A DNA stretch of 44,207 bases, taken from Nitrospinota bacterium (GTDB lineage: Bacteria; UBA8248). Shown here in pieces: positions 1 through 44,207 of this stretch (the first letter of the stretch is position 1; the number at the start of each line of letters is the position of its first letter). Location: the NCBI GenBank assembly GCA_030754595.1, contig JASLZZ010000066.1, positions 1-44,207 of the forward strand, written 5' to 3'. A model generated the notes under the pieces. That model made no database searches and was not told where the DNA came from. It saw only the letters and a list, made by a program, of their open reading frames with translations. A program made the translations under genes and the position numbers.

Positions 1-279
1 ACGACAGCGACCCGCTCAGGGAAGGACTGCTTGATCGGGGCATCCGGCCGGTCATCCCTCATCGCTCGAACCGCAAGAAGCCCTCTCGCCAGGACGGACG
101 GGAACTCCGGCGCTACCGCAGGCGATGGATCATCGAGCGGACGATTGCCTGGTTTGGCAACTTCCGCAGGATGACCGTGCGATGGGACCGACTGATGGAA
201 ACCTACGGTGGATTCTTTCATATGGCTTGTGCCCTGATCACGATGAGAAAATTCATGAAGGTTATGAAATGACTTCTAG
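1..279 (+). mobile_element. IS5-family insertion sequence, 3' end: transposase C-terminus (frame from 3, stop 270-272) and right terminal inverted repeat
   Basis: Frame 3 reads DSDPLREGLLDRGIRPVIPHRSNRKKP...YRRRWIIERTIAWFGNFRRMTVRWDR, the IS5 DDE C-terminal signature (Y-x2-R-x3-ER). It ends in GTTATGAAATGACTTCTAG (261-279), the exact reverse complement of 44068-44086. Confidence 0.92.
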
Positions 280-396
280 TAACTTTAAATGTCAATCATA
301 TTGCAGAAGCCTATTTCAAACATTTGTGATCGCTTGGATAGTAATCCGCCATGTACAGAGCCCGCGTTCCCACTTTCAAGTAGGGTAGCCCATTAT

Positions 397-1926
397 TCAA
401 TCCATGTAGGCGCTTCCGGCGCCCCGTCCGCTGAAGAGCATGCGGTAGGATTCTTCGACACTGGCGGCGTCGCGCCGCAATAACTCGGCCTCGCCGAGGC
501 TGGGGTCGCTCTCCTCACGGGGGTTTGGGCCCTGGCCGGCTCTCCATCTGAGGAAGGGCAAAGCTTGGCCCGGATACAAGGCGTAGCTGATGACGTCCCG
601 ATCGCTTTGAAGCAAGCCCTGCTCCTTGAGCTCTGCCCGGCACTGCTCCAGGGAGTCGGGGGGGATCTCCATGGGAGCGTCGTAGTCGATGGGATCGCCG
701 TGCCCGACGATTTTCCGCTGGAGGCCGGGGTCGATCTTCCCCATGGGCTTGCCGTAGGAGCCGTTTATGTAGTCCACAAGCTGCTTGGAGCGATGATAGT
801 CGGCCCCGCGCATCACGGTAAGGGCGGTCTCCACTCCGACAATCTGGCTCGTGGGGGTGACGAGTGGTGGGTATCCCAGCTTCTCCCAGACGACGGGGAA
901 GAGCTTAAGCACCTCGGCGATCCTTCCGTTCAAGCCCATATCCGAAAGCTGGACGATGTAGTTGCTCCACATGCCGCCGGGGATCTTGTGCTCCAGGACG
1001 GACACGTCCACCGGCACGCGGGAATGGGCGAGATGGCGCTGCTCAGCGTAGGGGAGGAAGTAGTCCCGGATGTCGGGGAGGAGGTCCTTCCTCAGCCTCA
1101 CCTCATGGGGGGTGCCGCCAAACAACTCGGCCAGGGTCTCGACGGCAGGCAGAGAGGTGGACTGGCTCATGGTGGAGATAGTGCCGTCGATGATGTTCGC
1201 TCCGGCCTCAACGGCCGCGAAGCATGTGGCGGGGGCCAGACCACTGGAGTAGTGGCAGTGAACCTGTATCAGGAGGCGGGAGTACTTGGCCCGCACCGCT
1301 CGGATCACCCGTGCGACGTTACCGGGCTTGGCGACCCCGGCCATATCCTTGATGCAAAAACTCTCATCGGGGCTGGTAGGGTCGAGCAGGCCGTGCTCGA
1401 CCAGGGACTCGACGAAGCCTATGAAATATTCCGGGGTGTGAACGGGGCTCTCAGTATAGCTTACACAGACCTGATTGTGGCCCCCAGCCTCACGCACGAA
1501 GCGCACGGCGTTCTCCAGGTTTCGAAGGTCGTTCATGGCATCAAAAGTACGGAAGATGTCGACACCAGCGCGGCGGGCCTCGCGGATGAAGGCGCGAAGG
1601 ACATCGTTGGGAATCTTACCGTAGCCGACGCCGTTCTGGCCCCGCAGAAGCATCTGGAGGGGGGTGTTACGGGCACGCTCCTTGAGGCGCTCGAGGTTTT
1701 CCCAAGGGTCCTCGGCCAGAAAGCGGAGGGCGGTGTCAAAGGTGGCGCCGCCCCAAACCTCAAGAGAGAAAAAACCCGCGTCGTCGATCTCGGGGAAGGC
1801 GCCCAGCGCCATTTTGTTGGTCATACGGGTGGCCCAGAGGGACTGGTGGGCGTCCCTGAGGGTGGTGTCCGCAATCCCGACCTCCGGGGTGCCCAGAAGG
1901 CGCTCCACTCTTTCAGCAAGGCTCAT
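397..1926 (-). CDS. Pyruvate/oxaloacetate carboxyltransferase (PycB/OadA/transcarboxylase-5S family) without a biotin-carrier domain
   Basis: Motifs DTTLRDAHQSL, EVWGGATFD, LQMLLRGQN, IKDMAG, HCH, PGGM, LGYPPLVTPTSQIVG; no EAMKM biotinyl motif. Confidence 0.88.
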   Translation of the reverse strand: MSLAERVERLLGTPEVGIADTTLRDAHQSLWATRMTNKMALGAFPEIDDAGFFSLEVWGGATFDTALRFLAEDPWENLERLKERARNTPLQMLLRGQNGVGYGKIPNDVLRAFIREARRAGVDIFRTFDAMNDLRNLENAVRFVREAGGHNQVCVSYTESPVHTPEYFIGFVESLVEHGLLDPTSPDESFCIKDMAGVAKPGNVARVIRAVRAKYSRLLIQVHCHYSSGLAPATCFAAVEAGANIIDGTISTMSQSTSLPAVETLAELFGGTPHEVRLRKDLLPDIRDYFLPYAEQRHLAHSRVPVDVSVLEHKIPGGMWSNYIVQLSDMGLNGRIAEVLKLFPVVWEKLGYPPLVTPTSQIVGVETALTVMRGADYHRSKQLVDYINGSYGKPMGKIDPGLQRKIVGHGDPIDYDAPMEIPPDSLEQCRAELKEQGLLQSDRDVISYALYPGQALPFLRWRAGQGPNPREESDPSLGEAELLRRDAASVEESYRMLFSGRGAGSAYMD

Positions 1927-2101
1927 GCGGTGAAACTCCCGTTACCCATGTGGCTTAGCGCGTGGGGAATGGCGAAAGACTGGACATCTTAATGCACAGG
2001 ATTATGCGACTGCAAGTTCTATTTTTCCAAGATCTGACCATCCTGCCCCCCTGGCTGTCCATGGCGAATTAATAATTCTGTCCGAAAACCAGCCCTTTCA
2101 T

Positions 2102-2165
2102 CGCCTCGCTCCGAATGGCAACTTCCCCAACCTCTTCCGCCATGAAGAATCTATTCCTGGTTTTC
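2102..2165. repeat. ~65-bp diverged direct repeat, copy 1 (copy 2 at 3416-3480)
   Basis: cgcctcgctccgaatggcaac...ccatgaagaatctattcctggttttc aligns with cgccttgctccgaacgacaac...ccatgaagaatcttttcccgcttttc with one gap; exact shared 13-mer CCATGAAGAATCT. Confidence 0.75.
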
Positions 2166-2329
2166 GCCCACCGGTTTCACCAAGTGCCGAACTTGAAATC
2201 ACCGGTGGAAGCCACCTGGAAAGTCCTTGGCATTCAAACAGTTACAAATATTTTGAATGGCTGTTACTTTGGCGCGGTCTGCTTCACACACCGATTGTTG
2301 CTTGATTTGGAATTCACCATGCACACCCC

Positions 2330-3226
2330 TCAGTTCCGGAAAGCCGTGATGAAAACCCCGCCTGAGACGACCATGATTGCGGCCACGACGGTGCGCCAGG
2401 TGACCCGCTCGAGCTGCCCCAGAAACAGGTAGCTGACGAGGAGCACCCAGATAGGAGCGGTGCGGCTCAACGGCAGCGTTGTGGAAATGGGGGCGAGGCT
2501 GAAGGAAGTGGTCAAGAGGAAAGCGGTCATGATGTTGAGGCCCCCGGCGGCGAAGATCCAGAAGATGTCCCGGCGGAGAGGCTGCCCACCCTCCCAGCGG
2601 GGAAGGAACGGTCTCCCGGCGAGGAGCACCAGATTCCCCACCGTAAACCCCACAACCAGGGCAACTTCCGGAGTTTCCTGATGCGCGAAGGCGAGCTTGA
2701 CGAAAATGGGCGCTACCGCATAGGCCACCGAAGCGATGAGGGGAAAGATCAGGGCTCCCCGGAACCAGGCCCCGAACGCCTGGGATACGTCCTCCCGGAT
2801 GCTGAGCAGCCAAACCCCGCTCACGATACTCATCGTACCGAAAAGCACCGGGAAGGTCGGTGATTCGCCGAGGACAACGATGGCGATGAGGGTTGCCCAA
2901 ATGGGCGTCGCCGATGAGATGGTTACCGAACGGTTCAGCCCCATTTTCGTGATGCCGATGAGGTGGGAGATCCGCCCGATCCCCGGGCCGGCGATGCCCA
3001 TGGCAACAAACCAGAGGAGCGGAGTGAGAGAGGAGTCCTGAAGCGTTCCCCGGTGGAGGGAGACGGTGAGCCCCCCCAAGCCGACCATCAAGTTGATGAT
3101 GAGGGCGGTCAAGAAGGGAGAAACCGTGCGCATTCCCTGGCGAATACACCCCTGGCCCGTAGCGAAGATTAGGGCGGAACTGATGGCCATCAACTCCCCG
3201 AGCCCCACGTAACGAATCCAATCCAT
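2330..3226 (-). CDS. DMT/EamA-family membrane transporter (start may be GTG 3250)
   Basis: About 10 hydrophobic helices in two repeats with P(I/V)W...LGE motifs (TPIWATLIAIVVLGE; APIWVLLVSYLFLGQLE). Confidence 0.85.
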   Translation of the reverse strand: MDWIRYVGLGELMAISSALIFATGQGCIRQGMRTVSPFLTALIINLMVGLGGLTVSLHRGTLQDSSLTPLLWFVAMGIAGPGIGRISHLIGITKMGLNRSVTISSATPIWATLIAIVVLGESPTFPVLFGTMSIVSGVWLLSIREDVSQAFGAWFRGALIFPLIASVAYAVAPIFVKLAFAHQETPEVALVVGFTVGNLVLLAGRPFLPRWEGGQPLRRDIFWIFAAGGLNIMTAFLLTTSFSLAPISTTLPLSRTAPIWVLLVSYLFLGQLERVTWRTVVAAIMVVSGGVFITAFRN

Positions 3227-3415
3227 CGGCAATCCAAGAGCCAAGGCCACGTTTGAGGCAACGGGCCGCGAGAAATCCGGGAGCGGGTAGAGAAACGAAG
3301 AGTATATCTCCGGCCGGGCATTTCACCCACCGATCTATTCACCGCCGGAAACGGAGCCCTTCAATCACCTGTCCACGGCGAGATGATAATTTTACCTTGA
3401 ATTTAGGCATTTTGC

Positions 3416-3480
3416 CGCCTTGCTCCGAACGACAACGGCCTCCAATCTCTCTCACCATGAAGAATCTTTTCCCGCTTTTC
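3416..3480. repeat. ~65-bp diverged direct repeat, copy 2
   Basis: See 2102-2165. Confidence 0.75.
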
Positions 3481-3794
3481 CCTCGCATCATAGCCACGAT
3501 TGCCTAGCTGCTCACACTTAGTATCCCGAAAGCTCTCGTCTCCGAAAATATTCTCTAAAGCAGCACTTTCTCGTCACAAAACAGTTCGCCGGCGCCATCC
3601 GGAGAGAATATCTGGACCTGTCTCTATTCTGGATCGGAGGCAACCTGGCATGAGAAGCTGGAAGAGTTTCAGGTAAAATACAATGGCCACCGGGTTCATC
3701 AACGAAAAGCCTCTCTTTCGGAACGGCTATTTCTCGGCTGCGCGGCTAGGGTGGGGTTTAGTGGCTGTTGCAAGCGGACAGGTTCGCCGAAGGA

Positions 3795-3851
3795 GAAAAA
3801 ATTCACCCCTGGAGAAGACGAGGGATGGCCGCGCCTCGCTTCTCCAGGGGT
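3795..3851 (-). terminator. Probable intrinsic terminator of the nxr operon
   Basis: 13-bp perfect stem ACCCCTGGAGAAG (3805-3817)/CTTCTCCAGGGGT (3839-3851), plus a 5-bp inner stem, followed on the minus strand by GAATTTTTTC; about 70 nt after the 3922 stop. Confidence 0.7.
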
Positions 3852-3921
3852 ACTTTGAATCTTGAATCAAATACTAAAGCTTACATTTTCCACTGCCACG
3901 GATTTTTAAAAATTCCGTTTG

Positions 3922-5481
3922 CTATTCAATCCGGATTTTGTACCAGGTCGTGACGGATTTTTGTCCGTTGCGATCTCCCCGGCTTCCGTCCCATACGGCA
4001 AACGCTATGGGATGAATCATACCCGGAAGAAGTTTTACGTCCTTTTTCCCGCCGCCGTTCAGCACCCGGGTGAATACCACGCGCCATTTGCCTTTCCACC
4101 ACCGCTCGGTGCTTTTCAGGTTCTGTCCGCCAGGCGCCTGCGGCTGAAGCGTACCAAAGCCGGCGGCGTTGAGATCCATCGCCGGCAGAGCAAGGAATGG
4201 GCTCGAGTTGGGATTCTTGGCCGCCCAAGCTGAAATAAACGGTCTTTTCGTGTCGCGCGAAGTGACGATTTTTGCATGACCCATTTTCCTGCGCGGGTAG
4301 ACGCGGCCTGCAAAAGGATAGTCGTCCACGGCCATTCCCGGATACTTCACCTCGACGCCGGTCGTCTTCCGGCCCGGCGCGGCGTTCCAGTACCAGATAT
4401 TCACTAAGTTATCGGCGGAGCCCATGATGAAAAGCGGCGGATCTTTCTCGCGAAGCGAGAACTGGATGGCGGAGCCATCCGCGTAAGAGTTGGTCGATAT
4501 GATTCGCCTGTCGGGCGTCGAATCGGGCCATTCGAGACGAATGGATATTTTCGTTTCGCTGTGCAGCGTCCGGACATCAACTTCCACCGGAGGGCGGCCA
4601 TCGTTATGAATCTGCATCATCGATATCACGGTGGAAGAAGCCGACTTCCATCGCTCATCATTCGTCCGTGTGGGAACATCACCAGTCACTCTTCTGGCCG
4701 GAATCACGCCTGTTCCGGGCTGCCAGAAGTCGCGGCCCTTTGAAAATTTCCGCACATAATGAGCGATGGCGACCAAGTCCTCTGCTTTTTCCACAGTATC
4801 GGCGTGAGAGGGCATCGGAGTTCCCTCGATACCGGTCAGTGTCCTCGTGATAATCGAACGCGCGTCGCCTCCGCCCTTGAACACGCCGCGGGTATAATCG
4901 TTTGGCAGTATGGGACGTTCCTTGTGATCCTTGAGTGTCGGTGCGCTTTCCCCTTTTCCATCTCCTTTATCGCCATGGCATTTATTGCACCCGTATTTCA
5001 AATATGCCTTTTTACCTTTCGAAACCCAGGCATCGGTCGAAGGGGGAATTTTAGCCGGAATCTTGGGAAATTCCTCGGCCGCATCCTCGAAGCCGGCCAG
5101 GGAAAGCACATATTACGACAACGCCTGCAAATCCTTTTCGGGAAAGGAAATGAAACTCGGCATGGTCGATCCGGGAAGACCCAGTCTCAGAGTGTGGACA
5201 ATATCCGAGCGCCTCGGAGGATCTCCCTGAAACGTGGTTCGGAACTTGAAGACCTTGGAGATGAAATCACGAGGTTGCGGGAAAAGAAGATAGGAGGCCT
5301 CGCCGTCGCCCTTGCCCGAGATTCCGTGGCATGCGGCACACTCCCGGTTATAAATCACTTTCCCCTTTGAGGCGAGTTGAGAGTCGATCTTGAACTTCGC
5401 GGCCTCGGCAGTAGCGGCGAGCCCAAAAACCATTACGGCCAAGGCTGCCGCTGAGACAATATATTTTAAAATCATGGTCAT
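3922..5481 (-). pseudogene. nxrC: NxrC-like gamma subunit: signal peptide, two c-type cytochrome domains and an ethylbenzene-dehydrogenase-gamma-like heme-b domain; interrupted by an in-frame TAA at 5113-5115
   Basis: ATG at 5481 after RBS GAGAGGGA; Sec signal ending AEA. CAACH...GSTMPS and CNKCH...GTPMPS heme sites; C-terminal IMG...VNIWYW and IAFAVWDG...RNGQKS. ORFs 5113-5481 and 3922-5109 are in the same frame: DLQALS*YVLSL. Confidence 0.8.
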
Positions 5482-5488
5482 GTCCCTC

Positions 5489-6262
5489 TCAAATGTTGTC
5501 GGAAACGGCATCGCCGCCGGTTTGCCAGTCGGAATGGTCCCACTCGTCTGACGCCACGGGAAGAAGTTCCCCCCGCGAGACGTCGGGCACAGGCTCTGAA
5601 TCCGTCGCCATAAGCTTTTTTTCGGCCTCGATGAATTTATCGAGCAGTTGGGCGGCGTCCCCGTAAATCCCCCGCCCGCTCTGGCGGGCCAACCGCTTGG
5701 CAAAAATGAACACCCATCTGCCAAGATGGTCCTCAATAAACGAGGCTTGAGCCTGTCGGCAGATTTCCGCTTCCTCGGCCTTGCCCTCCTTGAGCGCATG
5801 GGCTTCCTTGAAGGTAACGAGATAGAGGAATTCGAGCTGAATCGAAAGGTGATCGATCCGCTCCTTGCCCTCGCGCGGAGCGACACCGAAAGCGTTGTAG
5901 AAGCCGCCCAGGTCGGCGAGGACATCCGACTGCTGAAAGAGGTGTATATTTCCATATTCGGTCTCATACGGCGGGCAATGCTTGGAAATCGTGTGACCGA
6001 ACACTTCCTGAAATTCGTCCTCAAGTTCCTCGAGGCTAATGCTTTTGCTCAAGGGAAGACCTTCCTTGTATTTGCCAAGGAAGCGGTACTCTTTTTTCTC
6101 GACAAGCTGCGTGCTGGCAAAGGCAAATGAATCGCGCGCCTCGTTGCCTGTAATCTCGGCCCACGATTCTGCATCGGGGTAGCGGAAACAGGCTGCGAGG
6201 TAAGAATAAACGCGGCTCCTCGCCAGGGCTAGCATCGTTTCTGTGGAAATTGTAGCGTTCAT
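5489..6262 (-). CDS. TorD/DmsD-family molybdoenzyme maturation chaperone (NxrD-like)
   Basis: PPYETEY, FYNAFG, ERIDHLSIQLEFL and FIEDHLGRW motifs; lies directly after nxrB. Confidence 0.9.
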   Translation of the reverse strand: MNATISTETMLALARSRVYSYLAACFRYPDAESWAEITGNEARDSFAFASTQLVEKKEYRFLGKYKEGLPLSKSISLEELEDEFQEVFGHTISKHCPPYETEYGNIHLFQQSDVLADLGGFYNAFGVAPREGKERIDHLSIQLEFLYLVTFKEAHALKEGKAEEAEICRQAQASFIEDHLGRWVFIFAKRLARQSGRGIYGDAAQLLDKFIEAEKKLMATDSEPVPDVSRGELLPVASDEWDHSDWQTGGDAVSDNI

Positions 6263-6274
6263 CGATGCCCCTCC

Positions 6275-7549
6275 CTAAATGCTGTTGGCCCGCTCGGCCG
6301 GCCGTTTCTGAAGACCTTCTTCGACCGTCATACGCACAAGCTCGTTGCCCTTGGCGTCGTATCCGATAACCGTGTCGTTGAAGAGCGCCCAGGGCTTGCC
6401 GTTGATCTTCGTTTCGTAGACCTTGGGGCCTTCCTTGATCTCAAAGCGCGCAATGATGGCCTGCTGGGCACGGAAGAGCTGCATGACGGCCAGAAGCTCC
6501 CGCGATGGCGCCGTGTAGCGCTCGATGGCCTCCTCCACACCGGGGCCGAACATCTGGTGCAGATACGGGCGCGGCACCCAGCGCGGGGGGATGTAGTAGC
6601 CGTTCGGTTCGGTTCCGAATTGGGGATAAAGCGGGAGCGCCACTTTTTCTTTTTTGACCAGAAAATATATGGGGTTCTGTGGATCGTTCGACCAGTCTCC
6701 CGTCTTTTTGTCGATACCGACCAGCCCCTGCATCCGGATTTTTCCGACGCAGGCCGCCATGCAGCGCGTCTCCCACGGCGTTCCGTTCGAGAGTTCTTCC
6801 TTGCCCTCGATGCGTGGATAGCAGCCGATGCATTTCTCGCTCGTGCGGGTGTTCGCCCGGAACATCGGTTTTTTGTAGGGGCAGGCCTCGACGCATTTCC
6901 GGTAGCCCCGGCAGCGCTCCTGGTCGATGAGTACGATGCCGTCCTCAGGGCGCTTGTAGATGGCCTTGCGCGGGCAGGCCGCGAGGCAGGCCGGATAGGT
7001 GCAGTGGTTACAGATGCGCTGAAGATAGAAAAACCAGCTATTGTGCTCGGGCAAACTCGCGCCCTGCTTGTCATAGGTGCCCCGGGCGCCCTTTGGGCCT
7101 TTCGCGGCGTCCTCGCCGATGTTGGGGAAGCGCCATTCTTCATCGCTCGGAAGATAGCCGAGAACCCGCTGCGGACCCTCGAGCCCGACCCGCCGGGAGG
7201 CCGCCTCGAACATGGTCATTCCGCCGTAGGCGCCGTAGGGGCGACGGGCGCCGTTCTTTGTGGCATCCCATTCCTGTTTGCCGGGGTTCGCTTTTTCGAG
7301 CATTTGAAGGGATATTACGTCCCAGTTCTGGGGATAGCCCCCGTAAGGCTTGGATTCGACGTTGTTCCACCACATGTACTCTTGGCCCTTAGAGAAAGTC
7401 CAGGTGGACTTGCAGGCCATCGAGCAGGTTTGGCAGCCGATGCAGCGGTTGATGTTAAATACGAAAGCAAACTGGTGGTCGGGGTGTTTCTCCTCATATG
7501 GATACGCCATTTTCCGCCCGAGCTGCCAATTGTATACCTGAGACATCAT
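6275..7549 (-). CDS. nxrB: Nitrite oxidoreductase/nitrate reductase beta (Fe-S) subunit, Nitrospira/anammox type
   Basis: N-terminus VYNWQLGRKMAYPYEE..QFAFVFNINRC. Four Cys groups: CIGCQTCSMAC, CNHCTYPACLAAC, CRGYRKCVEAC, CIGC...CMAAC. Also LPLYPQFGTEPNGYYIPPRW. Confidence 0.95.
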   Translation of the reverse strand: MMSQVYNWQLGRKMAYPYEEKHPDHQFAFVFNINRCIGCQTCSMACKSTWTFSKGQEYMWWNNVESKPYGGYPQNWDVISLQMLEKANPGKQEWDATKNGARRPYGAYGGMTMFEAASRRVGLEGPQRVLGYLPSDEEWRFPNIGEDAAKGPKGARGTYDKQGASLPEHNSWFFYLQRICNHCTYPACLAACPRKAIYKRPEDGIVLIDQERCRGYRKCVEACPYKKPMFRANTRTSEKCIGCYPRIEGKEELSNGTPWETRCMAACVGKIRMQGLVGIDKKTGDWSNDPQNPIYFLVKKEKVALPLYPQFGTEPNGYYIPPRWVPRPYLHQMFGPGVEEAIERYTAPSRELLAVMQLFRAQQAIIARFEIKEGPKVYETKINGKPWALFNDTVIGYDAKGNELVRMTVEEGLQKRPAERANSI

Positions 7550-7558
7550 CCTTCCTCC

Positions 7559-7822
7559 CTATAAATTTACCGGGATCCAGTTGGCCCGGGCTTGTGCGAT
7601 AGCTTCTTTCACGGCGTCTTCGCCTTGGGTGCGAAAAACCCCGTGGGGAACCGAATAAAACGGGTTGCGGAACATCGCTAGAATCTCTTCATCCGACTCA
7701 CCCATCCGCATGAATTCCTCGGCCAGACAGCGGGCCATCTCGGATTCCATCTCACCATCCTCGGGCATGGGCATGGAGATAAGCTCCATCGGATCTTCGT
7801 GATCGAATTCATCCTTTGGCAT
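7559..7822 (-). CDS. Small acidic hypothetical protein between nxrA and nxrB
   Basis: 87 aa, 4 nt from nxrA and 9 nt from nxrB; EDPMEL and LAEEFMRMG...MFRNPFY segments look protein-like. Confidence 0.8.
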   Translation of the reverse strand: MPKDEFDHEDPMELISMPMPEDGEMESEMARCLAEEFMRMGESDEEILAMFRNPFYSVPHGVFRTQGEDAVKEAIAQARANWIPVNL

Positions 7823-7826
7823 CTCT

Positions 7827-10800
7827 TCATCCCCTCTTCACTTTGACGGTGCCCTGGAGGTAGCTCTGCATGAACTTGTTTTCGTTGCCGACCGAAAAAC
7901 CGGTCGTGGCGGGCGCCCAGACGCCCCGTCCTCCCAAGCCGCCGTCTTCGGCCTTGGTGAGTTTGACCAGGGTCTCCTTGGGAACGGTGTTGATGGCGTG
8001 GTTGTCGGCCTCGCCGCCCAGCATGAAGCCCATGAAAACCTTCTTTTTATGGAAAAGGTTGTCGAGCTGGTGCATGGGCATGAGCCAGCCGCGCGTGATC
8101 GACTGGTGGGAACCATAGCGGTAGCTCGCCTGGTAGCCCGTGTCAGCGGATACCGCGCGGCCGTCCTTTCGCGTTTCGTGCCCCTTGACGCTCTTTTCCG
8201 TGGCGCACCAAGCGCCGTGCTTGATCATCACCACGTCGTAGGGGTAGGAGGGGTTGTATTTCACCCGCAGCATCAAGCGCGCCACCTTGTAGAATGGATC
8301 ACTCGGCTTCCAGCCGATGTAGGGCCGATCCGCCGGGTTGGCGTCCACGTAAACGTAATCGCCTTCATTGAAACCCAGGTCCTTCGCGGCCTCGGGGTTC
8401 ATCTGCACCTGGTTCTCGCCCACCCCGGGCTGGCGACGATCCATGCGGTAGGGGTCGCCGAAGCTGGTCGACCAGATGAAGTTCCAGTCAGTCACCTGCC
8501 ACGATGAGTGGGTTAAATGCCGGCTCTTCGGGGTGAGACAGAAGAACCGGTAGCCGGCCTCCCATAGCGGGTTCTTCGTATCCTTGGCCTCCTTCCAGGG
8601 AAGCTTGATGTTGCGGACCTGGCGCTCGTCCCAGCCCATGTGGTTTTCCGGGATGCCGTAGTCCTCGGGCCTGATGAAGGGACTCGAACTGATGATGACG
8701 TTCGGCAGATAGGGCGTTCCCTCCGGGCCCTCGCGTTGGACGATGAGGTTCTCCCCGTATTCGATGACCCCGGGCTCGTCGTTATAGGCCTGGAGCCTTC
8801 CGGTCGGAGAATAGAAGGGAACCGACTCCTCGATCTGCTCTAGGAAAGGAACGCGCGGATAGGAGCGGAAGAGCATCAAGGCGGTGCCGGATTCTCCGTA
8901 TTTACCCGCCATGATATCGTCGTATTTATAACCACGGGTCGGGGTCGACGAATCCAGCAGGCGCTGGATGTATACCTCGGCCTTTTTGTCTAGGGCGAAT
9001 TTCCAGTATTTCTCGAAGCGTTTGTCCTTGAGAATCTCTCCCAACTTCTTGGCCATCTCGGCCATGATGAGAATGTCATCCTTGGTATCGTAGATGGGCT
9101 TCACGCCCCCCTTCCAGATCTGGAGGAAGGGGTTCGAGCACGACCCCGTAATCTCGGGCTGCTCGAATTCCATCCAGGTGTTCGCCGGAAGGAGAATATC
9201 CGAGTATTCGGCAGTGGAGGTCATCTCGATTTCCGAGCAGATGATCATCTCAATTTTCGGATTTACGTTCTTGACCATTTCATAAAGCCATTTGGCGTTG
9301 TTGAAGATGTTCACGTTCGTAAACCAAAGAGACTTCGTTGGGGAGGGCATATGGGTTTTGCCGGTGAAGACCTTGCGCCCATATTTCGGGGTATCCACGA
9401 CAAGAGGCTTGTCGCCGTAGTTCCAATATGCGGGCTCTTCGTCCTTGATGGTGCCCCGCACCTTGATGTTTTTTCCGTCCGCCTTCGGGTCGAGATTGGG
9501 ATTGAAGGGATCCTCCGCAATCCAGCCCTTGAAGCCGGGGCCGCTCCAATCCGAACCCTGGAACAGGGCTGCCTTGTAGTTTCCCGCCCAAGTATGGCAA
9601 CCCGCGCCGAGTTTACCGATGTTCCCCGTAAGGGTCATGGGAAGATACTGGGCCCGGTTGGTCATGGTCGCGTGGAACCAGTGGTTGACTCCTTCGCCCA
9701 CATGCAGGGCGGCGGGCTTGATCGTCGCCACGTCCTTGGCGAATCGCTCAATAAGATCTTTTGGCGAATGGGTAATCTCGTGGACGGTGTCGAGATCGTA
9801 GTCCTTGAGATGGTGGGACTTATACATTTCAAAAACCGGCATCACCTCGATTTCCACGCCGCTCACCAGCTTGACTGTGTATTTGCCTTCAAGAGACGGG
9901 TCAAGATTTTTCGCGCCAATGTGCTTACCCACATCGTCGCGCGTGATGGGCGCCGGCGCATTCTTTCCCTTGTCCCAGATCATGAAGTCGCCCGCGGCAT
10001 CGCGATATTTCGGGGTGAGCCCATGGATTTTAAATGAGGGTCCGCCTGAAATGTCCTGATTCTTGTAGCCGGGAATCACATCCTGAGGCCTAAGCCGCCG
10101 CAGGTTGTCAGTGCGGACAAGAAGCGGAAAATCTGTGAATTCCTTGACGAATTTCGCGTCATACCATCCCCGATCGATGAGAATTTTCGTCACACCAAGG
10201 AGAAGGGCTGTGTCAGTCTGCGGACGGATAGGAATCCAATAGTCGGCCTTCGTCGCCGGCGGGCTGTATTCGGGCGCAACAACGATGATCTTTGCTCCCC
10301 GCTCCATCGACTCCATAAAGAAATGGGAATCGGGACGCTTATTCTCGACGAGATTTTTTCCCATGTGGATATGAAGCTTCGAGTTGCGCAAATCGTTGAA
10401 ATCGCAATCCGATGCCTGAAGACCATGAACGAAAGGATGCCCCGGCGCCTGATCGCCGTGCCATGTGTAATTCGACCAGGCGCGACCGCCGCGGGCCTTC
10501 TTGGGCCCGACGCCCCGGGTGTGGGTGTCAAGGAGTGACATGGTGTTGGCGAACCGGTACATGCCGTACTTGCCGATGACGCCGAGCAGGCCCATGCCGC
10601 CCCGGAATTTCATCGTCCGCGTGCCGGCCCCGTCCCAATGGGTCAGCGACGCCGGATCGTAGCCCTGGTCGAGAAGACGTTTTTTACCCGCATCGCCGCT
10701 GTAGGTCTTCGATATCTGAATGAATCCCTTGGAAGCATAAGTGAAGGCATCGTCCCATTTCACGCGGACGAAAGTATCGGTGCCGCGCGAGTCGAACTTG

Positions 10801-11270
10801 TATTTTTTCTTGTTCGCCTCGTTGAGCTCCGGGAAACCGTCGTCGGCCCACCTTTTCCACCCGCGCCGGACCATCGGGTAGCGAAGACGGTAGGGTCCGT
10901 ACATGCGCCGCTGGAAGGTGAATCCGTTGGGGCATCCCCTGGGGTTCCAGTGATGGGTGGCCTTGACACCGTAGATGTCGGTGATGCGGTGCTTGTCGTA
11001 GTTCTGCTCGGTGCGCAGAACGATGCCGTTGCGGGTGAAGGCCTTGAGGCGGCATTCGTGAGTGCAGTTGGGCGAACAGACCCAGGTGAACGATCCATCC
11101 ACCTTGTACTGGTCCCGGTAGACTTTTTCCCATCCGCGGTTCGGGTAGTTCGTGAGAGGGTTCCCCATTTCACCGGTGGGGTGCAAGGCCGCTAGCGCGA
11201 GGCCCCTGCCGCTCCATGCGAGTAACCCGCTGCCGCTCGCGGCAAGAAACTTGCGTCTGGATAATTTCAT
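7827..11270 (-). CDS. nxrA: Nitrite oxidoreductase/nitrate reductase alpha subunit (Mo-bis-PGD, DMSO reductase type II), Tat-exported
   Basis: RBS GGAGG before ATG 11270; Tat motif SRRKFL; 1147 aa. YPNRGWEKVYRDQY, WVCSPNCTHEC...WNPRGC, GAGTRTMKFRGGMGLLG, WSNYTWHGDQAPGHP (Asp Mo ligand) and DNHAINTVPKETLVK are all characteristic of periplasmic NXR. Confidence 0.95.
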   Translation of the reverse strand: MKLSRRKFLAASGSGLLAWSGRGLALAALHPTGEMGNPLTNYPNRGWEKVYRDQYKVDGSFTWVCSPNCTHECRLKAFTRNGIVLRTEQNYDKHRITDIYGVKATHHWNPRGCPNGFTFQRRMYGPYRLRYPMVRRGWKRWADDGFPELNEANKKKYKFDSRGTDTFVRVKWDDAFTYASKGFIQISKTYSGDAGKKRLLDQGYDPASLTHWDGAGTRTMKFRGGMGLLGVIGKYGMYRFANTMSLLDTHTRGVGPKKARGGRAWSNYTWHGDQAPGHPFVHGLQASDCDFNDLRNSKLHIHMGKNLVENKRPDSHFFMESMERGAKIIVVAPEYSPPATKADYWIPIRPQTDTALLLGVTKILIDRGWYDAKFVKEFTDFPLLVRTDNLRRLRPQDVIPGYKNQDISGGPSFKIHGLTPKYRDAAGDFMIWDKGKNAPAPITRDDVGKHIGAKNLDPSLEGKYTVKLVSGVEIEVMPVFEMYKSHHLKDYDLDTVHEITHSPKDLIERFAKDVATIKPAALHVGEGVNHWFHATMTNRAQYLPMTLTGNIGKLGAGCHTWAGNYKAALFQGSDWSGPGFKGWIAEDPFNPNLDPKADGKNIKVRGTIKDEEPAYWNYGDKPLVVDTPKYGRKVFTGKTHMPSPTKSLWFTNVNIFNNAKWLYEMVKNVNPKIEMIICSEIEMTSTAEYSDILLPANTWMEFEQPEITGSCSNPFLQIWKGGVKPIYDTKDDILIMAEMAKKLGEILKDKRFEKYWKFALDKKAEVYIQRLLDSSTPTRGYKYDDIMAGKYGESGTALMLFRSYPRVPFLEQIEESVPFYSPTGRLQAYNDEPGVIEYGENLIVQREGPEGTPYLPNVIISSSPFIRPEDYGIPENHMGWDERQVRNIKLPWKEAKDTKNPLWEAGYRFFCLTPKSRHLTHSSWQVTDWNFIWSTSFGDPYRMDRRQPGVGENQVQMNPEAAKDLGFNEGDYVYVDANPADRPYIGWKPSDPFYKVARLMLRVKYNPSYPYDVVMIKHGAWCATEKSVKGHETRKDGRAVSADTGYQASYRYGSHQSITRGWLMPMHQLDNLFHKKKVFMGFMLGGEADNHAINTVPKETLVKLTKAEDGGLGGRGVWAPATTGFSVGNENKFMQSYLQGTVKVKRG

Positions 11271-11312
11271 TTCAGATATCCTCCATACCTGAGCCACAAA
11301 AAATGTTGAGGT

Positions 11313-12284
11313 TCATTCGATGATTTTGCGTGTTATGCCGGGTGAATTCGTCGAAAACGCCGCCGTGAACAGATAACGGTTGGCGCATTGTGAGCAAATG
11401 CCCTGGGTAGGCTCCCAGGCGGGATACTCTTCATTCACGGCCCGCGAAAGCTCCTCCGTCGGTTCGGCCCATTCGTGTGTCGGAAACTGGCAAAGCGGAC
11501 AAGAAGAGCCCGGCCCGAACGTGGGCTGGAACTCGCCTTCACCGAAAATTTCGGCGGCAATATTCAAAACGGCGCATAGCGATACCGCGCCCGTGACCAT
11601 CTGGCGAAGCTCTCCGCTAGACGGCCGGCGATCGTTCCAAAGGGCGGCAAAGACCTGCTCCGCAGCCTCGACGCCCAGGTTCAGGAAGAGGGATCTAAAT
11701 TCACTGACCCGCCGATCCTTGAGGTCTTGAGGAAGAAACCCTTTTCGCTCAAGCCTTCCGTCGACGGAAAGATCCCACAGCGTGCGGTATCGGTCGCGGA
11801 AAAGAGATTCTTCAGAGGGAGAAACTTCAGAGAGGGGGCGGGAGGTATCGTAGTCAAAAGCTGGATCTAGAATGTCGAGGATATGAGTTAATTCGTGACG
11901 CAGAAGATAGGCGCACTGCTCCGGGTCGCGGAGAGTTTCGGCCCTGATCTGAAAACCAAGGCGAACGCCGTCTTCGCTGAGCTGGGCGCCCTCCTCATCT
12001 TCCCTGAATGTGCGGGCGAAATAACACTCCTCCGGAAATCCATCACCACCGGAAAATTCCTCCAAAATGCCTTTTACTCGTTCGGTGTAACCGAGCTTCG
12101 AAAAGAAACGGCGGTAGAGGGTAAAAAAAGAAGTTTCGCGTTTGCGGAGCGTCACCTTGGTGTATATTTCGTCGGCCTGTTTTCGAAAAGAATCCCTTAA
12201 TTGGAAATCACCCTTTGAGAGCCCATCCTGAAATTCATTCTCGACCAAAATCTCACAAAGAGCATCGTTAAAGGTTAAAAACAT
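11313..12284 (-). CDS. Hypothetical protein with HExxH motif and C-terminal CxxC...CxxC, first gene of the nxr operon
   Basis: RBS AAGGAGGTG; LRHELTH; CPLC...CSQC; 42 nt upstream of the nxrA start. Confidence 0.8.
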   Translation of the reverse strand: MFLTFNDALCEILVENEFQDGLSKGDFQLRDSFRKQADEIYTKVTLRKRETSFFTLYRRFFSKLGYTERVKGILEEFSGGDGFPEECYFARTFREDEEGAQLSEDGVRLGFQIRAETLRDPEQCAYLLRHELTHILDILDPAFDYDTSRPLSEVSPSEESLFRDRYRTLWDLSVDGRLERKGFLPQDLKDRRVSEFRSLFLNLGVEAAEQVFAALWNDRRPSSGELRQMVTGAVSLCAVLNIAAEIFGEGEFQPTFGPGSSCPLCQFPTHEWAEPTEELSRAVNEEYPAWEPTQGICSQCANRYLFTAAFSTNSPGITRKIIE

Positions 12285-12589
12285 TATCTCACCTCCTTAT
12301 AGAAACACCGCAATCCGCCGGTCCAACTCGGAACGATCATTTCCAATCCTGGCCAATCACTCATTTGGGATGCATTTATCCCTTTTAGGTATAAAAAAAT
12401 TGGGGTTTACTCATTTCCTTGAGTATGAATTTCAGATTCCACAAAAGTTCCACCTGGGTTTGGGTATTAGGTTAAAAACCGCGCGAGTTATCACATATCG
12501 AAATCCCTGCGCAGAAATATCGATTTACTTTTCGATTCAAGAGTTAAAGTAAAGAGAAAAAATATATACGAGTTTCTTATCCTATATTC

Positions 12590-12618
12590 AGTATATATAT
12601 CACCAACACTTCCCGCAA
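12590..12618 (-). promoter_or_regulatory. Candidate sigma70 promoter of the nxr operon within an AT-rich intergenic region
   Basis: Minus strand TTGCGG-17 nt-TATACT, about 300 nt upstream of 12284. Confidence 0.35.
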
Positions 12619-12894
12619 GCATTATTATAAGAATGAGCTTGTTTGTTTATATCACACTGAATATAAATGAATTATACGAAATTCCCCTTGTAATAAATAT
12701 TGTATATTGTATTTAATCAGGGCCATTTTGAAAGGCAAATTATCAAAATACTCCTGCCGTGTCCCGTAGTATTTGGGCCCACCAGAAACCAAGGACTGTT
12801 GAAATTTTGGCTTATAACTCATCCTGATAGAGATTACGGACACAAACGAATATTTGGAAAGGGCGGGTTATGCCGGATTTGTGGATGGGGCCGC

Positions 12895-13689
12895 CTAACG
12901 GCCGTTGAAGCGCGGCTTTCGCTTTTCAATGAACGCCTGCCGTCCTTCGGCATAGTCCTGGCTATCAAAGCAAATTTTAACGATCTGCTCGATGGCTTCC
13001 AAATTACGGGTGGGGGGATCCTTGAGAACTTCGGCGACGGTTATTTTTGTCGCCTTCACCGAAAGGGGTGCATTCGAGGCAATCGTGGCGGCCATCTCAC
13101 AAACGGCGTCTCCGAGTTCATCCACCGGAACAACCCGGTTTACGAGACCGATCCTCAGCGCCTCTTCGGCGGAAAAACGCCTCGCCGAGAAAAGAATTTC
13201 CTTGGCAAAGGACGGGCCAACCAGATTCACAAGCTGTTCAAGGCTCTCGTAGCCGTAGGCAATGCCCAGGCGGGCGGCCGGAATGCCAAGCTGGGCGTCC
13301 TCAGAAGCGATGCGAATATCCGCACTCATGGCCACGGACAACCCGCCACCCAGGCAATAACCCCTGATCATGGCGATCAGGGGCTTATCGAGACTCGACA
13401 GTTTCCGCCTTGCCCCGGCCGACATGGCGGAATAACGCTCGGCCTGCTCGGCGTTCTTTCGTTGATCCTCGAACTGCGAGATATCGGCCCCTGAGACGAA
13501 AGCCTTATCTCCCGCGCCTTTCATGACGACCACCCGGACCGCGTCGTCCCGCTGAAATGAATCTAGAATGGCGGCGATGGCTTCCCACATTTCAAGGGAA
13601 AGCGCATTCCGGCGTTCGGGATTATTGAAAATCATCCAGCCGATCCCGTCTCCGGTCTCGGCGATCATTTTATCCGTGTTGAGTTTCAT
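12895..13689 (-). CDS. Enoyl-CoA hydratase/isomerase (crotonase) family
   Basis: FNNPERRNAL, AFVSGADI, KPLIAMIRGYCLGGG, AEEALRIGLVNRVV, EGRQAFIEKRKP. Confidence 0.93.
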   Translation of the reverse strand: MKLNTDKMIAETGDGIGWMIFNNPERRNALSLEMWEAIAAILDSFQRDDAVRVVVMKGAGDKAFVSGADISQFEDQRKNAEQAERYSAMSAGARRKLSSLDKPLIAMIRGYCLGGGLSVAMSADIRIASEDAQLGIPAARLGIAYGYESLEQLVNLVGPSFAKEILFSARRFSAEEALRIGLVNRVVPVDELGDAVCEMAATIASNAPLSVKATKITVAEVLKDPPTRNLEAIEQIVKICFDSQDYAEGRQAFIEKRKPRFNGR

Positions 13690-13719
13690 GTTTCCCCCTA
13701 TTAGAAGGAGGCGGCCCCA

Positions 13720-14889
13720 TCAAACAACCCCGCTATCTCGCAAATCCTGAATTTCCCCGTCGCCGTACCCCAGCGTCTTCAGAATCTCCTCCGTATGCGC
13801 ACCGAGCTCCGGGGTGGCGTTCCTCATGCGCTGAGGAGTCCGCGATAATTTGACGGCCTGCCCGACCACTTTCACCTCCCCGAGCTCTGGATGGTCGACA
13901 TGGGGGCTCATGCCCAATACCTGAACCTGCGGATCGGCAATGGTTTGGTCAACGGTGTAAATCGGCCCGCAGGGAATACCCGCGTCATTTAAAATGGCGA
14001 TCCATTCATCGCTCTTTTTCTCGCGTGTGCGCCGGCTAATATCCTCATTCAAGGCCTCCCGGTTCTCCAAGCGCCTCCCCGCGTCGGCATAGCCGGGCTG
14101 GTCGAGCAATTCCGGCGCGCCGATAGCCGGGGCGAGGCGCTCCCACAGGTGATTGGGACCCGACTGAATATTGATCAATCCATCGGCGGTCTCGAACACC
14201 CCCGTCGGGACGAATGTTGGGTGATTGTTCCCGGCCTGCCTGGGCACTTCGCCCTTGATGAGATACCGCGCAACCTGCAGGTCCATCATCTGGATTTGCG
14301 CTTCCAGCAAAGAGGTATGGACCCATTGTCCCTCGCCGGAGGATTCGCGCTCCAGCAGCGCGAGCAGTATTCCCTGGGCGAGCATCATGCCGGCCGAGAG
14401 ATCCGATATCGGAATACCCGCTCGCATTGGGCCTTTCCCCGGCTCGCCGGTCACCGACATGAGACCGCTGAGCCCCTGCGCGATCTGATCCAGACCGGGC
14501 CGGTCGGCATACGGGCCTTCCTGGCCGAAACCCGATATGCTGCCGTAGACGATACGAGGATTCACTTTCCGCACTGCCTCGTAGTCGATGCCAAGCCGGT
14601 GCTTCACCTGGGGGCGGTAGTTCTCTACGACAACGTCCGCCCCCCCCGCCAGGTCGAAAAAAATCTTCCTGCCCGCTCCTTCTTTCAGATTGAGTGTGAG
14701 GCTGCGCTTGTTGCGGTGGAGATTCTGGGCTTCGTAGCCGTGCCGATCCGCGCCCATGATTTCCATACCCAAGGCAGGGGGCAGTTCTATCCGGACAACA
14801 TCCGCCCCCCAGTCCGCGAGCTGACGGACCGCCGTCGGTCCCGCGCGCGCTCGAGTCAGGTCGATCACCTTGAAACGCGAAAGAGGCAT
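13720..14889 (-). CDS. Family III CoA-transferase (CaiB/BaiF)
   Basis: VIDLTRARAGP, WGADVVRIE, RNKRSLTLNLK, ADVVVENYRP, YGSISGFGQEGPY, GLDQIAQ; start placed at MPLSRF (uncertain). Confidence 0.92.
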   Translation of the reverse strand: MPLSRFKVIDLTRARAGPTAVRQLADWGADVVRIELPPALGMEIMGADRHGYEAQNLHRNKRSLTLNLKEGAGRKIFFDLAGGADVVVENYRPQVKHRLGIDYEAVRKVNPRIVYGSISGFGQEGPYADRPGLDQIAQGLSGLMSVTGEPGKGPMRAGIPISDLSAGMMLAQGILLALLERESSGEGQWVHTSLLEAQIQMMDLQVARYLIKGEVPRQAGNNHPTFVPTGVFETADGLINIQSGPNHLWERLAPAIGAPELLDQPGYADAGRRLENREALNEDISRRTREKKSDEWIAILNDAGIPCGPIYTVDQTIADPQVQVLGMSPHVDHPELGEVKVVGQAVKLSRTPQRMRNATPELGAHTEEILKTLGYGDGEIQDLRDSGVV

Positions 14890-15061
14890 AGGTTTCTCAG
14901 ACAATTTGAAGGCTCCATAACGAAAATGGTGGGCATGCGAATTAATAATTCTACCTGAATTCAAGTCTTTCGTCGTCTCGCCGTTATTTGCGGACACTGA
15001 ACATCAATTTCAGATTGCGTAGGAATTCGCCATGCACTGGCCGTTGCTGCATAATTCCGGC

Positions 15062-16576
15062 ATGAATATGAAAAACCATCGCATCCGGGTGGTCCCCTCC
15101 AGACAGCCGATAGACAGACAGGACCAACTCGCCTGGAAGATCGCCGGGGTCGCCTCGGACCTGGCACCGGTCGAGGCCGATGTCGAGGCGATGGTCGTCA
15201 ACCGGATTATCGACAACGCCGGGGTGGCGCTCGCCGCGATTAATCGCGAGCCCGTGGCCAACGCGCGCACGCAGGCGCTAGCGCACCCGAGACCCGGCGG
15301 CGCCACCCTGTTTGGCGTTCCCTCCGGATATTTATTCGGCGCCGAGTGGGTGGCCTGGGCCAACGGAACAGCGGTGAGGGAACTCGATTTTCACGACACC
15401 TACCTGGGTGCCGATTTCGGGCATCCGGGCGACGCCATTCCGGCCGTTCTCGCCGCCGCCCAGCAGTGTGGAAGAAGCGGAAAAGATCTTTTAAGGGGCA
15501 TCGCCACCGCCTACGAAATTCACATCGCGTTGATGAAAGGCATCTGCCTTCACGAACATAAAATCGATCACATTGCCCATCTGTGTCCGGCGATGGCGGC
15601 GGGTATCGGCGCTCTGCTCGATCTCGGGGCGGAGGTCATCTATCAGGCGGTCCAGCAGGCCGTTCACGTTTCGTGCACGACGCGCCAGTCCCGCAAAGGG
15701 GAGATATCGAGTTGGAAGGCAAATGCCCCCGCTCATGCCGGCAAGCTCGCCATCGAGGCCGTGGACCGGGCGATGCGGGGCGAGAAAAGCCCCTCGCCCA
15801 TCTATGAAGGCGAGGACAGCGTCATCGCCTGGATGCTCGGCGGCCCCGAAGCGGTCTACGAAGTTTCGCTCCCCGAGACGGGGGCGGGCAGACGCGCCAT
15901 CCTGGAGTCGTACACGAAAGAGCATTCGGCCGAATACCAGGGACAGGCCCTTATCGATCTAGCATTTAACATGCGTTCAAGTATTGCCGATTTAGGCGAG
16001 GTCGAAAGCGCCGTCCTCCACACCAGCCACCACACCCATACCGTCATCGGAACCGGTTCGAACGACCCCCAAAAGATTGACCCGGCCGCCTCCCGCGAGA
16101 CTCTCGACCATAGCGCCATGTATATTTTCGCCGTCGCGCTCGAGGATGGCCGCTGGCATCACGAGGAGAGCTATGCGCCCGAGCGCGCCGCCCGGCCGGA
16201 GACGGTCAGCCTCTGGCACAAAATCCGAACCGAGGAAGACCCCGAGTGGAACCGCCGCTATCATCACCCGGACCCGGGGCGGAAAGCTTTCGGGGCAAGG
16301 GGAGTCATCACCATGAAAAACGGGGAAACCATTGTGGGCGAACTGGCCGTAGCGAATGCGCACCCCTTGGGCGCGAGGCCTTTCGTCCGGGAAGACTATA
16401 TACGAAAGTTCGAGACGCTGGCCGGGGAAATCACGGACGCCGCGGAGCGCGAGAGGTTTCTGAGCGACGTTCAGCGCCTGCCCGATTCGAAGGCGGGCGA
16501 GCTTTACGATCTAGGCCTTGCAACCGCGCCGGGTAAACTCCATCGCGCCGAGCGCGACGGGCGCGGCATTTTTTAG
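15062..16576 (+). CDS. prpD: MmgE/PrpD family, 2-methylcitrate dehydratase-like
   Basis: [60 protein letters not shown]. Confidence 0.85.
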
Positions 16577-16723
16577 CTTACCCAATTTAAAGCATGGCTG
16601 AACTCCGCAAAAACGCTATCCCCGATCGGGCCACGGGAGGAGCCGTCCGGTAATCGTGGTGAAGTCCATTCAGCGCCGGCCTGGAGACCACCTTTTCCTC
16701 TTCTGCCATCAGGCGCCGGTCCG

Positions 16724-16800
16724 GCGCTCCAAAATAATTGGACCCAAAAAAAATTCAAGACTTTTAAAATCCGACCTAAATCCCATTCAACCTGCAATAA
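16724..16800. repeat. Left part of the ~220-bp inverted-repeat-bounded element
   Basis: gcgctccaaaataattggacccaaaaaaaattcaagacttttaaaatccgacctaaatcccattcaa aligns with 39755-39820 gcgctccgcgataattggttcccaaaaaaaatttcaaagctttgaattccgataaaatccaattcaa. Confidence 0.75.
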
Positions 16801-16835
16801 TTTCTTTGTTGCGAGGCGCACATCTCGGGGCGACG

Positions 16836-18118
16836 CTATCGCCCGGCAGGCGCTCTCTCGTCCCCGAATCGAAAGGCAAACCACGCCAGGAGGGACGACA
16901 AAACGACGAAGACGATACAACCCAGCGCAATCGACTCCATCGTTACGCCCCTATCGATACACAACCCATCGTGACGGGAGCAAGCGCCGTGGCTAACACC
17001 ATGAACGAAGTCGCCATGGCCCGAATACCCCCCAGATGGGCGACGCCATAGATCTCCGCCCAGATGGCCCCGCCGATGGTGACGCGCAGCCCCACCGTCG
17101 CGCCGCTCGCCAGCATGTAAATTAAGGCGGCCCCCGGATGATCGGAACTCGCGATGGCCAACATCGATACCCCTTGCGGTATCAAATAGTAGGGCAAGAG
17201 CATCACCGCCCCGACCCGATCGACGAGCGACCCCGTGAGCAGCGATACGCCGCTGATGACCACCACATAAAGGAAATAAGCTTCCGTGAAATTCGTCAGG
17301 CTCCATCCCTTTGATTCGACGAGGTGGGCCATGTGGAAGAAAAAGCCTGTCGAGATGTAGGAGGGGGCGAGCATCACCGGAAGAATGAGGTAGAAGCGAG
17401 GATCTTTCAAAACCTCCCTGCTTGACCAGCTGGGCGCCGCTCTCAACTCCGGAGAAATTCGCTCGGCGGCCCTCTCGACAAATCTTCGGTACCGCTCTTT
17501 GTGCCCCCGGAGCAAAAAGAGGGCGAGGGGAACGACCCCCGCGGCGACCAGCGCCGCAAACGCTGCCCAGGTCCACCGCCAGCCCACCGATCTCGAGATT
17601 GCCAGCGCCGCAATCGCCAGAAGCCCTTGACCCAGTGGGCTTCCGACAGAGACCAGACTCACCGCTTTGCCTCGGGCCTCGTCGAAATAGCGCGCCATGG
17701 TGGTGGCCGATGTGTGAACCATGAGGCCTTGTCCCGTGAGACGGATCGCAAACAGGGCAAACAAGAGAAAGAAGGTGGTAGGCACCGCAGCCATGAACAG
17801 GCACGCGCAAACGAGCCCCCCCAGCACCGCCAGGGTATAGCTGCGGAGATCGGCCCGGTCGATCATGCGCCCGAACCAGATCAGGCAAAGGGCGCTGCCC
17901 ACGGTGGCGATTGCGAAGACCATGCCGAATTCGCCGTGGGAGAGGCCAAACTGGGCCCGGATGTCCGGATTAAAGACCGATATAACGTAGGTCTGGCCAA
18001 AGCCGGAAAAAAACGAGAGAAGAAAACCAAAGGCAAGGAACCGAAAGTTGCCAATGACGAACCCAAGATAGTTCAAATCGGTCCCTGTGCTCCTCAAAAT
18101 ATAATTCTGTCTGTGCAT
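16836..18118 (-). pseudogene. MFS transporter with a 1-nt frameshift near 16965 before the last transmembrane helix
   Basis: FFSGFGQTY and GRMIDRADLR (MFS motif A). The main frame ends APVTMGCVSIGA*, while another frame continues LCIDRGVTMESIALGCIVFVVLSSLLAWFAF to the stop at 16836. Confidence 0.8.
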
Positions 18119-18159
18119 GGCGAATTAGCTATTAGCCATGCACAACCTCAAAATTTAAT

Positions 18160-19089
18160 CTATGAAGCATACTTGCCAGCGAGTTGTGGTGTGAACCTTC
18201 CGCCGAGTCCCTTTTCCGCATGCTCAAGCCGGGTATCCCGCGACCAGGTGCGCTTCAGATCATCCCTGACATGAAAACTCAGCCGGCCCAGCCCTTCGGT
18301 CTCCAGTTCGATCAGATCGCCATCCTGAAAAGAGTGAAGTCAGCGGTGATTGGTTCCGGTCGCCAGAACGTCGCCGGGCTCGAGCGGATGGATTGAACTC
18401 ACCCATTCGATGCATCGCTCGATGCCGTACGTCATGTCGTTGGTATTGAAGTCCTGCTTGAGCGCACCGTTGTTCCAGAGCCAAATCTGCAGGTGATGCG
18501 GATTGGGCATCTCATCGGCGGTCACCAGGTAGGGTCCCAAGGGGGCGAAGGTCTCGCGCGATTTCATCTGATAGAAGGTATTTACGGCGGGCGGTAGGCC
18601 GCGCGCCGAACCGTCGACGAAGTTGGTGTACCCGAACACATGCTCCATGGCCTTCTCGGCGCTGACATGATTCGCCCGCTTTCCGATGACCACGGCGACT
18701 TCGCCCTCGCCCTCGAAGATGGCCGCCGGAACGTCAGGCAAAACCTTGCTATCGCCATTTCCGATTATAGACCCGGGCGATTCGTGGAAGGCGTTGATCG
18801 GAGCCGGGTCCTCCCTCGTGCCGTCTTCCATGTAGTTAAGCGCCATGCAGTCGATATTGATCGTCCTGGGCAAAGGCGGGCGAATCCTGACACCTGAAAT
18901 CGGCGCGCCGCCATCCCCTGCCCCGGCATCCTCCAGACGCTCTCTATGGTCATCGAAGCGCTCAATCAGCCCGCTGATCAGATCGTGTGGTCCCGTATGC
19001 GGAATGTCCCGCACCTGAGATGAAACGTCGACCACATTTTCCCCGCTGAGCACCCCGAGCCGGAATTCGTCAAAATAAAATAGCTTCAT
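18160..19089 (-). pseudogene. Fumarylacetoacetate hydrolase family protein with an in-frame TGA at 18340-18342
   Basis: FEGEGEVAVVIGK, VFGYTNFVDGSAR, KSRETFAPLGP, LEPGDVLATGT. The frame continues NHR*LHSFQDGDLIELETEGLGRL...GKYAS to a TAG at 18160. Confidence 0.82.
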
Positions 19090-19261
19090 AGTCTTCCCTC
19101 AAGAATGATACCGCATCGTTCACGGTGAGCTGCTAATACTGCGAATTTCAGCCTCAACCATGGGACCTGAAAAATTGCAGGCGATCGCGTTGTGTTTTCC
19201 TTCCGGACTCAGGACCTTGACTTCGTTTCAGACATGAACGGAAAAGTTTGGAATTTCCCTT

Positions 19262-19666
19262 TTACGTGAGTTCCCGGAGTTTTCTTTTCAGATGCCGGGT
19301 AATTTCCTCGGCATCTTCCGCATCGTTATGGTCCTGGTCGAGAGAGCCATCCCCGGCCGGGCTTTTTACCGTGAACATAACCACTTCATCCAGGATAATC
19401 CCGCCGTGTTTGGTATTTCTCGGAACGTGGGCGAGATCACCGGGACCCAGGAGCCTCTCTTCCTCTCCCACAATCATGATCTGCTTTCCTTCCAAAATCA
19501 GGAGAAACTGCTCTTCGTTCGGGTGAAAGTGCGGCCTCGACAGTTTCCCGGTCGGATAGGTCACAAATCCCACCTTCATCAACTCGCCCGCCAATCCCTT
19601 GAATTTTCCCATGGGTTGCGCGGCCACGTGAGACTCTTCCATTTCCGACATTTTATAGAAAGGCAC
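19262..19666 (-). CDS. Cupin domain protein
   Basis: PHFHPNEEQFLLILEG and GDLAHVPRNTKH cupin motifs. Confidence 0.88.
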   Translation of the reverse strand: MPFYKMSEMEESHVAAQPMGKFKGLAGELMKVGFVTYPTGKLSRPHFHPNEEQFLLILEGKQIMIVGEEERLLGPGDLAHVPRNTKHGGIILDEVVMFTVKSPAGDGSLDQDHNDAEDAEEITRHLKRKLRELT

Positions 19667-19781
19667 TTTTCCCCCTCCAAGGAATATTCCGATTTCGGAT
19701 AGACATGCGAAAGAAAAGAATTGAGGCGCGACGAGTGCTCGGGAAGGACATCTCCTGGATTTGCCTCTTGCCGGAGGAGAG

Positions 19782-21086
19782 CTATATTTTCTCTTCCGAC
19801 TCCAGCGCGGCCAACGCCTGTTGCACCAACTGACAGCGCAGCTTCTTTTCTTCTTCCGGCGACAAGGTCGGATCGCCTGTGACGTTAACGATCCCGTGTC
19901 CGAGGATGACCCGGGTGGAACCTATCATCTTGGCGATTGGCATGGCCGACGTCACCTGCACCACAGGGATTCCGGCCTTCTCCAACTCCGTCGTAATCGC
20001 AGCGCCGCTGCGGGTGCTGGTGCCTCACGTCGAAGTGAGGATGACGGCGTCTACGCCTTCTTCCTTGACCTTCTCCACCATCTCTTTGCCCATTCTGCGC
20101 GTGTTGGATAGAGGATTCCCAAGTCCCGATGTCGAAATAAACTCGTTATGCAACTCGCCGATAGCCCCTTCTTTCTCAAGTTCACGCAAGGCATCCAGGG
20201 GCACTAGCCGGTGGGGGTCTTCTTTAACGAACTTCGGATCGTAGCCACCGTGCGATATCTCATAGTCCTCGCTCTTCAAATCGTCGAGACCTTCCAGGTT
20301 ATAAGTCCCCCACCTCGTAGCGGCCATCCCTTCGATATTATCCGGATTGCCCTTGGGAACGAGTCCGCCATCGGTAATCACCATGACCTTGGCGTTCGAG
20401 ATGTCCTTGACGGCAACAGGCATGAGGATTGGTTCGAAGGAAGTCGATACCATTTCCGACTCAAACGGCTCGCCCTTTACCTTGGCCAAGAGCATATCCA
20501 CCAATCGCCTGCCCGCCGTTTGCTCCACGAATTCGTCGCGAATCAGTCCCCTGATTAGGTAGCCTTCCTCGGAGGGCGAACCGATTTTTTCGTTGTTCAT
20601 CATCTTCTTGCTCAGGTCCGCCATCTTTACCATGACGCCGCGCATCTCGGCTGCCTGACGGCCAGAGTCGATGATGTACAATGATTCGCGGTACAGGTCC
20701 GTACCGGGGTTTTCCTCGCTCATTCCCGTTACCACCGGGATCCCAAGCTCCGACTGGACGGCGGCGCAAATAGCCCCGGCGGCCATTCCGTAGCGTCCCG
20801 CCTCGAAACATGGGCCAGCCACGAAAAGCTCGGCCCGGGCTTTCTTCACCTCATCCACGACGGAGGCAACCACCTCATCTTGATGCTCAACAGCATGGTT
20901 GTCGCCGCATATAAATGTGGTGACAATTTCAGCGCCCTCGCCCATCATTTGCTCAAGCAGGAGGCCCGGCCCTACCGCGCCGGCTCTCTCTTCAAGCGGA
21001 GACCCGGCGGCTTCCTCTCCGCCGACCCCGCCAAAGAACTGATTGACGTAGTGTACGATTCGCAACTTGACCCCCCCCTCCTTCAC
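19782..21086 (-). CDS. grdB: Glycine/betaine/sarcosine reductase selenoprotein B-like; Sec encoded by TGA 20025-20027
   Basis: IVHYVNQFFGG, GPCFEAGRYG, TDGGLVPKGNPD, HGGYD, DAVILTST-UGA-GTSTRSG...ELEKAGIPVV. ORFs 20025-21086 and 19782-19985 are in one frame, and the TGA is at the conserved Sec position. Confidence 0.9.
19998..20012 (-). promoter_or_regulatory. Candidate bacterial SECIS hairpin
   Basis: mRNA UGA + 12 nt + CGCAGC-GGC-GCUGCG: perfect 6-bp stem with a G-starting loop 18 nt from the UGA. Confidence 0.6.
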
Positions 21087-21106
21087 TCCCGATCGCCGAA
21101 TTCGCC

Positions 21107-22387
21107 TTAATATATTACGGCCCGCAGGCGCGTTGCGCCCTGCTGGTTGAGAATGCCCACGATACTAGCGGCTCCGATCTCCTGAGACATCGCCAGCGCC
21201 TCGGTCAGGTCCGGGTGGCCCGCGACGACGCGCTCCGCGCGTGGAACCTTCCATATGGTATCGACTCCGCCACAATATACTATCGCGTCAACATCGGGAA
21301 AATTGAACAGCAGAGCCGATTCGATCCGCCGGTCTTTCGCCATATCCGACACCATGACCGCCGTGCGTATCCCCGCGCCTTCCAGCAGATTCGCGGTAAT
21401 CGCCATATCCGAATGCGGCACGCCTCCGCCGAATTTGGTAAGAACCGCGGCATCGGGTTTCAGGCTCCATTTGGCGAGGTTGGCCGCGGCCTGGCAATTT
21501 CGGTCGCGATCTTCGTTGTCGGAGCCGGCTATCGTCGCCACGGTCCCGACGAAGCTCAACTCTCCCGCTTCATGGCGCCGGTAGAGGTCAGTGATTACCG
21601 GATGGTTTTGATAGAAGTAGGTCTCCGCGCCGCCGAGAGACAGTGTATAGGATGGCACGATAGCCCCGTCCAACCACTCGTCGGGATGGAGCAGGAGAGG
21701 CATCATGCCGTTCGTGTTGGCGCCGTAGATGACCTGTTCGTCTATCTCCGGCGATCGCTGGCGAGAGAATATTTGCCCGACATAGGCCACCCGCGGCAGC
21801 CCTTCGCGCCCCTCCACCATGGGGCCAACAGCGTCAAAGGTCGTGGTTTCGGCGGACGTCTCACCCATCGCGGCTTGAGCCAGATAGACCACCGCTTTCA
21901 TTCCCGCGCGGCGAGTCGCGTTGAGCTTGATGTGCGTAGCCAATTCCGGACGCGCGTGCGGCGCCACGATGAAATGTTGAAGCGACGAATAAGGCGACCA
22001 CTCGCCGGCGGGACCGCTCATCTCCAAAACGCGGCCGACCCGCCCCTCCGTATCCGCCACGGACCCCTCGATCAACACCGTCACCGCCGCTCCTTCAAGA
22101 ACGTGGGTCGTTCCCGTTCCGGCGGTGGCGGGCGTGTTCAGGATGCCGGGAAAGTCAGGGCTCGAGCCGGGCTCCTTCGCCCGAGGTTCGATGATGTCGA
22201 ATACGGGACCGACTCGGCAGTTCTCACCGGCGCGGACAGTCTCCAGGTCTACGCTCTGAAGACGGTCATCGGCCAGAAGCAGGGCCCTCAACTCCTCGGC
22301 ATCGACGAGAAGGGATGTCCCGTCCAAGCGCGTTTTATCGCCAAAATTAATTTCCGTGACGGGATGACGGGCAAGAGTCAATTGCAT
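21107..22387 (-). CDS. Glycine/sarcosine/betaine reductase component B proprotein (GrdE/GrdI-like)
   Basis: DIIEPRAK..FPG, GTGTTHVLEG, LLHPDEWLDGAIV, YQNHPVI..LY.RH, DAAVLTKFGGGVPHSD; 20 nt upstream of grdB. Confidence 0.82.
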   Translation of the reverse strand: MQLTLARHPVTEINFGDKTRLDGTSLLVDAEELRALLLADDRLQSVDLETVRAGENCRVGPVFDIIEPRAKEPGSSPDFPGILNTPATAGTGTTHVLEGAAVTVLIEGSVADTEGRVGRVLEMSGPAGEWSPYSSLQHFIVAPHARPELATHIKLNATRRAGMKAVVYLAQAAMGETSAETTTFDAVGPMVEGREGLPRVAYVGQIFSRQRSPEIDEQVIYGANTNGMMPLLLHPDEWLDGAIVPSYTLSLGGAETYFYQNHPVITDLYRRHEAGELSFVGTVATIAGSDNEDRDRNCQAAANLAKWSLKPDAAVLTKFGGGVPHSDMAITANLLEGAGIRTAVMVSDMAKDRRIESALLFNFPDVDAIVYCGGVDTIWKVPRAERVVAGHPDLTEALAMSQEIGAASIVGILNQQGATRLRAVIY

Positions 22388-22453
22388 GATTTCTTCCCTT
22401 TTCGCTCGTTAAATTTTTACCCGGTTCCAGGCCGGCCGCGGACCGATACAGCT

Positions 22454-23968
22454 TCAGGATGTCTGAATCGGTAAAGACATGTACGCACCCAGCGCGCGTC
22501 CGTACGCGGCGGCATAGACTCCGTATGGAGTGAAATCCTCCGTAAATGCGCCCAAGGCCCAAAGGGCCGCTTTTCGGTATTTCCGTTCCCCGGCGGAGTC
22601 CGCGAGACGCAAGAAAAGCATTGCCGCAATTCCGTTTTCCGCCAGCAGCGTGAGCGGGTATCGCAGGTGCGCCATCCCCTCGCGGCTGATGTCATGGAAG
22701 CCACCGAAAGGATTCGTCTGCGCGTCGAGTATCTCATCTCCAAGCTGTGCCGCGCGCTCCAGATACCCGGCTTCCCTGGTAGCTCCATAGGCGTCAAGCA
22801 GTGCGATCCCCGTATAAATCTGATCAACAAGAAGGCCGGGAACGTGGGGCTCGCCATCGTGATAATGGCGCATGCCGCCACCGGCAGCGCGGCAATGGTT
22901 CCAAAGAAACTCCAACGCGCCTAGCGCGCGATCCCTGCAATCGGGTCTCCCGAGAATCCGCGACGCCTCGAGATACGACGATACCGCCTGGGCATTGGCA
23001 TCCGTATAAACCAACTCATCGACAACCGAAAAAGTTTTTTGGGAATTGTACACTGGTTCCCCGTTTCTAATTATCAGAACGTGGAGATAGTCCTGGCACC
23101 CAAAGAAAGCGGATCCGGAGGGACCGGACAGCGCCCCGTCAACGTAGCCGATTACCTCCTCCGCCAATTGCCGGTACTCGGCCCGCTGGGTGAGTTGGAA
23201 GACACGCAGGCAATTGCCAAGTATTCCCGCTTGATCGGCGAGCAGCTTCTCGCGGTGAGGCTCGCTCCAATCGGCTTTGGAGGAATACCGAAAGAATCCC
23301 CCGTCTTCGTTATCGTACGTCTCGCTCGCGCGCATCGCGCTCAGCGTTCGCGCAACGTGATCGAGAAAGGCGGCATCTCCCGTCGTCTCGTAGCGGTAAA
23401 TCAAAAAATCGTTGGCCTCCGGATGAGGAAACTTGTGGTCGGGTCCGTATCCACCGTTCACCTCATCCGAAAGCGCCATCAAGGCGTTCGATATTTCGAA
23501 TACGGCGGATGCCCGAATTTTTGCTTCCGGGGCCGCGGCAGAGGCTTCCAGATTGACAGGCGGTGCGGATTCAAGAAACTCGCCCTTCTTCTCCTGGCAG
23601 GCCGCCTGAATGCGAACCAGCACGCTGCAAAAATCCTCGGCCGGCAGGTGGTTCACGGTTGCTACCCGGTCTCCTTGGGGAGTCATGAAGACGATGGTCG
23701 GCCAGCCGTTCTGGTTGTAGCGGACGTCGATGTCCGGGCGCTGCGCGTTCTCGACACGTATCGGAACGAAGTAGGCGTTCAGCAGAACGATGACCTCGTC
23801 GTCCGAGAATGAAGTCTCGTCCATGCTCTGGCAGAATCCGCACCAGAAAGCGCCCAAATAGAGCATCACCAGCTTGTCTTGGTCCCGGGCTTTTTGAAAG
23901 GCCTCCGGCCCCCACTCAAGCCAATTGATGAGGTGCGCCCTGTTCTGATTCGGGGAGAAGCGGATCAT
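22454..23968 (-). CDS. DUF255/YyaL (SSP411-like) thioredoxin-domain protein with a helical barrel
   Basis: INWLEWGPEAFQKA..DK, WCGFCQSMDETSFSD, RPDID..Y..GWPT, GGYG..HKFP, GGFFRYS...W..PHREKLLADQA. Confidence 0.88.
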   Translation of the reverse strand: MIRFSPNQNRAHLINWLEWGPEAFQKARDQDKLVMLYLGAFWCGFCQSMDETSFSDDEVIVLLNAYFVPIRVENAQRPDIDVRYNQNGWPTIVFMTPQGDRVATVNHLPAEDFCSVLVRIQAACQEKKGEFLESAPPVNLEASAAAPEAKIRASAVFEISNALMALSDEVNGGYGPDHKFPHPEANDFLIYRYETTGDAAFLDHVARTLSAMRASETYDNEDGGFFRYSSKADWSEPHREKLLADQAGILGNCLRVFQLTQRAEYRQLAEEVIGYVDGALSGPSGSAFFGCQDYLHVLIIRNGEPVYNSQKTFSVVDELVYTDANAQAVSSYLEASRILGRPDCRDRALGALEFLWNHCRAAGGGMRHYHDGEPHVPGLLVDQIYTGIALLDAYGATREAGYLERAAQLGDEILDAQTNPFGGFHDISREGMAHLRYPLTLLAENGIAAMLFLRLADSAGERKYRKAALWALGAFTEDFTPYGVYAAAYGRALGAYMSLPIQTS

Positions 23969-23975
23969 GCTATTT

Positions 23976-24204
23976 TTCGCTCCGAAAGTATTGAATTCCC
24001 CATATATTCATAGCCCCTACAATATACGATCAAAACAATTCAGGCTCATCGGTTCCCCGGGTGGCGAGCGGAACCATTTCAACCCTCTCCGAGCCGGTAT
24101 ATCTTTTTTGTGATGTGCATGACAGATCAAGCCACGGTTAAACTCGATCAATCGGCCTCGTCAAACCATTTATTTCATGGGAAATCCGATTTATGCGGAG
24201 CGCA
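23976..24204. repeat. Full, degenerate copy of the ~220-bp inverted-repeat-bounded element
   Basis: The ends ttcgctccgaaagtattgaattccccat and atgggaaatccgatttatgcggagcgca are imperfect inverted repeats. The interior shares ATGTGCATGACA, GCCAC and ACTCGATCAATCG colinearly with 39754-39972. Confidence 0.75.
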
Positions 24205-24219
24205 ATCCAAAAGTAAGGT

Positions 24220-25872
24220 TTAGCGGGATAAACCGGCGGCCCTGTCTTTTTCCAGCTTTCTTAAAGCCCCTCTTTGGATTTTTCCGGTGGGAGTTAGCGG
24301 GAGTTCTTCCATGAACTCCACCCCACGCGGATATTTATAAGGAGCCAGTTGAGATTTCACGAATTCCTGGAGCTCCCGGACCGTATCATCCAGCGGCTCT
24401 TCGTTTTCCGACAAAATCACGAACGCCTTTACGATTTCACCCCGCAGGGAATCCGGCGAACCGACCACGGCGCAGTCGCGGACCCGGGGATGCTCAAGCA
24501 AGACGGCCTCGACCTCAAGGCCGGACACGTTGTAGCCCCCGGTGTTGATCATGTCATCCGTGCGCGCCTCGAAAGAAACATACCCTTCCTCGTCGATACG
24601 GCAGAGGTCTCCCGTCATATTCCACCCATCGCGGACATAATTCCGCTGCCGATCGAGATCGTCCAAGTACCGGCAGCCCGTCGGCCCCTTCACGATCATC
24701 TGCCCCACTTCGCCGGGCGGCGAATCCTCCATCGCATCGTCCACCACGCGAACCCGGTAGCCTGGAACGGCTTTTCCGATCGTTCCGGGCCGAATGTCTT
24801 TTCCGCCCGCTGAAATGAAGATGTGCAGCAACTCGGAAATCCCCAGGCCGTTGATGATTTCCACCCCGGTTTTTTCTTTCCACCCGTTGAAAACCGCCAG
24901 GGCCAACGGCTCGCCTCCCGCGATGCAGACGCGGAGGCTGCGCAAGTCGTAATCTCCCGCGATGCCGAGCATCTGCTTATAACCGGAGGGGGTGCTGAAA
25001 CAGATCGTGGCCTTATATCTATCGATGGTTTCAAGGAGGGTCTTGGGCGTTGCCCGCTCGACCAACACCGCAGAGCCTCCGAATCTCAGCGTATCGGTGA
25101 TGAACGCGCAAAATCCGTACAAAAAAGCGATCTGAGGACTTCCGCAAACAATGTCTTCCGGCCGGATCCCAAACAAATGCCCGGGAAAGGTATCCGCCGC
25201 CGCGATTAAATCCCGGTGAAAGTGGACCGTGCCCTTCGGGGTGCCGGTGGACCCCGAGGTAAATCCTATCAAAGCGACATCGTCCGCCGATACGTCCGCA
25301 TTCCCGAAAGATTCCGCGCTGTTAGCCATCAAGGATTCCAGCCCGCCGAGGCTCCCATCGCCAAAGCATAATATTTTTTTCAGGGAATCCACCTTCTTTC
25401 CCGCGTTTTTCAAATCCCCGGCCAACCGGACGTCGCAGATGGCGTACTGAACCTTCGCCTTTTCGAGGACATAGGCGAGCTCTCGTTCCCTCAACACCGG
25501 CATCGCGGGAATCACAATCCCGCCCGCCTTTAAAACGCCCAGGCAGGCGGCAACCAGCATCGGATGGTTCGGGGAGCGGAGCAGCACCCGCATCCCCGGA
25601 ACAAAACCGAACTCGCCGGTGATCAGCGAGGCGATTTGATTGGCGTTCGCCAGTAGATCCGCATAAGTCCAGAGGGTATCGCCGAAATGAACCGCCGGGC
25701 GGCTGGCCTGCGGGCCCTTGGCCATCCCGTCGATCAGCTCCACGCCCGCGTTCATTCGCGGCGGATAAGCGGCCAACTCGGGAAGCGCCCCGTAGTCCAT
25801 CTCCGGCCAATACTTTTCGGGCGCAAGATGGTCCCGCACGAATGTATCCACATGTCCGGTCGGCTCTTTCAT
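24220..25872 (-). CDS. Aryl-CoA ligase, 2-aminobenzoate-CoA ligase-like (ANL family)
   Basis: GHVDTFVRDHLAP N-terminus, FTSGSTGTPKGTVHFHRD, NGLGISELLHIFIS, KGPTGCRYL, GWNMTGD, APYKYPR, TGKIQR. Confidence 0.85.
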   Translation of the reverse strand: MKEPTGHVDTFVRDHLAPEKYWPEMDYGALPELAAYPPRMNAGVELIDGMAKGPQASRPAVHFGDTLWTYADLLANANQIASLITGEFGFVPGMRVLLRSPNHPMLVAACLGVLKAGGIVIPAMPVLRERELAYVLEKAKVQYAICDVRLAGDLKNAGKKVDSLKKILCFGDGSLGGLESLMANSAESFGNADVSADDVALIGFTSGSTGTPKGTVHFHRDLIAAADTFPGHLFGIRPEDIVCGSPQIAFLYGFCAFITDTLRFGGSAVLVERATPKTLLETIDRYKATICFSTPSGYKQMLGIAGDYDLRSLRVCIAGGEPLALAVFNGWKEKTGVEIINGLGISELLHIFISAGGKDIRPGTIGKAVPGYRVRVVDDAMEDSPPGEVGQMIVKGPTGCRYLDDLDRQRNYVRDGWNMTGDLCRIDEEGYVSFEARTDDMINTGGYNVSGLEVEAVLLEHPRVRDCAVVGSPDSLRGEIVKAFVILSENEEPLDDTVRELQEFVKSQLAPYKYPRGVEFMEELPLTPTGKIQRGALRKLEKDRAAGLSR

Positions 25873-26828
25873 AGATTTCGCACCACCGGCAAAAGCCCTT
25901 CCGCCAGCCGCGTCATATGCTCGGCCTCCTCGCTGACCGGCGCGGCGACTTTAAAGATGAAATGCCTCACGCCCGCCCTTTGAAACGACTCGATTGTTTC
26001 GGCGCACCGATCGAGCGAACCGCACAAAAGATACTTCTCCGCGACTTCGCGCATGTCCCTCCCGTACCTCAGCGAAAGATTTTCGGCCCCGGCGTCGTAA
26101 GCCGCGTTTTCTTTCTCAGAAAGATTGACGAACATATGAAGGGCCGGCGTCCAAGGCCTGACAAGATCTTCCAGCGCTCTCCCCGCCCTTGCGGCCCACT
26201 GGCGGATTTGTTCCAGCCCCTCCTCGTAGCGCCGGGGGGAAAAAAGATAAGGAACATAACCGTCCCCCAGAATCGCCGCCCGTCTCCGTGACGCATCGCT
26301 CCGGCCGCCCACCCAGATGGGAGGACCTCCGGGCGTGGCGGGAGGAGGGCTCTGCCGTGTATCGGCGAAGCGAAAATATTTTCCCCGGTGACTCACCACC
26401 TCGCCCGACCAAAGTTTGCGTAAAATCTCGATGGCCTCATCCGTGCGGGCGCCGCGCTCGTTTTTCGGGACGCCGCATAACTCAAACTCCTTAACTTCTT
26501 CCCCCCCAACGCCGATGCCGAAGATGAAACGCCCGCCCCCGGATAAATAATCCACCGTGGCGGCCGCTTTCGCGGCAATGGCGGGGCGCCTCAAAGGCAG
26601 AAGGTATACCAGGCTGCCGAGAGTGATTCGTTCGGTCCGGGCACCGCAGGCGGCAAGCGCGCCGAGACTCTCGAGATAGTTGCCCCGGAAGGCGATGTGA
26701 TCGTCGATCCAGAGGGAATCGAAACCCGCCCGCTCCACATCTTCGACAAACGACAAAAATTCGCCCGCCGAAGGAATTTCACCCGGCTGCAATCCATGGC
26801 TGTATCCGAATTTAAGTGCGTTTTTCAT
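25869..26828 (-). CDS. LLM-class (luciferase-like) flavin/F420-dependent oxidoreductase
   Basis: GFDSLWIDDH, T.RITLG, LRRPAIAAK..ATVDYLSGG, PPIWVGG; stop overlaps the ligase start. Confidence 0.9.
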   Translation of the reverse strand: MKNALKFGYSHGLQPGEIPSAGEFLSFVEDVERAGFDSLWIDDHIAFRGNYLESLGALAACGARTERITLGSLVYLLPLRRPAIAAKAAATVDYLSGGGRFIFGIGVGGEEVKEFELCGVPKNERGARTDEAIEILRKLWSGEVVSHRGKYFRFADTRQSPPPATPGGPPIWVGGRSDASRRRAAILGDGYVPYLFSPRRYEEGLEQIRQWAARAGRALEDLVRPWTPALHMFVNLSEKENAAYDAGAENLSLRYGRDMREVAEKYLLCGSLDRCAETIESFQRAGVRHFIFKVAAPVSEEAEHMTRLAEGLLPVVRNL

Positions 26829-26845
26829 GTCGACGCCAAAAGAAC

Positions 26846-28912
26846 CTATCCCGAAACTTTCAGATGGAGATGGCGGCTGTCGTCCACGGTCGCCATCCAG
26901 CCAGGAGGCACAAGAGTGACGGCCCCGTATTCTTCCACAACCGCCGATCCCTGGATTTCACTGTCCGCCGGAATCAAATCGCGTTGATAGACGCGGCAAT
27001 CCGGGACGGGTTCCGAGAAATGGACAAGGCGCGATTCCAACAAGGCCGCCTCCAGGCCATCGTTGGCCGCGGATGATTCCGCCCGCGGGGGCTTATCGAC
27101 CCACGGGGGCTTATCGACCGCCCCGATTACACGCACGCGGAGGGTTACTATTTCCGCCGGGTCATCGGGGTGACAATGCCCGTAGCGCTCCTCATAGCGG
27201 ACATGAAAATCCCTCTCCAAAGTTTCGAGCCAATCTCCGGATTCAGACACGGGAATCGTTAATTCGAATGCCTGCCCCGAATAGCGGACATCCGCGTAAC
27301 GGAGGCAGCAAAGGTCCTTCAGTCCGGCGGAGCGCAGCTGAGCCGCCGGACGGGAAATTAACTCATCGAAAATACGCTCGATAGAGGGGGCGCCCGCCTT
27401 GTCAAAGCCGACGATATGCGTCCTGATATTTTCCTGTACAACATCCGCCAGCAGCAAACCGAGGGCGGAAAAATTCCCCGGAAATCGGGGGACGATGACG
27501 TGCGTGATGGATAGATGCCCGGCTATGAGAGCGGCATGGAGCGGACCCGCCCCCCCGTAAGCGACCAATACATGCTCCCTGGGATCGAATCCTCGCTCGA
27601 TCGAAATCTCCCGAATGGAACTGACCATCTTCGCCACGGCGATATCGACTACCCCACGCGCCATGGAAACCGTATCGTCCATTCCCACGCTCCGGGCCAA
27701 ATCCTCCAATACTTTTTCCGCCCTACCGGGACGAAGCTTCATTTTCCCCGCCATCAGGGTACGTGGACCGATGCGGGATAACACCAGATTCGCATCCGTC
27801 ACCGTCGGCTCGACGCCGCCAAAATCATAGCAGGCCGGGCCCGGACGGGAACCCGCGCTCTTCGGACCCACATTCAGCACGCCGTCCTCGTCGCGCCATG
27901 CGATACTTCCTCCGCCCGCTCCCACTGTGTTGATTTGAAGTTGGGAGGCGTTTAACGGAAACGAGGCGACCATGTTATTTCGGCTCACGATTGGCTGACG
28001 ATCACGGACGAGACATACGTCCGTACTCGTTCCGCCCATGTCGTAGGTAATGAGGTGATCCAATCCCAGTTCCTCCGCCAGCGCGACACTCCCCACCACC
28101 CCTCCCGCCGGTCCCGAAAGTATCGTCTGGACGGGAAAGAGCAAGGCCCTTTTTGCATCCAGCATTCCGCCACTCGAAGCCATGATGAAAAAAGAAGACC
28201 GATATTTTTTATTTTGAAGCGCCGTGTTCAAGCGGGCGACATAATCCCTAATCTTGGGTCCGAGATAGGCGTTGATGACCGTCGTCGAAAAACGCTCGTA
28301 TTCCCGGTACTCGGGAACCACTTCGTGCGAAAGAGAGGTGAATAATTCGGGCAGCTTCCGGCGGAGATTCTCGGCGGTCTTGCTCTCGTTGTCTCCATTC
28401 GCGTAGGCGTGCAGATAACAAACCGCAACGGCCTGAACGCCGAGCTCCCGCAGACGTTCGGCCTGCCGAAGGATTTCATCATCTTGAACCGCGATTTCAA
28501 CGCTGCCATCGGCCAGGATGCGCTCGGCAACCTCGAAACGAAGTTCACGAGGAACAAGCGGCTTGGGCCGGATAAATTTCGAATCGAATAGGCTCTGCGG
28601 AACCAGGCGTTGCGTTCGGCCGATTTCGAGAACATCACGGAAACCCGATGTGGTCAATAGGGCCGTTCGCGCACCCGTATTCTCGAGAAGCGCGTTGGTT
28701 CCCACGGTTGTCCCGTGTGTGATTCTGCCGACCGATGCGATGTCGAAATCCAGACTCCCGAGAGCCTCGAGAAATACTTCGTCCTCTCTCCCTCGAACGG
28801 TAAGAAATTTCGCCACCTTCATCGCTCCCTCGTTCTCGTCATAGAAAACGAGATCCGTAAAGGTTCCTCCTGTGTCGATCCCAACGAGATGCAAGGCGGG
28901 GCTATCCTCCAA
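26846..28912 (-). CDS. Hydantoinase A/5-oxoprolinase family ATP-binding subunit
   Basis: GIDTGGTFTD, HGTTVGTNALLE, EYREYER, SGPAGG, DMGGTSTDV, GAGGGSIA, GPKSAGSRPGPACY, PTVTDAN. Confidence 0.93.
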   Translation of the reverse strand: MEDSPALHLVGIDTGGTFTDLVFYDENEGAMKVAKFLTVRGREDEVFLEALGSLDFDIASVGRITHGTTVGTNALLENTGARTALLTTSGFRDVLEIGRTQRLVPQSLFDSKFIRPKPLVPRELRFEVAERILADGSVEIAVQDDEILRQAERLRELGVQAVAVCYLHAYANGDNESKTAENLRRKLPELFTSLSHEVVPEYREYERFSTTVINAYLGPKIRDYVARLNTALQNKKYRSSFFIMASSGGMLDAKRALLFPVQTILSGPAGGVVGSVALAEELGLDHLITYDMGGTSTDVCLVRDRQPIVSRNNMVASFPLNASQLQINTVGAGGGSIAWRDEDGVLNVGPKSAGSRPGPACYDFGGVEPTVTDANLVLSRIGPRTLMAGKMKLRPGRAEKVLEDLARSVGMDDTVSMARGVVDIAVAKMVSSIREISIERGFDPREHVLVAYGGAGPLHAALIAGHLSITHVIVPRFPGNFSALGLLLADVVQENIRTHIVGFDKAGAPSIERIFDELISRPAAQLRSAGLKDLCCLRYADVRYSGQAFELTIPVSESGDWLETLERDFHVRYEERYGHCHPDDPAEIVTLRVRVIGAVDKPPWVDKPPRAESSAANDGLEAALLESRLVHFSEPVPDCRVYQRDLIPADSEIQGSAVVEEYGAVTLVPPGWMATVDDSRHLHLKVSG

Positions 28913-28966
28913 TATTCACCTGTCGGATAATGGAAAAATCCTTTTGAATCGGCCAGGCGAAGGGCA

Positions 28967-30988
28967 TCAAATCCCGAGCGGAACGAGAAAAACCTCTTCT
29001 CCCGGTTTCACGCCGATAATGGCCATCCCCAGAGAATCCAGGCCCAGCGATCCCGGGGCCATTTCAGAGTCCATCTCAATCCAGGCGCGTAGAGGCGCCC
29101 CCATTTTTCCACCGACTTCAACCAGGGCGCCTAGCGCAAGGGTCATATGCTCAGCGCTTTCCGGATGCACATGGAACAGGCGGCGAGAGTTCTTGCTGTG
29201 TGTTGTCTTTTTTTGAACGGCCTTCAGCGAATTCTTGTTCATCCGGATGGTGCGGCGAAGCGAAAGAGTCTGTTCTTCGTCCACGCCGGAATCCCCGATG
29301 AAAACGCCATAATTCCGGCGGGCGCCTTCTTCCGATACGTAGCCGGCCATCGTATCTCTCAGGACCTGTCCGGAATCCCTGTCAAGGGGGTCACCGAAAC
29401 CGCCACCTCCCGAAGTTTCGATAACGACGACATCTCCCCGAAGCAGGCGGAAACCCGCCGCCTTGCCGGGCGTTTCGGAGGGAGGGAGCGTTTCCCCGTT
29501 CCTTTCGACGACAAACCGGTTCGGGCTTCCCGGGCCGCCCCCGAATACCCCGAAGGGAGGAATCATATTTTTATCCGATGATATCGAGAGAAGCGCATTG
29601 TCGGCCAGAACTTCCACCTCGCGGCGCAGCCCCAGCCCCCCCCGGCGCAGTCCGGCGCCCCCCGAGTCCTCTCGGAGGGAAACCTTCCTCAGCCTCAAGG
29701 GGTGGATGTGCTCAATCACCTCGATCGATTGAATGGATGCGAAATCTCCTTCCGTGAAATTCCTGGTGGCGCTGTTGCCGTCGTGCTCCTCGAATCCTCC
29801 CGTTCCGCCGGCCGGAAACTCATAAAAAAGAAAAGGCTTACCGGATTGAGGATCGTTTCCGCCGATATAAATATGGTTCGATGTGCCCTTCAAGTCGCCC
29901 GTCACCGAATTCGGCGCTAATCGGCCGACGGCGCCTATCAAGGCCGACACAATCGCGTGGCTTACCTCCATAGAACCGGCGCAACTCGCCGGGTAGCGCG
30001 CGGCAAGGAGGGAACCGGGCTCGGTAACGATTCCGAGAGGACGAAACGCCCCTTGATTGATCGCGCCTTTAGGATCCAGAAACGCCTTGATGACGCTGAA
30101 AGCCGCCGAGGGGGCCATCGCAGGGCCAACGTTATAGGCGCCCTCGTTCTGCGCGTCGGTTCCGCTGAAATCGACATCCAACTCATCTCTCGATATCGTC
30201 ACCTTTACCCGGATGCGTACGGGATCGAGCGAGTGACCGTCATGGTCCATAAAATGCTCGAAGGCGGATTCGCCGTCGGGCACGGCTGCGATGCGGCGGC
30301 GCATGGAGGTCTCGGCCCGATCGAGCAGACGTTGCTTGGCGGCGAGAACGAGCCCCCACCCGTATTTACCGGCCAGCTCTTCGAGCCGAAGATGGGCCGT
30401 GTGACAGGTCGCCAGCATCGCGAAAAAATCGCCCCGCCGCTCATCGGGAACGCGCATGTTGTGAAACAGAAGATCGACTATGCCTCGATTCAACTCCCCG
30501 CGTTCGAACACTTTCAGGATGGGAATGCGTATTCCGTCGTGCAGAATTTCCGTGTTCTTCCCCGAAATGCTGCCCGGCGTCGTCCCGCCGACATCTCCCC
30601 AATGCGCGCGAACGACGGGATAGATCGTCATCTCGCCGCCGCCAAAGAGGGGTGAAATCATCGCCACGTCGTTCAGATGCGTACCGCCGGTATACGGATC
30701 GTTATGTAAAAACACGTCGCCCGGATGGATTTCATCGCCGAACCGCTTGAGCATCTCCCCGACTTCCATCGGAACCGGGAAGATGTGTACCGGATTGTCC
30801 TCGGCCATGGCCACGAGCTGGCCCTCGCCATCCACCAGGACGCAGGAGAAATCATGGCCTTCGTAGATGATGGACGAATAGGCAGTCCGCACCATGTTGG
30901 CCCGCATTTCGCGCACGATGGCGACGAACGACTCGTTCAGCACCTCGAGTGTGATGGGGTCAATCTCACGGTTCGGCTCTTCGGACAT
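28967..30988 (-). CDS. Hydantoinase B/5-oxoprolinase family subunit with a C-terminal extension
   Basis: IDPITLEV, RTAYSSII, PGDVFLHNDPYTGGTHLND, RAHWGDVGG, DSGGAG..RGG, TSGGGGFGDP. Confidence 0.93.
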   Translation of the reverse strand: MSEEPNREIDPITLEVLNESFVAIVREMRANMVRTAYSSIIYEGHDFSCVLVDGEGQLVAMAEDNPVHIFPVPMEVGEMLKRFGDEIHPGDVFLHNDPYTGGTHLNDVAMISPLFGGGEMTIYPVVRAHWGDVGGTTPGSISGKNTEILHDGIRIPILKVFERGELNRGIVDLLFHNMRVPDERRGDFFAMLATCHTAHLRLEELAGKYGWGLVLAAKQRLLDRAETSMRRRIAAVPDGESAFEHFMDHDGHSLDPVRIRVKVTISRDELDVDFSGTDAQNEGAYNVGPAMAPSAAFSVIKAFLDPKGAINQGAFRPLGIVTEPGSLLAARYPASCAGSMEVSHAIVSALIGAVGRLAPNSVTGDLKGTSNHIYIGGNDPQSGKPFLFYEFPAGGTGGFEEHDGNSATRNFTEGDFASIQSIEVIEHIHPLRLRKVSLREDSGGAGLRRGGLGLRREVEVLADNALLSISSDKNMIPPFGVFGGGPGSPNRFVVERNGETLPPSETPGKAAGFRLLRGDVVVIETSGGGGFGDPLDRDSGQVLRDTMAGYVSEEGARRNYGVFIGDSGVDEEQTLSLRRTIRMNKNSLKAVQKKTTHSKNSRRLFHVHPESAEHMTLALGALVEVGGKMGAPLRAWIEMDSEMAPGSLGLDSLGMAIIGVKPGEEVFLVPLGI

Positions 30989-31027
30989 TCGGCCCTCAGA
31001 AGATCGCGTATTTGACAAAGAAAGACT

Positions 31028-31933
31028 TCAACAGAGGGAATTTACCGCCTTTTCGGCCCAGTCGCATTTTACCTGCCGCGCCCAAAGGTCCATGAGCCTG
31101 CGGGTTACAGGGCCGGGAGCCCCGTTCGCCATCTGCGCGCCGTCGACTGAACTCACGGGCAGGATGCAGATGCTGTTCCCGGTAAAAAAGGCCTCGTCGG
31201 CTGTGAGAAGATCGTAGCGGGTGAGGTCCCCGCGCTTGACGGGAATATTGAGTTCACGGGCGAGTTCGAACACATACTGCAGATTCACTCCGGTCAGGCA
31301 GTTGTGATCCTGCGGGGTGAGAAGTTCGCCGTCTCTTAAAAAAAAGCAGTTGTAACTGGGCCCCTCCGCCACGAACCCCCTCGTGTCCAGCATGATAGCC
31401 CAGGCATCCGCCTCGGCCGCCTGAAACTCGGCCTGAATGTGGTTCATTTTGTTGCCTACTTTCGCGCGAGGCTCTATACACTCGGCCGGAATGCGCCGGA
31501 CGCCGGTGACAACCGCCGAGACACCATCGACATACCCCTTCGCGAACCGCGAATAATCCATCGGCAAGGTAAAGATAACCACCGTGTGCGCGCCACGGGT
31601 GTGGACCGGGGAAGAGGAGATCCCTCCCCCGCGGGTCACCCAATGCTGAATCCGGAACTCCTCGCCTTCGCCGTAGGCGCCTTCGTTCCGGCTCAAAAGC
31701 TCATACGTCAATTCTTCCATTTTATCCGCGTTCATAGCGGGCTCGAGACGAGCATACCGGCACGAGAGGTAAAGACGGTCGATATGATCACGCATCCGCC
31801 ACGGAACTCCGTTGAAAGTGCGCGAAGCGTCATAGACGCCGTCCCCGTACAGAAATCCCCTGTCCAGGATGGAAATACTGGCTTCGGATTCAGGAAGGAA
31901 TTCACCGTTCACATATGCGATGCGGCCGCTCAT
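31028..31933 (-). CDS. PLP-dependent aminotransferase class IV (IlvE/D-amino-acid aminotransferase/PabC family)
   Basis: AYVNGEF, DRGFLYGDGVYD, HIDRL..S, PRAK, VAEGPSYN, LTGVN, ADEAFFTG. Confidence 0.9.
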   Translation of the reverse strand: MSGRIAYVNGEFLPESEASISILDRGFLYGDGVYDASRTFNGVPWRMRDHIDRLYLSCRYARLEPAMNADKMEELTYELLSRNEGAYGEGEEFRIQHWVTRGGGISSSPVHTRGAHTVVIFTLPMDYSRFAKGYVDGVSAVVTGVRRIPAECIEPRAKVGNKMNHIQAEFQAAEADAWAIMLDTRGFVAEGPSYNCFFLRDGELLTPQDHNCLTGVNLQYVFELARELNIPVKRGDLTRYDLLTADEAFFTGNSICILPVSSVDGAQMANGAPGPVTRRLMDLWARQVKCDWAEKAVNSLC

Positions 31934-32132
31934 ACCGCTTCACCCCTCTTCAAATAGTCGCCGACAAGTAGATTCTTCATATAGTACAGCCAATATCTCG
32001 CTAAGAACAAGGAACAAACCGAGACAAGTATCGAGGCATACCGGCAGGCGTGCTCCGCGAAAATCGAGCCCCACAAGTTATCAAGGCTTTTGGACTCAGA
32101 TAAATAGCTCAGGCATCAGGTCTCTGCTAATT

Positions 32133-32924
32133 TCATTGGTGACCCATAACTACAAACAGCGTGGGTGGCGGCAGTTTCCTTTTGGTGACGTGAAGCGGCC
32201 CCTGCTCCAGTTTTTTGACGCGCCTGGCGCCGCGGAGGAATCGCCGCAAAAGGCTTTCGTCGTCCCAGTAATGCATCGGAATCGCGATGTTGGGCCGGAT
32301 TTGTTCGACAATCTTTCTGGCCCCGTCGGGCCCTACGGCAAACGTCCCTCCGATCGGAACCATGACGACATGAATTTTCCCGAGGCGTCGGAACTTGGAG
32401 GGGGTCAGCGCCTCGGCGACATCCCCCAGGTGAGCGACGCAAAGGCCGCCTGCTTCATAGACGAACGCAGAGCCTTTCGTACGCCTCTCGTACGTCCGCT
32501 GCGTCACGGGCACGTTGTATATGAGAACGTCCCCCACCGTTTTCCGGACTTTCGCCCACTCCTCCACGTCACCACCAAGACCCCGGAGGACGAGGGGATT
32601 CCCGGTGGCGATGCCGGCCGAGTTGTGATGGGGATGCTCTCTTCCAATCGTCACGGCATGCGGCCGGACGGCGGGCACCCGGAAACCCATCTCGGGCCCG
32701 AAGGGATCGGCGATGATACGGGTCCCTCCGGGCGAAACGAGACGCAAAAAGGAATGACCGAACCATTCTACCGAAACGCGCGCGGGCGGCGCGCTCTTGA
32801 CCGGAACGGCACGGAAAGCCCGGGGCGCGTTCACCATCTCGGGAGCGCACCGCGCATGAACGGCGTCGGGAAAAATCGGACTCACAAGAATGGCAACCGC
32901 GAAAAACCAGAGGAAGATTCTCAT
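32133..32924 (-). CDS. Exported metallo-beta-lactamase-fold protein
   Basis: Signal peptide ending VHA; WFGHSF, IIADPF, HLGD, MVPIGG, IAIPMHY. Confidence 0.82.
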   Translation of the reverse strand: MRIFLWFFAVAILVSPIFPDAVHARCAPEMVNAPRAFRAVPVKSAPPARVSVEWFGHSFLRLVSPGGTRIIADPFGPEMGFRVPAVRPHAVTIGREHPHHNSAGIATGNPLVLRGLGGDVEEWAKVRKTVGDVLIYNVPVTQRTYERRTKGSAFVYEAGGLCVAHLGDVAEALTPSKFRRLGKIHVVMVPIGGTFAVGPDGARKIVEQIRPNIAIPMHYWDDESLLRRFLRGARRVKKLEQGPLHVTKRKLPPPTLFVVMGHQ

Positions 32925-33002
32925 CGCATCCTCACGCAAAAACCTTTGCATGGCTATTAGGTAATTCGCCATGCAAAGGTTTTTTCGCTCGCCCGGCCGC
33001 AC

Positions 33003-33806
33003 CTATTCGTGGCGGGCGATGAATTCACGGATGTCGGCGTTGAAGGCATCGTCGTAGACCAGATAGAAGAAATGCCCACCGTCCTCGTAGAGTTTCAGTT
33101 CGGCGCCCGGAATGGCCTCGGCGAGCTGTTCCGAGTAATAGGGAGGGCAGACGGCGTCGTTCTTCGCTCCGATCACGATGACCGGAACCCAGATCCGGTC
33201 CAGCCGGTCCATCTGATCGTGCGCGATGATGCAGTCGATCCGTTCGGCGGCAATCTGAGGCGAAGAGGCTTTGGCGATCAGGGCCTCTTCTTTTTCGAGC
33301 ATCTCTTCGTAATGGTCCGTGAAATATTTCGGGTCGTTCAGGTTGGTGGAAGCGAGCCGGGTCAAGGCCTCGGTGCCCAGGTTGAGAAGGACGAGCTTGC
33401 GCATCTTGAACTGGCGGATGAAGAAATGATCCGATTTCGGCCAGGAGCAGCATATGGCCGCGCTTTGGACCCGCTCGGGATTGTCGATACACAGGACCTG
33501 GATGGTCGCCCCGCCGGTGGAGGTGCCGACGAGGTGGGCCTTTTCGATCCCGACGTCGTCCATGATGGCAACGACGTCGGCCGCCATGTTCTCGACGCTG
33601 TAGACTCCGGGCGGCTGGCCGCTCTCTCCCGTCCCCCGGTGATCGTGCACCACGACGGGTCTTTCTTTCGAGAAGGGGACGGCCTGCTTCATGCATGAGG
33701 CGCGCATGCCGTTCAGGCCGGCGATGAAAAAGATCGGAACGCCCGGCCCGTCGGAGTTGAGGATTTCATAGACGATATCGACGCCGCCGGATTGGACTAC
33801 GGCCAT
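33003..33806 (-). CDS. Alpha/beta hydrolase (RutD/enol-lactonase-like)
   Basis: DHRGTGES, nucleophile elbow GTSTGG, D..CP, GGHF; RBS GGAGG before ATG 33806. Confidence 0.88.
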   Translation of the reverse strand: MAVVQSGGVDIVYEILNSDGPGVPIFFIAGLNGMRASCMKQAVPFSKERPVVVHDHRGTGESGQPPGVYSVENMAADVVAIMDDVGIEKAHLVGTSTGGATIQVLCIDNPERVQSAAICCSWPKSDHFFIRQFKMRKLVLLNLGTEALTRLASTNLNDPKYFTDHYEEMLEKEEALIAKASSPQIAAERIDCIIAHDQMDRLDRIWVPVIVIGAKNDAVCPPYYSEQLAEAIPGAELKLYEDGGHFFYLVYDDAFNADIREFIARHE

Positions 33807-34143
33807 GAGCGGACCCTCCTTTTTCTTGGCGTCCTCCCGCCCGATGGGGGAGGAAGCGCCCCTAAAAATTATTCCCGCCGAAAGACAGATAAAAAGATTC
33901 ACTCGCAGTTTAAACGCCAATCTCCCTTGAAACAACGATGAAGCGCGAACTCCCCGCCCATCCGCGCGGGCGGCGATTTCCGCCCCCATATTCCCGTTCT
34001 CACTTCCGCACAATTGCAAATTCGCAGTCCACAGGTTTAGGATTCAGGCGAATTCCAGAAAAGATGCAATCTCGGAATTTTCCGGTGCGGGTTTTGTCGC
34101 GTGTGATGAGGGGTGAGTTTTGCAAGAAGGAGAGAATTCGATC

Positions 34144-35508
34144 ATGAACGAACACGGCGATCTGGGTCCCATTTTTCAATATATTGACGATCATGCGGAA
34201 CAAATCGTCTCGGACCTTCAGGAACTCTGCCGCCAGCAGAGCATATCCACCACGCGGACAGGCATCGAGGAAATGGCCGCTCTCGTTCACCGCCGGCTCG
34301 AGCGCTCGGGCCTGAAAGCGATACGTCATGAAACCGGGGGCCACCCCATCCTGACCGGAGAGCTCGGGGGCGCGACTTCCAAAACCCTTCTTTTCTACAA
34401 CCACTATGACGTCCAGCCCGCCGAGCCCCTGGAGGAATGGTCGAGTCCGCCGTTCGAGGCGCGGGTGGTGGACGGCCACGTCATCGCCCGGGGAGCAACC
34501 GACAATAAAGGCAACATCATCAGTCGCCTTGCGGCGTTTGAGGCGTTTTTGGCGGTGCGGGGGGAGCTTCCCTGCTCGGTCAAGTATCTCATCGAGGGCG
34601 AGGAGGAGATCGGAAGCGCTTCCCTCGAGTCCTTTGTCACCGGAAACAAGGAACTTCTCGCGGCGGACGGGTGCATCTGGGAGGACAATACCGTCCGCGA
34701 GGATATCCCCTCGCTTTCACTGGGGAACAAGGGGCTCTGCTACCTGGAGCTTCGCTGCCGCACGGCGAACGTGGATTTCCATTCCAGCAACGCACAGATG
34801 TACGAAAACGCCGCCTGGCGAATCGCCTGGGCGCTTGCGTCGATGAAAGACCAGGACGAAAACGTGCTCGTTGAGGGTTTTTACGACGGCATCGAGCCTC
34901 TCACCGAAAAGGAAGAAGAACTGCTGGACAATATTCCCCCCTACGACGGCCAAACCCGGCGGGAGAAATTCGGGCTTCGCCGCTTCGCGCTCGATTTGCC
35001 CGACGAGGCGCTCGCCCGGCGGCACCTGGTCAATCCATCGTTCAACATCGCGGGGCTTGACGCGGGTTACACGGGCGAGGGCGTCAAGACGATCGTCTCA
35101 GGCAGGGCCCGGGCCAAGATCGATTGCCGTCTCGTGGTGGGCCAAACGCCCGATCAGATTCACGACTGCATCCGCCGGCATCTCGACCGGAACGGTTTCG
35201 AGGATATCGAGACGGAGATTCTCTTCAGCTCCCTTCCGGCGAAAAGTGACCCTGTGAGCCGTGTCGTCAAGGCCTGCGCCGAATCCTCGCGCCTCCTCTA
35301 CGGTGAAGACCCGGTCATCAATCCCTTCGGATGCGGAAGCACGCCCACATGGATCGTGATTAAACATTTGGGCGTCCCACTGTCGTCCACCGGGGTGGGC
35401 TGCATCACCTCACGGACGCACAGCGCGAACGAAAACGTCAAAATCGAACACCTGATCATGGGAGCCAAATACATGGCTGGAATTTGCGAGGCATTTGGCA
35501 AATTATAG
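34144..35508 (+). CDS. M20/M25/M40 family metallo-peptidase/deacylase
   Basis: LFYNHYDVQP, ARGATDNKG, EGEEEIGS, DFHS, HSANE. Confidence 0.92.
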   Translation: MNEHGDLGPIFQYIDDHAEQIVSDLQELCRQQSISTTRTGIEEMAALVHRRLERSGLKAIRHETGGHPILTGELGGATSKTLLFYNHYDVQPAEPLEEWSSPPFEARVVDGHVIARGATDNKGNIISRLAAFEAFLAVRGELPCSVKYLIEGEEEIGSASLESFVTGNKELLAADGCIWEDNTVREDIPSLSLGNKGLCYLELRCRTANVDFHSSNAQMYENAAWRIAWALASMKDQDENVLVEGFYDGIEPLTEKEEELLDNIPPYDGQTRREKFGLRRFALDLPDEALARRHLVNPSFNIAGLDAGYTGEGVKTIVSGRARAKIDCRLVVGQTPDQIHDCIRRHLDRNGFEDIETEILFSSLPAKSDPVSRVVKACAESSRLLYGEDPVINPFGCGSTPTWIVIKHLGVPLSSTGVGCITSRTHSANENVKIEHLIMGAKYMAGICEAFGKL

Positions 35509-35707
35509 CCGCCGAGCGGTAGATTCCCAGCTCCGCGTCCATGGGCAATTCGTAATTCACTACCCACACGTTTCGGATTCCCACGCTTCGAAAAAATTGG
35601 ATTCAACGAAATTCGTCTGGAAGTTGCTCTTGTCTGGCGACAAAGCTATTGTCTGTTGCACACAAGAAAAAAATTTCAGTACCGAACCTAAGAACAGGGA
35701 CCGACAT

Positions 35708-36871
35708 ATGGCAACGCGTGAACTTGGTATCATCGTGAACGGAGCGACAGGCGGCATCTGCTCGTCCCAACATCTTCGCAACTCGCTAGCGCCAATCCGC
35801 GCCGAGGGCGGTCTTGCCGTCGGCGATGATTTGATTATGCCAAATCTGCTCTTGGTGGGCCGCAACCCAGAGCGCCTGGCGGCGATTGCATCGGAGATCG
35901 GTGACGTTGAATGGACGACCGACCTGGACGCTGCGCTGCACAATACCGCCTTTCCGGTATTCTTCGATGCGTCATCCACTCACCTGCGGTTCGACTTGCT
36001 CAAGCGGGCCATTGCCGCCAGCAAGCATATTTATACCGAAAAACCGCTCGCCCCTTCGGTTGATGACGGACTGGCTCTCCTCAAAGCCGCCGAGGCTAAC
36101 GGTCTAAAACATGGGGTGGTTGAAGACAAATTATTCCTGCCGGGATTCCGCAAACTCCGACACCTTGTCGACAGTGGTTTTTTCGGCCGCATCATTGGAT
36201 TTCATATTGAGTTTGGCTGGTGGGTGTTCGATGGCATCGAGTCCGACTCGCAACGCCCGAGCTGGAACTATCAAAAAACGAATGGCGGCGGACTGATCTC
36301 GGATATGCACCCGCATTGGCGCTACATTATCGAAGGCATCCTCGGGCCGATTGATAAAGTCGCCGCAACGTCATGGACCGGCCAAACCAAACGCGCCGAC
36401 GAGGCGGGCAATCCTTTCAACGTTGATGTAGAGGACAATGTACACACGCTGCTCGAGATGGCGGATGGTGCGCGTGGCTCGATACTTAGTTCCTGGGCGA
36501 CCCGGGTGCGGCGCGACGATCTGGTCACCTTCCAAGTTGACGGTATCGATGGCTCCGCTGTCGCCGGCATACGCCGGTGCTGGAAACAGGCGGGAAGCGA
36601 CACGCCGACATTACGCGGTTTTCAAATGGGCCGGGTCGAAGAGGCCACGAAAATTGCCATGGATTATCATGAGTCCTGGCAAGAAGTGCCGGATGTCGCT
36701 CCCTATAAAAATCCCTATCGCCTCGGATGGGAGGCTTTTATCAACCACGTTGTCACCGATACGCCATTTTACGCCGATTTTTCGGCCGGGATTCGCGATG
36801 TCCAGCTCGTTAAGGCCTGTCAGCGCAGCGCCGAGGACGGCTCCTGGATCGACATGACACAAATCCGATAG
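35708..36871 (+). CDS. Gfo/Idh/MocA family NAD(P)-dependent oxidoreductase
   Basis: IIVNGATG, KHIYTEKP, GVVEDKLFLPG, QRPSWNY, DMHPHWRY. Confidence 0.9.
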   Translation: MATRELGIIVNGATGGICSSQHLRNSLAPIRAEGGLAVGDDLIMPNLLLVGRNPERLAAIASEIGDVEWTTDLDAALHNTAFPVFFDASSTHLRFDLLKRAIAASKHIYTEKPLAPSVDDGLALLKAAEANGLKHGVVEDKLFLPGFRKLRHLVDSGFFGRIIGFHIEFGWWVFDGIESDSQRPSWNYQKTNGGGLISDMHPHWRYIIEGILGPIDKVAATSWTGQTKRADEAGNPFNVDVEDNVHTLLEMADGARGSILSSWATRVRRDDLVTFQVDGIDGSAVAGIRRCWKQAGSDTPTLRGFQMGRVEEATKIAMDYHESWQEVPDVAPYKNPYRLGWEAFINHVVTDTPFYADFSAGIRDVQLVKACQRSAEDGSWIDMTQIR

Positions 36872-37199
36872 GCCATCCAAGCCTTTTCAATCGCCGCCGC
36901 CTCGCAAAACAGCAATTGCCGCGAAAACGCACGGCGGCAACCTTTGGAATTGCCGCGAAAGCACGCGGTGGCGCCGAGTGTGTAGCGAAACGACTTCGCT
37001 TCGGGGCGCAGATCGAAATTTTCGCCCTAGGGGGTCGAGGCCCCATTTGGAGGTCTGTCTCACATACACATGACCGCTTGATCGGGAATTCGCCATGCAA
37101 AGGCCTTCTGTGGATTCTTCCTCCTCTTTCGGGGATAATTCGTGTGTGCCTCCGTTTTTTTTCTGAAACTTTCCGTCATTTTCCGAAGGAGTCTTTCAC

Positions 37200-37892
37200 A
37201 TGGTCAAGCTGATCGATCTGAGCCGGGAGCTCTACCACCGGGCTCCAACGCACCCGGACCATCCCCCCATGGTCATCAACTCATGGGTGACGCACGAGGA
37301 GCGGAAAAAGGAGACAGGCGGCTTTTCCTCCACCTCGATGGTGCTCTCGATGGGAGATCACGCCGGCACCCACGTGGACGCCCCGCGCCACTTCAACGCC
37401 GACCCCGGCGCCCCGGGCATCGGTGAGTTGCCGCTCGAGCATTTTTACACCGAGGCCGTCTGCCTCGACCTCTCCCGCAAGCCCTCTGCGTCGGACATCA
37501 CCATCGCCGACCTCGAAGCGGCCTGCCGCGCCGCGGACGTCGATATCCAAGAGGGCGACACTGTCTTCCTCTACACCGGCCATCACGAGCGTACCTTCGG
37601 CACCCCGGCCTATCTCACCGATTTTCCCGGCCTCACACGCGAATCCGCGGAATGGATCGGACGAAAGGGAATCGTCAGCTTCGGGGTCGAGGCCGTGAGC
37701 CCGGGACGGCCCGGGGAGAACAACTTCGAGGTCCACCGCGTCTGCGCCGAGATGGGCTTCATCCACATGGAGAGCCTGATGAACCTCGAGGCGCTCGTGG
37801 GAAAGGGCCGGTTCCGCTTCGCGGGCTTTCCACTCAAGATCCGAGGCGGCTCGGGCAGCCCCATACGGGCGGTGGCGATTCTGGAAGAGTGA
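37200..37892 (+). CDS. Cyclase family metal-dependent hydrolase (kynurenine formamidase-like)
   Basis: HAGTHVDAPRH, FPGL, HMESLMNL, PLKIRGGSGSPIRAVA. Confidence 0.92.
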   Translation: MVKLIDLSRELYHRAPTHPDHPPMVINSWVTHEERKKETGGFSSTSMVLSMGDHAGTHVDAPRHFNADPGAPGIGELPLEHFYTEAVCLDLSRKPSASDITIADLEAACRAADVDIQEGDTVFLYTGHHERTFGTPAYLTDFPGLTRESAEWIGRKGIVSFGVEAVSPGRPGENNFEVHRVCAEMGFIHMESLMNLEALVGKGRFRFAGFPLKIRGGSGSPIRAVAILEE

Positions 37893-37968
37893 GAGAGGGT
37901 GAATTTTTCCCTCAGTTCGCTCTTTGAGCCTCCTGATGCTGGCGGTTTCCCTCAACCGGCCGGCGAAC

Positions 37969-39366
37969 TCAGCTCTGTCCTCCCGTTTCGCACTCATAGG
38001 CGTATGCCAACCGGTAGAGGATATCCTCCCGGAACGGGGCGCCGATGAGCTGAAGGGCGAGGGGGAGACCCCCGCTGGAGAAGCCGCAGGGCAGGCTCAT
38101 TGCGGGGGCGCCGAGGCCGCTCACCATCCGGGTGAAGCGCGTGAGACGGGCGATCATCTCGGACATCTCCTCCCCCGCTCCCACGCCGGTCTCCCCCAGA
38201 GTGGGTGCGGAGAAGGGAACCGCCGGCGCGGCGAGGGCGTCCACTTTTGAGAACACCTCTTCCCCGTACTTTTTGACGAGCCGGGCGCGCAGGCGGAGAG
38301 CGTCCAGGTATTCGTGCGCCGGGATGTGGAAGCCGGTCTCCATCCGGGCCAGGACCTGAGGAGTGATCTCGCCGGGGCGCTCCCGGGCCACCTGGCCGTG
38401 GATGCTCGCCGCCTCGCACTTGGTGATCAGGTTTGTGAGGGCATCGAGGACCTCGGGCGCGGGCAATTTCACGGGAACAATATCCGCGCCGAGCTTCTCC
38501 AAGACACCGATGGCCTCACGGACGGCCCGCTCGGTTTCCTCCGAAACCGCATCGAAGAAGAAGTTCTCGGGGAGGCCAACCCGGAGGCCCTCCGCGCCCT
38601 TTTGCATCTCGGAGAGGTAATCGGGGACGGGAAGCCGGGATGTGGTGGCATCAGCTGGGTCGTAACCCGCGATGGTCTGCATGATGAGGGCGTTGTCCTC
38701 GGCCGTCCGGGTCATGGGGCCGAGACAGTCCATCGACCAGGAGAGGGGCATGGCGCCCACGCGGCTCACCCGGCCCCAGGTGGGCTTGAGGCCCACGACG
38801 CCGCAGAAGGCCGAAGGCAAGCGGATCGATCCCCCGGTGTCTGAGCCGAGGGCCCCTAGGGCGAGGCCTGCAGCCACAGCGGCGCCCGAGCCGCTTGAGG
38901 AACCACCAGCGATATGTCCGCTTTTCCAGGGGTTCTGGACGTCCCCGAAGTGCATGTTGTGCCCGGTGGGCCCTAGGGCGAGCTCGGCCATATTCAGCTT
39001 GCCGAGGGTGACGACCCCGGCCGCCCGCAAACGGTGAACGGCGGTGCACTCGGCCCGGGGCTCAAAGTCGCGGTAGACGAGGGAGCCGCAGGTCGCCGGG
39101 AGGCCAAGGATGAAACACAGGTCCTTGTAAGCGAGGGGGATTCCGTCAAGGGGACCGAGGGGCCTCCCCTCGCGAAAGCGCGCCTCGGCTTCCCGGGCTG
39201 TGCGCAGGGCGCCTTCGCCGTCCAAGGTAATATAGGCGTGGAGCTTTGGGTCGAGGGAGGCGATCAGACCGATAATCTGTTCCACGGCCTCGGGAGGGGA
39301 GGTCCGTCCCTCCCGGTAAGCCATGCCAAGGCTCCTGATGGTCCAGGCGGACGCTCCTTCTTTCAC
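37969..39366 (-). CDS. Amidase-signature family amidase
   Basis: GPLDGIPLAYKD, GKLNMAE, GGSSSGSGAAVAAG, GSDTGGSIRLPSAFCGVVGLKPTWGRV. Confidence 0.93.
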   Translation of the reverse strand: MKEGASAWTIRSLGMAYREGRTSPPEAVEQIIGLIASLDPKLHAYITLDGEGALRTAREAEARFREGRPLGPLDGIPLAYKDLCFILGLPATCGSLVYRDFEPRAECTAVHRLRAAGVVTLGKLNMAELALGPTGHNMHFGDVQNPWKSGHIAGGSSSGSGAAVAAGLALGALGSDTGGSIRLPSAFCGVVGLKPTWGRVSRVGAMPLSWSMDCLGPMTRTAEDNALIMQTIAGYDPADATTSRLPVPDYLSEMQKGAEGLRVGLPENFFFDAVSEETERAVREAIGVLEKLGADIVPVKLPAPEVLDALTNLITKCEAASIHGQVARERPGEITPQVLARMETGFHIPAHEYLDALRLRARLVKKYGEEVFSKVDALAAPAVPFSAPTLGETGVGAGEEMSEMIARLTRFTRMVSGLGAPAMSLPCGFSSGGLPLALQLIGAPFREDILYRLAYAYECETGGQS

Positions 39367-39557
39367 GGGCGGTTCCGCTCTAAGGCACGGACGAAATAGG
39401 AGGGTTCGTCCTCCATCGCGAGGGAGGGGAGGTGGGGCGCGAGGGCGCCTCGCAGGGCCTCCAACTCCGAGGCGAGGGCCGCAACCTGCTCTTTGTCCAG
39501 GGGGCGACTGCTCCCCTCAGAAATGATGTCTTTCCTGAGATTCTCTCGATAGATCAT
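39363..39557 (-). CDS. Small protein translationally coupled to the amidase (GatC/AtzG-like partner)
   Basis: 64 aa; its stop overlaps the amidase GTG by 4 nt; helix followed by L...DEP. Confidence 0.55.
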   Translation of the reverse strand: MIYRENLRKDIISEGSSRPLDKEQVAALASELEALRGALAPHLPSLAMEDEPSYFVRALERNRP

Positions 39558-39753
39558 AAAAAAAATACTTCTTGGTTTTAAGAAAAGAATCTTTCGGGTT
39601 CAGTTCCGGGGATAACCGGGCTTCTTCGTGACACGTTCCGTCTCGTCCCGTCAAAAACTCATCCGAATTCACGCCCCCTCGCGGCTATAATATTTGAGCA
39701 TTCCTCCAAGCCGCTCACGGCATCAAACCTCGCCACCCTTCTCTCCCGCGCCT

Positions 39754-39972
39754 TGCGCTCCGCGATAATTGGTTCCCAAAAAAAATTTCAAAGCTTTGAA
39801 TTCCGATAAAATCCAATTCAAACAGTAATTGATAACTCGAGCGTATATTTTGACAGGAAGCGATATATCGTTTCGATTATGTGCATGACACACATCATGC
39901 CACAATGAGACTCGATCAATCGATCCCGCCAAAGGTTTCATTTTATGGAGAATCCAATTATCGCGAAGCGCA
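39754..39972. repeat. Best-preserved copy of a ~220-bp MITE-like element with 19-bp terminal inverted repeats
   Basis: TGCGCTCCGCGATAATTGG (39754-39772) and CCAATTATCGCGAAGCGCA (39954-39972) are complementary at 18 of 19 positions. Confidence 0.8.
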
Positions 39973-40132
39973 GCCGAGTTGGATATTTATCCCATGCCAT
40001 ATATCTTATAAGTCTATGGAAAATGCCATTTCAAAACGGACGGTTGCTTGGACATATGTCCATCCTCTAACGGAAATTCGAGAAGAGCGGTAGAGGCGCT
40101 GTCCGACTTTCAAGGAATGATGAGCCTCAGAC

Positions 40133-40903
40133 ATGTTGTTAAACGAGATGACGTGGATGGAAATCCGGGAATTGCTTCCCCAAAACTCGGTGGTGATTCA
40201 GCCGGTGGGATCGACCGAGCAGCATGGGCCCCATCTTCCGCTTCAAATCGACATTTTGAGCGCCTACGAAGTCGCCCGGGCGGCGGGAGAGCACACAGGC
40301 TGCCTGGCGCCGCCGCCGCTGCCATATGTCTATTCTGAGACCTGGCAGACTTTTCCGGGAACGATCAGCTTTAAACCTCAAACCTTCATGAACTGCGTCT
40401 CGGATATTGCCGAGAGCCTGGTGCGCGGGGGTTTCAGGAAAATCTTTTTTCTGAACGGCCACAACGGCAACCTCGCGCCTCTCCAGACCATGATATTTCA
40501 ACTTCTCGAACGCTACGGGCGCGAGGGCGAGGTCCTCATCGGGGCCGGCTCGTATTTCGTGATCGCCCAGGAAGCCTGCGCCGCCATCGGCGACAGTTTC
40601 AGCGACGGAACACACGCCAACGAGTTCGAGACTTCCATGGTGATGCAGATGCGGCCCGACCTCGTTCACGTAGATCGCCTGGACGATTGGGTTTATGAGC
40701 CCGAATTTTTTCTCTCGTTCCGCGAAGGGATGACATCTGTGCATAAACTGCCAGACAGCAGCCGACACATCGGGGTATTCGGCGACCCCCGAAGGGCTAG
40801 TCAGGATAAAGGGAGGCGATATTTCGAGGCCTGCGTCGCGCGGGTTGCCGAGATGGTGGAAAATTTCGATCCTGAGTATTTCGGCCTGGGTGGCGGGTCC
40901 TAG
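40133..40903 (+). CDS. Creatininase/mycofactocin MftE-family amidohydrolase
   Basis: PVGSTEQHGPHLP..D, FPGTIS, NGHNGN, HANEFETS, GVFGDP..AS..KG. Confidence 0.92.
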   Translation: MLLNEMTWMEIRELLPQNSVVIQPVGSTEQHGPHLPLQIDILSAYEVARAAGEHTGCLAPPPLPYVYSETWQTFPGTISFKPQTFMNCVSDIAESLVRGGFRKIFFLNGHNGNLAPLQTMIFQLLERYGREGEVLIGAGSYFVIAQEACAAIGDSFSDGTHANEFETSMVMQMRPDLVHVDRLDDWVYEPEFFLSFREGMTSVHKLPDSSRHIGVFGDPRRASQDKGRRYFEACVARVAEMVENFDPEYFGLGGGS

Positions 40904-40938
40904 CGAGCGGGCCCCCCAGTGCAAGAGAATCATATCTG

Positions 40939-42170
40939 ATGGCGAAAAAGACAAATACGAATCAGGCGCAAGTTTCTCGCCGAATAAAAAAACCGCCGCG
41001 ATTGCGTGCCGCCTGGTGGGGCTACCGCCGAGAAAACGGCGACGTAGGTTCACGCAATTACCTCCTCGTCCTGAGGGTCTTTTCAGCGCCAATCCGGTCT
41101 GCGAGCGTGTGGCCCGCACTCTTCGTCATGCAGTTTCGATCATCCATCCCCTCGGCCGCTGCCAAATCGCTCCCGATCTGGAGCGCACTCTCAAGACCCT
41201 TGTGGGTCAAGGATTAAACGCCAATGCGGGGGCCGTACTCGTTATTGACCACTATCACGAAAACGAGCGCTCGGGTGAAGAGATCGCCCACGAGATCGCC
41301 AGGAGCGGCAAGCGCGTTGAAGTGGTGAATATTCGAAAAGGAAGTGGTATCGCCGAGGCAACAGCCAAGGCGACACGCATCGGGATGGAAATGGTGCGGG
41401 AGCTAACGAATGAGCAGCGCCAAGAGGAGCCCGTGAGCAAACTTCTCGTCGGCCTCAACTGTGGGCGATCGGACACAATCTCGAGCCTCTCACACAATAA
41501 AGCGGCCGGCTGGGTGACCGACCAGGTGGTCCGGCTCGGCGGCCGGGCCATCCTCGCGGAAACGACTGAGATGATGGGGGCCGAAGGTGTCCTGGCGTCT
41601 AAATGTGTACGTCCCTCTCTGGAAAAGCGCATTTGGAAAATCGTGCGGGAAACGGAAAAAAATGTTCTTGCATACGGCGTGGACCTGCGCGGAAGCCAGC
41701 CGACAACCGACAATATAGCAGGTGGACTAACCACCATAGAGGAAAAATCCTTGGGCGCCATTCAGAAAGCCGGAACGACACCCATCGTGGACGTCATTCC
41801 TTGGGCCGAGCGGGCCAACCGGACAAGCGGACTCCACGTCATGGACACTCCGGGCCATGGGGGCGAGTCCCTCACCGGAATCTGCGCAGGCGGGGCGCAG
41901 GTACTTATTTTCTCAACGAGCGGGGGTCTTACAACCAATCATCCCCTGATGTCCACCATTCGCGTTACGGGCAACCCGTCTTCGGCACACCTCAACCTGG
42001 ACACGACCGACGTTGATGTCTCGGACATTTTCGAGGGATTGCCCGTCCAAGAAGCCGGCCGCCGCATATACGACGAGGTAATCGACGTGGCGAGCGGCAA
42101 AATGACCACGGGTGAAATTCTTTTCTTGGCCGACGCTTTTGCAATCAACCGGTGCGGACCGAGCGTTTGA
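40939..42170 (+). pseudogene. UxaA/GarD/SuyB-family dehydratase large subunit, frameshifted near 41075
   Basis: The N-terminal GYRRENGDVGSRNYLLVL (ORF 40939) and the body GLFSANPVCER...ETTEMMGAE...NIAGGLTTIEEKSLGAIQKAG (ORF ending 42170) lie in different frames and are joined by restoring 1 nt. Confidence 0.85.
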
Positions 42171-42338
42171 CCCTCGATGGTGTATTTAGACTGGACGGCC
42201 TGGGAGCCACAGACGGAAAATTATCAAGGAAGTTGAACCTTGGCCAACTCCCAACTCCACAAAATTAGTAATTTGAGAGGCACTCCAGGCTTTCCGGGGG
42301 TAAGATGGGACCGACCCCGTTGAAGCTGGGAGAATAAA

Positions 42339-44021
42339 ATGCCCCTGTCAACCTTATCATGTCTGCGTGAGCTTAATTCCCTCAATAGGGAGTTTGGCGA
42401 CAATGCGTTGGGACGGAAGATTGAGCTCCTAAGATTTCTCGAACGCCGGAGACTTAATAAAGCAAAAGAGGTGGCACAGTTTCACGACATTCTTTGCTTC
42501 ATGCGCGCTTGGCCAAGTGGTCAGGAAATTCTTGAAGTCACCGAGCGGATTTTAGAAGGATTTGAAAATAGAAGCGATCTCCGTCGATTCCACAACCAAC
42601 TGGAGGGAAGTGGCATCGCCGGGACCGTCATTTCGTATCGATTTTTCCATCCGACCGCGGAATGGCTAGCGGAGCGCTGGGGCCATCGACTCCAGATTGA
42701 TTGGCCGGAATTCGAAAACGCTGCAAACCTGGAGAGTTTCCTGTCTATCCTCGTGAGCTACGCCGAGACACCGGCATTGGATGAATACGATTTTGGTGCG
42801 CGCGTTTGGATCGAACGGATGAAGAATCCAGGCGAGACCGACGCCGTATTTCTGATCAGAAGCTTTAAAGCCCTTCATGCAGATTCATTTCTACAGGAAA
42901 AATTATACGAGGATTTGGATCCGCCCTTGCGCCTACTTCCGGGCGCTGACACCCCTTCACGCTCAACTGAGAAATTTCCGACAAAGCGTATCACTTGGCA
43001 AAAAGAGCCGATTCAGAATCAACGCCCCGACCTGAAAGCGGCGATCCGTTCCTCGAGTTTCAAAATGAACAAACTCGGTACCGGGCAAGCACGCCGCGCC
43101 GTAGAGTTGGCGCGGGGGACAATGGTCGCGCGCCTTCGAGATCTCGATGCCTTCGCCTATGCGAACCCGAATGACGTCCGCATCGCCGACTGCGGTGAGG
43201 GTGTGCAGGTTCTCCTGACGGGGGTTCTGCCGAAGCGGCGCCTGCTGCTGGAGTCCCTCTACGGTTTTTTGCTCCTCAAGAACGGCATTCCAATCGGCTA
43301 CGGGACAGGGGCAGGTCTTTTTTCCTCATGTGAGGTCGCTTTCAATCTGTTCCCTGCCTTTCGAGGAGGTGAGACTGCGCTTATCTACTCGTTGGTCCTC
43401 GCGATTTTCCGGCGGTTGTTCGATGCCGATACCTTTATGGTCGATCCCTATCAATTGGGGCAGGACAACGAGGAGGCCCTTCATTCTGGCGCTTGGTGGT
43501 TCTATGCAAATCTGGGATTCATGCCGCTCGAGCCGGCGGCCTTGCGCTTGGCGCGAACCGAGATGAGCCGTCGGAGAAAGAGAGCCGGATACCGCTCTTC
43601 AATTTCGGCGCTCGAAAGGCTCTCCCAATATCCGGTTTTTCTTGAACTCAGGCGAAAACGCCGGGGTGTGCTCGGGACGCTGAACCTGGCCGCGGTGGGG
43701 CTGGCCGTGACGGATTTGATGGCCCGCCGCTTCGGTTCGGACCGGAAGGGCGGAACGCGTCAGTGTGCCATGGAAGTGGCTCATCTCTTGAAGGCTGGGT
43801 CACTCAATAATACGACCGCCGACGAGCGGGAGGCATGGGAAAGGTGGAGTCCACTTGTTCTCGCCCTCGGCTCCGTCCATCGTTGGCCACGGAAAGACCA
43901 GCGCGCCCTTGTCGAGGTTATACGAGCCAAGGGCGGGCATCACGAATCCGACTTTGTCCCGTTGTTCGATGGCCATCAACGACTTAGAAAAGGGATTCAG
44001 CGGATGGCCGAAAGCGGTTAA
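42339..44021 (+). CDS. Hypothetical protein, 560 aa, with a possible GNAT-like region
   Basis: Long ORF with RBS GGGAGA; FPAFRGG and SGAWWFYANLGF segments. Confidence 0.75.
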   Translation: MPLSTLSCLRELNSLNREFGDNALGRKIELLRFLERRRLNKAKEVAQFHDILCFMRAWPSGQEILEVTERILEGFENRSDLRRFHNQLEGSGIAGTVISYRFFHPTAEWLAERWGHRLQIDWPEFENAANLESFLSILVSYAETPALDEYDFGARVWIERMKNPGETDAVFLIRSFKALHADSFLQEKLYEDLDPPLRLLPGADTPSRSTEKFPTKRITWQKEPIQNQRPDLKAAIRSSSFKMNKLGTGQARRAVELARGTMVARLRDLDAFAYANPNDVRIADCGEGVQVLLTGVLPKRRLLLESLYGFLLLKNGIPIGYGTGAGLFSSCEVAFNLFPAFRGGETALIYSLVLAIFRRLFDADTFMVDPYQLGQDNEEALHSGAWWFYANLGFMPLEPAALRLARTEMSRRRKRAGYRSSISALERLSQYPVFLELRRKRRGVLGTLNLAAVGLAVTDLMARRFGSDRKGGTRQCAMEVAHLLKAGSLNNTTADEREAWERWSPLVLALGSVHRWPRKDQRALVEVIRAKGGHHESDFVPLFDGHQRLRKGIQRMAESG

Positions 44022-44067
44022 GTGTGACTCATTACTCGGCGAGCGTGAACCTGTCCGCGGCGAATTA

Positions 44068-44207
44068 CTAGAAGTCATTTCATAACTTCAAAATGACTTG
44101 GTATGCTGTGGTTCTCCGCCGGGAGGAGTGCAGCCATGGCATGGCGTGGCCTCACCGATCGGCAGTGGAAGCTGATCCAGCCCCATCTCCCGCCCCGGAA
44201 GATTAAT
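44068..44207 (+). mobile_element. IS5-family insertion sequence, 5' end: left inverted repeat and transposase start (ATG 44136)
   Basis: CTAGAAGTCATTTCATAAC terminal repeat, RBS GGAGGA, then MAWRGLTDRQWKLIQPHLP (LTD.QW..I.P.LP is the typical IS5/IS427-group N-terminus). Confidence 0.92.

Follow-up and report, generated by a model that had tools for sequence, protein, structure and literature searches.

An enzyme of the NXR type can run in two directions: that of Kuenenia stuttgartiensis reduces nitrate in vitro and also oxidises nitrite (PMC8387239). Which of the two reactions is served by an NXR-type operon whose host looks heterotrophic is the question raised by the window analysed here (the whole of contig JASLZZ010000066.1, 44,207 nucleotides, assembly GCA_030754595.1). 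An earlier, sequence-only reading proposed either an unrecognised mixotrophic nitrite oxidiser or a heterotroph using the enzyme as a periplasmic nitrate reductase, and held that the direction is not readable from the sequence; on this last point we agree.

Gene content and borders of the operon

Six genes on the minus strand, with intergenic gaps of 4–42 bases, form the operon; they code for a 323-aa zinc-finger/zincin-like protein, NxrA, an 87-aa protein, NxrB, a TorD-like chaperone and a gamma subunit (Table 1). The tight spacing claimed earlier is thus borne out by measurement, as are the calls of nxrB, of a TorD chaperone (TIGR03482 is its best NCBIfam match, under the cut-off of that family) and of an nxrA with a Tat signal, whose best solved relative is Kuenenia NXR-A. 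The earlier gene list was incomplete, however, as the 323-aa and 87-aa conserved proteins were unnamed, and the start of nxrA had to be corrected, the likely one being the ATG at 11270 behind a GGAGG site.

Table 1. Features of the operon and of its borders in the window
Feature	Positions	Strand	Basis or remark
EamA transporter gene, downstream flank of slot	2330..3250	-	profile match
terminator-like hairpin and U-run	3796..3851 (hairpin 3851-3805, then U-run)	-	fold z -3.5
gamma (alt-NxrC-type) gene	3922..5481	-	signal-like leader, two CxxCH haem-c domains, haem-b domain
in-frame TAA in gamma gene	5113..5115	-	Glu in relatives
TorD/NarJ-type chaperone	5489..6262	-	PF02613 above cut-off
nxrB, iron-sulfur subunit	6275..7549	-	Kuenenia NXR-B, 612 bits, E 5.5e-183
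87-aa conserved protein, downstream of nxrA	7559..7822	-	16 homologues aligned, 9 invariant columns
nxrA, catalytic molybdopterin subunit, 1147 aa	7827..11270	-	64% identity to Kuenenia NXR-A
Asp273, molybdenum ligand (Kuenenia Asp275)	10452..10454	-	alignment; role from PMC8387239
FS0 iron-sulfur motif CSPNCTHEC	11052..11078	-	Cys69 at Kuenenia Asp71 position; four Cys ligands with Cys113
twin-arginine (Tat) motif MKLSRRKFL, predicted export signal	11244..11270	-	read from sequence; relatives start alike
323-aa accessory protein, HExxH zincin-like domain and C-terminal four-Cys zinc finger	11313..12284	-	conserved motifs
AT-rich upstream region, presumed promoter region	12285..12894	.	38% GC
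enoyl-CoA hydratase gene, upstream flank of slot	12895..13689	-	profile match

Neither the 323-aa nor the 87-aa protein matched a Pfam or NCBIfam family. Homologues of the former neighbour nxr genes in loci of Scalindua, Hydrothermarchaeum and planctomycetes, and in 20 aligned sequences E131 and the four Cys are invariant while H130 and H134 are kept in at least 90%. Its fold matches were weak and of zincin type only (best Z 5.7, rmsd 4.8; Atlas scores below the bar), and no clear structural relative emerged. The gamma gene matches PF00034 and PF09459, its haem-c part matches 6h5l_B, and the haem-b ligands Met155 and Lys305 of Kuenenia NXR-C are kept in it; the gamma-like cytochrome recognised earlier is therefore present in its domains, but its reading frame, which starts at 5481, is broken by a TAA codon (see below).

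The terminator of the sequence-only reading corresponds to a hairpin with a U-run after the last gene (0/200 shuffles; a single copy in the genome), but it is not among the hits of a consensus terminator scan; promoter and terminator predictions were no more numerous than expected by chance. Upstream of the operon, no FNR box was found at up to two mismatches, and no conserved operator across eight aligned loci. Hydantoinase A/B, amidase and glycine-reductase subunit genes surround the operon as described before, together with a gene for an AMP-binding ligase. In the congener G002, 1.8 kb separate the EamA gene from that for enoyl-CoA hydratase, and the slot holds a flavin monooxygenase-like gene in the operon's place; two of the four congeners lack the operon. 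With nxrA in only 12 of the 37 genomes of the family, and with the replacement seen in G002, the operon is accessory, unlike a core energy gene.

NxrA and the four-Cys FS0 clade

A search of the PDB with NxrA returned Kuenenia NXR-A at 1810 bits, the next match, perchlorate reductase, standing at 234 bits and ethylbenzene dehydrogenase at 164. In trees that held no named Nitrospira-genus sequence (homologue searches returned none) and left out the Hydrogenobacter thermophilus nitrate reductase, NxrA fell within the lineage of the anammox and Nitrospina enzymes, well away from NarG, PcrA and EbdA. The alignments and trees thus place the enzyme in the periplasmic NXR type, with a nitrogen-oxide enzyme as its nearest solved relative and not a member of another clade. 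It does not nest inside a known nitrite-oxidiser or anammox genus either: an AU test rejected monophyly with Nitrospina NxrA (8 rows vs 41; log-likelihood 374 lower, p-AU 2e-14). The sequence-only reading took this NxrAB type as the marker of Nitrospira, Nitrospina and anammox bacteria, which proved too narrow, close homologues being also labelled NC10/Rokubacteria, Planctomycetes, Chloroflexi, Omnitrophica, Bdellovibrionota and others.

The FS0 cluster of Kuenenia NXR is held by three Cys and an Asp (ligand roles from PMC8387239). At the Asp71 position, the 120 best homologues have Cys in 56 and Asp in 62, two being fragments that lack the motif; the window has Cys. Four changes, D71C, K117N, M314R and V922T (Kuenenia numbering), are linked and mark, in 45/45 sequences, the separate four-Cys-FS0 clade in which NxrA falls and whose hosts known here are all uncultured. 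We found no published description of this clade and, in the literature searched, no assay of any member. The active-site and tunnel residues N70, D275, N312, E527, K917 and E1088 are unchanged; Tyr528 of PMC8387239 did not map (Gly in alignment numbering) and was set aside. The FS0 ligand was considered as a marker of direction and dropped on the referee file of PMC8387239, in which position 71 is a phylogenetic, not a functional, signal. On its own branch, nxrA has 5 amino-acid vs 57 silent changes, a ratio that indicates strong purifying selection.

A stop codon in the gamma gene and a second NXR cluster

The TAA cuts the gamma gene into 122 and 396 codons. The part downstream of the stop lacks a hydrophobic leader, so the operon cannot be called self-contained, as it had been. 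Across 18 loci, a Glu codon occupies the site in 16, and TAA is found in the window and in one other (L105). Contigs from three runs of three studies span the site with zero differences there, with the caveat that contigs conceal rare alleles; because those of X3 and X4, which come from studies other than those of the possible source runs, cover it and differ only elsewhere, an assembly error was rejected. Read-through with selenocysteine or pyrrolysine was also rejected, since the codon is TAA and relatives carry Glu. The 5′ part of the gene has 8 amino-acid vs 7 silent changes on its own branch, counts too small to support relaxed selection.

Contig C33 holds another NXR cluster, with an intact gamma orthologue (64% identical) and a full bd-like module (bd-like protein, cytochromes), typical of nitrite oxidisers. 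C33 is likely part of the host genome; a metagenome scan for longer contigs joining it to the chromosome gave two 99% copies, both ending near the same place. A 'TGA inside' the C33 NxrA match was merely its stop codon. With regard to expression, RNA runs contained only 5–6% of the words of the sequence, and in one of them (X18) four short, near-identical contigs of depth 2–3 lay in nxrA, the 87-aa gene and nxrB, too little to use.

The host and its metabolism

A stretch of RpoB, as a single marker, is 97% identical to a genome listed as UBA8248 in PMC11373643, 65% to a Nitrospina-type genome and 52% to Scalindua; by this sequence the host is a member of UBA8248 (Spongiamicota), close to 'ODZ NOB7'. 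The host is a marine bacterium, whose DNA is present in seawater sequencing runs. It is not 'unrecognised', as its nxrB was published for UBA8248 MAGs in PMC11373643, where these MAGs are called nitrite oxidisers by taxonomy. 'Mixotrophic' is likewise unsupported, carbon-fixation key enzymes not having been found, and the placement of a heterotroph-like host outside Nitrospira, Nitrospina and anammox bacteria stands. RuBisCO and CdhC (acetyl-CoA synthase) were found in 0/42 family genomes, with positive controls detected. An orthologue of the ATP-citrate-lyase-like beta subunit was likewise found in 0/42 (best 40.7 bits, at most 35% identity); the query was a Nitrospina-type genome protein presumed to be ACL. 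In the host genome (G000, 96.9% complete), a weak ATP-citrate-lyase domain match was succinyl-CoA-ligase-like, Fhs was not found, and no protein had the size or motif fitting 3-HP enzymes.

No NirK reached the cut-off in the 42 family genomes, and none of the 11 molybdopterin loci of G000 scored above cut-off as NarG or NapA; a CuA-motif scan for NosZ gave only CoxB and one unrelated protein. G000 does have malate synthase G, many catabolic genes, three 2-oxoacid:ferredoxin oxidoreductases and an A-family oxygen reductase. A B-family oxidase was found in 5/42 family genomes, every one of them nxr-positive, and adjoins the operon in G006; none was found in the G000 assembly.

Comparison with known systems

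The best solved relatives of A and B are those of Kuenenia NXR-ABC (PDB 7B04; PMC8387239), with which the window shares the Mo ligand, N70, N312, E527, K917, the haem-b Met/Lys pair and a soluble gamma. It differs in the four Cys of FS0 and the three linked substitutions, in a gamma fused to two haem-c domains and broken, and in an operon of six genes as against 15. Nitrospina gracilis (PMC3578206) likewise has a Tat-exported A, a TorD chaperone and a zinc-finger protein in its conserved set, and its alt_NxrC2/4 are gamma-like proteins in which haem-c sites and a haem-b domain are combined; its NxrA, however, is 61% identical and falls outside a joint clade with that of the window. Unlike Nitrospina, the host has no rTCA key enzyme, and its window operon is without the bd-like module: a bd-like protein, mono- and dihaem cytochromes and cupredoxins are conserved in Nitrospina, Nitrospira and Kuenenia (PMC3578206), and the window operon has neither the bd-like protein nor the small cytochromes or cupredoxins of this set. 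Among 28 family genomes, the bd-like protein occurs in two and nxrA in ten.

Close counterparts are 'ODZ NOB7, 8, 10' (PMC11373643): the ODZ_NOB7a locus matches that of the window in all six genes and in the flanks, at 89–99% identity, and a stretch of RpoB agrees at 97%, but its gamma gene is intact. As far as the accessible text goes, that paper offers an nxrB phylogeny and gene presence for these groups, and no operon, FS0 or carbon-fixation analysis. Periplasmic NXR-like genes of the same lineage were described in non-autotrophic MAGs, whose hosts do not fix carbon (PMC9306079; 10.1101/2020.05.19.103440; PMC10359470); these papers state that the direction is unknown and, in the accessible passages, set no four-Cys clade apart. 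The periplasmic nitrate reductase of Hydrogenobacter thermophilus (PMC6050957) is also an outward-facing type II molybdoenzyme, and is shown to reduce nitrate, the mode of action that we propose for the window enzyme, but it is membrane-bound and of another lineage (a Nitrotoga-type sister lineage).

Nitrate reduction or nitrite oxidation

The reading we favour, at a probability of about 0.5, is that the operon gives an organoheterotroph an accessory periplasmic nitrate-to-nitrite reductase for times of oxygen shortage. The absence of key genes for CO2 fixation makes nitrate respiration likelier than living on nitrite; this absence, malate synthase G and the catabolic genes, the patchy nxrA and the lack of NarG, NapA and NirK over the cut-off together suggest a nitrate reductase. 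So do the operon's lack of a bd-like module, the in vitro nitrate reduction by Kuenenia NXR and, in PMC11373643, the distribution of UBA8248 relatives, which are most abundant below the oxic-anoxic interface and were undetected in Tara oxic samples. Organic substrates would reduce quinone, from which one of two Rieske/cytochrome b/octahaem complexes would hand electrons to periplasmic cytochrome c; a dihaem-c/haem-b gamma subunit would feed NxrB, FS0 and the molybdenum, and nitrate would be reduced to nitrite and no further. With the operon's gamma broken, NxrAB most likely borrows the intact one of C33, if C33 is from the same cell.

Several observations may argue against a nitrate reductase: the catalytic residues of the nitrite-oxidising Kuenenia are kept, an A-family oxidase is present, C33 has a bd-like module, and the B-family oxidase is confined to nxr-positive kin and adjoins the operon in one of them. 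The same observations, with the predicted periplasmic location, would fit a non-autotrophic nitrite oxidiser, which would live on organic carbon, gain extra proton-motive force in the presence of oxygen by passing nitrite electrons through NXR and cytochrome c to an oxygen reductase, and might reverse the enzyme under anoxia; PMC9306079 raises this option for other MAGs. We consider it possible, if clearly less probable than the nitrate reductase. A shared low-oxygen habitat would produce the same link between oxidase and nxr among kin that are not independent, and the G000 assembly lacks that oxidase. When oxygen is limiting, electrons from organic matter bring a much greater yield per oxygen than those from nitrite. 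In oxygen-deficient zones, moreover, the expressed nxrB clones matched NOB1, NOB2 and SAG_1a, not UBA8248 groups (PMC11373643).

It is unlikely that the operon is in early decay, with the C33 cluster, or neither, doing the work. Several assemblies have the nonsense codon as their majority allele, half of the congeners lack the operon, and the gamma 5′ part has as many amino-acid as silent changes to within one; however, nxrA is strongly purified and the other genes are intact, the gamma counts are low, with raised values on the same branch in other genes too, and the four RNA-library contigs are a weak hint of use. A shift of the four-Cys clade to another oxyanion, such as chlorate or selenate, is suggested by the four linked changes and by the lack of an assayed member in the literature searched; it is quite improbable, given the unchanged active-site and tunnel residues and the low scores of perchlorate reductase and ethylbenzene dehydrogenase. 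Least probable is the reading implied by the 'ODZ NOB7' label, a canonical chemolithoautotrophic nitrite oxidiser: PMC11373643 counts UBA8248 MAGs as NOB and finds their abundance to track nitrite oxidation rates positively, a preprint names two UBA8248 MAGs putative chemoautotrophs from marker genes, the type genome of the phylum may, according to PMC11920076, have a Wood-Ljungdahl pathway and G000 has its three 2-oxoacid:ferredoxin oxidoreductases, but the NOB assignment was by taxonomy, the operon is accessory and the key enzymes were not found in the 42 genomes, although genes alone cannot settle a reversed oxidative TCA cycle.

Implications

In surveys, both nxrAB of this type and the genomes of UBA8248 are scored as nitrite oxidisers. 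If the hosts are nitrate-reducing heterotrophs, as we favour, part of the 'NOB' signal of oxygen-deficient waters would point the opposite way. That NXR-like genes occur in non-autotrophs as a general phenomenon is already known; the four-Cys clade adds a defined, marker-bearing group (CSPNCTH with N117, R314 and T922) across many uncultured phyla, on which one could test what decides the direction in which an NXR-type enzyme works and whether its unusual FS0 ligand is of consequence. More speculatively, UBA8248 might be nitrite oxidisers that fix no CO2, with the four-Cys-FS0 NXR as a reversible switch that oxidises nitrite with a high-affinity oxidase at traces of oxygen and reduces nitrate without it; in the host, a single working complex would draw on two clusters that have lost complementary parts, taking A and B from the window and gamma from C33. 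If this tentative picture were true, part of marine nitrite oxidation would be decoupled from carbon fixation.

The genes of the window and of its host genome, G000, suggest, with a probability of about 0.5, that an organoheterotroph respires nitrate to nitrite under oxygen shortage.

The NXR-type operon and its products

Six closely spaced genes lie on the minus strand of the window, with a hairpin and U-run 3′ of the gamma gene, which bears out in part the operon of nxrA, nxrB, TorD chaperone and gamma-like cytochrome genes with a terminator that the sequence-only reading had described. Among 45 loci compared, the complete six-gene order is also present in the close relatives L001 (the ODZ_NOB7a locus), L003 and L005; the 323-aa gene accompanies nxr in distant hosts (Scalindua, Hydrothermarchaeum and planctomycete loci) and the 87-aa gene does so in planctomycete and gemmatimonad loci. 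The 323-aa protein has a conserved HExxH and weak fold matches to the zincin type, and is probably what PMC3578206 lists as a 'putative zinc finger'. The gamma product combines two haem-c domains with one haem-b domain, keeps Kuenenia Met155 and Lys305 and has no membrane helix past the leader, which is the build of 'alt_NxrC' in Nitrospina according to the available part of the same source.

Positions of genes and other features in the window, in G000 and in family genomes
Feature	Sequence	Position	Strand	Remark
323-aa protein gene	window	12284-11313	-	first of six
nxrA	window	11270-7827	-	twin-arginine motif at NxrA start
87-aa protein gene	window	7822-7559	-	between nxrA and nxrB
nxrB	window	7549-6275	-	match to Kuenenia NXR-B
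TorD-like chaperone gene	window	6262-5489	-	after nxrB
Gamma-like cytochrome gene	window	5481-3922	-	last of six
Glycine/betaine reductase genes	window	19779-22387	-	GrdB-like frame with TGA
560-aa ORF	window	42339-44021	+	Pfam and NCBIfam searches without match
Short repeats	window	1-280; 2055-2171; 3363-3701; 16600-16800		first: 96-100% with many G000 contig ends; others: 70-85% in congeners
Rieske/cytochrome b complexes	L151; L152	4199-7028; 4508-7409		third subunit an octahaem HAO-like cytochrome
B-family (ba3-like) oxidase genes	L165 (G006)	8028-10178		convergent with nxr operon 3′ end
NnrS gene	L168 (G012)	6249-7688		immediately 3′ of nxr operon
Rrf2-family regulator with oxidase operon	L066	7461-11559		regulator 5′ of the operon
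Rrf2-family regulator at C33 cluster	L045	15140-15781		regulator 5′ of the cluster

NxrA clade, host lineage and direction

The ligands of FS0, the first Fe-S cluster of NxrA, are 3Cys/Asp or 3Cys/His in NXRs and NARs (PMC8387239), and 3Cys/His is treated as general for FS0 in PMC8840923, in the available parts of both. The window NxrA has Cys at both FS0 positions (four Cys), as do 56 of its best 120 homologues, and the four-Cys sequences form one group (FastTree, 104 sequences, support 0.995; IQ-TREE, 49 sequences with two motif columns masked, SH-aLRT 100); one sequence outside it acquired the Cys separately. The double Cys recurs in three proteins that are far more distant (37-43% identity). 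The two trees place the group differently, one as sister to the Asp lineages and the other within them. We found no four-Cys FS0 in such enzymes in the literature searched, although subscription papers and figures may hold one. K117N, M314R and V922T (Kuenenia numbering) go with the four-Cys state in 45 of 45 sequences, K117 aligning with the basic residue that follows the fourth Cys of FS0. In E. coli NarG, replacing this residue, an Arg, or the His ligand reportedly lowers FS0 potential or activity.

Nitrospina, Kuenenia, Brocadia, Jettenia, Scalindua and the copy on contig C33 fall outside the four-Cys group, and a constraint joining the UBA8248 sequences with Nitrospina was rejected. The sequence-only reading had referred the enzyme to the marker type of Nitrospira, Nitrospina and anammox bacteria; NxrA falls in the lineage that holds the Nitrospina and anammox proteins, and the labels in its own group there all stand for uncultured hosts (NC10/Rokubacteria, Planctomycetes, Bdellovibrionota, Myxococcaceae, Thermoanaerobaculia, Marinimicrobia).

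Over an RpoB stretch the host shares 97% identity with the L001 genome, against 65% for a genome whose NxrA is of the Nitrospina type and 52% for Scalindua. In the available part of PMC11373643, NOB7-10 belong to UBA8248, the MAGs are called NOB from taxonomy and their nxrB is a distant leaf. PMC11920076, as far as available, names the phylum Spongiamicota and gives its type genome as organoheterotrophic by inference, with a Wood-Ljungdahl pathway possible; GTDB sets UBA8248 apart from Nitrospinota proper (PMC10839748). A less likely role for the operon is to gain extra energy by oxidising nitrite, either as its one activity or reversibly. PMC10839748 cautions that phylogeny cannot separate NXR from NAR. 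Since, according to the referee file of PMC8387239, the FS0 position follows phylogeny rather than direction, we did not use the ligand as evidence of direction.

A broken gamma gene and a second cluster

The operon, which the sequence-only reading had called self-contained, is not so: its own gamma gene is interrupted by a TAA after codon 122, and the piece 3′ of the stop has no leader, so that its export is not expected. A Glu codon stands at that site in 16 of 18 aligned loci, several of the 16 being near-copies of one another, and TAA in the window and in L105, a metagenome contig 99.95% identical to it; where a family genome gave a full-length match (eight genomes), the gamma frame is open (515-562 codons). 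The site was checked in 4 of 23 listed runs; contigs over it from the three DNA runs, one of which may itself be the window's source, carried 1, 1 and 3 differences, all elsewhere, and the stop is thus the species' majority allele in several samples. Runs with window DNA were marine or seawater metagenomes of several studies.

C33 carries a second NxrA, 63% identical to that of the window and with Asp at FS0, together with NxrB and a chaperone. Its cluster also encodes a bd-like protein, a radical-SAM enzyme, two further cytochromes and three dihaem-c/haem-b proteins, among which is an intact orthologue (64%) of the broken gamma gene; the short remnants of a 323-aa gene and a chaperone 5′ of it look like a window-type operon stripped of its A and B genes. 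The losses at the two loci thus appear complementary. C33 and the window are likely in the same cell: against this, C33 deviates in tetranucleotide profile more than any other of the 55 mid-sized contigs and is 91% identical to a locus from another family of the same order, but its GC3 matches the genome and both its ends lie within repeats, 96-99% identical, common to 14 and 3 other G000 contigs. The right end encodes an IS21-type IstB-like tail. C33 (loci L045, L067) also encodes PCP_red-domain proteins and a USP-rubredoxin protein, its cluster terminates in repeats, and another Rrf2-like relic lies close to its left end.

NxrA was found in 12 of 37 family genomes and 2 of 4 congeners. In the congener G002 a space of 1.8 kb, occupied by a flavin monooxygenase-like gene, separates the flanking genes; for this site, the absence of nxr there is therefore not due to a gap in binning. 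Decay of the operon in the window's species is unlikely: nxrA shows 57 silent changes and 5 that alter an amino acid, a pattern that suits decay poorly.

Substrate and metabolic setting

Among solved structures NxrA matches Kuenenia NXR-A best (1810 bits; perchlorate reductase 234, NarG at most 136), and its catalytic residues are unchanged; we consider a different substrate improbable.

That the host looked heterotrophic agrees with the search for carbon fixation in 42 family genomes, which gave neither RuBisCO nor CdhC. An ACL-like beta subunit, whose identity we infer from its citrate-binding domain and citryl-CoA-synthetase-like partner, served as query and had no orthologue in these genomes; NirK above the cut-off was likewise found in 0 of 42. 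Fhs, a 3-HP-sized enzyme, and NarG and NapA above the cut-off were not found in G000 (96.9% complete, 6.4% contaminated). A canonical autotrophic nitrite oxidiser is very unlikely; the available text of 10.64898/2026.01.13.699260 puts down two UBA8248 MAGs as 'chemoautotrophic' on marker genes. The periplasmic nitrate reductase of Hydrogenobacter thermophilus described in PMC6050957 served for comparison.

G000 further encodes two Rieske/cytochrome b/octahaem complexes, three 2-oxoacid:ferredoxin oxidoreductases and malate synthase G; on contig C51 (L149), 4-, 5- and 10-haem cytochromes cluster with a cNMP-binding ferredoxin and an NAD-binding oxidoreductase. The check on terminal oxidases found a single haem-copper oxidase in G000, of the A family by its motifs. 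This disagrees with the available part of PMC11373643, where cbb3 is present and aa3 absent across all groups. A COX1 search returned an A-family oxidase of ~670 aa (~510 bits) in most family genomes and only a 586-aa type in G000, whose assembly may be missing one oxidase. A B-family oxidase occurs in 5 of 42 family genomes, all nxr-positive, adjoining the operon in G006 and absent from G000; because 23 of the 42 are one nxr-negative genus, this pattern is no statistical test.

Glycine/betaine reductase is unusual in an oxygen-respiring marine bacterium. The GrdB-like frame of the window passes an in-frame TGA, likely selenocysteine, in a TSTUG context and runs ~80 codons beyond; a further GrdB/GrdE pair lies on contig C18 (L183, L185), along with a GrdA that contains a single TGA.

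Earlier work has already described NXR-type genes in hosts that do not fix carbon and raised the same question of direction, in the available parts of PMC9306079 (seven MAGs), 10.1101/2020.05.19.103440 (further MAGs), PMC10359470 (111 nxrA MAGs) and PMC12823411 (665 sequences of this lineage). We did not find it stated in the literature that UBA8248 'NOB' lack carbon-fixation genes and that the operon is accessory in them; nor did we find there the four-Cys clade with its linked residues, or a broken gamma gene paired with a second cluster that complements it. For nitrate respiration by this organoheterotroph, we infer the steps beyond the presence of the genes: quinol electrons would pass through a bc-type complex to a gamma cytochrome and on to NXR, where nitrate would be reduced to nitrite.

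Follow-up and report, generated by a model that had tools for sequence, protein, structure and literature searches.

Selenoenzymes of the Grd type are the textbook sign of Stickland fermentation by strict anaerobes. In the glycine reductase of Clostridia (GrdABCDE with TrxAB), protein B is made of a GrdE subunit (PF09338) and a GrdB subunit (PF07355) that carries selenocysteine (Sec) at an ST-U-G position. Excerpts of PMC6778437 (citing Wagner et al. 1999) and PMC13188914 give UxxCxxC as the GrdB motif, and sequence motifs for the glycine GrdB and for GrdF (sarcosine) are quoted in PMC9751293. Two relatives depart from this scheme. In betaine reductase (GrdH/GrdI), the alpha subunit GrdI is without the canonical GN-C cleavage site. 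In the fluoroacetate reductase of Synergistota (Cloacibacillus, Pyramidobacter), as described in part of PMC10838667, FarB is without CxxC and FarE, "similar to grdI", is without the two pyruvoyl cysteines; the authors propose that Far delivers to the GrdA shared with the other reductases. FarB/FarE is thus a published precedent for the loss of both the CxxC and the pyruvoyl site.

We analyzed a window of 44,207 nucleotides, meaning the whole stretch of contig JASLZZ010000066.1 from the Nitrospinota bacterium assembly GCA_030754595.1, that carries a related cassette with the following features:

22454..23968, minus strand: DUF255 (Thioredox_DsbH) thioredoxin-fold protein with WCxxCQxMDE, 66 nt upstream of the grdE-like gene (PF03190, 94.6 bits)
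21107..22387, minus strand: grdE-like alpha subunit without the self-cleavage (pyruvoyl) cysteines, 426 aa (PF09338)
19782..21086, minus strand: grdB-like selenoprotein B gene, 434 aa, Sec at residue 354 (PF07355 and TIGR01918)
20025..20027, minus strand: in-frame UGA, almost certainly read as Sec
19998..20012, minus strand: SECIS-type hairpin CGCAGC-GGN-GCUGCG, here CGCAGC-GGC-GCUGCG, 15 nt after the UGA

The pair has the same two protein families as the Clostridia enzyme, in the same grdE-grdB order, with Sec at the same position and the hairpin in the same codons, and GrdA with CxxU and GrdC likewise occur in the genome. Unlike there, no grdA lies between grdE and grdB, and the hosts are, judging by record names, mostly environmental lineages and not fermenters. 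Reading the TGA as U gives a single frame (19782-21086, minus strand) with the motif LTSTUGTSTRSGAA, as a sequence-only reading of this DNA had noted, and both the grdB-like gene and the grdE-like gene immediately upstream of it are intact.

The TGA at 20025-20027 is almost certainly read as Sec, because the genome has selA (551.8 bits), selB (364.5 bits), selD (345 bits, itself carrying one TGA) and tRNA-Sec, the complete Sec-decoding trait, and because the hairpin codons +5, +6, +8 and +9 (CGC AGC .. GCT GCG) do not differ by a single nucleotide among the 54 distinct relatives compared, all of which have TGA at the same codon. Around the hairpin, the invariant residues show third-position entropies mostly of about 0.9-1.7 bits, and over the 80 codons past the UGA the protein is conserved in these 54 sequences with third positions that vary. 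Compensatory pairs were seen in a paralogue in locus L035 (CGCUGC/GCAGCG) and in L074 (CGUUGC/GCAACG). The SECIS-like hairpin of the sequence-only reading was thus borne out by synonymous-site conservation. The case rests on conservation because folding energy was not better than that of shuffled sequences (z = +1.37, with 186 of 200 shuffles folding at least as well); the post-UGA stretch of the grdB paralogue on contig C18 of the same genome also folded no better than shuffles (z +0.14), and an Rfam search of 19600-24300 returned two chance-level rows and no SECIS family.

The unremarkable folding energy is one argument for taking the UGA as a plain stop in a split or decaying gene. Two more are that gene callers truncate every one of the 120 relatives listed from the database at this codon, giving proteins of 333-353 aa, and that a B component without UxxCxxC is called a likely pseudogene in an excerpt of PMC6778437. 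We consider this extremely improbable, given the Sec machinery of the genome, the compensatory changes and the frozen hairpin codons, a post-UGA frame that is conserved as protein, and a mean column identity of 83% over 24 full-length sequences. As a lesson for annotation, "lacks UxxCxxC" must not equal "pseudogene".

The protein belongs to the selenoprotein B family of glycine/sarcosine/betaine/proline reductases, with 455.3 bits against Pfam GRDB (PF07355, cut-off 22), 486.4 bits against NCBIfam TIGR01918 (cut-off 65.45), Sec at ST-U-G, coding sequence downstream of it and a SECIS element. After Sec, UGTSTRSG stands in place of UxxCxxC, both serines being encoded by AGY codons, 1 base away from TGY. 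The same UGTSTRSG stands in 55 of the 57 related loci, from Binatia, Chloroflexota, Nitrospinota and other groups, confirming that both cysteines have become serine with Sec kept, and the Ser-type GrdB proteins form a monophyletic clade (support 100/100). By its distribution, the Cys-to-Ser GrdB is a fixed, conserved variant and neither a singleton nor a pseudogene. The canonical STUGTCTRCG was indeed present in all 12 Clostridia-class GrdB-family loci, and GrdH, which forms a separate and well-supported clade, keeps UGTCTRCG (loci L084-L087), unlike the GrdB of the window. No solved structure matched GrdB by sequence at E<=0.01.

Similar to the CxxC, the pyruvoyl site is lost. The grdE-like protein matches Gly_reductase (PF09338) with 257.1 bits, and the canonical GrdE site GN-C-VSA-C reads PSYT-LSLGG. 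Among 44 full-length grdE-like relatives, none has Cys at either pyruvoyl-forming column, which suggests that the GrdE partner of the Ser-type GrdB would not perform Schiff-base chemistry. As in GrdI, the missing GN-C site fits a substrate unable to form a Schiff base.

We also compared the pair with models of the individual reductases, and all scores were under the cut-offs. The grdB-like protein scored 444.3 bits against the GrdB equivalog TIGR01917 (cut-off 602.2), 508.4 bits against GrdF NF040794 (cut-off 800) and 451.8 bits against GrdH NF040795 (cut-off 775); the best scores of the pair against GrdG NF040793 and FarE NF053623 were 202.7 bits (cut-off 780) and 146.2 bits (cut-off 675). 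The glycine GrdB motif was present in 0 of the 57 GrdB-like proteins and, as a positive control, in 11 of 16 canonical UGTCTRCG proteins; the GrdF motif was also present in 0 of 57, in a set that held no bona fide GrdF as positive control. Because the pair thus passes as neither a glycine nor a sarcosine nor a betaine reductase, a substrate other than glycine is likely from these comparisons, and by analogy it may belong to a betaine-like or Far-like class for which no Schiff base is needed.

Several other genes of the window, found by a scan of its ORFs, bear on the substrate:

26846-31018: hydantoinase A and B
37969-39366: amidase
40133-40903: creatininase-family gene
16943-18118: MFS gene, three genes downstream of the pair, with weak oxalate/formate-antiporter similarity (37.6 bits against 335)

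The first three, together with the fact that GrdF and GrdG are the top NCBIfam rows for the pair, would suit the B component of an ordinary reductase for sarcosine or glycine, in a pathway from creatinine or N-methylhydantoin to sarcosine. However, this is very unlikely. The scores lie far under the cut-offs, the GrdB and GrdF motifs are missing, and the pyruvoyl-forming cysteines, which glycine and sarcosine require for the Schiff base according to part of PMC10838667, are absent. Moreover, the hydantoinase, creatininase-family and amidase neighbors are common only to the 97%-identical locus L056 and to none of the other 56 loci. A creatinine-to-sarcosine role read from neighbor genes was rejected on these grounds. 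Across loci, the recurrent flanking families were luciferase-like monooxygenase (19), GSDH (15), NMT1-type binding protein (12) and isochorismatase (11); not all lineages have them, and they may reflect the shared ancestry of the Binatia loci, and the window has the luciferase-like monooxygenase gene alone. No substrate hint was found in the conserved neighborhood across loci.

The window contains no GrdA or GrdC homologue (tblastn, E<=1e-3) and no classical trxA or trxB among the 29 ORFs scanned. The absence of grdA, grdC, grdD and trxAB from the window, as originally described, is therefore upheld, with the qualification that a thioredoxin-fold gene with CxxC, the DUF255 gene, lies just upstream of grdE. 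The pair is on the other hand not an orphan, as had been claimed. Its genome has grdA (G000:C18:16411-16848, 201.8 bits, one TGA, motif CFVU, therefore a GrdA with CxxU), a second grdE-grdB pair on the same contig C18, and grdC (G000:C71:2825-4261, scoring 582 bits where the cut-off is 450); these are the sole GrdA and GrdC matches genome-wide, both on contigs other than the window. The core of a canonical grdACD set is thus present elsewhere in the genome but grdD is not: in this MAG, whose completeness is 96.9%, the best GrdD match reached 22.9 bits (cut-off 350). What the sequence-only reading had named as its refutation applies by half, since the Sec machinery is there and the Ser variants are no singletons, while grdA and grdC do occur on other contigs.

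The same picture was seen in the relatives. Among 50 genomes with Ser-type GrdB, 48 have GrdA and 48 have GrdC (43 over the cut-off), and none has GrdD, for which a Clostridia control was positive (516.2 bits). The GrdC of Ser-type lineages lacks the last 27-30 or so residues that two canonical GrdC have at the C-terminus. In four of the 57 loci (L028, L030, L035 and L068), Ser-type GrdB is part of an adjacent grdC-grdA-grdE-grdB set, and the cassette stands away from grdA and grdC in the window and in the other 53. Two genomes, G213 (a chromosome-level record) and G003, have one GrdB-family gene each, which is Ser-type and lies within grdC-grdA-grdE-grdB, with a DUF255 gene divergent from this operon. 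These results do not agree with the proposal of the sequence-only reading that the chemistry lies outside the Grd system.

The DUF255 gene is the conserved neighbor of the pair, adjoining it in 31 of 57 loci, while in about 14 loci with sufficient upstream DNA the pair has no such neighbor. Its closest solved relative is 7tkv_A (E 4.2e-29, residues 10-285), and it also matches 3ira_A. It shares with DUF255 proteins of the YyaL type (PDB 7tkv) an N-terminal thioredoxin fold with CxxC; its motif is WC(G/R/A)xCQ, its length is 504 aa compared with 668 aa for 7tkv_A, and, unlike 7tkv, its gene goes with a selenoenzyme pair of the Grd type. All 26 sequences that cover the site have the CxxC, and C43, C46 and C291 do not vary among 24 sequences. 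To our knowledge, neither the DUF255 protein nor 7tkv has an assigned function.

Considering all these data, we think it probable that the DUF255/GrdE-like/GrdB-like cassette is the substrate-specific protein B of a glycine-reductase-type system, in a branch needing neither a pyruvoyl Schiff base nor the post-Sec CxxC, and that the grdE-grdB pair probably feeds the GrdA and GrdC of the cell and does not work alone. The same double loss is described, in the part of PMC10838667 cited above, for FarB/FarE; in contrast to Far, with its adjacent radical-SAM farC and MFS farA genes, no radical-SAM gene lies beside the pair (none was found among the scanned window ORFs), the MFS gene of the window is three genes away, the conserved neighbor is DUF255 instead, and GrdD is absent. 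Within the phylum Nitrospinota, GrdA is present in 35 of 51 genomes and Ser-type GrdB in 3 of 51, all of one genus; a common GrdA with a rare Ser-type GrdB is what one would expect of an additional B module that joined a core already in place. Against this reading, the other GrdB paralogues (1 to 20) found in most genomes with Ser-type GrdB could by themselves explain the co-occurrence with GrdA and GrdC, and the direct tie of Ser-type GrdB to GrdA/GrdC consists of the four loci with adjacent genes and the two genomes with a single paralogue. The cassette's distance from grdA and grdC in most loci and the shorter GrdC also count against it, and with GrdD missing the later steps cannot be carried over unchanged from the textbook scheme.

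In a rival explanation, in line with the sequence-only reading, the pair and DUF255 form a self-contained selenoenzyme without GrdA or GrdC, catalyzing some other Sec-dependent C-N or C-S cleavage whose selenoether or selenenyl intermediate is resolved by the DUF255 CxxC. This would agree with a conserved unit of three genes only, DUF255-GrdE-GrdB, with the joint loss of CxxC, pyruvoyl site and GrdD, and with the distance of the pair from grdC-grdA in most genomes. In G002, for example, the pair maps to 0.32 Mb and grdC-grdA to 4.33 Mb, and as the latter stands there with no B component adjoining, co-occurrence could stem from other paralogues. We nevertheless regard a self-contained enzyme as unlikely, considering the two genomes whose sole GrdB-family gene is Ser-type and inside grdC-grdA-grdE-grdB, the near-constant presence of GrdA and GrdC, and the loci in which the pair has no DUF255 neighbor, so that DUF255 is not obligatory in cis.

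For the protein B reading that we prefer, a mechanism can be proposed by analogy with the glycine, betaine and fluoroacetate reductases. The selenolate of Sec354 would attack the alpha-carbon of an X-CH2-COO- compound, giving a carboxymethyl-selenoether and releasing a leaving group that needs no imine activation, such as a quaternary ammonium or sulfonium (as in betaine) or a halide. The carboxymethyl group would then move to the Sec of the GrdA encoded on contig C18, and a Cys of GrdA would resolve it. This would leave the GrdC encoded on contig C71 with an acetyl thioester and GrdA with a Se-S bond, and a thiol-disulfide protein would re-reduce GrdA. Most likely, the DUF255 CxxC would supply in trans either this reduction of GrdA or the protection of the GrdB Sec formerly given in cis by the lost CxxC; both this role and the end product are drawn from analogy. 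As there is no GrdD, the pathway probably does not end with acetyl phosphate being formed as in the textbook scheme.

A broader and more tentative proposal, which we hold to be possible but doubtful, is that DUF255-GrdE-GrdB handles the substrate in a separate selenoenzyme system that needs neither GrdD nor pyruvoyl, found mostly in environmental bacteria that do not ferment (Binatia, SAR202/Dehalococcoidia, Acidobacteriota and one genus of marine nitrite-oxidizer-type Nitrospinota). Here the protective or resolving CxxC would have moved from GrdB to the thioredoxin-fold partner, the substrate would be a novel onium- or halo-acetate, and the acetyl group would be released from GrdC in some way that does not pass through acetyl phosphate. 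If true, this would reveal an unrecognized reductive electron sink or osmolyte harvest in a nitrite oxidizer of oxygen-poor water.

The Grd machinery is thus found in a stripped form, without CxxC, pyruvoyl site or GrdD, which selection has conserved in environmental bacteria of several phyla. Finding its substrate would show what purpose the post-Sec cysteines and GrdD really serve, would give a DUF255 thioredoxin-domain protein a first function, and would extend the known reductive C-X cleavages by a new one, whose substrate may be an abundant osmolyte or an organohalide. Among the literature matches listed, which do not cover subscription journals, no paper joined Binatota, Nitrospin*, SAR202 or Dehalococcoidia with grd, and the Binatota genome paper PMC8262859 has no mention of glycine, betaine, sarcosine or selen*.

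We also observed that short metatranscriptome contigs from four runs of four studies match the grdB-like, grdE-like and DUF255 genes with 0-1 differences (for example at 19775-19970, 19804-19992, 22161-22343 and 22969-23239), in a comparison that has no silent-stretch control and where DNA carry-over is possible; none of the contigs spans the UGA with 31 letters to each side of it. In addition, a consensus scan of 19000-24400 gave 5 promoter-like sites compared with 2.8 expected and 11 terminator-like sites compared with 6.0 expected.

We confirmed the observation that the window carries a GrdE-GrdB pair whose GrdB-like gene contains an in-frame UGA. The pair follows a DUF255 gene on the minus strand, with 66 nt between the DUF255 and grdE-like genes and 20 nt between the grdE-like and grdB-like genes:

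22454-23968, minus strand, DUF255/Thioredox_DsbH protein of 504 aa (Pfam Thioredox_DsbH, 94.6 bits)
21107-22387, minus strand, GrdE-family protein of 426 aa (Pfam Gly_reductase, 257.1 bits)
19782-21086, minus strand, GrdB-family gene of 434 aa with TGA read as Sec (Pfam GRDB, 455.3 bits)

Under Table 11 the grdB-like frame ends at the TGA at 20025-20027, and the Sec reading adds 80 codons, the Sec-flanking motif being LTSTUGTSTRSGAA. The protein scores 486.4 bits with NCBIfam TIGR01918, the general selenoprotein-B subfamily (cut-off 65.45), and stays under all the substrate-specific cut-offs (GrdF 508.4 against 800, GrdH 451.8 against 775, GrdB 444.3 against 602.2).

Results showed that the machinery for selenocysteine is present in the genome of the window, G000 (3.55 Mb, 138 contigs, 96.9% complete, 6.4% contamination). 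We found selB (364.5 bits against 242.25) and selA (551.8 bits against 267.9) on contig C113, one tRNA-Sec with anticodon tca, and selD (345 bits, C16:24543-25505, L101), whose own in-frame TGA suggests that SelD is probably Sec-containing as well.

A comparison of the DNA flanking the TGA covered 55 sequences, 54 of them distinct: the window itself plus 54 related loci. L035 was excluded for holding two paralogues, L072 because a contig end truncates it, and L074 for its different motif. The TGA was invariant throughout, and codons +5, +6, +8 and +9 (CGC AGC .. GCT GCG) were identical at the nucleotide level in 54/54, with a variable loop codon GGN; third-position entropy was mostly about 0.9 to 1.7 bits at flanking codons of equally invariant residues. 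Codons +5 to +9 form the hairpin CGCAGC-GGN-GCUGCG, starting 15 nt past the UGA, and two-sided changes that preserve pairing were found in an L035 paralogue (CGCUGC/GCAGCG) and in the Clostridia locus L074 (CGUUGC/GCAACG). Folding energy alone did not distinguish the hairpin from shuffles (z +1.37) and no Rfam family matched it, so that conservation is what supports it. The second Ser/Cys position of the motif lies within the stem, and both Ser are encoded by AGY codons, a single base from TGY.

The canonical motif given in the sequence-only reading proved correct, as STUGTCTRCG was present in 12/12 GrdB-family loci from 201 genomes of one Clostridia MAG's class; two of these 12 score above the GrdH cut-off, and both of the two scanned score above the glycine GrdB cut-off. 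UxxCxxC is also the motif given in the relevant passages of PMC6778437 and PMC13188914. The glycine motif in the Methods of PMC9751293 matched 11 of 16 canonical proteins, and neither it nor the GrdF motif of the same Methods matched any of the 57 GrdB-like proteins related to that of the window.

These 57 loci come from a DNA-level scan of species genomes. A protein search recovered 4836 relatives at E<=1e-20, and among the matches listed (120, identity 70-100%) all terminate at 333-353 aa, corresponding to the UGA. Judged by record titles, most hosts belong to Candidatus Binatia and a smaller number to Dehalococcoidia/SAR202, Acidobacteriota, Verrucomicrobiota, "Deltaproteobacteria" and Nitrospinota. 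The Ser variant is widely shared, UGTSTRSG being found in 55/57 loci; of the other two, L072 breaks off ahead of the site and L074, at 40% identity, carries UGTSTRCG. A 35-row maximum-likelihood tree united the UGTSTRSG proteins in a single clade (support 100/100, stem length 0.65) apart from the GrdH and glycine-GrdB clades, the nearest rows being two UGSSTRCG proteins. Intermediate motifs (UGTGTRSG, UGTCSRSG, UGSSTRCG) occur in other paralogues. The tree neighbours of the window protein are L063 (Nitrospinota MAG, about 80% identical) and L056 ("ODZ_NOB7a", 97%), the latter fully syntenic with the window over 16 kb.

The GrdE-like protein has PSYT-LSLGG at the position of the canonical pyruvoyl site, GN-C-VSA-C in canonical GrdE. 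Among 44 full-length relatives, Cys never occupies the two canonical GrdE columns (residues Y/L and M/L/F/I/V), and no invariant Ser or Thr is found at the cleavage column. The fluoroacetate reductase subunits FarB and FarE, as far as PMC10838667 describes them, are a precedent for losing both the CxxC that follows Sec and the pyruvoyl-forming cysteines; the window protein, however, reaches only 146.2 bits of 675 against the FarE model.

As noted from the sequence, neither GrdA nor GrdC is found within the window. The claim that the pair is an orphan was nonetheless not borne out, as grdA lies on contig C18 and grdC (582 bits) on C71; GrdD was not found in G000 (best hit 22.9 bits, cut-off 350). 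On C18, grdA (one TGA, CFVU) is followed by a second grdE and a second grdB, 28% and 39% identical to those of the window, the latter with UGTGTRSG. This second locus (C18:13623-16869, L015) has a GrdB with LPATUGTGTRSG, Gly and Ser replacing both Cys, and its GrdE likewise lacks the GN-C site. A multi-copy IS5-family element, present at C71:4308-5387 and at over 20 contig ends, breaks the assembly of G000. An IS5 transposase follows grdC, and the end of C18, 160 nt upstream of grdA, carries a 141-bp terminal piece of that IS family (C18:16891-17031), making an insertion between the two genes likely. Considering also that grdC and grdA are adjacent in both closest relatives, the likely arrangement is grdC-[IS5]-grdA-grdE2-grdB2.

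Across 50 genomes carrying the UGTSTRSG GrdB type, GrdA was present in 48 (always with one TGA, except for one fragment) and GrdC in 48 (43 over the cut-off), the same two genomes lacking both. GrdD was found in 0/50, the Clostridia control being positive (516.2 bits). These genomes have 1 to 20 GrdB-family genes, and 4/57 loci have grdC, grdA and a grdE-grdB pair of this type side by side, in the order grdC-grdA-grdE-grdB. The strongest tie of this B type to GrdA/GrdC is provided by G213 (a chromosome-level record) and G003, whose single GrdB-family gene is of the UGTSTRSG type and sits in a grdC-grdA-grdE-grdB operon, with a DUF255 gene divergent from it. In the window's phylum, GrdA occurs in 35/51 genomes (11/15 genera) and the signature of this B type in only 3/51, all from one genus, which fits an extra B module added onto a resident GrdA/GrdC core.

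The interpretation proposed from the sequence is supported in part; an orphan system with a chemistry outside the Grd system is not supported. Most likely, this is a B component whose Sec would attack X-CH2-COO- directly, without imine activation, the carboxymethyl group then being passed to GrdA and next to GrdC. The absence of GrdD makes it doubtful that acetyl phosphate is released as in the textbook scheme. Compared with two canonical GrdC (L098, L099), the GrdC proteins of GrdD-less genomes (L018:2825-4261, L102, L104) are shorter by about 27-30 residues at the C-terminus; two invariant Cys are retained, as is the APTQGHI motif. Among the papers listed by our literature search, none dealt with the UGTSTRSG clade, its DUF255 link or the absence of GrdD.

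A DUF255 homologue adjoins the pair in 31/57 loci; several others are too short to judge, and about 14 have sufficient upstream DNA yet no DUF255. Its WCxxCQxMDE motif is kept in 26/26 sequences covering the site, and C43, C46 and C291 are invariant in 24/24. Among solved structures, 7tkv_A is the closest match (E 4.2e-29, residues 10-285), and no function is stated for it. The protein may stand in, in trans, for the lost CxxC, or re-reduce GrdA.

Other Grd-related genes were also observed. G249, the 8.3-Mb groundwater MAG of L071, has two GrdA genes and 20 GrdB-family genes with one TGA each, B components having expanded very greatly there. The single-operon Binatia genome G213 encodes a radical-SAM protein with a DUF3641 domain about 1 kb past grdB on the opposite strand (L104:4680-5642). 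G000 also encodes short PrdB-like GRDB-domain proteins with in-frame TGA at C108:7080-7460 (UPLCIRSG), C109:5419-5820 (UPLCVRSG) and C94:27955-28335 (UGLCNRSV). In the Sargasso Sea selenoproteome, as summarized in PMC1088965, PrdB-like selenoproteins are abundant and GrdA and GrdB are each single sequences.

None of the conserved neighbours names a substrate. The hydantoinase, creatininase-family, cupin, FAH and MFS genes of the window are common only to the near-identical relative. Hydantoinase/oxoprolinase A and B (26846-31018), an amidase (37969-39366) and a creatininase-family gene (40133-40903) suggest N-heterocycle or creatinine-type catabolism. Four minus-strand genes at 3922-11297 encode a molybdopterin oxidoreductase of 1156 aa, a 4Fe-4S dicluster subunit of 424 aa and a pair of cytochrome-c proteins, of which one has an EB_dh domain. 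This cluster looks like one of the nitrite-oxidoreductase (NxrABC) type, which would fit the Nitrospinota and "NOB" labels of the nearest relatives.
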